A stretch of DNA of 64,000 nt from Klebsormidium nitens (GCA_000708835.1 DF237287.1:36656-100655), one strand, 5' to 3'. Numbered from the stretch's first letter, positions 1-64,000 are shown. Program-made: numbers and translations. Notes: generated from the letters alone by a model not told the origin.

Positions 1-2740
1 CCGCAGCGCGCTCCGCTGCGTCGCGCACGCGCATCGTCGCCCCGCCGGAAGAGGCCGCTGACGTCATCGAAGCCGGCGCGGGGCACCTCGAAGCGCTTGT
101 ACTTGAAGCCGACCTGGGACTCGCTCTGGAGCGGATCACGGCGGCGGAGCGTGCTGATGTGGCGGCCCCGGCGGACACGTGGCAGCGGCATTTCGAGGCG
201 GAGGTCGAGGGGTGGCGCGGGGTGGAGACGTACCGGGGGGAAAGGGATGCGAGGCCGTTCCAGCTGATGCAACTGCCTCGCAACTACCACGAGCTGTTTC
301 AGAGGTGGGTGACGGTATGACTGGCGTCGGCCGAAAAACGCGCTTTGGGAGGGAGTGAGGGTAGAGTTTTCTCGCTTGGCAAGGTGACGTGGTCAAAAGC
401 GAAACTATACGGCCGTGAATCGGACATCATCATTCGTAGGGACTTCGTACTGCCAGCACACCGCGTGGTTTGATGAAATTTTTGACCTCTTTCAGCGACT
501 GTTCTGTTATCACTTTCATCCAAAGCGCTTATGCTTCGAATCTGACAACAGGAACGAGGAACCTGTTGAGAACGAGCAATCTTCTATTTTGCAGCAACTG
601 CCTGGGTTTGGTCCTCTCGTCCAGCATATTCCTTGAGCTTCAGTATCGAAGTTTGAATCAACTTAAGCCGCGAGGACCTTAAGGTCTTGCTTTCGTAGAG
701 GGCCGAGGGGGGCCTCGTCTGATTACCGTTGGGTCTTCAATTGGGGTCACCGTTCGTTCCAGGCACGTCTCTTCCACAAAAATAATCAGAGCCGAGTCCT
801 CACTTGCCCGTCGTCAACTTCGACCCGGTCAACGATCGCGCAATGAAGATTCCCACACTTTCTTCGCACCGACTAAGAAACTCGAGAATCGACAGCCGGC
901 TACACTACGCCGTCTATCAGCCCGTGCTGCGTAGTCCTTCCGCCCGACGGCCGTAAATAGGAAGCACTTCCAACGTTCAAACTGTTCTGGCTTCCCATCT
1001 TCGTCCCACTTCTTCGCAGGTATGTCAAGGCCAAGTGTCGACTCTGCAAGACGGTCCCGGTGCAACCCGTCCTTTGCCTCGTGTGCGGCGCCTTCCTCTG
1101 CGGCCACTCCCGCAAGGCCTGCTGCAGGTGAGATAGCGTGACGCGCGCTGGAACTCGCTTACAACAGCTGTGACATCACTTCGTTCTTCCTTTCGTTTTC
1201 GCGCGAGGTCTGCCTGCGCTGTCGGGAGGGATCAGTGACTGCCTCGGCGCTCGAGTTTGTTGAGCGAATTTAAGATGTGACCGGCTTTGTAATTGGGGGT
1301 CTTTTGCCGCCATGGATTGCGGCGATCTAAACCTCGTCGCAAGGCTGCGTAGAGAGCTCCTGCTGCGCTTGAGGTAGGAGCTGTAAGCTCCTGAGGGTGC
1401 GTTTAATACCTAGACACAGCTGTCGCTTCGTGGATCGTATTGACAATTCCGTCCTCCCACTTTCATCCGCTCCCGAAAAGAGAAGGACAGGCGCTCAGAT
1501 GAAAGTAACCTCTCTCTCTCTCTCGGCGACAGTATTCTCTATGAAGCAAAGCTTCCTATTTCTATACGAGTTCACGAGAGCTTAGACTTTGCTTCAGCAC
1601 CCGCCGAGGTGCTCTCCGTCAAACCTGGTAACGGTCCTCTGCCTTGCAGTGTCAAACAAGGCACTTTGCTTCTGAGGGCGCCCTCTTGACACCACGTCTG
1701 TTTCTGCAGAGTGGACAACCGCGGGGAGTGCTACCGCCACGCCTCCGAGTGCGGGGTTGGTGTCGGCGTCTTCCTTTTCCTGCGCCGGACGACCATTACG
1801 CTGCTGAGGAACGGTCGCCAAACCGTCTGGCTCTCGCCATACCTAGATGCACATGGCGAGGAGGTACGCTCTTATCTCATCCTAGTTCTGCCCTCTCGTA
1901 GCAAATAACTGTGTTTCAGGGACCTCTCCTTTTTTCTCCCTTGTTTCGATCCTTCTCAGGAACACACCTCCTCCCTCTTGATTTTACTCCCCTGTTCGGT
2001 GAGTTGCCCACGATCCCAATTACCTCCCAAAGTGAAATGCGGAGCATGTGCGCCAAAGCTGGTTACCCAATATATACTTTGCGTGTGCATCATTGCTGCA
2101 TCGGATGCGTCAACCCTGAAAGAGCTATCTACATCCGAACGAGCGGTCGAGATCGATCGCTATGAACTGTGTGTGGCCTTAGTATCTGGCGCGATCTTGA
2201 GTATCAATGCAGACGCCTTCAACAGTAGGTTACAGATGCCAAGGCGACGGAGCAGCGCATGAACTTGTACTCATAGCCAAGCTTTCCATGACATATTGAA
2301 TACTTTAAAAAGCGCGAAAAGACCGGAGAAGGTGAAAGTTGCCTCTTGGAAACAAACTTCAACGCCGAGGTTTGATTGTTGAGAGCTCTTGCGGTCATCT
2401 TCCACTCTTGGACCAACTCAATGTTCTTTGAACACCTGAGATACGCGGGCCCAAAGTTGCACACCCGCCCAGGTTGTCAACCTTGTTTTTCAACGGTGAA
2501 CTCCTGTCTGGTCAAAATGTTATTGCTGATTCTCATGAAATTCTGGAAAAACGTATTCGAGTTTTCTCTCATGTCCGCGCAATGCCACCGCAGGATATCG
2601 ACCTAAGACGCGGCAAGCCCTTGTTCCTAAGTGAGGAGCGCTACAACGCACTGACGGAAATGGTGGCATCCATGGGGATGGATCACGACTCTCAGGTTCT
2701 TGCTCGGACTGTAAGAAGGCTCCCACAGGCCATTGAGTAG
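1..2740 (+). CDS. PRT6: 3' part of N-degron E3 ubiquitin ligase PRT6/UBR1-type (C-terminal domain); 5' end lies outside the window
   Basis: Exons 1-304, 1020-1127, 1710-1863, 2594-2740 join in frame via GT-AG introns: PFQLMQLPRNYHELFQR-YVKAKCRLCKTVPVQPVLCLVCG...ECGVGVGVFLFLRRTTITLLRNGRQTVWLSPYLDAHGEE-DIDLRRGKPLFLSEERY, the recognisable UBR/PRT6 C-terminus. Confidence 0.92.
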
Positions 2741-4014
2741 AGCAAGTATCTGCTTGGTAGACTGCGGACTTGGGGAAGATCAGGATAGCATTATCTGAGA
2801 ATCAGCGTTTCTGAGCTGGTAGGTGAACAGATATATAGGAGTGCTTGTAAGCCGGCCACACAAGTACACACGAGTGTGGTAAAGTTTGTACATATTATCA
2901 AAGTACGTGCACTCCTCCTGAACCGTGTCAAGGTTCTACAATCAGACCTTTCAAGAATGCTGTGGATAGGACACAGTGTATCGTACACTAGAAGCACTTA
3001 GGCACGCGGTCTCCCGGCAAAATAGTACGGTTCCTTGACCCAATAATGTATATGTACGTTGCAAAGAAACGTAATATGACACACGTACATGTGCAATTAT
3101 AACAGTCGTCGGACGTTCGTGTATGATCGTTGCGTTATAACCACAGTGTAAGTATAGAGATCTATAAATCTTTGCATGCCAGCGCGCGAGCCGGCGGCCG
3201 CCCGCCCCGGGGCTTAGAGTATTGCGCCATTGCATGTCAGCATCATGGCGCATCCGGGTCAATTGCAATGCCAGACTGAGCTAGCTTATAATTACATAGT
3301 TGATGTGCGGCTTGTCACTATAGCTCACTCAGTGCCGGCCAGTGAGTACTGCACAGAAGCGGCTGGGCCGCCTGCATTCTATAGCACCGTCGCTATAATT
3401 GATGAGCCATGCACTCAGCTCTTAAATGTACTCAGTGAGAATCTACAGCTTATAAGCTGGTCGATCACATTTTGTCACATACTCACAGTACGCCGGACTC
3501 GTCTATCTATTGACGCGGAATCTATCTATTGACGGTCGCCGAGTCGAGAGCTGCCCATGCGCCGATATTTCAAACAGCTAGATGGGGCCGCGCGTGATTA
3601 CGCGATGGCAACTATATTGTCACATGCAGCATGACACACATCCGGCATGTACTAGAGCACTCGGTGAAGCAGAGCAGCCTCGTGGAGCACAAGGAAGTGC
3701 AACTAGGATCTGTCGAACTACTGCTTGGACTGCAACTCAATCATCTTACAAGGACGGGGCGATCGTTTCGCCGGTGCACACAAGGAATGATTAAACCGAA
3801 CAGAGTCGATTCAAGGACGCTAGATTGATGTCGACAAGGTGAACCTTCTGGCCGACAATCCGATCAGACGTTGCAGTTGAGATGTCACAAGGGTCAGAGC
3901 AAATGCAGATTAGAGTCAACTCCTGTCTCAACGACATGATCAATCGAGGTCAGCGACCGCTTGTACCGTTCAATGGGCACCTGTCCCAACACCGCGAGCT
4001 GTTTCCAGCCCCTG

Positions 4015-6689
4015 CTATGAATCTTGCAAAAAGAGTCTAGTGCACTGTTCTCTTGTGTCAGCAGGGCTGGTTACTGCAAGGCGTGAAGAAGACAGCGAAG
4101 TCAACCCCTGCCTGATGTTCAGACAGAAAGCTCAACACCTCTGCATCAAGGACAGAAGGCAGCGCAAATTCCTTAGCGGTTGGTGACATGCTCGAGGTTT
4201 TCAGCATACAATAAACGTTGAATCTAAAGATGCATACCTGTGTGGCCGTCAGTCTTTTCGGAGGAGAAGATCTCGTAGTCATTGCCTCCCTGCCACAAGA
4301 ACGTTTGCAAAATTTTAAGGCTGTCATGTGAAGTCAGGAAAGCCTTCCGAAGCGCGCGGACTTCAAGTGACAAGAAGAGCTCGCAAACGGATGAGGGAGT
4401 AATTGGACGATTCGGTCGGAGACACCCGTACAGAACAGAAACAGACTAAATTCCGCCTCTATTGCCTCACTGCAATACCTCTTTTGGTCCAGAGGAGAAT
4501 CATGACTGCATTAATCGAAGGTCCTCAGACGGAATCGACCAAGTGCCGGAATTCTTACCTTGTATGTTTTGTCGCCAAAGAAGTGAATCTCTTTGAACTC
4601 CTTCTCAACAAACTGCAGGCAGTAGGTCTTGTCCCAACCTTGAGGAAACACCTGCATAAGGATACACCCGACATAAAAAGGGGCAACTTCGGAAGCCTAG
4701 TGAAACAACCAAGTTGCTTCGACAAGACATCTGTGCTTTTACCGTACTAGTACAGCCAGTGAAAGAGAAACTCACGTCAAAGCTGATCTGGCCTCCAATC
4801 GAGTACGTCAAGTTCAGGTGGACAAACTTCTCCCGCAGGATGTCAACCAGCTTAGCTCTCACGTTGTGCACCTGGAACAAAAGAAAACCAGCTGAGTTTA
4901 GAAACTGTTGCAGTCACCCACTGTGATTGTGTTCGTTCAGATCAACAGTTTGAAGCTTCATGCTTCGTTGATTGTGGTCCACAAAAATGCCAACAACTGA
5001 TATGGATGAATCTGAAGAGGAATCCTGTTTATTACTATTTGGAGGTGCAAGTTCAAAGGCCTTTCGTACTGGGGCTTTGCTTGGGACCTTATACCAACTG
5101 GAGCAGATGTGTATATGAGCAATCTCAGCTTGTCTCTTTGAGTGCACCGTATCAACCGACCTTGTCATACTTCTCAAAGTCGTCGCGCTCCTCTTGGCTG
5201 CAGTTGCGTCCAATCGGTGAGACATTTATCATACCAGTGCGGAACTCAATGAATGTTCCCCTGCACAGAAGGAGGGCACAGATTAACGTCTGGATGATGA
5301 ATCATTGGAATAATTTTGCTTGACTGCACAAGACTCTGAGTAGGATTGAGGATCGTGGAGCCAGCTCATTTGGAACAGCATCAGCTGAGCATGAGTTGAG
5401 CTCTCATGTACCTCACCTCTTGATAGGGATGTCCAGGTCAGCGATGTAGTGCAGCACAAAGTTGATGAATTCCTGCAAAGACGAGTTTGCTAGTCTTTGC
5501 GGTTTGCATCGGTCACATTGCCTGAGACACTCACAAGAGACTTACCAGACACTTGTCTTGTAATCAACAGGTAGGGCTGAAAGGTTGGGTGCCTTGAAAC
5601 CGCTGAGCCTGAACTACCAGACCTAATGCGAAGCTGCAAATCTGGTTTCACTCTGCACAGTTGTTGCAAGTTGCAAAAACTTTACACAGCTCAAAGTCCA
5701 TTTTGATCCTAAGCGCTTACCTTCAACTTGTCGTCTCCCAAGTGCTTCTTGAGACTCTGCATACAGAATTGACGTCAGGAGGGGTGATAATGCGAGCGGG
5801 ACTTACACATATAGCTCAGTGGACAGGATGGACATAAAGGCTTGCTGTAGCCTTGATTGATGCATTTTTGAGTGTCATCAGAGCAACTTGTGCTTGCTGT
5901 CCTATGAACGACGAGTCTCACCATCTCCGCAAACTTGGTCCCATCCTTGAACGCCACCAGTCCATTTTCAGCAAAGACGTAGTCAAAGTCCGTCAAGGCT
6001 GTAATTGAGGAAGAAATCAGGAATGTGAGGTGACAGACAAAGGATCAGTTGGCCGATAAGAAGCTTCTCGTTACGCTCCAAATTAAAGTGTCAGCAGACA
6101 TAGACAGGATGCAACGAAGGGAACGGTTGAAGTGAAGTGACTGTGAAGTGACTTACTTGTTCTGCCAAGCTGCTCGCTGATCTTGACCAAGTCTGATCCT
6201 CCCACAACACCAACGGTGACATGCTGGTCACAGAACGGCACTTGGATTAGATGCTCCACACAATGTCCTACTAGAAGGCACATGCTCAACATGGCCGACA
6301 GGCTGTGGCAGATTTGTGCATCGCAGTGGTATAGCAGCCAGCTTAAAGGGATGCCTCAACTCAGAAGACTGTCCAATGAATGCTGAGCTATTTGACAATC
6401 ATCCGAATTTGGCTTGTCAAGTCCCCACCTTGCGCAGCTCCTTGATGAAGTCAAGCGTCTCAACAGAAGCAACCTGGGGAGAAGGTTTGCAGGAGTCAGA
6501 AAAAGTACTAGAGATCTATCATCAGCGGGATAAATTCAGCATTCCTTCCTTCTTTCCTCAAAGAGGATTGCAAAGCGAAGCTGATGAATCTCGAATGACT
6601 TGCAAATGAGACAACAACCTCACCTTCCTTGGATCTGTCAAGGTGCCATCAACATCAAATAAGGCCAACACACCCTCCTTTTTCACCAT
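4015..6689 (-). CDS. PMM: Phosphomannomutase (eukaryotic PMM/SEC53, HAD family), multi-exon
   Basis: Starts [22 protein letters not shown] (HAD DxDxT). Later exons give [57 protein letters not shown]; ends [18 protein letters not shown] (stop 4015-4017). Confidence 0.95.
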
Positions 6690-7105
6690 GGTGAAAGCGT
6701 TGTGGAGAAAGGAAGGAAGTGGCAGAGCTCTGTCAAACGTCGGTGAAGCTTATTGAGATCGAATCAGCGAGGCTGCTCAGATCGTGCTAAGTAAGCAGGA
6801 ATCTTGAAGGCTCTGATAGCATTCGACAGCGCCTGACGCATCAGGCTCGTGAGAAGACGGCTGGAAGGAACGAAAGTGACTTTGCAATGCGAAATGGCCG
6901 GAAGGGAGGGGGAATTCTTCGGCTTCAAGTTTCAACCCTGCCAGCTAGTGCGAGAAACAAACTAGCTGCGGCTGAGGTCGCGATCGGGATCAGGGCCTTT
7001 TGTAAAAGGATGTGAAGGGTTGCAATCCAGTAGACGTCTCACTTTAATTCTGAACGGTCTCGATCTCCCGTGATCGACTTCAATCAAGGATGAATCAAAT
7101 CGAAG

Positions 7106-7142
7106 GTTCAAGTTTCAAGTTTCAAGTTTCAAGTTTCAAGTT
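7106..7142. repeat. Heptamer tandem repeat (TTTCAAG/AAGTTTC) x about 5
   Basis: Read directly: ttcaagtttcaagtttcaagtttcaagtttcaagtt; two more units at about 53951-53965. Confidence 0.85.
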
Positions 7143-7150
7143 GGAACGAC

Positions 7151-7507
7151 GTAGGTATGTAACTTCACTAGTTTCAACTGCGACGTCATCATAGTTAAGG
7201 GCCTGCCAAACCTAAAACCCTAAGGTCAAACTGAGAGCAGGAACCGGGTTTTGACGATACCCTAAGGCGTTCCGCCATAGCCCGCCCGTACCCACCCTAA
7301 CCCCCCAACTAACCCTACCAAGATCAGTCGGTTGCCCTCTAGTAACCCTAACATCCCCCGAGCACTCCGTCACCCTGCAATCGAGTGCCTGCACGGTACC
7401 GACCATTTTCGACACGGTAGCGTACCGCCGCATTGTTCACCGTAGGTACCGGTGATGTCATGCCTACGTCTACGTTGCAGTTGAAAATAGTGAAATTACA
7501 TACCTAC
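7151..7507. mobile_element. Putative non-autonomous TIR element (MITE), about 357 bp, upstream of PMM
   Basis: 7151-7186 (gtaggtatgtaacttcactagtttcaactgcgacgt) is the inverted complement of 7472-7507 at 33/36 positions. Can be read as a TA duplication flanking GGTATG...CATACC; interior has CCCTAA-type motifs and no coding content. Confidence 0.65.
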
Positions 7508-7586
7508 TCTACTAGTACTGGTTGGAACAGTACGTTCAGATGTCTACAGGACCAGAAACTTGAAAGGACGCTCTGGTAGGTAGCTC

Positions 7587-9398
7587 ATGCTCATGCTCAT
7601 GCTTGATTGTCAAGAACTTGAAGCTCCTGACAGTGAGATCAGATTTCTGAACGCTACTCCGCTGGAAGCAATGCCCAGTCAGGGACCAAACCACCCTCAT
7701 GGCCAACCCTGGCTGTCTGCACACATGGGCAAGCCACACAGGAAGGAGGCTGCAGCCAATACTGTAAAGAGTGAGCTGCTAAAACATCCGCCCCGTCAAG
7801 AGACGTTGCAACAAGAGCTGGAGAGGGAAGCCAGAGTCGAAGCGCACACGAATGAGCAGATTGCGAAGCTGGAAGATATAGTCAGCAACGAACGAAGAGA
7901 GAGGGTGAGAATGCATTTCAATTCTGTGAAGCACACAGATCAACTTCCATGGATGCTAAGTAGCAGGCAATTGACAGAGAATGTCTGCAGGCATTCATAA
8001 AGATACCATCCAAGTACACAGAATGGTGACCATCGGATGCTTGAGCCATCTGTATTATTTGTTATGCCCCTCATTCAGGACAATTCCTAAGTATGAGTGT
8101 CATGCTTCAAAAACTAATAGCTAGGCGAGCAATGTAGTTTCTCCAACAAAATATTAGCCCCTATGAAATCAACTTTAGCGTTCTGGTAGCTGTTGAACTG
8201 TCCAGCTGAGGGGGTTTCTCATCAGTCTCTAAAAGTTTGTTAAATGGCCCACCATTTGCCCCCAGGACCATCAGCTTCCCTTTACCATCGGCATTGAGAA
8301 TGTGTGCACCTTGTGCACTAGCTATCAGCGAAGAGTCTATTTGCTATTGAAAATGACATTGATGATTTACTCTGCAGGCTGATCGAAGGGCAAAATTGAA
8401 GGAAACTGGCCCAGTCCCTGCAATCAAACAGGCTCTTGCACGGGGTGAAAGTAAGTGAGGAGTTTAACTTGTACACCATGGAAGATTGATGCCAACCCAA
8501 AATACGAACACTGATTGAAGGTGGCTACACGCTGCGTGCTGGCTCCCGCAGCAATCCTGGAACGGCTGCGCAATAGTGACATGGTTAAACTGTACATATC
8601 AGGGTCCTTCTGCTTCAGTGGTCACGCTGCAGAGTAAGAAAACCTGTTGCAAGCCTTGTAGCTCCTCCAGACTCCATGTGTTTGAAGGTAGGAAGTAAGC
8701 TATTGACATCAGGCATTCGCCGCGTCAGCTGATGCCTGAAGAATACAGACAGAAGGACTGTGTACAATGTGTCATGTATAGTATCGGTCTTTTACGAGTT
8801 ACAAGAATCTGACTTGATCATATGAGGGCCCTTGGAGAAGATGTTTGCATAGTACGAACTCTCGAGCTGCGTTGAAGATCCGTGAATCATTCTGGTCATC
8901 TTGATGAACAATGACTAATACTAGGTATGGTCGGAGATCATGTCGCTTGGGACTGTCACTGTGCACCACATCATGACAATTGATATGGCGGGGCCGATCA
9001 GGCCCCTATATGAGGCGCATGCCGCCAGACTATCGATGATCCTGCATGTGTTTAAAGCAACGATCGATATGCTCAAGTTGAACCAAGCACGCGTGAAAGC
9101 ATTTGGCGCGTTCCATGGTCATGCTCAAAAATGGAAATCCGCAATAATGATCATGTGCACTCAAAGCACCGTCACGATATTGTGCGCATGGCCAGCACGT
9201 ATGGACTCATGTACACCTTCGCGATGTTCAATTCTAGATGGACCATGCAAAAAAGTAAAACATATACTATCTCTTCAAGACGTGGGCCCGATGCATTCCT
9301 ATGCAACAACATTGTTTCGTAACATAGCATCAACTGAGCTTGAACGGGGCTTGAACCGCGCTAAATTCTATCAGGACTGGATAGGAAGAGATTGCTGA
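7587..9398 (+). other. Unassigned degenerate coding-like region (possible transposon relic or pseudogene)
   Basis: 137-aa and 152-aa ORFs plus canonical-looking splice sites (e.g. 8378-8450) that do not join into an open frame; only a weak AFGAFHGHA motif. Confidence 0.25.
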
Positions 9399-9524
9399 GC
9401 AAATGATATAGTCAACTTAAGCAAGTTCCTCGAACGAGTATTGTCGTGAATGAGAGTCGGACATTGCGCCCGAGCCTCAGGGCCATCTAACAAAACTCAA
9501 TCAACATTGGTCTGCATGCCTAAG

Positions 9525-12500
9525 TTACTCTACTCTCGACTTTTTCGAAAAATTCGGGTTCTCGTGGGACTCGACGTCGCTACTTTTATCAGATGAGCAT
9601 TGCATATGCATTGTATCCTGTTGACTGTAGCCCACATCGTCAGGCAGAGTGAAACTAACGCAGAGCATTGTCTGCGATGCACAAGACGATACCGCGTCAG
9701 GCTTGCTATGATGCAGCAACTGTTGCTCTTAGCGAGCACAAAGAGATCAGACGGGAAAAGCAACCAGGTCTGCCGCGCAAGTTGTGCTGACGTCACGAGC
9801 GGGTCTGGATAGCGGATCTCAAAGGCCCCTAGTTTTTACTCCAGAGGCAGCCCATGACCGACCCTGCAACCACTACCGGTCCCATACCTTCTAGAGGACG
9901 AGAAACGGAAAACTGAAACGAGAACAGACCAGAAAATGTGTTCCTGGACTGGCTAGAGTCGCTGACACCATGAGTGACACAACTTCATGAAACAGAGCGA
10001 CGTTACGCTGAAGGACATCAGAAAGAGACAAGCGGTCTCACCTTATTCGGGGCCACATCACGAACGTTCCAAACGACTGGCTTAGGGATCGCCCCTCCCA
10101 ACGCCTCCTCAGCGCGCTGCAAGGATGGCACAGCAACTTTCAGGACGGGCTTGTTATAAAGTTGGAAGCTTCGTCATCGTTCCAAAAGCTGCTGTGGTGT
10201 CGCAACCGCCAAGGGGAAGGTGCAGTAGAGTCTCGGTGTGGTCGCGGGGAAATGGAGGCCGGTGTCGTCAGATAGTCAGAAAGCTCAGAAAGCGGAGTTT
10301 CATCTTTTTTGCAAAGCTTATGCAATCAACATTTCAAAAGGGACCCACTTTGAAGAGCCCTAGATCGTCTCGCACTCTCAATTGGCGGCTTTGAAAACAA
10401 AGAAGCGCACCACCTATCCAGGTTAGCGCCCGAGCACAGCCGCGAGCAGTGGCGAAAGACAGGTGGAGAAAGCAATAACGTACCCTGATGACGTCAGCGT
10501 CCGTTTCATCCGCCCTGGCGAAGCAGTAGCAGTGGATGCGCGGCAGGGGGAGGCGCCAGCTGGCGCGGTCGAACAGGCCGTTGAACACGTCTGCAAAGAG
10601 GCGTGGAAAGGAGCAGAAAACGATTAGTACCGCACCTTTCGGAAGACTTGGCCGCCTCGACCAACTTCGTGCTCTGCTGAGATTCGAATTCTGAGCCGTC
10701 CGATGGCGAGATTTGTCGGCATCGACGGCCCGAGTCTGCAACCGTCCAGATCAGGAGTGAACCTCCCAACTTCGGACAATCGAAGCTTCTTCTCCGGGGG
10801 TTTGCAAGCGAGAGGTTCAGTTGGCTGCACATTCGATCATTTTCTGACCGTTCAAGAACTCCGTGAGGTGAAGCGTTTTAGGATCAGATTAGAAGCTTGC
10901 AGCGCCCTTGCTGCCTGAAAAGCAACTGTAGAAGGACCACAGCAGTGTGAGGGCTTTTGTCCTTTCTTTCCGCTTCTTCGTTATCGCAGGAAAACGAACA
11001 CAAGGATCGGCGGCGGGGCTAACTATATGGACTGACAGACAGCAATCTCGCAGCCTCGTCAACAGCGTCCAGTCTCGCCGAGCTTATCAGTCACGAACCA
11101 CGATTTTGAGCACAGGAAATTTGCGAGTCCATCGAGCGGAAGTTTGCCCTTTCCACTCACCCAGAAACTCGATTCCCGACGCCGGCAGGTTCATGACCAC
11201 GTGGTCGATTTTCCGGGGCGTCTCCGGCACCGGCTCTTTGGGCGGCCGCACCGCCGCCGCCTTCCCGCCCTTTCCAACTTTTCCCCCGGGGGGCACGCTC
11301 CCGCTGCCACCTGATGCGTTTTGCCCCGCCCCTCCGGTGCTCGGAAGCACCCCCCCAGGCCCACTACTGCTCCCCACCTCCCGCGAAAGCCTGCTCGCGG
11401 TGCCAGCTTCAAGTGTTCCGTTTGGACCTTCCCCGGAGGTTCGAGATTCCGTTCCCCCAGCCGGAAACCCCTGCGCCCGCTCCGTGGTTGTTTCTGTTGC
11501 GGAAGCGGGCCCCACATTGTCTTGTCGGTAAGTGGCAAGCCCCAACCCTTGGTCCGAAATTTGCTGCCCTGCTTGACTGCTCTCGGCGGCACTTGCCTGA
11601 CTATTGAACTTCTGACCATCTACAGGGGGGCTGTTTGACGGCGGGTGGAGGGGAGGTGGCTGAGACTCCGCCGGACGGACGAGCGACCGGACAAATTCGC
11701 GGGCGTCCAAAGTGGAGACGCGGATACGGTGTGCGACCTACAAGCAGAAACGGAGCTTTTCGGGGCCGGCACTGGGGCACGCCTCGCATCAGCACCCCAT
11801 CCTGATCGCAACTCCTAGCCTTTAGAGGAGCGCTATTGCGGGGGTATGAAACGGTAGGCACTCGTATCTCTAGTGCCTGTGAATCTCTCTAGTGCCGGTG
11901 AGTCACTTCCAGGAAAAAACTGTCTTTCAATAAGGGAGGCGGTGAGAAGATTGCTGAAACCGTAGGCACCGGTTTGCATGGAACTACCACGTTCAGCTCA
12001 TTCTTTGCCAGGCAGCGCAGCGATCGAAGTCACCACAGTCAAACGGCCGTCCTATTTTCTTCAACTCACGTCTTTTAACACGGTGTAGAACGACCCAAAA
12101 TGGTATCGAAGCAAGAGATGCCTTCTGTGCAGAGTCGCCTGACCTTGTTGAGCTTGGAGTTGATAGCGAGATAGTGGGTGCTCTGCGGGTTGAGGTCGTT
12201 GGCGTAAACGGCGCAGCCCTTGAGCGCCGCAGGGATGGCGAACGGCCCAATCCCGGCAAACATGTCGCCTGTAGATCAGGCGTCTTTGGCCGTTAAACCA
12301 TGGATGGTTAGGGGCTGGTCAAGAAGTGGTTGTATGTCCAATAAATAGACTTGGGCAATAAGCAGCCTTGGAGCAAGGTTAGACACTGGATATCCAACTA
12401 ATAAACTGAAATCAAGTCTGGTACACAGCCTGGTTAGCGGCCAATACGTCCTGTGAGAGGAGATGCAGATACTTATGCATCAAAATCGATTCTGTAAGGG

Positions 12501-15500
12501 CGGCGGACTACATTGACCGGAAGCAGATGGGTACGAAGTGCTGTCTCTTGGGCAACGAGGCTCATGCCGAAGACCGGACCTGGATTCAAACGAAGGGAGC
12601 GCACCGGTGTATCGTCACATGAAGAATCCATTCCGCCTTGCGTTCCCAGCTTTCGCTTTCACTTAGAGACAGGTGCAACCTTATTAAAACAACGGCAAGT
12701 CTTTTTCTTCGCCACTTACAGATAACGTCCTCCCGCGCGAACTGGTCGACGAGGCGGCTGTGCTCGAACTCGAGGCGCGAGTTCCAGTAGACCTGCGCGT
12801 AGTCCAGCTGGAAGCGCGCGCTGTGCTGTTTCACCTCGGTGACGGTGGAGGGATCCCCCGCGAGCACCTCGAAGGTGGGCACGCGGAACTCGTTCTCGAT
12901 GGTGCCCACCTTGTTGAGCACGGTAAGGATGCGCGGGAAGTTCTTCTCTAGAAGCACCTCGCCTGACAGGGGGTAACAAGATGGGTTACCGACTGGGTTG
13001 AAAACGGGGTCATTTTGGTAGTAAACGAATCTGGATATCGGATGAACGGCTGCTTTTAAGGGATTCTTTCTTGACAGTGCCCACTTCGTTGAGGACGGTG
13101 CGGATGCGTGGAGAGTTCCTCTCCGAAAGCACCTCGCCTGGCAGGGGTGGAAACCGAGATGGATTGAGAACGAGGCTTGTTTTGATGTAGAAGAAACTGG
13201 GGACGGCTGCGCCAAGGTGTTCGTCGTCATTCCGTGGCCGATGCACGGGAAGTTACTTCCCCTGAGAATGTCCCTCATTCTGCGTCAACCTTCGGGTCTT
13301 CAGAAGCTCGGCAGCCTAAGATGGGATTCCCAAAGCACCCCGCCTGGCAGGGGGTTGTGGGATGTGTACTGTAAGGTGAGTGCGGGTGAGATACTGTTGT
13401 AAACGATTCGTTAAGGTAATGACACAATGCCCAACTCTTCCAAAGCGCTTTCTTGGCTGCTTGGAAAGAGAGTAACATTATGCCAGGATCACTTGTAAAA
13501 GCTTCAATTGGGCTACTGAAGCTGACGATTCAGGTCGTGAAACAGCTTGAGTCACTCAGCTGTGCTGGCACCAAAGCTCTAATCTTACAGAAAGCTCAAA
13601 AATCGTCCTGCCGAAGCATTTGGCCACTGAGGGAAACACGATCTCAGCTTTATCAAACTATGTGTTATATCGCTTGAACGTGGACATAAGCCAAGCGTTG
13701 CGCAGAACCCGCACCGATTATCCTCCTGTACGGCAGCAGCTCGTCCCTCAGGTTCACGTGGGCCACGTGTCCAATCGTCTCGAACGAGCTCGGCACCTCG
13801 GCTCCCGCAGGAAGAACCTCCTTCAGCACTTGGTCTGCAAAGGGGAGCAGAGACTGGGTCTTGACCCAGAACTGCCGAGACTTTTGAGCTTCCAGCTGGC
13901 AACTTAAGCGCTTATATTGACTGGTCGCACGCAGAAATTCCTTCTTGGTTGAATCATGGCCGCCCCTAAGAAGACCTGCTTAGCTTGCAGGATGCTGGCA
14001 AACAAATGACGACCCTGCTTTAAGGGCACTGCGATTTGATAAAACTTGGTTGACAGTCAATCTTACTTTGTGGAGAGCAATTGGCAAGCCACGGGTTTTA
14101 CCGCAAAGCAACTACCAATGCATCGCCGCACCCCCAGAGGCACAACTTTTTCTTCTTGGCTTTCCAGGCTCGTGAGAAAAGCGAAAGAAGCAAACCGATG
14201 AAAATCTCAGACAACAAAGCAGGTTATGTGTTTACCCGCAGTGTAACTATCGTAGTCGAGCACAACCTCGTGCTGCGTAATCTCCACATCCCGGTCCGCT
14301 TTCAGTTCCGCCGCAACGCTCTCCGGGAGCCCCGCAAGATCCAAACCGCTCACGTTCTCGCCCAGGAGGATGAGCCGCGTTTCTGGTCGGGCCTCTTCCA
14401 CAATCACATTCCGCACTTTTGGGTACTCTGCCTTGAACCTGCGGGTGAATCACGCTTAGCTGTGGTCAGGGCTACGACACTGAGGCCAGCCTTTGAGGGT
14501 CTGTGAGCAGTTCTTTCAACTCAGTATTGTGATCCGCTTGCAATCTAGGCACAGGTATGTTCCCAACCCTCGCAATCCAATTGCCTGAACGTGACAAACA
14601 TGTCGCAAACTTGCGGTGGCCGAGGGTGCATGTGCCCAGAATACTGCAAGGTGGATCACAATCCCGAGGGGCAGTCCAAGCAGGCTGAGCAGCGAGGCGG
14701 CAAACCTCGTCTTACGACTTTCACTGAGATTGTCCATATCTTAGCTACCATCACAAGGACTATCTTTGTACCTCGTGAGTTCTAAACCCTGCAAGGATGC
14801 CCCAAAAGTGCTCATTTGCTCAGATTCTTCATCCATCAGATTCTTGACGGGTCCTATGTCAGGGCACATGCTCCCCTCACATGGGCTGCAAGAATGCAGT
14901 GAAACCCGCCTCCCAGGTGTCGAATGTGCAAGACAACACTTTTGCAGCGCCGTCAGTCGGAAGCGCTTACTTGCTCCGCTTCTTACACGGTTGGTGGCAG
15001 GCCTCCAATTCAGGCACACAACGTAACATACCGGCTCCAACAATGCGAAGTAACTTTCAACCTAGGCGCCAAGATTGTGAACATCTTGCAATATTCACCG
15101 GGCAAAGCAGCCATTCCCCTCACTTGCTCAGCTTTTTGACGAGCTGGTGACACGCCCCCTTGGGAACCCGCAGCGCCTGCACCGTCACTCTCTTCACAAA
15201 CTTGCTGCGGTCCAGCACCACATGGACTTCCTCCACCGATGCCGCACCTCCAGGAGCAGCATTTTGCTCTGGCGCCATCTCGGCCGTCCGCTCCGGAATC
15301 ATCTCAGTCGTCCGTTCCGACGCCACCTCAGCGCCGGCCACGAATGCCATCGCAGTGAAAGGGCGCGTTTGACTCTGTCTCAAGGATCTTGGGCTAAGTG
15401 CTGCGATTCTGAAACTGTTGCACGAGTCCCTTCCGGAATTTTCCAACACGCGCTGTGGTACGTCGGCTGCTCTTGTGCGTACACAGGTTGTCAGTACTGA

Positions 15501-15614
15501 ATCGAATGCGAGCGGAAAAGGTCTGGTGGCGTCAAGGATATGCGCCTTGAGATGAGCAGAACATATGCTTTGGCGGCAGGAGAGGGGGCCTGCCTGCCGA
15601 CAGGCGGTAATCAT
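9525..15614 (-). CDS. TRM5: tRNA (guanine37-N1)-methyltransferase TRM5, multi-exon; in-frame ATGs at 15614 and 15350
   Basis: Exons encode [71 protein letters not shown] (SAM motif I), [47 protein letters not shown]; stop at 9525. Confidence 0.95.
12286..12444. mobile_element. Intronic about 160-bp TIR element, copy 1 (TRM5 intron)
   Basis: Ends TTGGCCGTTAAACCA ... TGGTTAGCGGCCAA are inverted repeats; the element aligns by eye end to end with 21665-21829. Confidence 0.65.
13078..13355 (-). repeat. Degenerate copies of a TRM5 acceptor plus exon start inside the upstream intron
   Basis: 13078-13148 reads ccctgccag|GCGAGGTGCTTTCGGAGAGGAACTCTCCACGCATC versus the real acceptor at 12962, ctgtcag|GCGAGGTGCTTCTAGAGAAGAACTTCCCGCGCATC; fragments recur at about 13241-13262 and 13330-13355. 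Confidence 0.8.
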
Positions 15615-16835
15615 CCGGCGCCAAATGGTGGTGTCGTCCCTTGGCCGCTCAGCTCTTTTCAGAGGCTCTCAGAGGCTCTCCCTCGGAAAACTTGCCCCCC
15701 CTCTGCCCTTGCTGACGTCTTTCTCTGCGGGCATGTCTGGCCCGTCACAAAACAGAATGCAAGGGCAATCCCCTAAGTCCAGAAGCGACAATCTGCTGCA
15801 TTCGGCGTTTGTACAGAGAAATGAGCTGGCGCATGGACACGCCACCTCCAGATTCGCCTGAGTTGCTGTGCAGATTGCACCATGCACAGCTCAAGCGCAG
15901 GGAATACTAGCAAGAAGGATGATCCCCCTGGCGTAACAAACTAGACATGCTGCATGTACGATAATTAAACAATTTGCTGCGGGCTGGCATGCTATCATCT
16001 ATGTCGTCAGGGCTCTCTGCAAGCGGTTCAGCCGTCAGATTAGGTACTCATACAAGTTGCCTGCTGCACTCTTGGGGCATCGGAGCCTTTGAAATTATGC
16101 ATTTGAGCTTCTCCTGTGGCAAATTATTGTGCGGCGCCCAGTCCAGATTCGATGGATATGTTTCCGGCGACCAGGACAATAAATGAGATTCGAGAGTCGA
16201 GACTCTAAATTTGAATCTGCGAATGGAAGGATAATACAGATTATACAGTCTGCCTCCGAGTCGGCCTTTCAGTTCAATTTGCCTCAAAATTTAAATACCC
16301 CACTTGACCGGTACCAAAGCGCTTATACCTGCTTTCTCATCATAGCCTATGAAATCAGTCGCCGTGCAAGCGAAGACCAGTCTGACATGTCTGACACAGG
16401 ACAGATAGTGATGTCAAGCATGCCAATGGCGCCCATGCAGCCTCATGCAGTGAAGTGAGGCTGAATTTCGACAGCGACTTCTGCCAAGGTGGGCAATGGC
16501 GGTGATCGCGCCCTCCACTGTCGACAAATGAATCCGAGAGAGGAGAATGGTGGTACTACCTAACCTGGTCCTGGTAGAAATTGGCGGGCGAGGAGGAAAC
16601 ACGGATAAGAAGACAGGGGCATTGCGCCGCAGGGCTGCACCACTACTGCAGCACCAACTTTGCATTGGCGGTCGGCGCTTGCAATATCATTTCTCAATAT
16701 CAGCTGCTGCTTGCACTAGTCTCCGTTCCTTTGCAGCATGGGGGCTGCCATTCGTAGCAGCTAGCTGGCCACGCCCCTTTTCTTACTGAGCTGAGCAGCC
16801 CACTGAAACCTGCACCGCATCTCCCCCCCCTAAAG

Positions 16836-19800
16836 ATGGCGGACGACCTCAAGAGCCCCTTGCTGGGCAGCTTTGGCAGCAGCAACGGGCACCCCCCCCC
16901 AGCACAGGTGGGGGTGGAGCACGGGCATATCATCAGTCGGGGCGTGTCCCCCCGGGGACAAAACGACTCCCCCCAGGGGTTTCACAATCAGGCAGACTTG
17001 ACGGGCGCCGAATACAGCAGCGGCGACGGGGGCTCGCCGCGCCCCGAGTACTTTGGAAACGTGGGGGTGCAGACAGAGGATCTCAAAGAGGTGCCGGACT
17101 TGGAGAACGGGGAGTGCGAGGTGAAAGTGACGACTGGGCCGGCGTCGGTGGGGCCGATCATCGAGAGCCTGGATTACGAGATCAACGAGAACCAGATCTA
17201 TAAGGAGCACCGGGTGAGTTGCTGGTCAACTTTGATAAATTCTATGGTGTGCTTAAAATTTGGGTTGCATTGTTTGTTCTGGGGAACGAAGGCTTTTGGG
17301 CTCAAATCTCAGTAATTTCAAGGGTGTTTTGCTGCGGACTATCATGGTCTGAATTGGAAGCTTGGGTCCTTGAAAGGTAATTGCTGCATTGCCCAATTGC
17401 ATCAGCATCCGCTGGTCGCTCTGTGGCTTCTAAGCAGTGTTGCGGAATGGGCAACATGATGCATCGCAACGAGCCCATCTAATTTTGCTCAGGACTTGAT
17501 TGTTGAACGCTTTATCGATCAGTGAAAGGTTTTTATTACTATGAGCTTTCGCCGCTTTTGTTTGGACCTTTGCGGGCGCTACTGCCTGCGTTTGCATCCA
17601 ATTCCTTGCTGTAGCGCCAAATGCAATGCTGCGTCCGTTGGGCTTGACTGTCGAGCTCCTGATACGCCCTCGCCTAGTTTCAGTAGTGGGCATACCGGGT
17701 CACTCACTCGCTTGCACCGTTGCTATTCCAGTTCTCGGCAATTCCGCTGCAAGACAATGCCACCATTCCCTTTTTAACACACGCCCTTGAGTTGCTATTT
17801 GACCTTAACCTACCCGGATGCCAACTTGATGTCGTTGGAGGGCTACTTTTGCTTCCCTCCTTCTTAAAGTTTTGAAGAGTCAATCGCTTTGATATCAAAG
17901 CTCTGATCCCAAAAGGCTGCTATTGAAACGGTTTTGTTCGGAATTGCTACCTTTTGAAGACTGCTTTTCAAGTCGCTAGGGACTGCCCAACAGTCTCTTC
18001 CACCCCTCCATCTTGCTCAGAGACCACTGTTACTCTAGATGCCTTTGTTTGATAACTGAGTTTGACTTTTGAAACGAGCAGAGTGCCTTGTTCTTGAAGT
18101 CTGGCCTACTGTACCCCTTATGTCCTTTCCAAATGTCGCACCTCAGGTATGCCATGCGGCCCTCAGGTATGCCCTTGTCCCCTTCTGGCTCTGGTTTTCT
18201 GGACAGTTGAAGGCCTGTCCCTTTCAATCATGCATCATGGGCTACCTGCTCAAACATGCCAATTGCCACAGCGAGTTGTCAAAGGGCTTGCCCCAAAGGT
18301 GTCCGCACCAGGGGAGAAGATTGACAAGAGAATCTTAATAACCATATCCATTCTCCTCAAAAATGTTGACGTGTCCCGCTTTCTACTGAAGTGCTGCGCT
18401 TGAGTTCACCCCCACCCTAGGGTCAGTTTTGCCTCTCTTCTTGCTCCAAATGTTTTTGCTCCCCCCCCCCTTGATTCTCACACTCCCGGCTCCCCCCCCT
18501 CGAACTCTCACACTCTTGGTCCCCTCCCCTCGAATTCTCACACTCTCGGTCCCCCCCCCTTGAATTCTCACNNNNNNNNNNNNNNNNNNNNNNNNNNNNN
18601 NNNNNNNNNNNNNNNNCGTTCTCCTACTACCTCCTACCGTCCCCCCCGTTCCTAACTTCTCACACTCTCCGCCTCCCCCCCTACCTCCGAACTTCTACAC
18701 GTCCTCCGACCCCCCCCCTCGAATTCTCACACTCTCGGGCCCCCCCTCGAATCCTCACACTCTCGGGTCCCCCCCCTACAGGACCGTGTCGCAGGCTACC
18801 GCTGGCAGTACGTCCTCCTCAAGTGGCTGTTTGCGTTCATCATCGGCCTCGGCACCGCGCTCACCGCTTTCGCGATCAACCTCGGCGTCGAGAACGCGGC
18901 GGGCGCCAAGTTCATCCTCCTCTTCAAGTTTATGCGCGAGGGCCGCGTGTGGTTATCCTTCGTGGTTTACACGCTGGTCAACTTCGGGTTAGTGTTGACC
19001 TCGTCGCTCCTGGTGGCATATGTGGCGCCCGCCGCGGCGGGCTCGGGGATCCCCGAGGTGAAGAGCTACCTGAATGGGAACGACATCCCCGAGATCCTGA
19101 GCCTGCGCACGTTGGGGACTAAGGTGGGTAAGACTGTTACGTTTGGGATCTCGTGAAGGCTAGATCTTTTCTCTGCCCCGGGTCTGCCTCTTTCAGATTT
19201 CCTACGAGATCGCGGGCTGCGAGGTCAATTGCTAGAAAGTCTCGCCATAAATGCCTAGGGTAGTAATATCAATACAAATAGCGTAGTATTTAATTCATCT
19301 GTATCTGAGGCGAAGAGCTGCCCAAAGAGGAATATATTACTCAAGTGATGCTGAGCCTGTGCATGTGCGCGAACCAAGGTGGGTGGCTTTTGAAAGTTTG
19401 GAGGTTTGAGGGTTTGAGGGGTACAGAAGTTATGAAGGATTTGAGTGTGCAGAATATGAGTTCCAAGTCGTGAAGTTATTGGACAAGCACAATTGCAAAC
19501 AGCTTAGAATCCAGTGAACGTACAAGAAGCAACCACCACATACGAAATCGCTTGATCAGTGGACTGGTATTTCGGCAGTGGTTGCTTTTGCCCAAAGAGA
19601 GATCTGCACCAATCGTTTTATGGGTGACACTAGATCGAAATTGAAGACGAGAGCGTTGTAAGCAAGTAGGCGACTTTCTTTGCCGGCAGATTGTGGGCAG
19701 CGTTGGGAGCGTTGGCGGTGGGTTGGCTGTGGGAAAGGAGGGCCCGTTGGTGCACACCGGAGCGGGCATTGCGGCGCTGCTGGGCCAGGGGGGGTCCACG

Positions 19801-22800
19801 AAATGGGGGATGACGTGGGGGTGGCTCCGCCTGTTCAAGTAAGGCCTTGGTCCAAGCTGGATCCCGCTCGTGGTTGTAAGGGCGGGTTATGGTTGTAGTA
19901 TTGGATGGCAACGGGCTTCCTTGTGGAAGAGGTTTTTGTGGAATGATTCGTTGTTACTACGTTGCCTATTGTGTTCTTTAAGCACAGAATAAGTTCCCTG
20001 TCGACTAGTAGAGATCCAGGGATCCGTCATTGGCCCTATTTGGTGGTCCTGATTGGATGGAGCCCAGAACACCTTGGACTCAGCATCCCACATCTTCGAA
20101 AGGTGGCTCCAGTTCATGGACTTCATACTTGCTTCCGATATGCCGATCTATCCAACTCAATCCTCAGTACACGAAATGCAGCGGTTTTGGCGCCAGGGCC
20201 GCACGCGGAAGGATTTGATCAAGTTAGTCAGGACCTTCTGATTTGTAACGGGTCATTGGTTTTCATGGTTTTTGCTATCGCTGCTACTGCGCGGCTGGAA
20301 TCAAAAAGGTGTCTCCGCTTACGCAGCACGCTTCCAGAAGCCTCCCGAATCCGCGACAACCGGCCCGTCAGTGTACTCGAACCACTTCCAGCATGAGTCC
20401 CTTCTCTCGACGCAGTCCTTCTCCCTGAAGTCTTTCGGTCGTCTTCGGATCAGCGGTACTTCGACTTTGCAGTAGCAGTTGATTTGACTCGTTGAATATC
20501 GATTACCCATTCGGTTTTATACTCGAATATCTCCCGCTAACTATGAATCGTGTACATTCATTGTATATGCACACGAGAATAACGTGCGAATCATTTTATT
20601 GCTTTCTTTCAAAATCACGTACAAGGGAATCGTACGTAGGAAAATAAAGAAAGTTCCGGGCCCCTGATTATAAATTTCTGTTCTCCCCCCCCCCTCCAAA
20701 ACAGGAACGATCGCGATCGTCGGGATCTAGTCACCTGCGGCGCCGCTGCGGGCGTTGCTGCGGCGTTCCGTGCGCCCATTGGGGGAGTGCTCTTCGCGAT
20801 GGAGGAGGCTGCCAGCTGGCTGTCGAGTCACCTGCTGTGGCGCGTCTTCTTCACGACTGCGGTCGTGTCAGTGACTATCAAGGCGGCCATGGGCTGGTGA
20901 GAGGGGGCGAAGTTCCTTGATACTCTTACTCTTTGGGGTTTGAAACTTGGGTGACTTTGAGGAAGACTACAGAAGGAGAGATCTGGTGGATGTTGAAGAC
21001 AACTCGGCTGAGAGAATCTGACGACTGGCGCTAGAAGACGGGTTCGGTTTTTTGGCCCTAGGAGGCATTCACCGCTGTGCATAGCGCGTTCCGTGGTTTT
21101 CACCGTCGGAAGTAGCCACTCTCGGGTTTGTTGTCATACTGCTCTCCTAATCAGTCAGCGGCAAACCCCAAGACAAGTGCTCATACGACGGCCAGGTCCT
21201 ACCTGAACGTTGGGGTCTGATACAAGCAGGCCCGACCTTTTTGCTTCTTTGTTTTTGCACGAGCGAAGCCACCCGTTCAATGACCATAGCTTGAAGCACT
21301 GCCCTTTTCCTCCCAAATGCTCCTAACCCAACCCGCTCTCTGACCCGCTCGCCAAGCGCCGATAAACCCGCCACTAACCTGCCCACTAACTTCTCACCAC
21401 TCGCCGCCCCTTAAGTTCCTTACTAACCCGCCTCCTTAACCCTCCCCCCTCCCTCAGGTGCTCCAAGCCAGGCGCATGCGGGTTGTTTGGCGCGGGCGGC
21501 TTCATTCTCTTCAGTGAGCCCACGGCGCGACATGGGTACACTTTCTTCGAGCTGTTGCCGACAGCTGTCATCGGGGTCACGGGAGGGCTGCTCGGGGCGC
21601 TGTTCAATACGCTCAACTGCAAAGTGACCAAATGGCGCCGGAACGTGAGTGCTCGGTTCACAGGAGTTTTTGGCCGTTAACCATGGGTGGTTAGGGGCTC
21701 TTTATGGCTGGTCAGAGACTGGTTACCAAACTTGGGCTTCAACCAGCCCCGGAACAAGGTCAAAGCCGGGTTACTTGTCCAGTAACCTGAGTCTCAGTCT
21801 GGTGACCAGCCTGGTTAGGAGCCAAAACTTGCTGTGGTGGTAGCTGTTCGCGTCGGACGTCGACCTTCAGTAACGATCTTGGACGGTTGAAGCATCCAGT
21901 GTCGTTTATCGAAACGGTCTGACAGCGTGCACTCGGCGAGCTTTTGAAGGCGGCGTTTGCATCGCACTGCTTTACAAGCCCTTTTCAGCCTTCGTTTCCG
22001 AGCTCAAGCGGACAGAGTGATGTAGGAAACATTGGCCTTCAAAAATGGCTAGTCCGACGCAAACGGCTGATGCTGTGAGGTGACTCGCTTCGAACTCGCT
22101 CCCGGATGTCTGTCTGCAACTTGGAACGGGTGTTATAAGAACACAATACGCGATTCAAAGTGCCTACGATCTTTTGGATGTCACGAATTTTGCCCACAGT
22201 GCGCTTCTGTACCGTTGCTGCAAAATATGAGTCTCATAAAGGATCGCGAGCAGCGGAAACCTGAAGTCATTTGGACCTCGCTTAGGGAGCATTCTTAAGG
22301 GACGATTCATTGGATTTGGACGATACTCGTGAAGATTTCAGCCTTCTTAAAATCTAAGGCCGTTAGTCTTTCTGGTCTTGGCTGTTGTCGGGGCGTCGTG
22401 GGACCTGTTATTGAGGCCTCTCGATTGCAGGACCAATGACCCCGTCATCCCTCCAGCACCCCCTAAGAGCACCAAATTTCCTACAAAATTCCCGCTGTTT
22501 CCGCTTTTGACAGGCTCTCACCTCTCACAACCAAGATGCCTCTGGCGGCTTCCGATCCCTAATTCGCATGAAGAGGCTAGCGCCCTTCTCACATCAGGTT
22601 AACTCGCAGTATTCCGCGATTCCCTCATTTATTGAACCCGAATCCAATTGACATACTCGGGCCCAAGATGCTCTCTTCGACGAAGTGTTCGATAGCTACC
22701 AAAACGCGGAGAGTGTAATTTATCGTTGGCTTCCGCAATCTTCGCACGTTACGCATTGCAGACTGGCCGTGCAACATCTTGGGTGCGAGTTTAAGGTGCC

Positions 22801-25800
22801 CGAAATAATTCTGCCCCGGTCCTTTCCTGCAGACCCTCGCCCCCCGCGGCAAGCGCTACCAGGTCGCCGAGGCGGCCGTTGTGTCCCTCCTCACCTCCAT
22901 CGTCGGCTTCAGCTTCGCCCTCCTCGGCTACTGCAAAGCGTGCCCCGACCCGGAGACCCACCCCAATGTCACGTGCCCCCGCCGCAGCGGCCACTTCGGC
23001 AACTTCGTCAACTTCAACTGCGCGTCGCAGACCGGCGAGTACAACCCGTTGGCCACGCTGTTTCTCTCCACGAACGACGACGCGATCCGGAACCTGTTCT
23101 CCACGAACACCCCCTTGGAGTACCCCCCCCGCTCGCTGCTCCTCTTCTTCGTCGCGTTCTACTGCCTCGCGATCATCACGTACGGCGTCGCGGTGCCGAG
23201 CGGGCTGTTCGTCCCCGCGATTTTGAGTGGTGCCACGTACGGGCGCCTCATGGGCGTCATGCTGACGCGGCACTTTGGCCCGGAGATGGTGGACGAGGGG
23301 CGCTACGCGCTCATTGGGGCCGCGTCCTTCCTGGGGGGGTCCATGCGCATGACGGTGAGGGGGGTGGAGAGAATTATTGTGTCGTTATTAATCTGATTTT
23401 TGTTTGGGTGGTTCATGCGCATGATGGTGAGGGAGGAGGGGTGCACGGAGGTCGCAGGACTTTACTCGAGATTTTAGAATTTACGCGTCTCGTTCAATCG
23501 ATTGTATTTCTATACTCAACAGAAGAAAAGGTCCGCGCCCTTTTCGCAAATCATGCAATCTGTAAACTTTGCGCACGTGTTGTCGAGGCGTCACAAAACG
23601 ATTTTGCTTGTCACAGATGAAGCTGCTCGTCGTCATTACTATCTGGTCGTGTGTTTGTTGGGACCTTCCTGTGGCACTGTACCCGGGCGTCAACGTGCTA
23701 CGATCAACACTAAAGTTTGCGCCATCTGCGTGACAGTTCCCTGAGCGTGTCCGCTCCTTGGTTGTGCCAGTGTTTGTGCTAGTGAAAAGCTCGCCCTCAA
23801 CGTCCGCTGATCGAAACCATCAATTTCAAAGAAGACGCGCTTTTCAGCACTACAGTCTTGAAACTGTTGACAAACAAAAAGTCAGCTACCCTGCGCGACT
23901 TGGTCTGGAAGAAGGCTTTGACAGGTCTTTGATGATCAGTCGACATCGGATATGCATTTAAGTGGGCCAACCAATTAAAGCGCCACGTGTCCCCTCCAGG
24001 TGTCGTTGTGCGTCATCTTGCTCGAGCTGACGGACCAGCTCAGCCTGCTGCCGCTCGTCATGTTTGTGCTCCTCATCTCCAAGTCCGTTGGCGACAAGTT
24101 CACCAAGGTGAGTTCTCCTTGTACAAAAACGCACACTGGCCAAGATTTGCGAGAAAATTATCTGGAGAGCTGCCTCATTTGGAGCACACCCCGCTGCCTG
24201 AGACTGACGCATCCATATGCATGGTTGTAATATCCCGTTTTTCTGAGCCCATACTACGTCCATGTATAAGTCGACTTGACCCTTTGAAAAGCTGTGCTGA
24301 ACAGCGAAAACAAGGAAACGCGATTCGGAGTTCGCATAAGAGCGAAGTACAAAGTCGGCGTCAGAGCGCCAGCGGAACATGAACACAACGCAAATCCACA
24401 AAAGGAAAGACAATTGCTTCTTGTGGTAGGGCACACATAGACGAACTCACAAATGCCACACTCAAATTACGTTACAGACGCAACCACGTTCTGTCGCAGG
24501 GCATCTATGACGCACACATCCTGCTCAAGAAGGTGCCGTTCCTGGAGGAGAAGCCGGAGCACTACATGCGCAACATTACGGCCTACCAGGCCGCGTCCAA
24601 GAAGGTGCGCCGACGTCTCTTCGTGCTGGCGTTTCTGTTCGCATACAACCCAGAATGGTCCAACTGGTTGTCTGTCCGGAGACAGAGAGTTGCGTTTTCA
24701 AGGTTCTTTCCTATCAAGCGTAGAATGACTGCCTACAGGCTGCCTTGAAAGAGATGGGTTATTGACGAGGTGGGTTATTGACAGATAGACACAAGGATCC
24801 TCTGACTATACTACTGGTCCGAGCTTCCGGTGCTAATCAGCAATTCACTTAGCAATCTACGCATAAGGGAGTGGGGCGGCGGTTTCTGGATTATGTAAGA
24901 GAATTGGTGATCCCTTCATGTTGCGCTCTCTCGTGCTCCTGTGGGAAGTCTTGGTACAAGTGTCTTTGCCGCCGCTCTCTGGAAAGTTTCGCTTCGTTTG
25001 CCGTGCACAGGGTTGGAAAATGGACTTTGGGCAGCATGTTCAGCACCCTTATTAGACCCTTGCGGTGCGCGAGATGTCAAAAACGTCTTGGAATGTCGTT
25101 TCCTAGAACGCGTTGATAAGAATCCGCAGATGCATCCGTCCAACAACACAAGTCTGTGAAGAGGGCCAACCTGTCGTGCCCGGAAACTGTGCCGCAAATT
25201 CGTGTGGCGCCTTGTTTGCGGAGCCAGGGCAGCAGTTGCCAACCTGTTTGGAATCTCAAGTATTGACACTCGTATATATGCCAAGCTCTTGTCCGACCTT
25301 TTCTATGTGCAGTCGGTGACGCTGTCGCGCCTGGAGAAGGTGCGGCGCAGCACGCAGGTCCTCAGCAGCTCAACCCCTGCGGAAGTTTGAGAATAGACTC
25401 GTGACTATTTCATATCAACCAACGATTGAAAGGATCTATTCACCGAAGATCAGAATAAGTTCAACCATTTTTCTCGCAGTTGGTGACGCTGTTGCGCGTG
25501 GAGAAGGTGCGGCGCATCATGCAGGTCCTCAGCAGCTAGTGTCATCTCGTGCGAGAGATTGAGAATTGACTTCGTAGATTGTTGAGATCCTCTGACGAAT
25601 TGAAGATGAAACAAACTCTAATCACCCTTTGTGTCCGCAGTTGGTGACGCTGTCACGCGTGGAGAAGGTGTGGCGCATATCGCAGGTCCTCAGCAGCCAT
25701 TGCCAACCCGTGCGAAAGTTTGAAATTGGACATCTTATAGACCTCAAAAGCTCATGTTTCATCCACTCTTCTACACTTAGCTGATATCCGACCTTTTCTC

Positions 25801-27982
25801 TGTGCAGTTGGTGACGCTGTCGCGCGTGGAGAAGGTGCGGCGCATCATGCAGGTCCTGAGCAGTTGCCACCACAACAGTTTCCCGGTCATCGACCGCGCG
25901 GAGGGCGCCGAGGAGCACTTCAGCGGCCTCATCCTGCGGCACACGCTGCTCGTGCTGCTGACCGGCAAGCAGGACTTCCAGCGGAGCCCCAAGGTGGGCA
26001 GGGTTTTCCTTGACACTGTGATTTGCTTTATGACTCAAAAGTAACCACATGGTTTCTCAAGGTGTCAAGAGGAGGTGCAGAAAGGGAAGGGCATACACGA
26101 ACTCGAGGAGTGTCTGATCTTTTAGTGTCGATACTGGAGGTTCGAGTCTTCACGGGTTCTGGGGAGTTGGGCTCAGAGTTTGAGGCTCGTTAGTTGCATA
26201 AGCCACGGTTCTTAGCGATGTCTCAATCTGGGTGCGAGATTCATCAAAGCCGACACATTGGTGGCGTTGGTCTGTTTGAGAGAATACCTTGAAGGGAATG
26301 CAGCTGGACTCACAAGGTTCGGGGGTGTGGCACCTAAGGGACCCAGGAGAGAAGAACAGCGGAGTTGTTTCATTCTCTGCAGTGCTGACATACGTTTCTT
26401 CTTCGACTTGCTTTGCTTTTCCACCCCTCCTCTGATCCCCACCCCTCAAAAGTAACCGCGGGGCCGTAAGCTGGTGCACATCTGCCGGCTGGATATGGTG
26501 ACCATTAACTCTAACCATTGGCACTGGAAATCTGACGCTGCACAATTGGTCGCCTGGACACAGCAAGTGTCAATGACAACAATTGGCACCGCTAACCTAA
26601 CCGCTGCCCACTAACCTGGTGCCGATTTGCAGCATCGACACTGCGACACGGCGAGTATAAGTGAAACTCACTGGCCGCTGATTCCGACATTACCCGTAAC
26701 ACTCTGCAGATCCCCCTCGAGGCGGTGAAGTGCACAATTCACTGGGGGCGTATCGGCGCAACAAATGTTCAACGCTTTTCAAACGCTTTTTGAATACTAG
26801 AACCCAAGAGCCTTGATGCACCAAGACCAGTAAACCTGCTTTGCTAACCCGGTGCAGATCCGCCGCCTGTACACCGTGATGGGCCCGTCTTATACTAACG
26901 CAGTTTGAAGCCGACAAAGTTAAAGCGTCAAATCGCTAACACCAGTAAACCTGCTTTCTGACACGTGCAGATCCGCCGCCTGGACACCGTGATGGGCACG
27001 ATCCACGGGGGCCGCGTCGGCGCCGGCGCGGGCGGCCCGACACATGACACGTACAACGACTTTGCGAAGCCGGGGTCGGGCAAGATGCTGCGCGTGCAGG
27101 ACGTGGCGCTGACGGAGGACGAGATGGAGCACTACATCGACCTCGCGCCGTTCCTTAACCCGGCGCCGTTTGTGGTGCAGGAGCACATGTCGCTGACCAA
27201 GGTGGGTTAGGCTTAACCCGCAGGGTTGTTTTGATCTGGTGCTTGAAATAAAGGCGGGGTTAAGAGACCCGGCGCCGTTCGTGGTGCAGGAGCACATGTC
27301 GCTGACCAAGGTGGGTTAGGGTTAACCCGCAGGGTTGGTTGGATTTGGTGGTTGAAATGAAGGCGGGGTAAGGAGACCCAGCGCCATTCGTGGTGCAGGA
27401 GCACATGTCGCTGACCAAGGTGGGTTAGGGTTAACGTGTGTTCGGTTGGTGACGGTGCCAGGACTGAAATAGGCGCTTTCATGCTCCGGACACGGTCATT
27501 GGAATCTCGAGGAGCCACAAGATGAGATAGAGCAGGAGCTTTGTAGGCTTTGCTGAGGAACAGGATTTACCTATGTCGGTTGATGTTTTTGGCTGGACCG
27601 ATATCTGCGGGTCAATTAATGCATTTATGAAGCAGACCCTGCCTGAAAGCGGACAACCGAGAAAGCCGGACTCTCGAAGCTGCCCTTCTGCTAGGGCGGT
27701 TTGCAGACTCTTTTTAAGCGACTCTCAAAGACAGGAGCGTGTGTGTACTTTCCCGAGGCGAGCTCATGTAAACCACTTTGAATAAGCTTTGCCTAGGTTA
27801 TCGTTATCCATCGACTATTGTCTCTGCAGGTATACAACCTGTTCCGGCAGCTCGGACGGCGCCACCTGGCGGTCATTCCTGCGCCGCAGCAGATCGTGGG
27901 CATCATCACACGCAAGGATCTCCTGCCTGAGCGGCTGGAGGCCTTGTTCCCGGAGGCGGTGCACCACCATCACCTGCAGTGA
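16836..27982 (+). CDS. CLCd: CLC anion/H+ transporter of the CLC-d clade, with two CBS domains, multi-exon
   Basis: [81 protein letters not shown]; GIYD; CBS exons ending YIDLAPFLNP...MSLTK-VYNLFRQLG; stop 27980-27982. The sequence tracks the remembered Arabidopsis CLC-d sequence closely. Confidence 0.95.
18461..18779. repeat. C-rich minisatellite of about 30 bp (CCCCCCCCTCGAATTCTCACACTCTCGG) spanning an assembly gap, abutting CLC exon 2 acceptor
   Basis: At least 4 units before and several degenerate units after the N run; the last unit runs into cccccctacag|GAC. Confidence 0.85.
18572..18616. other. Assembly gap (45 N)
   Basis: Run of N. Confidence 1.
21665..21829. mobile_element. Intronic about 165-bp TIR element, copy 2 (CLC intron)
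   Basis: AGTTTTTGGCCGTTAACCA ... TGGTTAGGAGCCAAAACT inverted termini; shares ccatgg.tggttaggggct, acttgggc and tctggt..cagcctggttag with copy 1. Confidence 0.65.
25300..25700 (+). repeat. Three degenerate copies of the CLC CBS1 exon acceptor plus first about 57 nt
   Basis: gcag-T(T/C)GGTGACGCTGT..CGC.TGGAGAAGGTG.GGCGCA....GCAGGTCCTCAGCAGC at about 25311, 25477, 25637; the real exon starts at 25808. Confidence 0.9.
27268..27435 (+). repeat. Two copies of the CLC exon 3' end plus donor site
   Basis: GTGGTGCAGGAGCACATGTCGCTGACCAAG|GTGGGTTAG is identical at the real donor (27201) and at 27310 and 27419. Confidence 0.9.
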
Positions 27983-28953
27983 CTGGGCCTTTTCGTTTCG
28001 CTCCCCTTAAAACGGGGCCTCCGTTATAAAGACATTGGGTAACAAGTCGGAAGACTTGGTAAAGCGCCAGCATAGGGCCATGGGCATGTATAGAATAAGA
28101 AGCTTCATTGCGGGCCACTTTGCAAAAGTTATATTTATCCGACGGCCGGAGCATTGAAAGACAGTTCGCCGCATAATGCATTTGTTTGTAAGATGAGGTC
28201 TTGGATGGCCCATGCGCTCAGTTGTTGCAACCTGGGTTGGTAAACGAACCATTGGCTTTGCTCTTGAAATTGTCGCAGTTGCAGCTGGGAGGTAAGAAAC
28301 TTTACGAACCAGTGGGGTCCTGATTAGCCTGTCAAGTAAGCGACCGTTGTCAAAAGTTTAGCGACAAGATCATGCTAGCTCTACGGACAGCCAATGTCGC
28401 CGGATCGTGGACATCTTAAAGGTCACCTTTCACTTACTTTTGTTACCTTAGAGCGCTTGCTCAAAGTTGATGGTTGAATCTGCTACGTCGACATGGGCTA
28501 CATTGTGTGAACCCGGCACACATGCACAATACGTATGTCCAATTGCATTTTCAATCGCATGTGCGCATGCTATCTGCAATCAATGTTGAGTGCAGCGCCT
28601 GCGGCTGCCGTACGTTCAGGATACGCGCGCGCTTTCAGAATATGTCTCGTATGTTGTATATATATTGACGCGGTCCACATGCACGATCGACGATCAAATT
28701 AGCTAGCTTGAATAGGTTATAGTAAGAGATTTGGATTAACATTGCATCAAGCATACCGGCCCTGCCGTTCCGAGTTGTAAATCTCAATGCTGCCCCAGCC
28801 AGGGGTTGAAAGTTGCTCGCTGGTCTTCTTATTCCGCCTGCCAAACTTGAATCTTACAAGTCCAATAAGAACTCTTTAAGTCGAAGTGCGCTTTGCACTC
28901 TGATCATCATGAAGGGCTGTACGACATATGGTCGTCTAAATCAAGCGTAACCT

Positions 28954-31900
28954 CTAATAGCTCGAACCGTAGGTGTATTGGAATTTCACTTTCAGCAAGT
29001 AGCGCATGCATGCCTGTGCCTCCTTGTACACGATGAACTCGTTGTATTGCAGGTAACTCTGCAGGGAGCGAGACTTGTCATCAACAAAAGGAAAGAACAG
29101 AGTATGTCAATGAAGCACATTCCGAAACCACTTGAAGTCATTTCTTAAATCGGGAAACGATTTCGTCAATGCACGGGCTTTCACTTGACCCCCAACGTGC
29201 AAAGCGCAGCCGAGACAGACTACCGTCCAGCAGAACGAGCTCAGTGCCTCGTTCCCCAAAGTTCTTCCACTCTCCGATAAATTATGCCAGACGGTCTTAC
29301 GACTATCTGCACAATTTGGATACGTTCGTTTCCACAGGTCGATGATACACTCGGCTTGCATGCTGTTTCAAAAGCCGGAGAGCTCACCCGGCCGTTAGTT
29401 GTGTTTTTCGGGGTGCCCAGAGGGACCTTCGCTCCATTGGGCAAGAGCACGTCTTGTGCAGGATCGGGGGCGGTCTTGCCGATGCCTTTGGTGCTCATCT
29501 GCCCGTTTTCGAGCATATCTCCGGCCTCGTAGTTCGCCTCGAGGAGCTCGTACATATCCCCGAGCGCAACCTGCGGTGGGTAAAGGCAATGCGAAGGGGA
29601 CGTGAGACTGTTTTGGGTTGCCTACAGAAATCGCATCAAGATTCGACGAGAGGGGCGATGAAAGAGCGATTGGAGGTACCTTAGGAAGCTGATAACAGTC
29701 GGAGGACGAAGAGAGCCAACGAATGGACCGACCGAAGGGTTTGAAACGGCCCAGCAGAGACTAGACCAGGGGAGCAATCAGAGAGTGGATAACATGATGA
29801 TTCAGGGTCACGATCAGAGAGTCGAGCAGGAGCAATCGGACAGTGATCAATAGACATATTGGAGGACATAGACAAGGGGCTAACAACCCGAGATAGTTCA
29901 AGGCGGCGACTGCCTATGAGAGCCGTAACATAAGAGAATCTTGGCGTGCAAGTTGAACAGCATGCAAGCAACTTGCGACTCTTCATTTCAGGAACAAGTA
30001 GTTCGAGGCTGTGAGTCTATCTTCGGCGACGGTCACCCGTCTGAATCGAAACGAGACCTCCCCGTACATCAGTGTTGGCGCAACACGTACCTCTGCAAGG
30101 GCCAGGATGCCGGTTGGGTTGGTAGCGGAGGTGAAGCAGTAGTTGGCACTCTTGGACACCATGTCGGCGAAGTAGATGCCCTTGCCTGTGCCAAAAAGAA
30201 GCTGCGTCATCCCGTGTTCTTAACGAAATGTCAGAGGTTAACAGGCGCTCCGAGGTCCATCGCCATGAAAGGCGATCGAACTGCAATGCTGTCGACCGCA
30301 AGGTACGCGGTTGGATGAGGGTCGCTATTTCCGCGATCGTCAGAAGAAGGTTGGGATGCAAGAAACTCACCGAACATGTAGCCAGTCACCGGCGCCTCTG
30401 GCGGTGCAATGCGCAGACCTGTACAAAAAAGTATTAGTAGGGCGTTAAGAATATCAAAGAATACCTTAAAGAAAGAGTAAAACAAGAGGGAGTCAATGAC
30501 GAAATACTCAATCAGCTATCAGGTCTAAAACAAACAGTTCCGGATATAAGAGAGCGGTTGTCTACCAAATCCAAACAAAATGTTCGGGTAGAAATGCCGT
30601 TACGGGATCCCGCGTCAGAGCAGATGATAGAGGTCTGAAGGCAAGGCGGATCAGAACCATACACTTGACGCACGAGATGCTGCCAAACGTCACAGGCAGC
30701 TTTCGTGATCCGATTTACTTGGTACTTGTATCCGAGAACCGCATCTACCAAGCAGGGACAGTGTCTCGCAGAGACAAATTCCTCAAACATTCTCATCATC
30801 AAGTGCACGAGCAGAGGTCAAGAATGCAATTCACCTTGAGAGAGGATGCCAGTCCAGTTGGTCAGCCGGGACCCGTGCCAGAGTAGCATGCGGTTATGGT
30901 TGTCGGAGTACTGCGGAGAAAGCGTATGCAACGGTCACTATGTCACTGTGCTCCAGAAGGTGCGCATCTGCGTTCGCTACTCGCTCATTCGCCTGATGAA
31001 AGGATAACAAGCGTAACACAGCAATCGCATTGATTAGTAAGAAGTCTCCAGCCTCGTGCGCCCAACAAAACGAGCGCCCAAACTGGTGCCTTGTAGTTAG
31101 AAGATCCGAGGAACAAAAGTATGCGACTTCTTACAGCGCGTATATAGAAAAGCAACCAGAGAGGCTACCCACCGGCTTGTACCGCTCCTCCTCGCTTTGT
31201 CTCCGGACCTTGAAGATCTGCTCCACCACCAGCTTGTACCCGCTGTGGGTATGCCCGTGCGTGTTCTGCACATACTTCCGCAGCTGCGAGGAAAGAGCGT
31301 CTCTCATTTGCAGAACAAGCAATTTACGCACAAGGCCGCGGAAGCAGCTAAGAGCTGACCAGTTTGGAAAACACGTTCTTCAGCACAGATCTCGGGTTCG
31401 TCACAACACAGCAATGCGCTGTTTGTTTCTCGAAAGGAAAGCTTTCGACAAACAAGGCAGATGCAAACCAAACAGATGCGAAACGTTCAAATGAGGAATC
31501 GAGAGGAAGGCTTTTAACGTTAGCGACTCAAGGGCTCTCTCCCTCTGCCCAAAGCCAGGTGGCAGCTTGATACCGGTGAAGCCCGGAATACGACCAGGGA
31601 CGTAAGGAGCACCGTAAGGCGCTTTCAGCTCGACGTGTCTTTCTCTCGTTCGGCAAGAAAAGATCAGCGACTAATTCTGCAGAATCAAACTTCCTCCGTT
31701 TTGAAGCCCCGTAGGGAAGCGGCGAAGTTCGAAGTTAAAATGTCTCAAGCGCCCAAAACGAAGCGTTCTTCGGGAAAGGCTGGAGAAGGAGAAGCTTCGC
31801 ACCATCTTGGCTTCTTCGCTGTCGTCGTCCACAGGCTCGAGGTCGCAATTCAATCGGTCGTAGTTTTGATCGGCAGGGTGGACCTGTTCGAAAAAGAGGA

Positions 31901-34900
31901 ACCGAAGGTTTGTCCCACTGATTGAAGAGTGTGAGAAGTCAGTTCGACCAATGCGATGGCTTTCCAGTGACGTGGATACGAGAAGTACTGCTCTGGGCCT
32001 TTTCGCTGAAGGACAATTGTAAAGTCGTGTATCTGATACAGCGACAAGACGCTGAAGACGTGAGCAGTTTCAGGTCGACGCGGAAGCCAAGAGCCACTAA
32101 CACACCGTCCCAGCCTAGCCCTGCAAGGTAGTACGCTTTGGACCCACTCGCTTCAAGAGCTTCGCAGGTATGCATTGACTGGTGACGGCTGTACGCATAC
32201 CAAATCGCTGGACACCGTCGAATACTTTGAGCAGGGCCATTCGAGATTGCCAGCAGAAGCTAGCCTTGCCCTGAGCAACGACTACCGGTATATCAAGCGC
32301 GCCTGGTGAGACTCGAATAAATAGTACAGTGTCTATGACGTGGTGCTCACGTCAGAGGCCTCGCCGTCTCCTCCGAGCAGCTTGGTGGCCAACTCAATCT
32401 CCGCTAAGGCCTCAACCTGCAAGTCGGACATTGAGCTGACGTCAGAAACACGGGTCTTTATGATTCGAAACGCTCATCGAGTACTTAACCAACTTATCTC
32501 TTTTCGTCATCTTCCGTCTACCTGCGACGAGCGATACTTGAAGGCACAACATCTGCGCCGTGCGGTCCTGCTTACCTGCTTCGAATTTAGATGCAAGCAG
32601 GGGGAACACAGGGGACTTGACTATGATGTACGTACGTTGCCAGCAGCACGTGATTGATGACCATGCAGGGTGGAGTTTAATGATACGAACGAGGCAACCC
32701 ACCATTTCTAGCTTCTTCTTGAGCATTGCCGGCGATTTGATCACATAGTCACCTGCAGTCGACGGATAGCAATTTAAGACTCGTCCTGATCCAACCTTGT
32801 GCCATGCAATCGGAGCGCAATCTGCAAGTCAGGCTTAGCTTCTCAATCGTCCTTCGTGTTGCTTCGTTAAGCAGAAAAACGGCTGCTTTCAAAGCAAGGA
32901 AACATTACATTAGAAGGGCGCCTCACTCATTTTCTTGAAGCCGAAGTCGTGTGGAATGACGGTGTAAAACTCGCTGTAAAACAGGAACAATCGTATCAGA
33001 CTTGGAAGCATCATCTTTCAAAAGAGCAACATATTCATCCTCTTCGACTTCCAGTGGATGTAACTCTAGGTAAGACTATTAATGGATGTTCGCCCTAGGA
33101 ATTCGCCAGACAACAATCCCTCCAGCTGAGACACTTACCTGCTTAACTCAGCAAGCTTGTTGTTCTGCTTGCTTTCCATGGCAGCGGATATCTTTTTCAG
33201 CACTTCATAGCCCCGCATGATCGTCTTCTTGCTCAACTTTCCTAGCGGCATCTTCCGAGCATCGTAACCTGCGCGATAACAGTGGGAGAGAGCTTCCCTC
33301 ACAAATACGGGAAGACTGGTGTTTTTGTCGCATGCCAAATTTGAATTTGACTTCAGATTTGTGACAATATGCTTACAAGAGGGGCAACATCCTCCAAGCA
33401 GGCCCTTGTCGCCCAGGCCTTCAGGACAGGCGAGTGTAGCAGAGAGCTTCGATGAATGCTTTGTTCATTGGTCGGAGTGACCGAAACTGGGGGCTGCGAC
33501 CGTTCGTTGGAGTGGAACGATTTTTTTCTTGCCGGACTTCACCGTAAAGAAGAGCAACGTACAGGGAACAGTAGTCCAACACCTTGAGACGAAGGTCTTA
33601 GAAGAAGTCGCGAGGGGGAGTGGTCGTAAGCGTACCTATCTCGACCATCTGCTGGCTCATCATGTCAAGGTTGCAGATCAACTCAATGAGTTCGCGAACT
33701 CTAGAGTCCAACTTCGACTCCGCGGACTTGACTGGTGCTTTGCTTTTCCCCTTGTCCTTCTCGCTTAGTGCCTGCAGGAGACAAGACCGCACATGAGTCA
33801 AGAGGTTCGATATACGCCAAATGTCTAAAGAAGTCGAAGACCACGAAACGAGAGAAGTTGCCCGACTTGAAGAGCAAGGCTTGCGAGCAGGTTCAGGAGT
33901 TCCCAAAGACGAAAGACGTCTGTATCTGGGAAAATCAAAAGTGGGGGGCACCGAAAAAAATGAACCAACCTTCAGCTTTTCGTCCTGCTCATCTTCGGGC
34001 CCATCGTAGTCCATCTCTAGCCTGCAGGCACGAAGATTCTAGTAAGTACGTCCACCTGAGAAGAGAAAGCGATCGAACCCTCTGGAAACGAGTTTCAACA
34101 TAGTTTCAACATTGAAGTTTTTTTCTCAATCATGTGAGCGGCTCAAAGTGGAAACTTCTTGATGATAGCATCAACAACTCTTATGAATAAGCTTCCGTTT
34201 TCCCATGTTCAGCCTTACCAGGTGTATTTGCCTGGGACGGCAGCAAAGTCATGTCTTGCGGACCAGTAGTTCTTGGTTTTCTCGAAGAACTTCTTTTCAA
34301 ACTCGCGAATGGCGCCCTCCTGTTCCAGAAAAAAAGCATGGGTCCTTCGAGATGGAACGAACGCCGAACCTCAAAGGAATCGCAAGTCCACCCCCATGTC
34401 TGATTGAGTTTGTAACTCAGAAGGTGCGTCTTTACATTGGTGCGGGACTGGATACATTTGCAAGACCATCACGGAGCCAACTGCAACATCAGCGACAGGG
34501 TCCGTTCTTCAAGAACGTGCCCAGCTTCGATGGTTGAAACGCATCAATGTCGTGAAACGGACATAGCTTACCTTGTCATAGCCAGACTGCAGCTTGTTTT
34601 GCCCAGGAACGCCAACTCTTCCCCAGCTGCAAAGCAGGCCTTCATCAGGAGGATGGGCGCTTTCGGAAGACTCACACATGGAACTCTAGTCAACCATTAT
34701 CTTGGTACAACAAACTTACTGAGAGGCATTGGTGAGAAACTTGACAATCTTAGCTCGTGTCCTTGAATGCAGATACATTTGAAAGAATCTGCACACAGAG
34801 CTGCCATGTGGAAGTGCAGCGATGCATGCAGCAGAGGCAGGCTAACAGGGTGAGGGAGCACTCACCGAGTCCACACAGAATAGCTCTTGCCACTGTCAGA

Positions 34901-36343
34901 CTCTGTAGAGAAGAGCAATCGAGAAGTGACATGTGAAGAACGTTTGGCATAGCAATCTGATTATAGGCGGTTCGATTGAAGCAGCATCAACACCTTGCAA
35001 GCAAACGTGGTTCACAACATTTTATCCTGCAAACACGCTTACAAGCTCACTGATAGGCCAGATTCAACGCGCTCACCAAGGACTTGTATGACGTAAAACT
35101 TGTTGTTGTTTGCTCCAACGTTGGTCTGGTTTAGCATGCAGTCAAAAACCTCCTCCCCATCTGAAAGGACATGATGGCTCCTCTGCACGTGATCTGGCAG
35201 ATGCTTGTCCAAGACGGCTCGCCCTGCAGAGAAATACGCTTCTCGTTGTGATCCCTACAGCCAGCAAGAGGCTTTGTGAAGACCCCAAGAAAAGGCCTTG
35301 CCGCAACCTTATAGTGGCCTTCTCAATTGGTTATGTGTCGAAGTCTTGTTAATTACAGTTGCCTATTTGGCTGGTCCAACGTCTTCAGAATCTTGTAAGC
35401 TGGAAGTGCTGACCAGGCGCCAAAAATAAGGTCTTTAGAATGTCAATCTTAATGAAGTCCTTTGAAACTAGTAAAGTTCCAACGTTTTCTCGGATTTGAT
35501 AGAAGAAAGAGGTCAACGCAAATCTGCAAAATGAAAGGAAGGAAAAGTACGACCAACGTTAGATATGCATCAAGAAGTTCATGCTTCATTTCAATTTTCA
35601 GCAGTGGCAGAGGACGTATTGCATAAGATCAGAGAGGACGCACACCTTGACCCACATTGGGTTTCCATGAAAGTCTATTAGTACAGGCCCTATTCAATTT
35701 CAAACTCAATGGAAGATGCAGTGCCAGAGAGCAGACAATTGAAGGCAGGGATTCAAAATTTCAGAGCAGATTGATGGTACCTTTCTTTGTAGCAGTGACC
35801 ATCCTCTCTTCCTCCTCTTCTTCCTCCTCGGGCTCGGGCTCAGGCTCAGGCTCAGGCTCTTTGTTCTTCCCCCTTTTTGAAGCCCTCCCTGGTTTAGCGG
35901 CTTCCTCATCCTTCGCAGCTGCAGCTGCTTTTCTTTTCCCCTTGTCTCCCTGTTGGGGGCCATCCAAGCTCGCTGTGGCCCCTGCTGCAGCAGCTGTGCT
36001 TCCATCAGCCTCCTCCAATCGAGCAACCTGCGACCATACACAAGCACAATGTTTGTTCAAAAAGGCCTTCTTTGTGGTGTGAGTTTTGCTTCAGTCAAGA
36101 GTTGAAGAAATGGGTGCACCAGCCTGTGATGATGCCTTGATCACTGGGTTTGCCTTGTGGTTCCATTGTCACTAACACCTGGCTGGTGGTGTAGAAGCAA
36201 ATGCAAACTAACATCAGCTCAGAGCTGAATAATGATGCTCTTGTGCACAGGGCTCTTACCAATGCAGCTTTTAATCCTGTTGTGTCCAGGTTCCTCTGCG
36301 CCAATTCTGCACGGAGTTCCTTGACAGTCATTTTGGCTGCCAT
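28954..36343 (-). CDS. PARP2: Poly(ADP-ribose) polymerase, plant PARP2 type (SAP-WGR-regulatory-catalytic), multi-exon
   Basis: [29 protein letters not shown] (SAP); [21 protein letters not shown] (WGR); KMPLGKLSK; [10 protein letters not shown]; [41 protein letters not shown]; YNEFIVY. Catalytic H-Y-E triad intact. Confidence 0.96.
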
Positions 36344-36955
36344 CTTGAAGAACAATGCAGGATATGTAGAGGCAATTGGAGTGAAAGATTGACGGAAGCT
36401 TGTGCCGTGGCACTTGTTTGTCCAGGAGCTGATTGGACAAAGCCTCGGCCTCAAACTTTGCATCTACAAGGACATTGGGCAGCCATTTGAGAGAATCACT
36501 TCTTTCAAAGCTGGAACAGCCTACTGATCCAGCTGATGCCTTTGATCACACCCGTCACAGGCCAAAGCAGCTCCCTTTCTTGGCCTTCTGGCACTGCAAG
36601 AATGGAGCCAGGGAGCAACTTTTCCTTTCTTTCTAGTGCAGCGGGTTAACGTGGAAGTTCCGCTTAACGTGTCAACCGGACGGGTTCAAGAGCGAGGTTA
36701 AAACATTCTTGGAATTCTGCTCTTCAACGTCTCGTGACTGGCTCGGTATGAATGTTGAACGGCGTTGAAGCGGGACACGGTTAGGTTATTAGCATAACCA
36801 ACTCTGTACAAAGGCTGGGTTTAGGCTACGAAGTTTAACCAGATAAACCCTTCTGCATGCTGAGCACTCGCAAGTTTCTGCTCGACTCTCAAAAGTTTTT
36901 TGAGCATCCTGTGGAAGGGGCCAGAAAAGGAGGCGTTTTCTGCCCGCCAGCAGCC
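36344..36955. promoter_or_regulatory. Probable bidirectional promoter between PARP2 and CSN3 (612 bp between start codons)
   Basis: Divergent ATGs at 36343 and 36956; cluster of GGTTA/TAACC motifs at about 36640-36850. Confidence 0.5.
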
Positions 36956-39900
36956 ATGGCTTCTTTGGAGCAGCTCTTAAGTTCTGTTCAGGGGTTGCAT
37001 GACACCCCGGAGCACCTTGAGACTGCGCGGACGCAACTCAAGCAGGCGGAGGAGATGCTCGCCAAGAGCGGCGCCGACAAACTCAATGTCGCCCTTAGCC
37101 ATCTGGATCCATCTAGATACTCCCTGGCATGGCTTTTCCTATTGTAAGTTCGCAGCCCCACTTCTGGAAGGAGGTGGCGGATGTGTCTTTCCCACCACCG
37201 CAAAAAGGAATTGTCTAAACTTTTTTTGGACCTCTCAATTCATTGGCATCACGAATACAGCGTGGTCCTTCAAATGCTCAACAATTCAGAGGGTAGGACT
37301 GATTCCTAGTGAGGTGTATATGTAGGTTCAGCAAAGGGAAAAGTTACACGTTCAACTATAGAGGACTTTCAACGTCTTGTGAAGCACAAGAATGCAGCCC
37401 GACGTCGTTCACTGTGTCGTTAAGATCGCTCATGCGCTAGGGATTGACAATCTATGACGTACTGTGAAGGGTTTCCTTTCAGCCAGCCATCTTGAAGAAG
37501 ACCCTGACTTTTGGATTTGACCTACTCTGTTTCGAGAGGCCAACATTTGTGTTGATCGGTTTGTTTGTTTCACTACATGTTAATGGGGGAATTGCTGGAG
37601 GTGAAGATTGACGGTGTCTATGCTTTTGCAGGGATGCCCAACAAGGGGTGACTCAGCCTGACAAGGCTGATGCCTTCATCAACCGCTGCACGGCTTTCCT
37701 CAAAGCTTGCCACCAGGACCAGATCAGGATTGCTGTCGAAAAATGTAGGTCCACCTTAGAAGGTTGTTGATAGTTGTGCTTAATGCTGTATTGTAGGGCG
37801 TGTGTCCAACCCTGTCTGGATACCCCTGCTCTCTCATGACAATTATCTGAACCATCTGGTTCTTGATCAACTTCCCATCCCCCACAATCTGAAACAATCT
37901 GGACATGTACAATAATCATGAGATCAAACATGGCAGCTTCAGCACTAGTGCACCCTTCTTGACGCATCCACTGAAGGGGATGGTGGTGAGTTGACAACCA
38001 AGGTTTTCATCTTTTTCTGCAGTCAACTCGGTGTGCTTCAAGCTGAAGGACTGCGTCTTAGTCCTGAACCAGCCCGCCCGTGGCGTCCTCCCCCTCCGCA
38101 CCGCCATCAAGAAACTGCAGCCCACATCAGAGCACCTGACACCGCAGCACGCCGACTTCCTTCTCCTTGTCGTCCTTTCAAAGATCTACAATGCGGGGCT
38201 GCCGGTGCTAGCTGAGGAAATCTTTGAGGTGGACGCCAAAAAGACGGGGATCGCGCCGCGGGACTTCTTGCTGTACTGCTACTACGGGTATGGCTCATCC
38301 ATGCCATGAGCTTATAACCATTTCTGCAGTCATGTTCCAGCTTGGTGGATGTTTTACATGGAACAGCACCTACCTTTTAGATAGGAGATTGGTTTCTGCT
38401 TGTGAAAAAAGGGGCCACTGTCAGCGGTTTCTGTATCATTGTTGTAATTCCTTAGCTATGTCCGGCTTTCTGGTCCAGAAGGGCCCAACATACATCAGTT
38501 TGAGGACAGTGAAACGTGGTCACTGATTGGTTGCAATATCCTCTTGCGTTCAGGGGGATGGTCTACATCGGCATGAAGAGATTCAAGAAAGCGTTGGAAC
38601 TTTTAGGCCATGTAAGTGTCAGCCATTGAGGAGAGACGTAACAGGAGGCTTGAGGTGCATCTGACGTGCAAGCTTCCTGCTGAATTCCGTCAAAGGGCAA
38701 GCAATAAATTAGCTTCTTCAAAAGTTGTTGGCCGGTAGAATCTTGGCTGAGTCTGCCAGCTGTCATTGTCCCGAAGGCTGGCTGGCGTGCAGCACATCAA
38801 GCTGCGGTAACATTATGCGCAGGCTATATCAGCACCTGCTCAAGTTCTGAACGCCATTACACTGGAGGCGTACAAGAAGTTCGTGGTTGTTCACTTGCTC
38901 GTTGACGGCCAGGTAAGGTCCAATCCCCCTTGGACTCCATCAGAATTCTGGGAAGAGCTCCTTCTGTTTTGGTTGCTCTCTGCTCGCACTTGCATTTTGT
39001 TGCAACTGGATAGGTTCCTCAGGCTGTAACGCTTGCGAGGTATGTAATTGCGATGGCATCTGTTTAACGTGCGCAGCTTCGCTCACCTGACCCGAGTCTT
39101 CCTGGCCCTTGCAGCTCCCTACCTTTCAAAAATACACCCCAACAATCGTGCAGAAGCTTCTGAAAAGTAATAGTCAGGTAAGCATAGTCTGCTTCATTGC
39201 CGTTGGAGCTTCAGCTGTCAACTAAAGTGAACCGTCCTCCTGTGATGTTGCAATCACACATAAGCACCAATGTGCGGTCGAGGACCTTTTCTTGAAGACT
39301 GAGCTGTGGCCAAAACTCGCTACAATGCGCATGGGTAGGTAACGGCAAATGCACACGGAAGGAGTCACTCCCAGATGCAAGCCTGCAGGCCTCTTGGAAC
39401 TGCAAGCCGATCAAATCCGAATGGATTTTTCAAAGGATTTGCCAGCTCAGATTTTGATGCATCTGAACGTCTTCTGCAGCCTTACATCGACCTCGGAAAT
39501 GCATATGCGACACGGAGCGTGGGGGATCTGAAGAAGTGTATACAAACGAACGAGAATGTCTACAAAACCGTAAGCTGCGAGGCCTCTCTTTGTCTTCAAT
39601 CCTTCTTCATATGGATTAGTTCTAGAACGCCGCAACATCATTTCTGGTCAAAATAGCGGCCTGCAAGATTCCGTGAATCGACGTCCCTTCAATTGGACGA
39701 ATAGTCCAGGGGAGGCGATTTGGCTGCCCTTACGAGTGACTCTGAACAAACCAGTCTTGATCCTTTTGACGGACCCTCTGTAAGGATTTGTGAAGCCAAG
39801 AAGATCTGCAACCTTCGAAAAGGACGTTTGGCCGCGTATAGACTGGTGCTCGACTCAACCAATGAAAGCCAGTCGTTGCATAAAATGTTGAATATATTCA

Positions 39901-42230
39901 ATCCCTTAGTGGTAACGTGCCAAGAGTCGGTGAAGAGGACCTTGCGTACGGACAGGAGGTAGCGGAAGGTTTTGATTACTTCGAAACGCCGTCGGGTCTG
40001 GTAAACGTTTCCTTCGTTCGTCCAAGTCGCTTCACCTTGTCATTTTCTCCTCTCAGATTCCCGGACCGGAGGGTAGTCGGAAGATAGACCACCAACGGAT
40101 ATTGCGTGTTCAGCTGAAGTCGAGGGACTGACAAGCGCGAAATTGTTTCGGTTGTACCAGAGACAGACGAAGTTTGAAGTCAATTTTGTTAAAATGGGCT
40201 AATTCGCTGCGCAGGATACGAACCTGGGCCTGGTGAAGCAGCTGATTCCGTCGCTGTACAAGCGGAACATCCAGCGGCTGACGCAGACGTACCTCACGCT
40301 GTCGCTCAAGGACATTGCGGAAGCCGTCGAGCTGGAGGGGCCCAAGGAGGCCGAGCTGCACGTGCTGCGTATGGTGAGGCACACAGGGAATAAGAAGTAC
40401 ACCGTCTGTCAAGCATAACCCACCCTGCTTTCATGACCTAGGTTAACCAGCAGTTCATCTCTGGATGGTGAGGCACGCAGCAAACGACAGAGGCTCGCTT
40501 TTAGATCATCCAAAACCCACCCTGAAGGCACAGCTAACCACTCTGAAAGGTACAGTTACTGTTACCCGCGGTTCATCCATATGGTGATGCACGCAGGAAG
40601 CGACATAAACTCGCCTTCTGATGATTCAATCCAACCTGGAATCACAACTAACATCCTAAAGTCATAGTTAATGTCACTCGCAAAGCACCCCTGGCCAACG
40701 CTGTCCTTACTCAAGAGGTACTGTCTTTGCAGTCCAGTCGCAAAGTGACAGAATCTCTGAATATTTAGGCAGCTAAAAACAAAACCCCTAAGATAACCAG
40801 GCCTCCTGATACGTTTGGTTAGAGCGCTTTCTTGACCTACACCAATGACTTGTGGAGCATCTCGCTCAGCCCCAGGCCTGCTGCCTGGCCACAAGTCCGC
40901 CTCTCGTTCACAAGTCCCGCTCACATAACAGAAGTGCGCGCGAAGCAACCTGTAGCTGCGGATTCGGGTTGGCCTGAAACGGCCGTAAAGAACCAAGTCC
41001 TAATTCGGCGACTGAGAAGCCCGTCCGCCGTCGCCCCCGTCGCCACAGTCAAGATTGTCTTGGAGTATTCAAGGCGACATACGAGCCAAAATCACAGCCT
41101 TGTGGGCGCCTTGAAAGCCATCCGGGTTCTTTGCTGACGCCTTTTTCAACGTGGATTGGCCGTTGTGCGCAGATCGAGGAGGGGGAGATATTCGCGGAGA
41201 TCAACCAGAAGGACGGCATGGTCAGTTTCCGGGAGGACCCCGAGGAGTACAACTCGGTCGAGATGGTCAACCAGCTGGACGCGGAGATGCAGGGGTGAGT
41301 CTTTGCTCATCTTTTCTCCCGTCTTTATCCCTCTCTTCCTCTACTCGATTCTCTCCCTTCCTTCCCCTTCTTCTCTTTTCCGTCTTTTTTCGCTTCTTTG
41401 CCCCTCCTTTTGCCCTTTCTATTGAATGCGGAACGGGTAATCTGTGTCGTCGTCACGAACGAAGCTGTCGAGGCCATGAGCGACTTGCCAGCAGCGGTTA
41501 CAACGTGTTAGAATGGGGGCAGAGGCCTTCTAAGTGCCTACGAAAGCACGACGGAGCTTGGGCTGAAGAAGTGGACGCTGTCGAGACTAGACGAGATCCC
41601 TCGGAGACGGGTGGATGTGTCAAGTTGGGGCGAAATCGCCTGCATCAAGCCTGACATGCAAAGGGATGATCAGCGCAGAACAAGGACTCGAAGCACGCTT
41701 TTGCCTTCAAGCGGCCGGGTGTCCCTCTGCTTGCTTACTCGCACTCCTTCGCAGAAGGATTTCTGTCATAATTTTGAGAAGTTTTCTCATGCTGAGTTGG
41801 TCCTTCAGTTGGTCGTTAATACCCTCATCATAAAGTCCCGCTGACTAGAAGCGAAGCCAGCCTCAATGAAAGGCAGGTCGGTTAGTATCGAATCATCTAT
41901 CGACGTCCGTCAGTCCCTACTATCAGCACAAACCTACAATCTGGCCGTCTAATGTCTTCGTTGATTGTTGCAGCATGATCAAGCTTGCAAAGAAGGTGGC
42001 AGCAATTGACGAGCAGGTTTCGACGGACAAGGCCTACCTGGGAAAGGTACGTACCGGAATCGTTTTTGAGTTGCACAGGTGATTGCTCCTTGCATTGCTT
42101 GCTAATCACAAGCATGTGAGATCCTCGTGCCTTTGCAAAGTGTCTTTACTTTCAGAAACTCCAAAGAGATGCGTCAGCTGACGTGAAATCAACCGTTCCC
42201 GTCAACGAGAGAAGTATTGCTCACCGCTAG
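36956..42230 (+). CDS. CSN3: COP9 signalosome subunit 3 (PCI domain), multi-exon
   Basis: [31 protein letters not shown]; [19 protein letters not shown]; LEAYKKF; [29 protein letters not shown]; [23 protein letters not shown]. The last exon (42156-42230) is less certain. Confidence 0.93.
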
Positions 42231-43348
42231 TATCTGGTTTATGCAGATCAATCTGAAAGAGAGGCACAGTCGATTCGGAGAAGAGGACTACGAGATAGGC
42301 AGTCAAAGAATGTTTGTTGAACCAACTTACTAGAAGGTCTGGGATGGCCGGACTCCGTTCGATGCACAGAATTACATTACGTTTGATTTCCAAATGATTA
42401 CTTCATTCAACAAGGTTCTGGTCAGATCACCGGGGTATCATTTCAATGACTTGCACAATTCCGCACACATGTGTAATGCTTGTACGTACTACGTATCCGA
42501 GGCGATGCATGACCTTATGCCGTCTACGTTTGTGCGACGTTAGTATGAGTCCCGCGGTCTGGTCCTTACGTTTCCCGTACATGTAAAGATCACGATCATG
42601 CCTGCCAGGCCTCATGAGGCCTAGCTGGCAGGCATGCATCGATGCGTCTGCCTCACGAGGCTTGATTGGCCCGAAGTCGAATATATATTCGGAAGGTGCG
42701 GTTGCAAAGCAAAGATTTGAGAGGCGGTGTCAATTCGGCACATAATTCACGTACACAGCACCGGTGCAAATTGAATCATCTTATAGTGCAACGTCCATTA
42801 TGGTATAATTTCCAGTAATTTCCAATAATTTCATCATAACGCCCTTAGTCTCGTTCACCCATTGAGCACGGTCACTCAGCCGTCACTGCTCCGAGATGAT
42901 TGTTAATCAGCAACCATCGATCGGCTGAGCTGCATGTGTCCAATCCTAATCCGGCAGAACAACATGACAAATTAGGATCATGCACCCTTTCAGTGAGACC
43001 ACGATCGTTTGCATGCGAGACTCGTCTGATCAAAGTATAGAACCGTGTAGGTCGGTTTGATTCAGTGACTTGCTTCAGGCACTGGCAATTAAGAGTTGTT
43101 CGTGGCATGCGCCGCGCGGTGCTCCGCATGGCGGCCGGCCGGAATTCCGTTAACAAATAAGAATTCCGTTGTTAACACAGGGCAACGGGTTACCGCGGTG
43201 ACTCTGCACGCACCGTTGACAAGGCTGGGCGGTCGGAAGGGCGCCTCCATTCAAAAATGTCCAGCTCTTTTATGTAGACTCTAGTACGTAGCCGCGACTT
43301 ATGATTCCAACACCTTGACCTGAGCCAGAATCGTTCCATTCGATCCGG

Positions 43349-46300
43349 CTACTTGAGGAAAAACTTGTAGCTGAAGAGGCCTTCCCCGGCTCCCGACCCG
43401 CTGAGTGTGGTAATCTCCACGCTGCCCTTCGCCTTTTCGTACTGGCCCGCCCCACCAATGATGGCGACCACTTGCGTGTTCTTGCTCGTGTAGATGCCCT
43501 GTCATCAAGCGAAAGTAGACGCAGTGAGGCGAGGGAACGGGCGCTGCCCTTCTTAGAAACGAGATTAGCGGCGAGGCTGATGAGGTAAGCGTGTGGATAC
43601 TCTTTGGCTCGCTTTCAATAATGTGCGGGAGAAAGGAAATTTGGTCGAGTCCGGCTCCTTTGACAGACTCGGCTTGTTATCAGGTTTGTCAAGCAGAAAT
43701 ATGGCCTCTCATACTCTTGGCTGTGCCTTGACCTGAACACACGACGGTTGCACCGTTCGAAAAGCGGCGTTCGTGGCACTTGGTGTTCAGACCTTGCGAA
43801 GCTCTCAATCGGCAGACGCGGTTCCGTTCTCAGTCCGTTCCGTTCTTCTTTTATTGAAATATGTCCGGGGCATCTTGTCGGAATAGGCCTCGAGTTTTTC
43901 CTTGGAGATCACGTGTGCACGTAGGCGCGTCACGAACAATGTTTTAGGGGACCGGGGCGACTCAAAGTGCAGAACGGAAGAGCCAACGCGGAGAATCGCA
44001 ACGCAAAAAAGAAGACCAAAGGAAGTGGAGTGAAACGGAACACTGAAAAGACTCACGTAGATGACGAGATAATCGGCGCCGATGTGGATCGTGTCGAGGC
44101 AGATGAGCTCGAACTTGCCGTCGTCGAGAGGTCCCACCAGGTACACGCACGTCCCAATGTCGAACCCGATGGCCGTCGAGTTGTCGCTGGTGCTGAACAG
44201 GTTGTTCCTGCAATGCAAACAAGCAACCCGGTAAGGAGGGGCTTGTTTCTGTGATGAAGCGTTTCCAGATTTGGCTGTTGCCTTGGGCGAACGAGTGCGT
44301 TTTGCACAGAGGGGCAGCGGTGCAGGACGGGAGAGCATCACTCCAGAACTAGTAGACTTGAAAAAGTCTGAACCGAAGACTACGAACTAGTCGACAGATC
44401 GTTCCGCCTTGAGACAATGGAGGAAGACGACGTGATGAGACGGTTCCTGGCGGTTCGCTTCGAGACTCTTCTCGAGGGCCTTGACTCATTCGTTCGGATG
44501 CTTTCTCAAGTCTGTACGATCTTTTGAGGTAGTTCCGCAAGGATTCCGAGCTGAAAGAAAGCATAGAATGGGAGATTGACAAGGACTAAGAGGACGGCTG
44601 ACCTGAAGATGAGGAGAGCCCCGGCGGCCTGGGACGTCTCCGAGTTCTGGATCTCCCTCACCTCAAAACTGGCAGGGCTGCGGAATGAAAAGCACACGTT
44701 TAGGATACTCGGAACCAGAGCAAAATTTGAGGTAAAATTTACAGTGAACTGATTCAACCTGAAGCCGGATTTGCCCGCAAACATGCCAGATGCATGGGAA
44801 TAAAAGTGGAGAGCCAGTTTGTATGGAGTTAGATTGACCTCCAAACGGAACGAAGCTGCTGATTGCGGAGCTTGAAGACTTGCGCACTGGTTGGACGCTT
44901 CGAAACTGGATTCGATGGGATCAAGGAATACAGCTGCTCAAAGGACTGGATCCTTGTGGCGCGTTCGACGATACACGTTGACCGGCCTGACGTTGGCACC
45001 GCGCGCTTCGTAAGTGGCACAAACCAGACAATAACACGGCGTCCCAAAAGCCGACAGGTAGTGCTGTCAGGTCGCCAAACGCTAAGGCGTTGCGAACTGC
45101 AAGGAGCCCGAAAACAATCTGCCAATCCCTCTTGGACGACAAGGGTAATCTGTAGATTTGAAATTTTCTTCCGTGTCACCAAGACTCACCCCTGGCTGGA
45201 GGGCAGAACCGGGGGGATCCCCTCGGTGGCCAGCAACTGGTCCTTGGAGTACTGGGCAGTGTTGGGCTGGGGAAAGGGGCTCGGGGCAACGGTGTAAATC
45301 TGCACAAATGGGGATCCGTAGCTTTAAGATAAGCCGTACCGAAGCCTTACTGGAAGCCGTATGCAAATGAGGCCAGGTGTGATTGGCAGCATCGAGACGC
45401 TGAAGCTTACGCAAGTCGAGCAGTAGAGTCATCAGCAGCTCAACAGGCTTAGGAAGAATGGAGCAGGAAACAGAGGCCAAGCAGACCCACTGAGGCGAAC
45501 TCAAAGTGGAGAAAAAGACGGTCGATGCTTCAGGCTGAGTGAACATGAAGGGCAGATAATGCTTCCGCTGCCAAAACCAAGATGGAAGACGATTGAGCAA
45601 GGAGCCCAAAATGGAAAGATGTGGAAAACCGACCTGGTACTGGAAATCTCCGAAGGCACCCCCCATGTCGCTGGTGCTGATGGTGGTCAGAACGATGCGC
45701 CCGCGCGCGCCGCTGTAGATTCCGTACCCGCCGGTCACTTCGAGGTCGGCCACGTTGGCGCTCGTCAGCTTGCCCTGCACGAGGGAAAGGGACACTCGCT
45801 GACGTCAGACGTGCTGACGTCGAAGTACCTGGTGACGTTGTAAGAGCTCGTCTTGCTGCGTGCAAACGGCACCTAAGGGCAAAGCAGACGGCTAAAGAAC
45901 AGGATTATGAGAGTTGCGGTAGTCTCGGGAGGAGATGCAACCCGTACATTGCATACCCGTTGAGAAAAGTAGCAGAATTTGATGTACGGAGAGCAAAGCA
46001 GATTGGTATACGGCTCCGGGATGTGGTTCTAAAAAAGGTAATGCATATTTCTGTGATGTGAAATCACAAAAGGAGACATGACGCGTTTCTTCTCGAGTAC
46101 AGCGGCTAAGGAGCTGAAACCAACGACTCTGTTCGAAACTCGGCTTAAAGCTAACGGAGAAAGGCGTGAGATTCGTACCGCAGCAGTGATGAGGTCCGCG
46201 CCCAAGTGGATGCTGTAGAAGCAGAGGCCCTCAAAAGTCTGGTCGGCTTGGAGCCCGACGGAGTAGGCGCACGAACCAAGCGTGTAACCGATGGTGGTGC

Positions 46301-47800
46301 CATCTAGAGAACGCACTTCATTCCTGCAGTCATAGAGACGAAAACGCTGTGATTGGAGAAAGGCTCAAGACATTTCCCTCGAATCATGGACATTCGGGTT
46401 TCGTTATGTTCATGATTATGACCTGAAGAAAAAGACGGGGTTGCAAAGAGCTCAGGAAAACCAATGTTACTGCCGTCTCGGATTGGGTGATCCCAACAGG
46501 TTTCAGGAGCGTTTTTGCTCACATGAGCAAGAAGCTCGCTTTGAGTGACTAGCTATCAATGCCTGAACCTAGTCAAGCAGTTCTTTGCATTTCTCATACT
46601 CTCTGATCTGTTGCAATTGATGAACGGCCTGCTATTGTCAGTAGTACGTTAGAAGCTGAAGTTTCTAGGCTTCCAGTGGGAAAGTCAGAACCATAGGTTG
46701 GATTGGTTTGCCAGTCACGTATAATTGGCGTTTGACACTAGGATTGAAAGCAGAGCAGGGGCTTACCTGAACTTGAGGACTGTGCCAGGGACAGTGGGGT
46801 CACCGACGATTGTCTGGGTAGCCTCTGTGGCATACTCGATGAATTGGAGAGAAGGGGTCCTGTATGAAAAGGGTAGAATAACTCCAATGAGCCAGTTTGA
46901 CTTTACTGTAGTCCCTCAATGCTGTCGTGCACACGTTTTCAACAGTGGCCCATCAATGTTGCTCCTATCACGAAGAAATTGCACACGGACTGGGAGTTTG
47001 TCTAATCAAAGCAAGAGAAGCTAACGCAAGAGAACCTCTTACAACTGAATTAGCAGCTCCCTTGCAAGCACATTGCCTGTTGAACGATTCAGATTGGTTC
47101 AAACTGCTCACAAAGACGTTGCCTGCAGCTCAATACTCTTAACAACGGCAACGGCTGAAAATTCTCAATAAATTGTCACAATGCTGGGCCCTAGGACCTC
47201 ATCTTGAGCCTAAAAGTTTTAGAAGACCCTCGAGGCGTCAGTAATGAGAAGACGGACGTGCTGTTCAGAGTCTCATCATACAGTCGAGTCCCGATGCAGC
47301 TCTATCCACTTCCACTACCAAAGCTAAGCTACGTGAGGCTTGAATGCACAAGACGCTCTTGTATACTATCCTTGCATGAACATCTGTCTTGGGACAGTCA
47401 GAGAGTGAGCCAACCCTTCAATTTTGTACGAAAGGAACCATAAGCTGCACAGACCACACAATCTGAGACCCTCATACTGCATTCCGCCCTGCAACAAGTC
47501 AAGCGCAGTGAAACCCAACAAGCAGACAAGTTAATCAAAGAAGCAAACAATGTCCCCTTATTGCACGACACCTCACCCCGGCAGTGTGTTGGACCCCCCA
47601 TGAATCGCAGGGCAGGCGACATTGGCCTGCGGCGAACTCGAACACCCCCCGGGGCAGCACTCAAAGAAGTCCCCGCTCACAGAGTAGCACGCGTTGGGGT
47701 TCACGGAATTAGAACCGGTGTTGCAGTTGCTGCCAGCCGCGAGGCACACGTGGCTCACGGCCGCAACCAGGAGCAGAGCGAGCAGCACGGAGCGCGCCAT
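43349..47800 (-). CDS. Predicted secreted protein (about 362 aa): signal peptide + 6-Cys module + two tandem AOC/dirigent-like barrel domains (gene A)
   Basis: Exons 47800-47577, 46859-46767, 46323-46179, 45774-45634, 45299-45190, 44677-44603, 44207-44057, 43498-43349 join in frame via GT-AG (1089 nt). Hydrophobic N-terminus MARSVLLALLLVAAVSHVCLA; barrel signatures IGYTLGSC / LEVTGGYGIYSGARGRI and IGFDIGTC / VAIIGGAGQYEKAKGSV. Confidence 0.8.
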
Positions 47801-49987
47801 TGTTGCAGAGTGCTTGGGAAGGAATCGGTTGCGGCTGTAGTGGAAGTGCCGCCTCAATGCGGGCTCGCAACAGCTGCCGGTGAGGTCAATGCCGGGCCGC
47901 AAAACTGTGGACGGGACAAGTGCGGCCGTATGGATACTGCTCAGCTGGATTAGGTAGGTACTCATGCAATGGTATCAGAAAAGCTACGCAGACGTAGGTA
48001 CCCCGTACTCTTGTAGGTGCCTTGACGAAAGGTATTCACCTTAAACCTACCGGTACCTGCCTACCTGTCTTGGTCCCTTGTACAGTACCTAACGGTATTC
48101 CTGAAAGTCGATATGGCTATCACAACGATCACTACCTTAGAATCTATGCAATTCTGTCGTTGTCGGCAAGACAAAACACGCATGGGGTTTGTTGAACATG
48201 ACCTAATCAGGTACCGTACTGTCAAGTTTTCAACAGCAGGTGACGAATGCTTTCCATGTTGTGCGTGTGTACGGGTTCAAGTTGGTACCAAATCTACCGA
48301 TATTTATACCAATGAGGTAAGGTTACGCTGCAGAAGACCGTATTACGTTGGATACAGAACTTGTCCACACACGTTTGAAAACATGACCCGTTGAAGTTAA
48401 GGGGTACAGGCAATTGAGTGACCCCTATTGGCTATGTGGGCTGGCACCAGTACGGTACCTATTACGAAACGGTCGTGATCGGTGGACAGCTAGATTCTAG
48501 ATTATCTACCTAGGTACGTCTGAGAAGAAGATACCATGATGCAAGCCTCCGAGTACCGACCGTAATACTTACCTAGGTACCCAGTACCCACTGACTGGCA
48601 CTACCTACCATATAGTACTTACCTACCTACCGTCCTACCGTACCAATGTGCCTGAGCTCAGTCTCAGCGAGTCAGCGCCGACTGTAGGATAGTACACTGT
48701 CAACAAGGTGTGTACGACGTGCATTCCAATTTCCAAGTGCAGATGATGTGCAGTACGGTAACTGTCGATCGGCCTCCGTACTCAGCGGAGTCACCCGACC
48801 CGTACCTTCCGCGGCTGCGAAGTAACGAAGCCTGGACCAGTACGGTATACCGTATAGGTAGTCGTCACGACTCACCAGACCGAGTTACAGTGGTTCTTCT
48901 GTTCCGCGGAACGCCGGACGTCCAAGGTTAGCGGCAGGGGGTCGATCTCACGAAAAATGAATAATCCCGAACTCAAGTGCCGGGTTTTAGGGTTTCGTGC
49001 CGGTAACCAGCGCAGCGAGGGACCGCAGCGACGGCTGAAGTCCTGGTTGAAGTTCAATCACGTCGGTTCAGTCGCTGTGACATGACGCCAGTGCTGACAC
49101 TTTGGAACGCCCACTTTAAGCGAACCTGGCTTCGTTTCAAGTTTAACCTGGCTTCGTTTCCAGTTACCTAACCGCGAAACTTCTGGGCCCGACCGTCAGG
49201 CGGAACGGAGCGGAACGGGGCGGAAGGCACACTGCATTGATTCAACACAGAAAGCATATAAAATAGCGTATATCCGATTGCAACGTCAAAGGCATGACGT
49301 TTTGACAGATTGTGATCACTGATTGGCTTTATATAATTCGAACTGGTAGCTTTGCTGACGTCGGCATACAACTTGAATATCATGCCTGTCAAATGGCCGC
49401 ACTTGTGTCGTCCGTCAAGGATCCTCCGCTGACCGCGACACGCCATGTGTACGAGGCCGATAAACTTCAGGAACGGGAGATGTCACGGATTTTTGTAACA
49501 ATGATGTCCTAGGTAACCGGTCGGACTTGCCGTCAGGTACCTACTGTAGGTAATCACATTGTACTAGGTACCTGCAGGAAAATGTCGTCCGTATCCTATT
49601 TGCATGTACTAATACCCACTAGGTACCCCTTCTGTACCTGCTTACGGTACCGAATGCAGATTACGGTACCTGGTTGAACAGTGGGGCTGTCTTGCACCTC
49701 TTTAAGCATCTACCGTACTACGGTGGTTACCGATCACACTACCCAGTACCTAGCTCACTCTGAAATTCAACACATGAGCGGGGCCCGTATTAGAGAGAGA
49801 CGTTGCCAGCTAGGAATGTTACCACTGGTGCGCAGAGTCAAAACGAGTGCGATCCCCTCGCTTCGTGTGCTTCCACCCTGCTGTTCGCAGCTCGTTTCAC
49901 AGCAAGCTCAACTGCCGCGCAAGGGCGCAGACTGCCGCAAACTCTACCCCTTCTCCACGCATTGCCACGTACGCTGCGCAAATTGCA
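47801..49987. promoter_or_regulatory. Shared divergent upstream region of genes A and B, GTAC-rich
   Basis: Manual count: 25 GTAC in 47958-48843, 10 in 49537-49749, only 1 in between. Confidence 0.5.
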
Positions 49988-52900
49988 ATGGCGGCAGGAA
50001 AGTTCGCCCTCGTGCTTCTGACGGTGGCGCTCGTCGCGTGCGGTTCCGCGGAGGCAGGCACTAGCCGGTTGTTGCTGCAGAGCAACTGTGTGCCTGGCAG
50101 CAGTAACCCCAACGCTTGGTGAGTGCAGCTCTAATCATGTGGCATCATGGAAGTGAGAATTTCAGGATAGACGTTTCTTCTTTTCTGGATGGCATTGGCC
50201 ATCTGACGCGGTAGAAGGTTGAGCTCCTCCCTGCGTGCCTGGTGCCAGCAACCCCAACACTTTGTGAGTGCAGCTCTAATGTGGCGCCCTTAAAAGCAGG
50301 ATGGGCTTTCAATTTTTCTGGATGACACTGGCTGTAGAATGCTGAGCTTCCCCTGCAGTCTTGCGCACGAGTTGCGAAATGTGGACGATATCTGGAGCTT
50401 TGGGATTGCGGTTGATGTGGTGCTTTTGAATTGATGTGTGTTCAAAGACCAGCTGGGACATGTCCGGATATGCGGCACGCATCCTTTTCTGCAACGTGTG
50501 GTGCCTCAACTCTAAGTAGTGGAAGTACAGATTCCATCACAGCACGAATTTAGCTGCTGTACAGCTTAACATGAGCCTCTTGATTGCTGTTTCTGAGCTA
50601 GCAAAAGGTGGCCCGTCGATTCAGTTTTGAAGATGCCAATTTGACAACATCCACAAAATCGTTCTCTGTATTTTTAACTCAATTGCAAAGGTCAGTTGCA
50701 ATGCAGCATGCGAGTAGAGGTACTGAATGCCTTGGTCTTTCAGGACCTTTTACGGGTCCAGTACAAGAGTTTAGTTGAACTGGCCTTGGCCAGTATTCAA
50801 CTCAACCAAGGCAATGTGATGCAGAAACGGTCGCCATTCTATCATTTGAACTCTTGGTAAATACTTGGTTCATTCACCCAGATTTGAGGAGTGGGTCCTA
50901 GCCAAATCTCTCAGTCCTTTGCTCCAACTAGGCGGTCTGAAAGACGGCCGGCTAATGGAACCCCAAACAATTCCGCTTTGTTTGACTCGGCTTCCTCGCT
51001 CTACCCCAGGCAGTCTAAAAGACTAGGGAACGTTGCTCAATCTCCAAACAAACCCGCTTTGGTTAACTGGACTCTCCCTTGACCTCTGCAGCTACAACGC
51101 ACCCGGAACTGCCTTCACCTGTTGCCCTGGATCCTGCACCAACAACCCCGGGCCTACCCCTGCTTGCCTGAATGCCGCCCCGACTGGAACGACCCCGGCA
51201 CCTACTTCCCCCCCAGTGAACGTCACCCAGACCGGGGGCCCGCCTCTTCCCAAGCCCAACAGGTCAGTTGCAGATAAGCTATATATGCTTATAAACCGGT
51301 TTTTGATGCGCTGTTACTTCTTCTGCTTCTTCTATCTGTCTTGCCTCTCAATGTCAGTTACGGTATTAATGCAATCGTTCGCAAAATGTCTGGCCTGAAG
51401 CGCACTTTTTGTCATGCCTCCTGATGATAATTTTAAATTCTTCAAGGTTGAGTGTCAAAGTAGAGAGTTTGAACCATCAACTCTATAAGGACCCTGCATG
51501 ACCCTCCATAATCCTTGGTACATCATTGGCCAATTCAGGAACAGCGGTTCACTGATTAAAAGTACTGAGCTGCTTTTGAATGCTGGCTTTGCCAACGCAC
51601 TCACTGCAACCTTTTTGTTCCCCAGTAATATATATTCGGTGGACGACAGCCACCTAAAAGCAGACGTCACGAGGGCCACCCACGCCAATCTATCCTGACG
51701 TGCTCTGCGGTATACTTAACCTCACCCGCTAACCAGGTTTGCGCCTCCACTTCTTCAACAGAACCCCCACTTCTAAATCACCGCGGTTCATCTTGACTGC
51801 TCTGCAGCAATACTGAACTTCACCCGCTAACCAGGTTTGGCCCTCCACTTCTCTAACAGAAACCCCACTTTGAACTTCATCTTGACTGCTCTGCAGTTTC
51901 CTTAACTTCACCCGCTAACCAAGATTGCCCCTCCGCTAACCCTACAGGACCCCCACTCTGACCTTCATTGAGGTTGCCACCCCCGCTTCCACGACCACCT
52001 ATGGTGACATCAACGCCCGGGGCGCCACAGTTTTCTACCGGTATGTCCCAGAATCTCGGTCAACAGGGCCGCACATAGCTCTGCCTCTCGCGCCGATTAC
52101 TTCACAGCTCACGTTGATCTCTGAATCAGTAGGAACTGATTGCAAATGAAAAGTTTTCGCCCATCCTTCCCTCGTCCAACTCCCAAAGCGTATTGTATCA
52201 AGAGTCAAAAGTAGTTTGTTTTGTTCTGCGCTCCTTAGAGTAGTTTGTGGCGAGATCATGGGACTGCTATCATGTCATCTTAGGGCTGTAGGGCGCCTTG
52301 ATCAGCTCGCTTTCAGTTCTCGCGTATAGCCGCAGACAAATTTGCAAGCCTTCAGGGCCATAAGCCAGTGTTTGAACCGCACGGCAGCAAAATAGTAGAG
52401 GCGTCTCCTGTCCTGAAGGCGAATTACGCCCATTGTGATCCTTATATGTAATCTGGATTGAAGACGCCCTCCCCAACCGCGAAGAAGGTCACCCGTCTTC
52501 ACATCTCGGATGGCTCTCAAGACTTGCAAATTGTTCTGGGCTTTCTTCTCTTTCCGAATCGCACACCGTTCACTCAGCAGGAACAATGGTCTCAGATTCT
52601 TATTATGGTTTGTCAATCCAGTCTCAGTATCCTTCTTCCGAGTCAAGACACTGTACAATAATTTTGAATTGCAGTGAGGCTGGACACTGTACACATGAAA
52701 TGCTGTGAGTCGGACACAGTCAAATGAGTCTGAACGGAGTAAGTCTGGACCCTGTACAGATGAATCTTCGTTACACAAAGTCTCGACATTGTACAGTCGA
52801 GTCTGAATTGCAGTGAGTTTGGACACTCTGCAAACGAAGTTTCTAAACCCTGATTTCCTCCGCGCAGGAACAAGGTGCTCGACACGCTGGGTGGTTCCCA

Positions 52901-53499
52901 GATCGGGTTCACGACGCAGATCGTGCGTCAGAGCATCGGCCCCAACGAGGTCCCCTTCGGGAACTTCGAGCAGGACACGCTCTACTACCTCGAGATCGGC
53001 TCAAGCACCGTCTTCGCTGACGTAAGCACCGCGAAATAGCCGTCCATTGCTGACGTAGTCGTCTGATAGTCGTCTACGCTGATGGACGATAAGTCCAATT
53101 GGTGCTTCTCTAAGCTGACGCGAGAGAAGGGTGCTGCAGTCCCGATGACGTCAGGCCTTCGCATCGAGAGGCATGAGGATTTGATCGTCCCAAGGTACAG
53201 TCGTGCGTGGGCTTCGAACAATGATCAGTCACCCTTAGGGACGTTCTTACGCAAGCCTTTGATCGACCTCGCAATTCAAATTTTGCGGTGTATTGAAGTA
53301 GACTCAAACGCTCACAGTAACTGACTCGTGCAACCGTCTGTCGCTACAGGGGCTCTTCAGCCAGCAGACGTCGGCTACTCTGGCGATCATTGGCGGGACC
53401 GGTGACTTCAGTTTTGCGCAGGGCACGATCGTGGTCGACAGGGCGGGCACCGACAGCGCCGGCAACGTGCTGTTCAAGGGCGCGCTTTACCTTCCCTAG
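49988..53499 (+). CDS. Predicted secreted protein (about 232 aa): signal peptide + 6-Cys module + Pro/Thr linker + one AOC/dirigent-like barrel (gene B, paralog of gene A)
   Basis: Exons 49988-50118, 51092-51262, 51948-52040, 52868-53021, 53350-53499 join in frame (699 nt). MAAGKFALVLLTVALVACGSAEA; LAIIGGTGDFSFAQGTI; same intron phases and same 93-nt exon as gene A. Confidence 0.82.
51715..51900 (+). repeat. Tandem units of about 100 bp that copy the downstream acceptor and exon start of gene B
   Basis: aacttcacccgctaacca occurs 3 times; ctaacag-aaaccccactttgaacttcat resembles the real ctacag|gacccccactctgaccttcat (51948). Confidence 0.75.
52647..52830. repeat. Degenerate minisatellite in gene B intron 3
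   Basis: tgaattgcagtgag..tggacact twice and gacactgtaca-like units repeated. Confidence 0.55.
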
Positions 53500-55659
53500 A
53501 CAGAAAATACTGCAACTTTGACTGATCTAGAAAATTTTGTGGTTGAATTTCGAGCTTTTTGGCAGCTAAGGTTGCTCACGCAAGTGATCATTGAACGTGT
53601 AACCTCGCTTCCGACTCGTAAATAAGCCGGGATGAGTACAACTTGACATTCAAATCACAACTTTGTCGGGAGGTAGTTTGTTCGCACTGAGCAATTGATC
53701 CAACAAAAATTTGGGTCCTACACGATCTTGAAAAGCCTGAACTCCATGATAGTGTACATGGCCCGTGTACGCACGCCTGCTTGACGCGCATGTGCATGTT
53801 TATATTGAACCGTACCATCACGGGCCCACCATGGTCTCCGTGCCGCCGCCGCGGCGCGTCGAGGCAGTCATGACACACGCCGGGGCTGATCGTCTAGATA
53901 ATCTGCCGAATATCCATATCCTTATATGCTCGGTCGGGTACATACGTGTTGTTTCAAGTTTCAAGTGTCCCGGCGCGCGATCGGGCATGCTCACATGGCT
54001 GATCGCTATTCTACTTGAAGCATGATCCGATTGATCAATTAAGTCGGTTTTCGGTACATGCACGCGCAGCATAACATGCCACAATATATACACGATTGTT
54101 GGACGCGGCCCATCATGCAGTGACCATCTACTTGTAAGTAGACCGATTATGATGTCGGCGCCATAAAATCAGGCGCGGCCACCCTGGTACCACGATGCGC
54201 ATTCCAAAACATTGTGCTTCGTATGGTGCGTCTACCAGACGTCCTGTTATATGTGGCTCTTCAACACATCCCAGCTATCATATGATCACTCCGAGTCAAT
54301 ATTGCAGTATTTGCAGCTCAATTGTCTGCCTAGCATGCCTCAGAACTCCGGGATTGAATGCATGGCCGTTGGACGAGCATTCCGCAGGCCAAATACTTTC
54401 TCACACGACCATAATACGTCTGAAACCGAAGAAAAGCAGATTGCCAGCTCAAATAAGGGATGATGTGCGGAGACCGCAGTCCTACGACCTTGAACGAGTC
54501 AGTATATAAGATGAACACCTTCGATGCTTCCCAAAATTGCCACCATTCTCATCCGCACCAATCCGGCTTCTTGCCGCTGCGCAGTATCACTACCTTGCAA
54601 ACCGCTTGCCGGCGTTCATTGAACGAGCGCCTCAACGATCATCCCGCATTCCCCACCACTCCTGCTGTGCTTAACCAAACCCATCTGCCAATCACACCCA
54701 GCTTCCCCCAGGCCCTTTCCCCGACCGCCCACTAGCGACGCACCACCTTGTGCGGCAGCCCCGGTGCAAATCCTTCAGGTGACGTTCCGAGGCCACGTGC
54801 TTCACCAGCCCAATCCAATCTGACTGTTGCCCCTCGACGTGCTCGCCGCTCGTCCCAGTGTAAGCACTGCGCTTTTACGCCTACCGCATTACCTCAGAGT
54901 CTTGAACGAAAATGGGTGCGGAGTCGCGCTTGGCGGCCGTCAGCTCGGGGGTGTCGCGCCTGGTTTTCTGCGATGGGCGAAGCATGGTGACGTCTGTCGG
55001 TGAATGGAGCGTAGACCTACGGTGAACGGCGCAGGCTTTCCGCTGGAGGGCGTTTGAGAACCCTGACCTTTGGGTTCACATGTTAACGCCCCTGCGTATC
55101 GGCATTGAGTTGAGGGACCAATCTGAAAGCAATCTTGTCAACATTATCGAGAAAAGTTTGCCCCGGATTGTGGTGGTAGAGCAGGCGTTCCCCTTTGTTC
55201 TGCCAAAAGAACCACTGAGCAGCTTTTCAATGCACTCATGCTGTCTGAGGTCGTAGGTTGGTCACGGCTGAAGTCTCCAGATGATAAGACATGCAGCCTC
55301 GATTGCTTGCCAAAAGAACGAAAGGAGCAGATGCAGGACCAGCTGATCAAGAATTGCAGATGATTATCGGCAAGTGCACAACCGCACTGGGAATACCTAT
55401 TCACAAGATGAGCGGTCGACATAGGTGCTACGTCAAGCAGACCTGTGACCGCCTCCTCAACCGAACCAAGTCAAAGACAAACCCGACTTTGTAGGAGGCG
55501 ATTGACCGCCTCGCTTTTCTACTTACAAGCGCCATCACGTCTTCCAGAAGCCCTAGCGGACGGAGACTTGGTACGAAGCGGATTTCGATATTGTTTTCGG
55601 ATGTCTTGGGAAAAGGTGCTATTTCGAGTCAGCAAAGCGAGAGGTTCCGAGCGAGCGCG

Positions 55660-58600
55660 TCAGACCCGTACCGTTTTCGCACTTTGCTTCAGCTTCTTCT
55701 TCGCCCCTAGTGCGCCTCCCTTCCCGGCCTTCTTCCCCGGGCTCAGCACCCCCCTCCCCCTCCCAACCGCAGCTGGCGCCCCCGGCCCTTGCCCCCCCGG
55801 CAGGGGAAATTGACCGCCCGCCCACTGCCCGGGGGTAAGCGGAGCACCTTGCGCAACACTCTCCTGGAACCCCCCGAATGCAGCCGTGCCTTGCAGGGGG
55901 TGCCCGCCGGCAGGGAAGGCGCCCCCCGGAACCGCGGGAAACAGGCTTTCGGCAGTCGGCGTGGGCGAGACTCCAAACGCGGTGTCGGACGTTCGGACCC
56001 GTTTGACGGCTGGGGCGGGGTCTGGCTCGGAATCGCTGGCGGGCCGTTTTGCGGACGGCGGGTGCGGCGGGGGGGCTTGGGCTGGTTGGGCGTGCCACAT
56101 CTGGTCCATCATTGGCTGCGTGAGCAACGATGTTTGCACGTCAAACGTTGGGACTACTCATAAGCTTTCTGCTGAACGGCAGGGACTGGACATAGGAAGG
56201 CATGTCGATTCCTCCTGTCTTTATACGCCCATCAGTTGAAGGCGGGAGCAGCAAAATTGCAGGGAAGAGAGCGTCAATGCAGCACCCTTGGAACGAGTCG
56301 AGCGGCCACGAGAGATCTATATGAGAAGAGGTCTCATACACTCAAAATTATTTTGTCACTTTCTATCAATTCCACAATCACCTGATGTGGCACTTTACGG
56401 ATATCAAGTCATGGAAGCAACCCCCTTTAAAGGCGCGCCCGCACGTCGCCGCTTGAAAAAACCATGGCCTCGGTTTCACCTTCGGCAAACCGCCTCGGAC
56501 AGCAGTAACGAGCACTTTGCACTTCGGACCGCGCGTCGTTCGCTTTGCTTTAGAGATCCAGATTCACCATTGCGGATCAACGTTGCAAGTAACAAGCCCA
56601 GTCCTGAACGCTTCCCATTCGTTACAATGAGGGAAGCAAGAACCTCAGGCTCTTTATCAAGTCCTGAAGAACGGACAAGTGACAACTTCCGAAACCTGCT
56701 TTGAGGATTCTACGAGGATCGCCCGCATCAGCTACAAGAGTCCTTCATGCGTCTCCAGACGAGGGAGGTAACCAAGCCTAAAAGTAACGGTTCCAGGAAC
56801 GCAAACTCACCTTGCGCCGGATCGCCTCCTGCGACGCATGCTGCTTTGCCACCTTCTTGGACGGGCCCGAGGCAACCGCGACCGGGACCCCGTCCACCTT
56901 GACCTGAAACGTGAACGTCTTCTTGTGGGGGGGTCCCTCTGACGCGAGCTCCTCAAACTCGACGGCCTGCCCGTGGTAAACGTTACGGACTTCCTGCATG
57001 GGGGGCGGCCGGGAAGGGCGGGGGGCGTTTTGCTGCCCAGGAACGGGATGCGGGGGGGCGGGGTGGCCCTGGTTGGGGAGACCGGGGAGAGGTACCGGCC
57101 TGGACCAGGAAAGGAGCGTAGCGTTAGAAATGTGGATTCAATAGGATGCACCACGAAGCATTTTTTCCTTCAGGAAAAGCGATGGTGGCGAAAACGAGCA
57201 CAGCTTTTCTGGAAAGCGCATCTACTTGTAAGGACGTGCTTCTAGAAGCGTGTCTAGATTTCCGTATTCCTTGATTGTCGAAGCCTCTTGGTAGCACGCT
57301 GTTCATTTCGTAACATGCGATGAAGCAATTACCCGTACTCTGCCCTGAAGTTGCCGGGACGCGAAACCTTTTGTGAAGTACGTGTGATTCGGGGGGGTTT
57401 GTGCGGAGTCGCTCCGACCTCCTACGGAAATGTGAGAGCGCCACAGAATGCACGCATCGCAGCCCGTAAGGCGTCCTACACGTCCGCAACTATCGGCAAC
57501 CAAAGAAAGATATGGCAAATGCAACCTCGATAAAGTAACAACGAGCTCCGGCTGCTCACCTGGACCCCCCCTGGCCCTGCAGCATCTCCAGCACCTGCCG
57601 CGCGCCGTTGTGCTTCGCCAACCGCTTGTTCGGCCCGTGCCCCTCCCCAACCACCCGCCCCTGCATCAGCACCTGCGCCGTGACCGGCGGACCGTTCGCC
57701 ACCTTGATGAACCGGTACGTAACGTCCCGCCCCATGCTCCGCCCGAGCGTGTGCAGTTCCGTTAGCACCTCCCGCTTCCCGTTCCCTGGCTTTGCCGATC
57801 CCGTTTCCGCGTCAAACCCCGGGGCCCCGCTCGTGCCCGGCTGGTCCTCGCCGTAGCTGTCATCCGCCAGCGCCCGGAAGTCGAGGCCGCCGAACAAGGC
57901 CCCGGCCGCGGCCTGCGCGCCAAACGGCCCGTCCGACGCCGCGAAGCTCATCGGCTCGTCCGAACTCGGCGCGGGCTCTTCGTCCATAGGCTCCACCGAC
58001 GCGCTCCGGCTCGACGGGATCGAAGGGATCCCTCCGTCGTCCCCGCTCGCCAGGGCACCTTCCTCCTCGCTAAGCAGCTCCCCCTCCTCGACGCCCCCTT
58101 CGACAGCCGCTTCCGCTTCCTCCCGCTGCTTGGCCCTCTCCTGCGCGCGCGCTCGCTCCGCGGACGAACCCGACGAGAACGACCCGCCCTCCTCCCCGCT
58201 GGGGTAGTCCTCCGCGCCGCCGCCCGCCTCTAGTTCGTCGCCGGAGTCCTTACCGCCTTCGGAACCGTTACCGCCCTCGAACGGCTCCTCGTCGTCCACT
58301 TCCGGCTCCGATGGATCGTCGCTTCCGCTCCGGTCGTCTGCCGGCTCGACGTGATCGGGAGGAAATTGATGTTGCACCCGGGGCGACGGCCGAGCCTCCC
58401 AGAGTCCTGGCATGCCTGGGGGAAGTGCGCGGGGGAAGCCTCGGGGGGAAGGGAGCACGGGGCCGCCGCGCGGGGAGGGCAATCGGCCACCGAGCATGGG
58501 GAAGTGAGGTGGCTGGTTCTGCAGCGACAGACGACTCGAAATTTAGTCTGAGCCCTTATATCTGGTGCATAAGTCAACATCCACTAGAAGCAAAAAATGT

Positions 58601-61600
58601 GCTTTTAGGAATCTTGTTCTATCGAAAGGTCCACTTCGACGGGAGTCTGCCCGGCTTGTGCAGTAATGAAAAGCAATGCTCAGCCTTTGGCACGCTGCAA
58701 GCGTGCTTCTTCAAATCGGACGACTCGTTCGAACTCAAAAAATGGATGTACGGATTGGTTGGGTATATCAACAACTGCGAGAGCTGACGCAAAGTGACCT
58801 GTGAGACCTGCGACTCGTGCGAGTACGAGAAGCCTAGCCACAAACGAACCTTGAGTGTACGAAATCTTTGAAGCAAACTGCTGAACCGGGCAGTACCGAC
58901 GGACTCAAGGGGCCCGGACAAAACCTCATCAAACAAACAGGAACATTTCCAGACAGAGACTTACATACGAAACGAAGCACCCATTCATTTACAGGGCTTG
59001 CAGACGTCAACCCAGTTACAGCCAAGCGCTTACAGCCTTCTGAGACGGACAACCGCAAGTGGAGAACTCCCCCACGTCTGTCGGTCCGGGAGGAATACCC
59101 GTTCCACGATGAATTTGTTCTCCGAGACCAGTCAGTTCATATGGAACGAAGCGTGACCCCCTTGTAGGGCTTGTTCTTGAGCTCCTCACGTCACAAGAAG
59201 CGCAACCCCCCTTGAGTATCTTCTGCCGCTGCTCCTGAAAGACTAGTCGTCGACAATACGACTTACTTTAAAACCAGACGCTAACGACAAAACGAAGCGC
59301 GCTTTACCTGTTGCAGGGCCTGTTGCAGACGCGCCTGCTTTAAAACCAGACACTAACGACACAACGAAGCGTGACCCACCTGTAGGGCCTGTTGCAGGCG
59401 CGCCTGCTCCTTGAGCTCCTTCTGCCGCTGCTCGTGGGAGAATAGTCGTCAACGCTACAAGCTCTCAAAGACCAGTCAAAGAGAATAAGCCGAAGCGCGA
59501 CCCACCTGTAGGGCTTGTTGCAGCCGCGCCTGCTCCTTGAGCTCCTTCTGCCGCTGCTCCTGCTGCTGCTGCAGCCCCTGCACCTGCTGCATCATTGCCT
59601 GCAGCGCCCCGGCTGTCGCCGGCCGCGGCCCGGGGGGCNNNNNNNNNNNNNNNNNNNNGGAAACCCGGGGGAAGAGACGGGGGAGGTTTGGGCCCGGGGA
59701 ATGAGGACGAGGGCCGGGCGGCTCGCGCCTGCTCAATGACTTCGGGGGGAGGGGGACCCGGGGGGAGGGGCGGGTTGACCGGGGGCCGGGGTTGGGTTGG
59801 AAGGGGGGGGGGCTGTGGGTGCGCTGCGGGGGGGGGCTGGCCGGGGGGCGTGGGGGGCTTGAGAGGGGCCACTTGATGCTGCTGCTGTTGCTGGAGGTTG
59901 TACAAGGTCTGGAGACGAAAAGAAACGTGTTCAAACATTGTGAATTCGAGACATGCGTTATGAAACCGATTGACGGTTCTGTTTTCGTCGTGATTGGAAA
60001 GGGGTGTCGAAAGGACATTCATTTACGCTTATGGTTGGATAACGAGATCAGGCAGCTTCGTTTCTGGCCCCTGAACTTACTTCGGCCCGTCGCTTTTAAA
60101 TTTGGACAACTAAACTGACTTCGTTGTAATAACCGGAACCTTCTCGTAGACGACCCTAGAATTTCTCAAACGAAGATACAGGAAAAAGGCTCGGTTGGGG
60201 CTACTCAAAATGCATGATACTCTCTCCAACATCGCCAACCCTTGAAAAGCAAAAGTTTAGAGACTTCGAGTAGTTGTGTCAACACATTGGCACATAGAAA
60301 ATGGGACAATGGACGTTTCGAACACAGGTGGACGATGTGCCTACGACAGGTTGTTCGTACCCTAAAATCACCGACTAATTCCTTAAACAACGCTTTGCGT
60401 TGGATGTCTTTCAGGAGACACAAAAGTGGACGAACTCTTGGCAGGCACAAAGGAATGGACCGCTTGTAGTCTGTATGAGCTTTCGGATATAATCCTTCCC
60501 GCCGGTGGACCCACTCTTTCCTAAATTCGAGCGCCAAAAGAGGCTTTGACTCCAAATGCTCTGGTGTGTGTAACGAACGAAGAATGACTGACCTGGATCT
60601 GGGGAAGGATGGCCGCCAGTTGGGGGGCCGCGTTGACCAGCAGAGGCGCTGCTGCCAGCAAGGCTGCCAACTGCTCGTGAGTGATCTGTTGGCCCCCACT
60701 CAGACTGCTCAGAGCGTTCACGGCGTTCTGCAATTGTACGCCTTTGGCCGTGACACCATCCTGTTCGAGGGGGAAAAGAAGCCTTTTCAGAAGTATCCTC
60801 TGCCCATGCGGTCTGGGCGTCAACGATTCAAGTCCTGTTCAGGGGCTCGAGGAAGAGTGCAAGGAGTCGAATGATGTAAGATGTCCTCGAGCACAATCGT
60901 CATGATCTTTCACTTTGTTTCTCCAAAAGGTGTCCATCGTTGATCCATGAGGCAAGGGAGTCAAGCAAGACAACTGATGCCCTTTTTCTTCTCTACCTCA
61001 ATCTTTGCAGGAATAAGAGATGACTCCTTTAGGCAACAGGGACAAGGAATGAATCTTATCATACAAAAAGGAGAGATCGAAAGAGGGAGAGACCCATTCG
61101 TGCTGAGGCATCTGGAATTCCTCTTTGAATAGATCCGCCACCATATACGCTGAAGGAGGACTTCGCATCGTGGATTTCTCTAAGATTGATTGAGAATCGT
61201 TGTTTTTGCTTTCAAACAACAGGAAAGAGCCCTAAGAAAGAAGTTCGCAACAAGCCAAAAACTATTCCGCAGCCTCATGACAGCTTCACTTGCAATCTGC
61301 AAAAGCGGATTGAAAACCCACCTTCTCCCCTGTTGGCGCTGTCTCCTTCATGCGCTGAACGTCTGAACTCGTCCTCTGTGGCGGCCTCGACTCCCCTTGC
61401 CCGCTTGCCCCTTTTCCCTCCTCACTCCTTGCCTGAACGCCGTCGGACTCCGCCCCTTCTCCGCTGACTCCATCACTGACGGCATCCCCACCTTTGTCAT
61501 GCCCGTCTGTCTCCCCCTTCTCCATGGGAGCTGGCCCCTTGTCGGGCTCCTGCCGTTTCTCACCCCCCCCGGCAGAAGCGCTGGATACCTCGGGACCAGT

Positions 61601-63037
61601 GTCGCCCCCCATCGTGCTATCCTTTGTCCCGCTCTCCTCGCCGATCCTGGGCCCCTTCCCTAGTTGCGCCCGCTCCTCTGGCCCCGTCAGGCCGTCTGCG
61701 GCGCCCCCGATCGGCGCCAGGGGGAAGCTCGGTTCCGCCTTCAGGAAGGTGCTGACGTCAGGCCGTGGGGGGAGGGTCTTGGGGTCCGATTCGGGGGTCA
61801 GCTTCGCTACGGTTTGTACCAGGTCCTCGTCAACGTACTTGAAGTAGGCGGCGCGGGTGTTGTAGATGGCGTTGCGAGCCGTGTGCATCACGGGGAGCTC
61901 GAGGCCTTCTTCCAACCCGGGGTTGGAGTAGGGCGCGTACTGAGGGACGACGTGGACTCGGCTCTGGTCTTCCTCCTCCCACACCTTGAGCCGGTCGTCG
62001 ATGACGATCGCCATGGAGGGGTTGCAGCACACGCCCGAGAAGACCCCCAGGATCGACTTCTTGATGTCGGGACGCACGCACACTACGCGCTCCCGCAGGG
62101 CTCCCCACTCGATCAGGCGGCCCCCTGGGTCCAGCAGCCGCCACACCTCCCAGGCGTACTCCTTTTCGGATAGCGTGCACACAAACGGCTCAAAGCGCTT
62201 GCGCCCCTTGATCAGAATATACTCACGCAGGTCCTCCCAGAAGGGCCGGATCTTGATCAGCACGCTCGTGTCCCGGTTGGTGGGGTTGATGCGCGTCAGA
62301 ATGACTCCGTCAGGCAACCTGATGATTGGCCGCTGAAGAACGACACCGGGAGTGACTGCAGACGGCGCCTCCTCGTACTCAGCCTCAAACTCCTTCTCTT
62401 CAATAGTCACCTTGTTGCGATCCATGTAGTCCCTCAGCAGGTCTTTGTCCCTCTGTAGGCTTGCTGACTCGTCAGCGTACTGAGCCTGCTTCTCAGGGTC
62501 AGGCTCGGCCCTCAGCCTCCTCTCCGCGCTCGCAATGCGATCATCGAACGACTTCATTGTGTTGGCGATGATGAGTGTCTCATCAAGATCGAAGACTAGA
62601 GCCAGCGTGCGCTGGTTGAGCATATTGCAGCAGACAGAGTACTGGCCTGTCCTACAAACATAGGCCCAGAAGTATGGCCTGGACTCCGTCGACTCTACTG
62701 CGACCAGGTGCAGTTCCCGTCCTTCGATGTGGACAAAGAGGCTCTTCCTGTCTTGGATACAGGAGTTGTGCACAGACTTGAACTCTGACCAAGTTGATTC
62801 ATCAGCAGAAAATGGAGTGACTTTGAACAGCACGCCAACCTCGCAGATTGTGTGCAGGATGACCTGGGGGGAGAGCCTATCACTGGGGATGGAGAAGGTG
62901 GAGAGTTGAATGGAGGGAACAAACCGCTGGATTAACCAGTTCACATCCATGGAGGACGTGAGTAAGGCATTTGTTAGCAGTTTGGGGCCAAGAAGAATGT
63001 CAGTCCGGAGAATCACCGTGTTGTTTGCCATGTTCAA
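55660..63037 (-). CDS. CPL1: RNA polymerase II CTD phosphatase-like 1/2 (FCP-type phosphatase + two dsRNA-binding motifs); middle exons and 3' end approximate
   Basis: LNQRTLALVFDLDETLIIANT (DxDxT), VIDDRLKVW; dsRBMs ...VTAQVLMQGRVVGEGHGPNKRLAKHNGARQVL (about 57560-57770) and ...GPPHKKTFTFQVKVDGVPVAVASGPSKKVAKQHAS (56811-57100). Confidence 0.88.
59145..59432 (-). repeat. Degenerate copies of a CPL1 exon 3' end plus donor
   Basis: AAGGAGCAGGCGCG.CTGCAACA.GCCCTACAG|GTGGGTC.CGCTTCG at the real donor (59506) and at 59380; more decayed copies near 59310 and 59160. Confidence 0.8.
59639..59658. other. Assembly gap (20 N) inside a G/C-rich Pro-rich CPL1 exon
   Basis: Run of N; the reading frame differs on the two sides, so the gap length is not exact. 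Confidence 1.
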
Positions 63038-64000
63038 TCAATGGACTGGGGGGTGCAGTTTCAGGATGCTGAAGGCAGTAATTGGGGTGTGTGGTTTCAG
63101 GAGGCTGAGAGTAGTAAGGGTGTCAGTCAAAGATGGAGACTCCCGCATGAAGGACAAGTACAGGGTATGCAGCAACTGTCTAGAAGTTGGTTAAGCCGAA
63201 GGATGCTATTGTATGAATGTGTCAGCATGTTGCAAAAGGAGCTGAATCGCAACATGGAAGAACATTCAACCATGGCAAGGGCACCTTTTCCTTTCAATAG
63301 TTTGCGAAAAGCAGCTTAGACCTTGAAGGTGGTTCAACGGGTGGGTGAAAGGCGGCTACGCAGGAAAGGAATTGATGTGAGTAGCTGAGTTAACGGGTTT
63401 CACGTGGGTAGCTAAGATTCAGAAGGGAACGTAAATAACACATGGCATTAGCCCATGGTGGCGCCATTGTTGCTTCTTCAAGTTCAAGAATCAAGTGTTG
63501 ATCGAACATGATGAATTTGCCATGCATCTCCTCAGCCAGCCTTCAAGTTCCCGCCTTCACCTCGTCTACAACGCCGCCATAACCGCCGGGTTTGCGTCCG
63601 ACGTGTTCTGGTCTTATGTAGCTGATTCTCCAATATGTTAGCACAGTTTCGAGAAGCGCCTACAAACATGTGTGCTTATACCGGTACAAGCGAATGATTC
63701 ACCGGTTTCCACAAGATAGTTCAAATTAGTCCAGAAGGTGACTAAGAAGAGTCACCGGTCGGGTGGACCAGAGCGTATATGGGGGAAATATGGGCAGGCT
63801 GTGAGCTCTTGCGCCTGCCGTCTACTGAGCTTTCTGCCGGAATTTGCCCAGCGTTTAGTACGCTTGAAATTGATTCGAACTCTGAAGTGGCGCACCAGAT
63901 TTCAATTTCTCCCTCATTCGGGCACCATTTTTGGTGCTTGAAGGCTCTCCGTGAAGCTCTCCATGGCAGGAACACAACTCCGCAGGATGCTAGTGCCGCT

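Follow-up and report, generated by a model that had tools for sequence, protein, structure and literature searches.

Two neighboring genes of Klebsormidium nitens, here called A and B, lie head-to-head and are divergently transcribed (A on the minus strand, B on the plus strand) within the 64,000-nucleotide stretch of DNA that was analyzed (the window, whose numbering is used throughout), and it is probable, in our estimation, that they form a conserved pair of paralogues for secreted proteins in which a cysteine module is joined to bacterial-type barrels acting outside the cell on a small molecule. Klebsormidium is a streptophyte alga, and thus an algal relative of the land plants, while dirigents and allene oxide cyclase (AOC) are usually treated as inventions of land plants tied to lignin/lignan chemistry and jasmonate synthesis.

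Results

The coding region of gene A (KFL_003380120) spans 43349..47800 on the minus strand in eight exons (47577-47800, 46767-46859, 46179-46323, 45634-45774, 45190-45299, 44603-44677, 44057-44207 and 43349-43498), with seven introns, all GT..AG, of phases 2,2,0,0,2,2,0; the joined exons give a translation identical to the 362-aa public protein P0001, which had been retrieved by a word search. Gene B (KFL_003380130, GAQ87208.1) occupies 49988..53499 on the plus strand in five exons (49988-50118, 51092-51262, 51948-52040, 52868-53021 and 53350-53499) with intron phases 2,2,2,0, and its spliced coding sequence translates exactly to P0004 (232 aa). All four junctions of B are present in RNA-derived contigs of three studies, a single contig of 1129 nt covering its five exons, and the junction of exons 1 and 2 of A appears in RNA contigs as a loose end matching the start of exon 2; the A contigs measure 1614-1625 nt, a length that an unspliced transcript would exceed. 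The two divergent spliced genes proposed in the initial annotation are thereby borne out. The same annotation held them to be invisible as whole units, which is true of a prokaryote-style list of open reading frames only, as the public K. nitens genome carries annotations of both genes and both proteins stand in GenBank and UniProt under the automatic name "Dirigent protein". Our literature search found no paper naming KFL_003380120 or KFL_003380130.

RNA contigs define a 5' UTR for A at 47801..48039 (minus strand, contig ends at 48035-48039) and for B at 49784..49987 (plus strand, contig starts at 49784-49841). Between the divergent transcripts lies a shared upstream region of about 1.75 kb (48040..49783), over which the RNA contigs have a depth of 0 from bin 48150 to bin 49749 in all four runs. 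The pairing of the genes as divergent neighbors is confirmed, and both are found in the same RNA assemblies; neither is present in the twelve zero-share runs, which come from six other studies. The words of A and B are all but missing from half of the runs of the same species, and expression of the pair looks conditional. Co-expression was judged from contig depths in four runs, in which B exceeds A by about 1.2- to 3-fold, contig depth being a poor measure of expression.

In gene A, exon 1 (47577..47800, minus strand) encodes a signal-peptide-like segment (aa 1-22) and the six-cysteine module (Cys26, 38, 48, 49, 53 and 63, with the first to sixth cysteines at 47612-47725), and barrel 1 begins within about 12 residues of the module. 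This first barrel (aa 75-201, with a Cys124/Cys140 pair) is encoded by exons 2-4 (45634..46859, minus strand), followed by exon 5 (45190..45299, minus strand), which supplies its last strand residues and a Pro-rich inter-barrel linker (8 Pro within aa 203-242). Barrel 2 (aa 238-362, with a Cys283/Cys299 pair) is encoded by exons 6-8 (43349..44677, minus strand), contains a single N-x-T sequon at aa 272, and ends at the stop codon 43349-43351. In gene B, exon 1 (49988..50118, plus strand) encodes a segment resembling a signal peptide together with the opening third of the module, breaking off inside the codon of its second cysteine; exon 2 (51092..51262, plus strand) encodes the remainder along with a Pro/Thr/Ser-rich linker that has 9 Pro in 34 residues and N-x-T sequons at aa 87 and 100. 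A single barrel (aa 101-232; 51948..53499, plus strand) occupies exons 3-5. The one barrel of B and the two of A, as first described, are borne out by the gene structures and by the barrel alignment. Two introns of B carry repeats of their neighboring exon borders: inside intron 1 lies an unused copy of the end of exon 1 with its donor (50222..50292, plus strand, 83% identical to 50078-50150), for which no joint was found among the RNA contigs, and ahead of exon 3 the acceptor region and exon start occur in three tandem copies of about 90 nt each (51700..51985, plus strand), of which only the third is used (AG at 51946-51947).

Both N-termini contain hydrophobic 11-mers (Kyte-Doolittle 3.0-3.4) with small residues ahead of the probable point of cleavage, and by this hydropathy heuristic the signal peptide first ascribed to both proteins is plausible. 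No second hydrophobic segment occurs in A or B, the mature proteins are acidic, and an even number of cysteines remains once the signal peptide is taken off (10 in A, 6 in B). As such, A and B look to be secreted by way of predicted signal peptides, to the extent that a hydropathy heuristic can indicate. The module itself, of 36-38 residues, follows the spacing C-x11-C-x9-CC-x3-C-x9-C in A and C-x9-C-x9-CC-x3-C-x9-C in B; the six cysteines of the two proteins align, and their framework is kept, as far as covered, in both orthologues on L001, a metagenome contig of a Klebsormidium-like organism, so that the claim of one module common to both proteins stands. Its C-C-CC-C-C order is that of the knottin or inhibitor cystine knot type, and the module is probably disulfide-knotted, a prediction beyond which its fold and any binding role are guesses, given that AF2 confidence on it (pLDDT 35-48 in context and 52.8 alone) is too low for a I-IV, II-V, III-VI disulfide knot or a small beta-sheet core to be read. 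No match to the module was found in Pfam, among PDB sequences or in 1.84 billion proteins, and none, by sequence or profile, to lectin or chitin-binding families. We read it as a lineage-specific tag of this Klebsormidium lineage.

The three barrels share 26-36% pairwise identity, and exon-to-codon mapping gives the same two introns in each, one of phase 2 that splits an Arg codon before Asn and one of phase 0 immediately ahead of the last barrel exon, whose first codon is Gly, precisely as had been proposed. Their assignment to the AOC/dirigent beta-barrel also held. Against Pfam Dirigent (PF03018), A scores 34.0 bits summed over its two barrels, above the cut-off of 29.1, while the single barrels (barrel 1, 16.7; barrel 2, 24.9; B, 24.3-25.9 bits) fall below it. 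The cut-off of Pfam AOC (PF06351; 31.2) is not reached by A (26.0), barrel 2 (19.5) or barrel 1 (15.4 bits), and that of AOC_like (PF18678; 25.9) is just missed by A (25.4; barrel 1, 21.7 bits), B having no hit in either case; no barrel alone attains any Pfam cut-off. The AF2 model of B has a pLDDT >90 over residues 100-232 and adopts the eight-stranded antiparallel barrel of AOC and dirigents. Foldseek matches this barrel to AOC with E 1.5e-6, among 62 matches at E<=1e-3, and VIA-align returns 94 chains at Z>=8, the listed top ranks being occupied by families of the AOC-barrel superfamily (AOC, dirigents, PodA and AbyU/PyrI4-type cyclases). In both A and B a first-strand Glu is conserved in every barrel; the catalytic residues of AtAOC2 include a first-strand Glu, and the family-profile alignment to AOC begins after that strand. 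The two barrel cysteines found in A and in nearly all aligned single-barrel relatives are missing from the barrel of B, which has lost them.

The pyocyanin demethylase PodA (5k21) ranks first both in the structural comparison of the B barrel (Z 16.6, with 118 residues at an rmsd of 2.4) and in the family-profile search (7.5e-17, ahead of AOC at 2e-15 and DRR206 at 1e-10), and the closest relatives by sequence are bacterial-type barrels, all of which would suit extracellular enzymes whose inactivation of phenazines and other redox-active metabolites of bacteria would shield a soil alga from its bacterial neighbors. We regard such a role as very unlikely. Most of the weight in the family profile comes from metagenomic and bacterial-type sequences, and the structural scores are tied within about 1.5 Z, the barrel of B matching pyocyanin demethylase, dirigents, AOC and Diels-Alderases about equally well (Z 15-16.6; PsPTS2, 16.1; pterocarpan/isoflavene synthases, 16.0-16.1; AtDIR6 and AOC, 15.0). 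Among the structural matches is also OsJAC1, a chimeric jacalin of rice, by its dirigent domain (7ywe/7r5z, Z 14.6-14.8), which reportedly binds carbohydrate, and hevein- or knottin-type peptides bind wall or microbial polysaccharide. A and B might by analogy be lectin-like proteins of defense or of the wall, the barrel binding carbohydrate and the cysteine module a wall or microbial polysaccharide with no conversion of a small molecule, a reading with which their seemingly conditional expression, nearly absent from half of the same-species runs, and the existence of plant dirigent-plus-lectin fusions (PMC11893575) are consistent. However, the barrel fits enzymes and dirigents equally well as it does OsJAC1, and the module is without a match to any lectin or chitin-binding family; we consider this reading rather unlikely.

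The fold and the weak profile scores also suggest AOC, and K. nitens has been reported to possess AOS and to synthesize OPDA and dn-OPDA with no AOC orthologue found (bioRxiv 10.1101/2023.02.03.526968), such that A and B could be imagined to supply the apparently missing activity. We hold this to be extremely unlikely. The signal peptide, disulfide module and Pro-rich linkers are indicative of the secretory pathway, whereas the AOS product arises in the plastid; A scores below the cut-off of Pfam AOC; and OPDA formation does not strictly require AOC (bioRxiv 10.1101/2023.02.03.526968).

An exhaustive search of 1.84 billion representative proteins at E<=1e-3 returned only 20, among which there was no recognizable land-plant dirigent. 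Outside the Klebsormidium-like lineage the hits are metagenomic proteins of single or multiple barrels, labelled "allene oxide cyclase" or "dirigent-like" by IMG, and one diatom protein; three-barrel single chains occur among these relatives (P0007, and P0010 from the diatom). The nearest structure clusters of the ESM Atlas are mostly from Actinomycetota, Chloroflexota and Planctomycetota. Judged by these resemblances, we read the barrels as more closely akin to bacterial "AOC-like/dirigent-like" proteins than they are to true AOC or the dirigents of land plants. On L001 both orthologues are present, likewise head-to-head, and conservation with the K. nitens DNA is confined to exons. Every part of the pair is under purifying selection, with omega about 0.1 (0.10 for A, 0.14 for B and 0.12 for the exons of the cysteine module, at dS about 1.3); exon 5 of A, which encodes the linker, is 90% identical in L001.

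Discussion

The initial annotation presented A and B as a functional system, a claim that we do not retain, the simplest reading being that of two paralogues from an inverted duplication. The tethering role that it gave the cysteine module and the stereo-directing or cyclase role that it gave the barrels we keep as proposals only. Such a duplication would have left the genes head-to-head, and a later duplication within A, of a phase-2/phase-2 cassette comprising the barrel and linker exons, may have produced its second barrel. It is nonetheless worth weighing whether the two proteins work as one unit, with the 2+1 barrels assembling into a three-barrel pseudo-trimer that mimics the homotrimers of related families (as in the solved PodA, AOC and dirigent entries 5k21, 2brj and 5lal, respectively) and the divergent promoter keeping the chains in step. 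The barrel count, the head-to-head layout kept in L001 across a dS of about 1.3, the presence of A and B in the same runs with the absence of both from the twelve zero-share runs, and the three-barrel single chains among relatives are all in accord with such an assembly. Yet adjacent inverted paralogues are expected to remain linked without physical interaction, and the contig depths, with B in excess of A, give no pointer to a 1:1 stoichiometry; we therefore judge the arrangement improbable. Little credence is likewise due to its fuller form, a two-chain extracellular machine in which the split pseudo-trimer, held at the wall by lineage-specific knottin-like modules, would have as its extracellular substrate a small molecule derived from a lipid or a phenol. 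Were it correct, and were the substrate an allene oxide or other oxylipin, it would bear on OPDA synthesis in an alga without a canonical AOC.

Returning to the paralogue pair of secreted proteins that we favor, it is reasonable to postulate that each would open with a cleavable signal peptide, followed by the 36-38-residue module, which would serve outside the cell as a stable tag for binding or anchoring and not as a catalytic part, this assignment being a guess. Beyond the module, B carries a Pro/Thr/Ser-rich linker that is probably glycosylated, whereas in A a Pro-rich linker separates the barrels. The C-terminal part consists of eight-stranded barrels of the AOC/dirigent superfamily, a single one in B and two in A, whose pocket may take up a small molecule of hydrophobic or phenolic nature outside the cell, like that of dirigents and their enzyme relatives.

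The description of these proteins as undescribed must be narrowed. Both are in GenBank and UniProt, the barrel superfamily is known, tandem dirigent domains and dirigent-plus-lectin fusions occur in land plants (PMC11893575), and bacterial dirigent-like proteins have been described (PMC9344732); however, no description of a six-cysteine module joined to AOC/dirigent-type barrels was found in the literature, and it is the cysteine module and the gene pairing that appear undescribed. The pair so far reveals no new mechanism. What it indicates is that Klebsormidium, reportedly without an AOC orthologue, has a small, diversified set of apparently secreted, bacterial-type barrels of the AOC/dirigent superfamily, including multi-domain versions of the alga's own (tandem barrels and a seemingly private six-cysteine tag) that are kept under selection. 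A and B are thus concrete, expressible candidates for the role of such barrels before lignin existed.

Land-plant dirigents (PF03018; AtDIR6 5lal, PsDRR206 4rev and the pterocarpan synthases 6ood/6ooc/8th2) are likewise secreted eight-stranded barrels, with the same motif pattern (G-x-L-x-F-x-N ... G-G-x-G-x-[FY]) and VIA-align Z scores of 13.3-16.1. They are, however, absent from the 20 proteins that the exhaustive search returned, the single barrels of A and B lie under the Pfam cut-off, and to our knowledge plant dirigents do not have an N-terminal six-cysteine module. Tandem domains occur there as they do in A, but most plant DIR genes are intronless (PMC11893575), in contrast to the two introns per barrel found here. 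AOC (PF06351; 1z8k, 2brj, 4h6b) has the same fold (Foldseek E 1.5e-6, Z about 15) and, by profile alignment, F-x-N and G-x-C motifs in common with the family of A and B, but it is targeted to the plastid, whereas A and B have secretory-type N-termini and a disulfide module. The closest relatives by both sequence and structure are the bacterial dirigent-like/AOC-like proteins (PF18678; DIRL, Bardin et al. 2022, PMC9344732) and PodA (5k21), small secreted barrels with the two barrel cysteines that are shared by the barrels of A and absent in B; unlike A and B, the bacterial dirigent-like proteins described to date are single domains without a cysteine module (PMC9344732). Last, the monocot dirigent-jacalin chimera OsJAC1 (7ywe/7r5z) resembles A and B in joining a barrel to a second small domain of binding type in a secreted/defense context, but its partner is a C-terminal jacalin lectin, whereas that of A and B is an unrelated N-terminal six-cysteine module.

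Results

A and B are two expressed, conserved and paralogous genes whose products have signal-peptide-like N-termini and disulfide-type cysteine counts and, in the modelled protein B, a confident barrel of the allene oxide cyclase (AOC) superfamily. The sequence belongs to the nuclear genome of the streptophyte alga Klebsormidium nitens. Gene A occupies the minus strand in eight exons, from its ATG at 47800 to the end of the stop codon at 43349; all of its introns are GT..AG, with phases 2, 2, 0, 0, 2, 2 and 0, and its joined exons yield, on translation, exactly the 362-residue public protein P0001 (KFL_003380120), which was recovered at 100% identity by a word search with one gene A exon. Gene B has five plus-strand exons (49988-53499; intron phases 2, 2, 2 and 0) and translates exactly to the 232 residues of KFL_003380130 (GAQ87208.1, UniProt A0A1Y1IGD9; P0004). 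Exon concatenation was used solely to verify translation against the public proteins; the queries for searches were single exons, P0001 or P0004. The initial annotation, made from the sequence alone, had proposed two divergent spliced genes, and the exact translations bear this out. Its description of them as invisible holds for a prokaryote-style ORF list but not for the public annotation, where both are present, and where UniProt has automatically named each product 'Dirigent protein'.

Two small repeats were noted within gene B. Within intron 1, 50222-50292 repeats the end of exon 1 at 83% identity and with the donor intact (GTGAGTGCAGCTCTAAT); use of this copy was not found in the RNA contigs, and it looks like the relic of a small local duplication. 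At 51700-51985, spanning the end of intron 2 and the start of exon 3, a unit of about 90 nt that comprises the acceptor region and the first bases of exon 3 stands three times in tandem, and the third acceptor alone is spliced.

Transcription was assessed over 47550-53549 by mapping Logan contigs from four runs, which belong to three studies, with junction positions quoted after correction for the tool's cut offsets. All four junctions of gene B (50118|51092, 51262|51948, 52040|52868 and 53021|53350) were seen in RNA contigs; the third is absent from run X9, the other three recur in every run, and a single 1129-nt contig covers all five exons. For gene A the contigs cover 47576-48039 and continue into a loose end identical to the opening 30 bases of exon 2, so that the join of exons 1 and 2 is likewise supported; at 1614-1625 nt these contigs fit a fully spliced mRNA rather than 4.2 kb of genomic sequence. 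Low-depth contigs (22-30) run unspliced from intron 2 of gene B into exon 3 (51340-51973), as against a depth of 445-1095 for the spliced form, and are likely pre-mRNA or intron retention. The transcripts start near 48039 (A) and 49784 (B), about 1.75 kb apart, and run away from each other in opposite directions, with no RNA contig of the four runs mapped between the starts. Both genes occur together in twelve runs from three studies, and neither was found in twelve other runs bearing the same species label. This pattern, read from the presence and depth of contigs, fits an expression that is conditional and shared; the tool itself warns that both are poor measures of expression.

An exhaustive search of 1.84 billion representatives returned 20 proteins at E<=1e-3. 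Two of these are the K. nitens proteins themselves and four are exon-sized fragments of a relative's orthologue; the others are metagenomic proteins of one, two and three barrels at roughly 30-38% identity (labelled 'allene oxide cyclase' or 'dirigent-like' by IMG), and one protein of three barrels encoded by a diatom MAG. No recognisable land-plant dirigent is among them. The nearest structure clusters in the ESM Atlas are mostly bacterial, which agrees with the published bacterial dirigent-like proteins (PMC9344732). One of the fragments pointed to L001, a contig of 82 kb from a Klebsormidium-like organism in a JGI metagenome (sample 3300060285). At 486-13090 prokaryote-style gene calling had cut it into exon-sized 'hypothetical proteins', the database fragments P0002, P0003, P0005 and P0006. 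Its A and B orthologues lie on opposite strands, head to head as in K. nitens, and every exon is recognisable save the last of gene B, which falls outside the piece compared. DNA similarity between the two is limited to exons. Exon-by-exon comparison by the Nei-Gojobori method gave a dS of about 1.3, with omega at 0.10 in A, 0.14 in B and, over the exons bearing the cysteine module, 0.12; all parts, module included, are under purifying selection.

Each of the three barrels is built from three exons, and the introns sit at identical positions: one of phase 2 ahead of the first exon, another of phase 2 that splits the Arg codon in the R-N motif, and one of phase 0 directly before the Gly that opens the last exon. 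The R-N and Gly introns noted from the sequence thus recur in all three. Exons 2-5 of gene A (barrel 1 and the linker exon) form a phase-2/phase-2 cassette, which makes an in-frame duplication possible. Identity among the barrels is just 26-36% in pairwise comparison, which argues that the duplications are old. The B barrel is without, in exon 4 (52868-53021), the cysteine of the G-x-C motif and its partner, the two conserved strand cysteines that are kept in both barrels of A and in nearly all aligned single-barrel relatives; B has lost both.

By profile, protein A passes the Pfam cut-off for Dirigent (34.0 bits against 29.1) but not those for AOC_like (25.4 against 25.9) or AOC (26.0 against 31.2), and each single barrel, as well as the whole of B, falls under every cut-off. 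The AlphaFold2 model of B (27-row alignment) exceeds a pLDDT of 90 over residues 100-232. With this model Foldseek returned AOC at E 1.5e-6, together with pterocarpan-synthase dirigents, the pyocyanin demethylase PodA, AtDIR6, the dirigent domain of OsJAC1 and the cyclases PyrI4, PloI4 and Cyc15. The best VIA-align match was PodA (Z 16.6, rmsd 2.4, 118 residues), followed by dirigents, Diels-Alderases and AOC, all within about 1.5 Z; the family profile against PDB sequences gave PodA at 7.5e-17, AOC at 2e-15 and DRR206 at 1e-10. The AOC/dirigent barrel originally suggested is thus upheld as a fold at superfamily level but is not placed inside the plant dirigent or AOC families. That the proteins are detoxifying enzymes resembling PodA is very improbable in our estimation, while a role as lectin-like defence proteins we regard as simply unlikely.

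Three AOC-like barrels occur in single chains in P0010 (KAL3921501.1, Bacillariaceae sp. MAG) and P0007, two proteins returned by the search, so multi-barrel chains of the superfamily exist outside plants; the diatom protein also has a C-terminal hydrophobic tail. Such chains, and the trimeric state of the solved relatives, would accord with A and B assembling as a split pseudo-trimer. A complex prediction from the two A barrels and the B barrel, run without supplied family alignments, lent this no support (its score of 0.14 against a mark of 0.34 counts neither for nor against binding), and we think such an assembly quite unlikely.

At the N-terminus each protein has a strongly hydrophobic segment, after which come small residues, and neither contains a second hydrophobic segment; the signal peptides first proposed are thereby supported, by a hydropathy heuristic. 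Once this segment is removed, 10 cysteines are left in A and 6 in B, even counts as expected for disulfide-bonded extracellular proteins. These secretory features also bear on a further reading, that the barrels are the missing AOC of K. nitens, which is reported to synthesise OPDA while having no AOC orthologue (bioRxiv 10.1101/2023.02.03.526968). The features speak against it, and we consider it barely credible.

The six-cysteine module reads C-x11-C-x9-CC-x3-C-x9-C in A and C-x9-C-x9-CC-x3-C-x9-C in B. All six cysteines and the C-C-P-G-x-C core align, which confirms the module as common to both proteins. A phase-2 intron cuts the codon of its second cysteine in B, and A has no intron there. 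The framework is one we take to be that of knottin-type peptides. The linker after the module in B is rich in Pro, Thr and Ser and holds two N-glycosylation sequons; that of A, between barrels 1 and 2, is Pro-rich. The module matched nothing in Pfam (E<=1) or among PDB sequences (E<=10), gave no usable match by features in the ESM Atlas (the structure rows listed had TM<0.5 on a poor model), and among the 1.84 billion representatives the N-terminal region had no match outside the Klebsormidium-like lineage. Word searches with the B module alone and with P0001 each returned only the query, a result of little weight given their length window and word limits. Modelled in isolation (4-row alignment), the module reached a mean pLDDT of 52.8, too low for a fold search, and its region has no confident fold in the model of B. 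Two bacterial contigs (L002, L003) from a metagenome scan with the module alignment were rejected as spurious, since the match falls within a large ORF but on its antisense strand or in another frame.

Elsewhere in the window, minus-strand ORF pieces at 57559-58497 and 61289-63037, with a double-stranded-RNA-binding motif and a NIF/CTD-phosphatase domain, are probably one CPL-type phosphatase gene unrelated to the pair. Another minus-strand piece (33601-34014) weakly matches the start of a PARP regulatory domain (E 1.5e-4, below cut-off).

Discussion

We propose that an inverted duplication gave rise to the A/B pair and that an internal duplication of the cassette may have supplied the second barrel of A. 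Both proteins would be exported, and probably glycosylated; by analogy with their relatives, the barrels could hold a ligand that is small and either hydrophobic or phenolic, and the six-cysteine module would stabilise or anchor the protein, most likely as a tag for extracellular binding or attachment. Taken as a whole, this set of propositions is in our judgement somewhat more probable than its negation.

The claim that the architecture is undescribed stands in part. Within the literature we found no paper naming KFL_003380120 or KFL_003380130, no account of AOC/dirigent-type barrels that carry a six-cysteine module, and none of a conserved gene pair with two barrels and one. The genes, on the other hand, are already known, as are their fold and superfamily, and for plants there are records of dirigent domains in tandem and of dirigents fused to lectins (PMC11893575).
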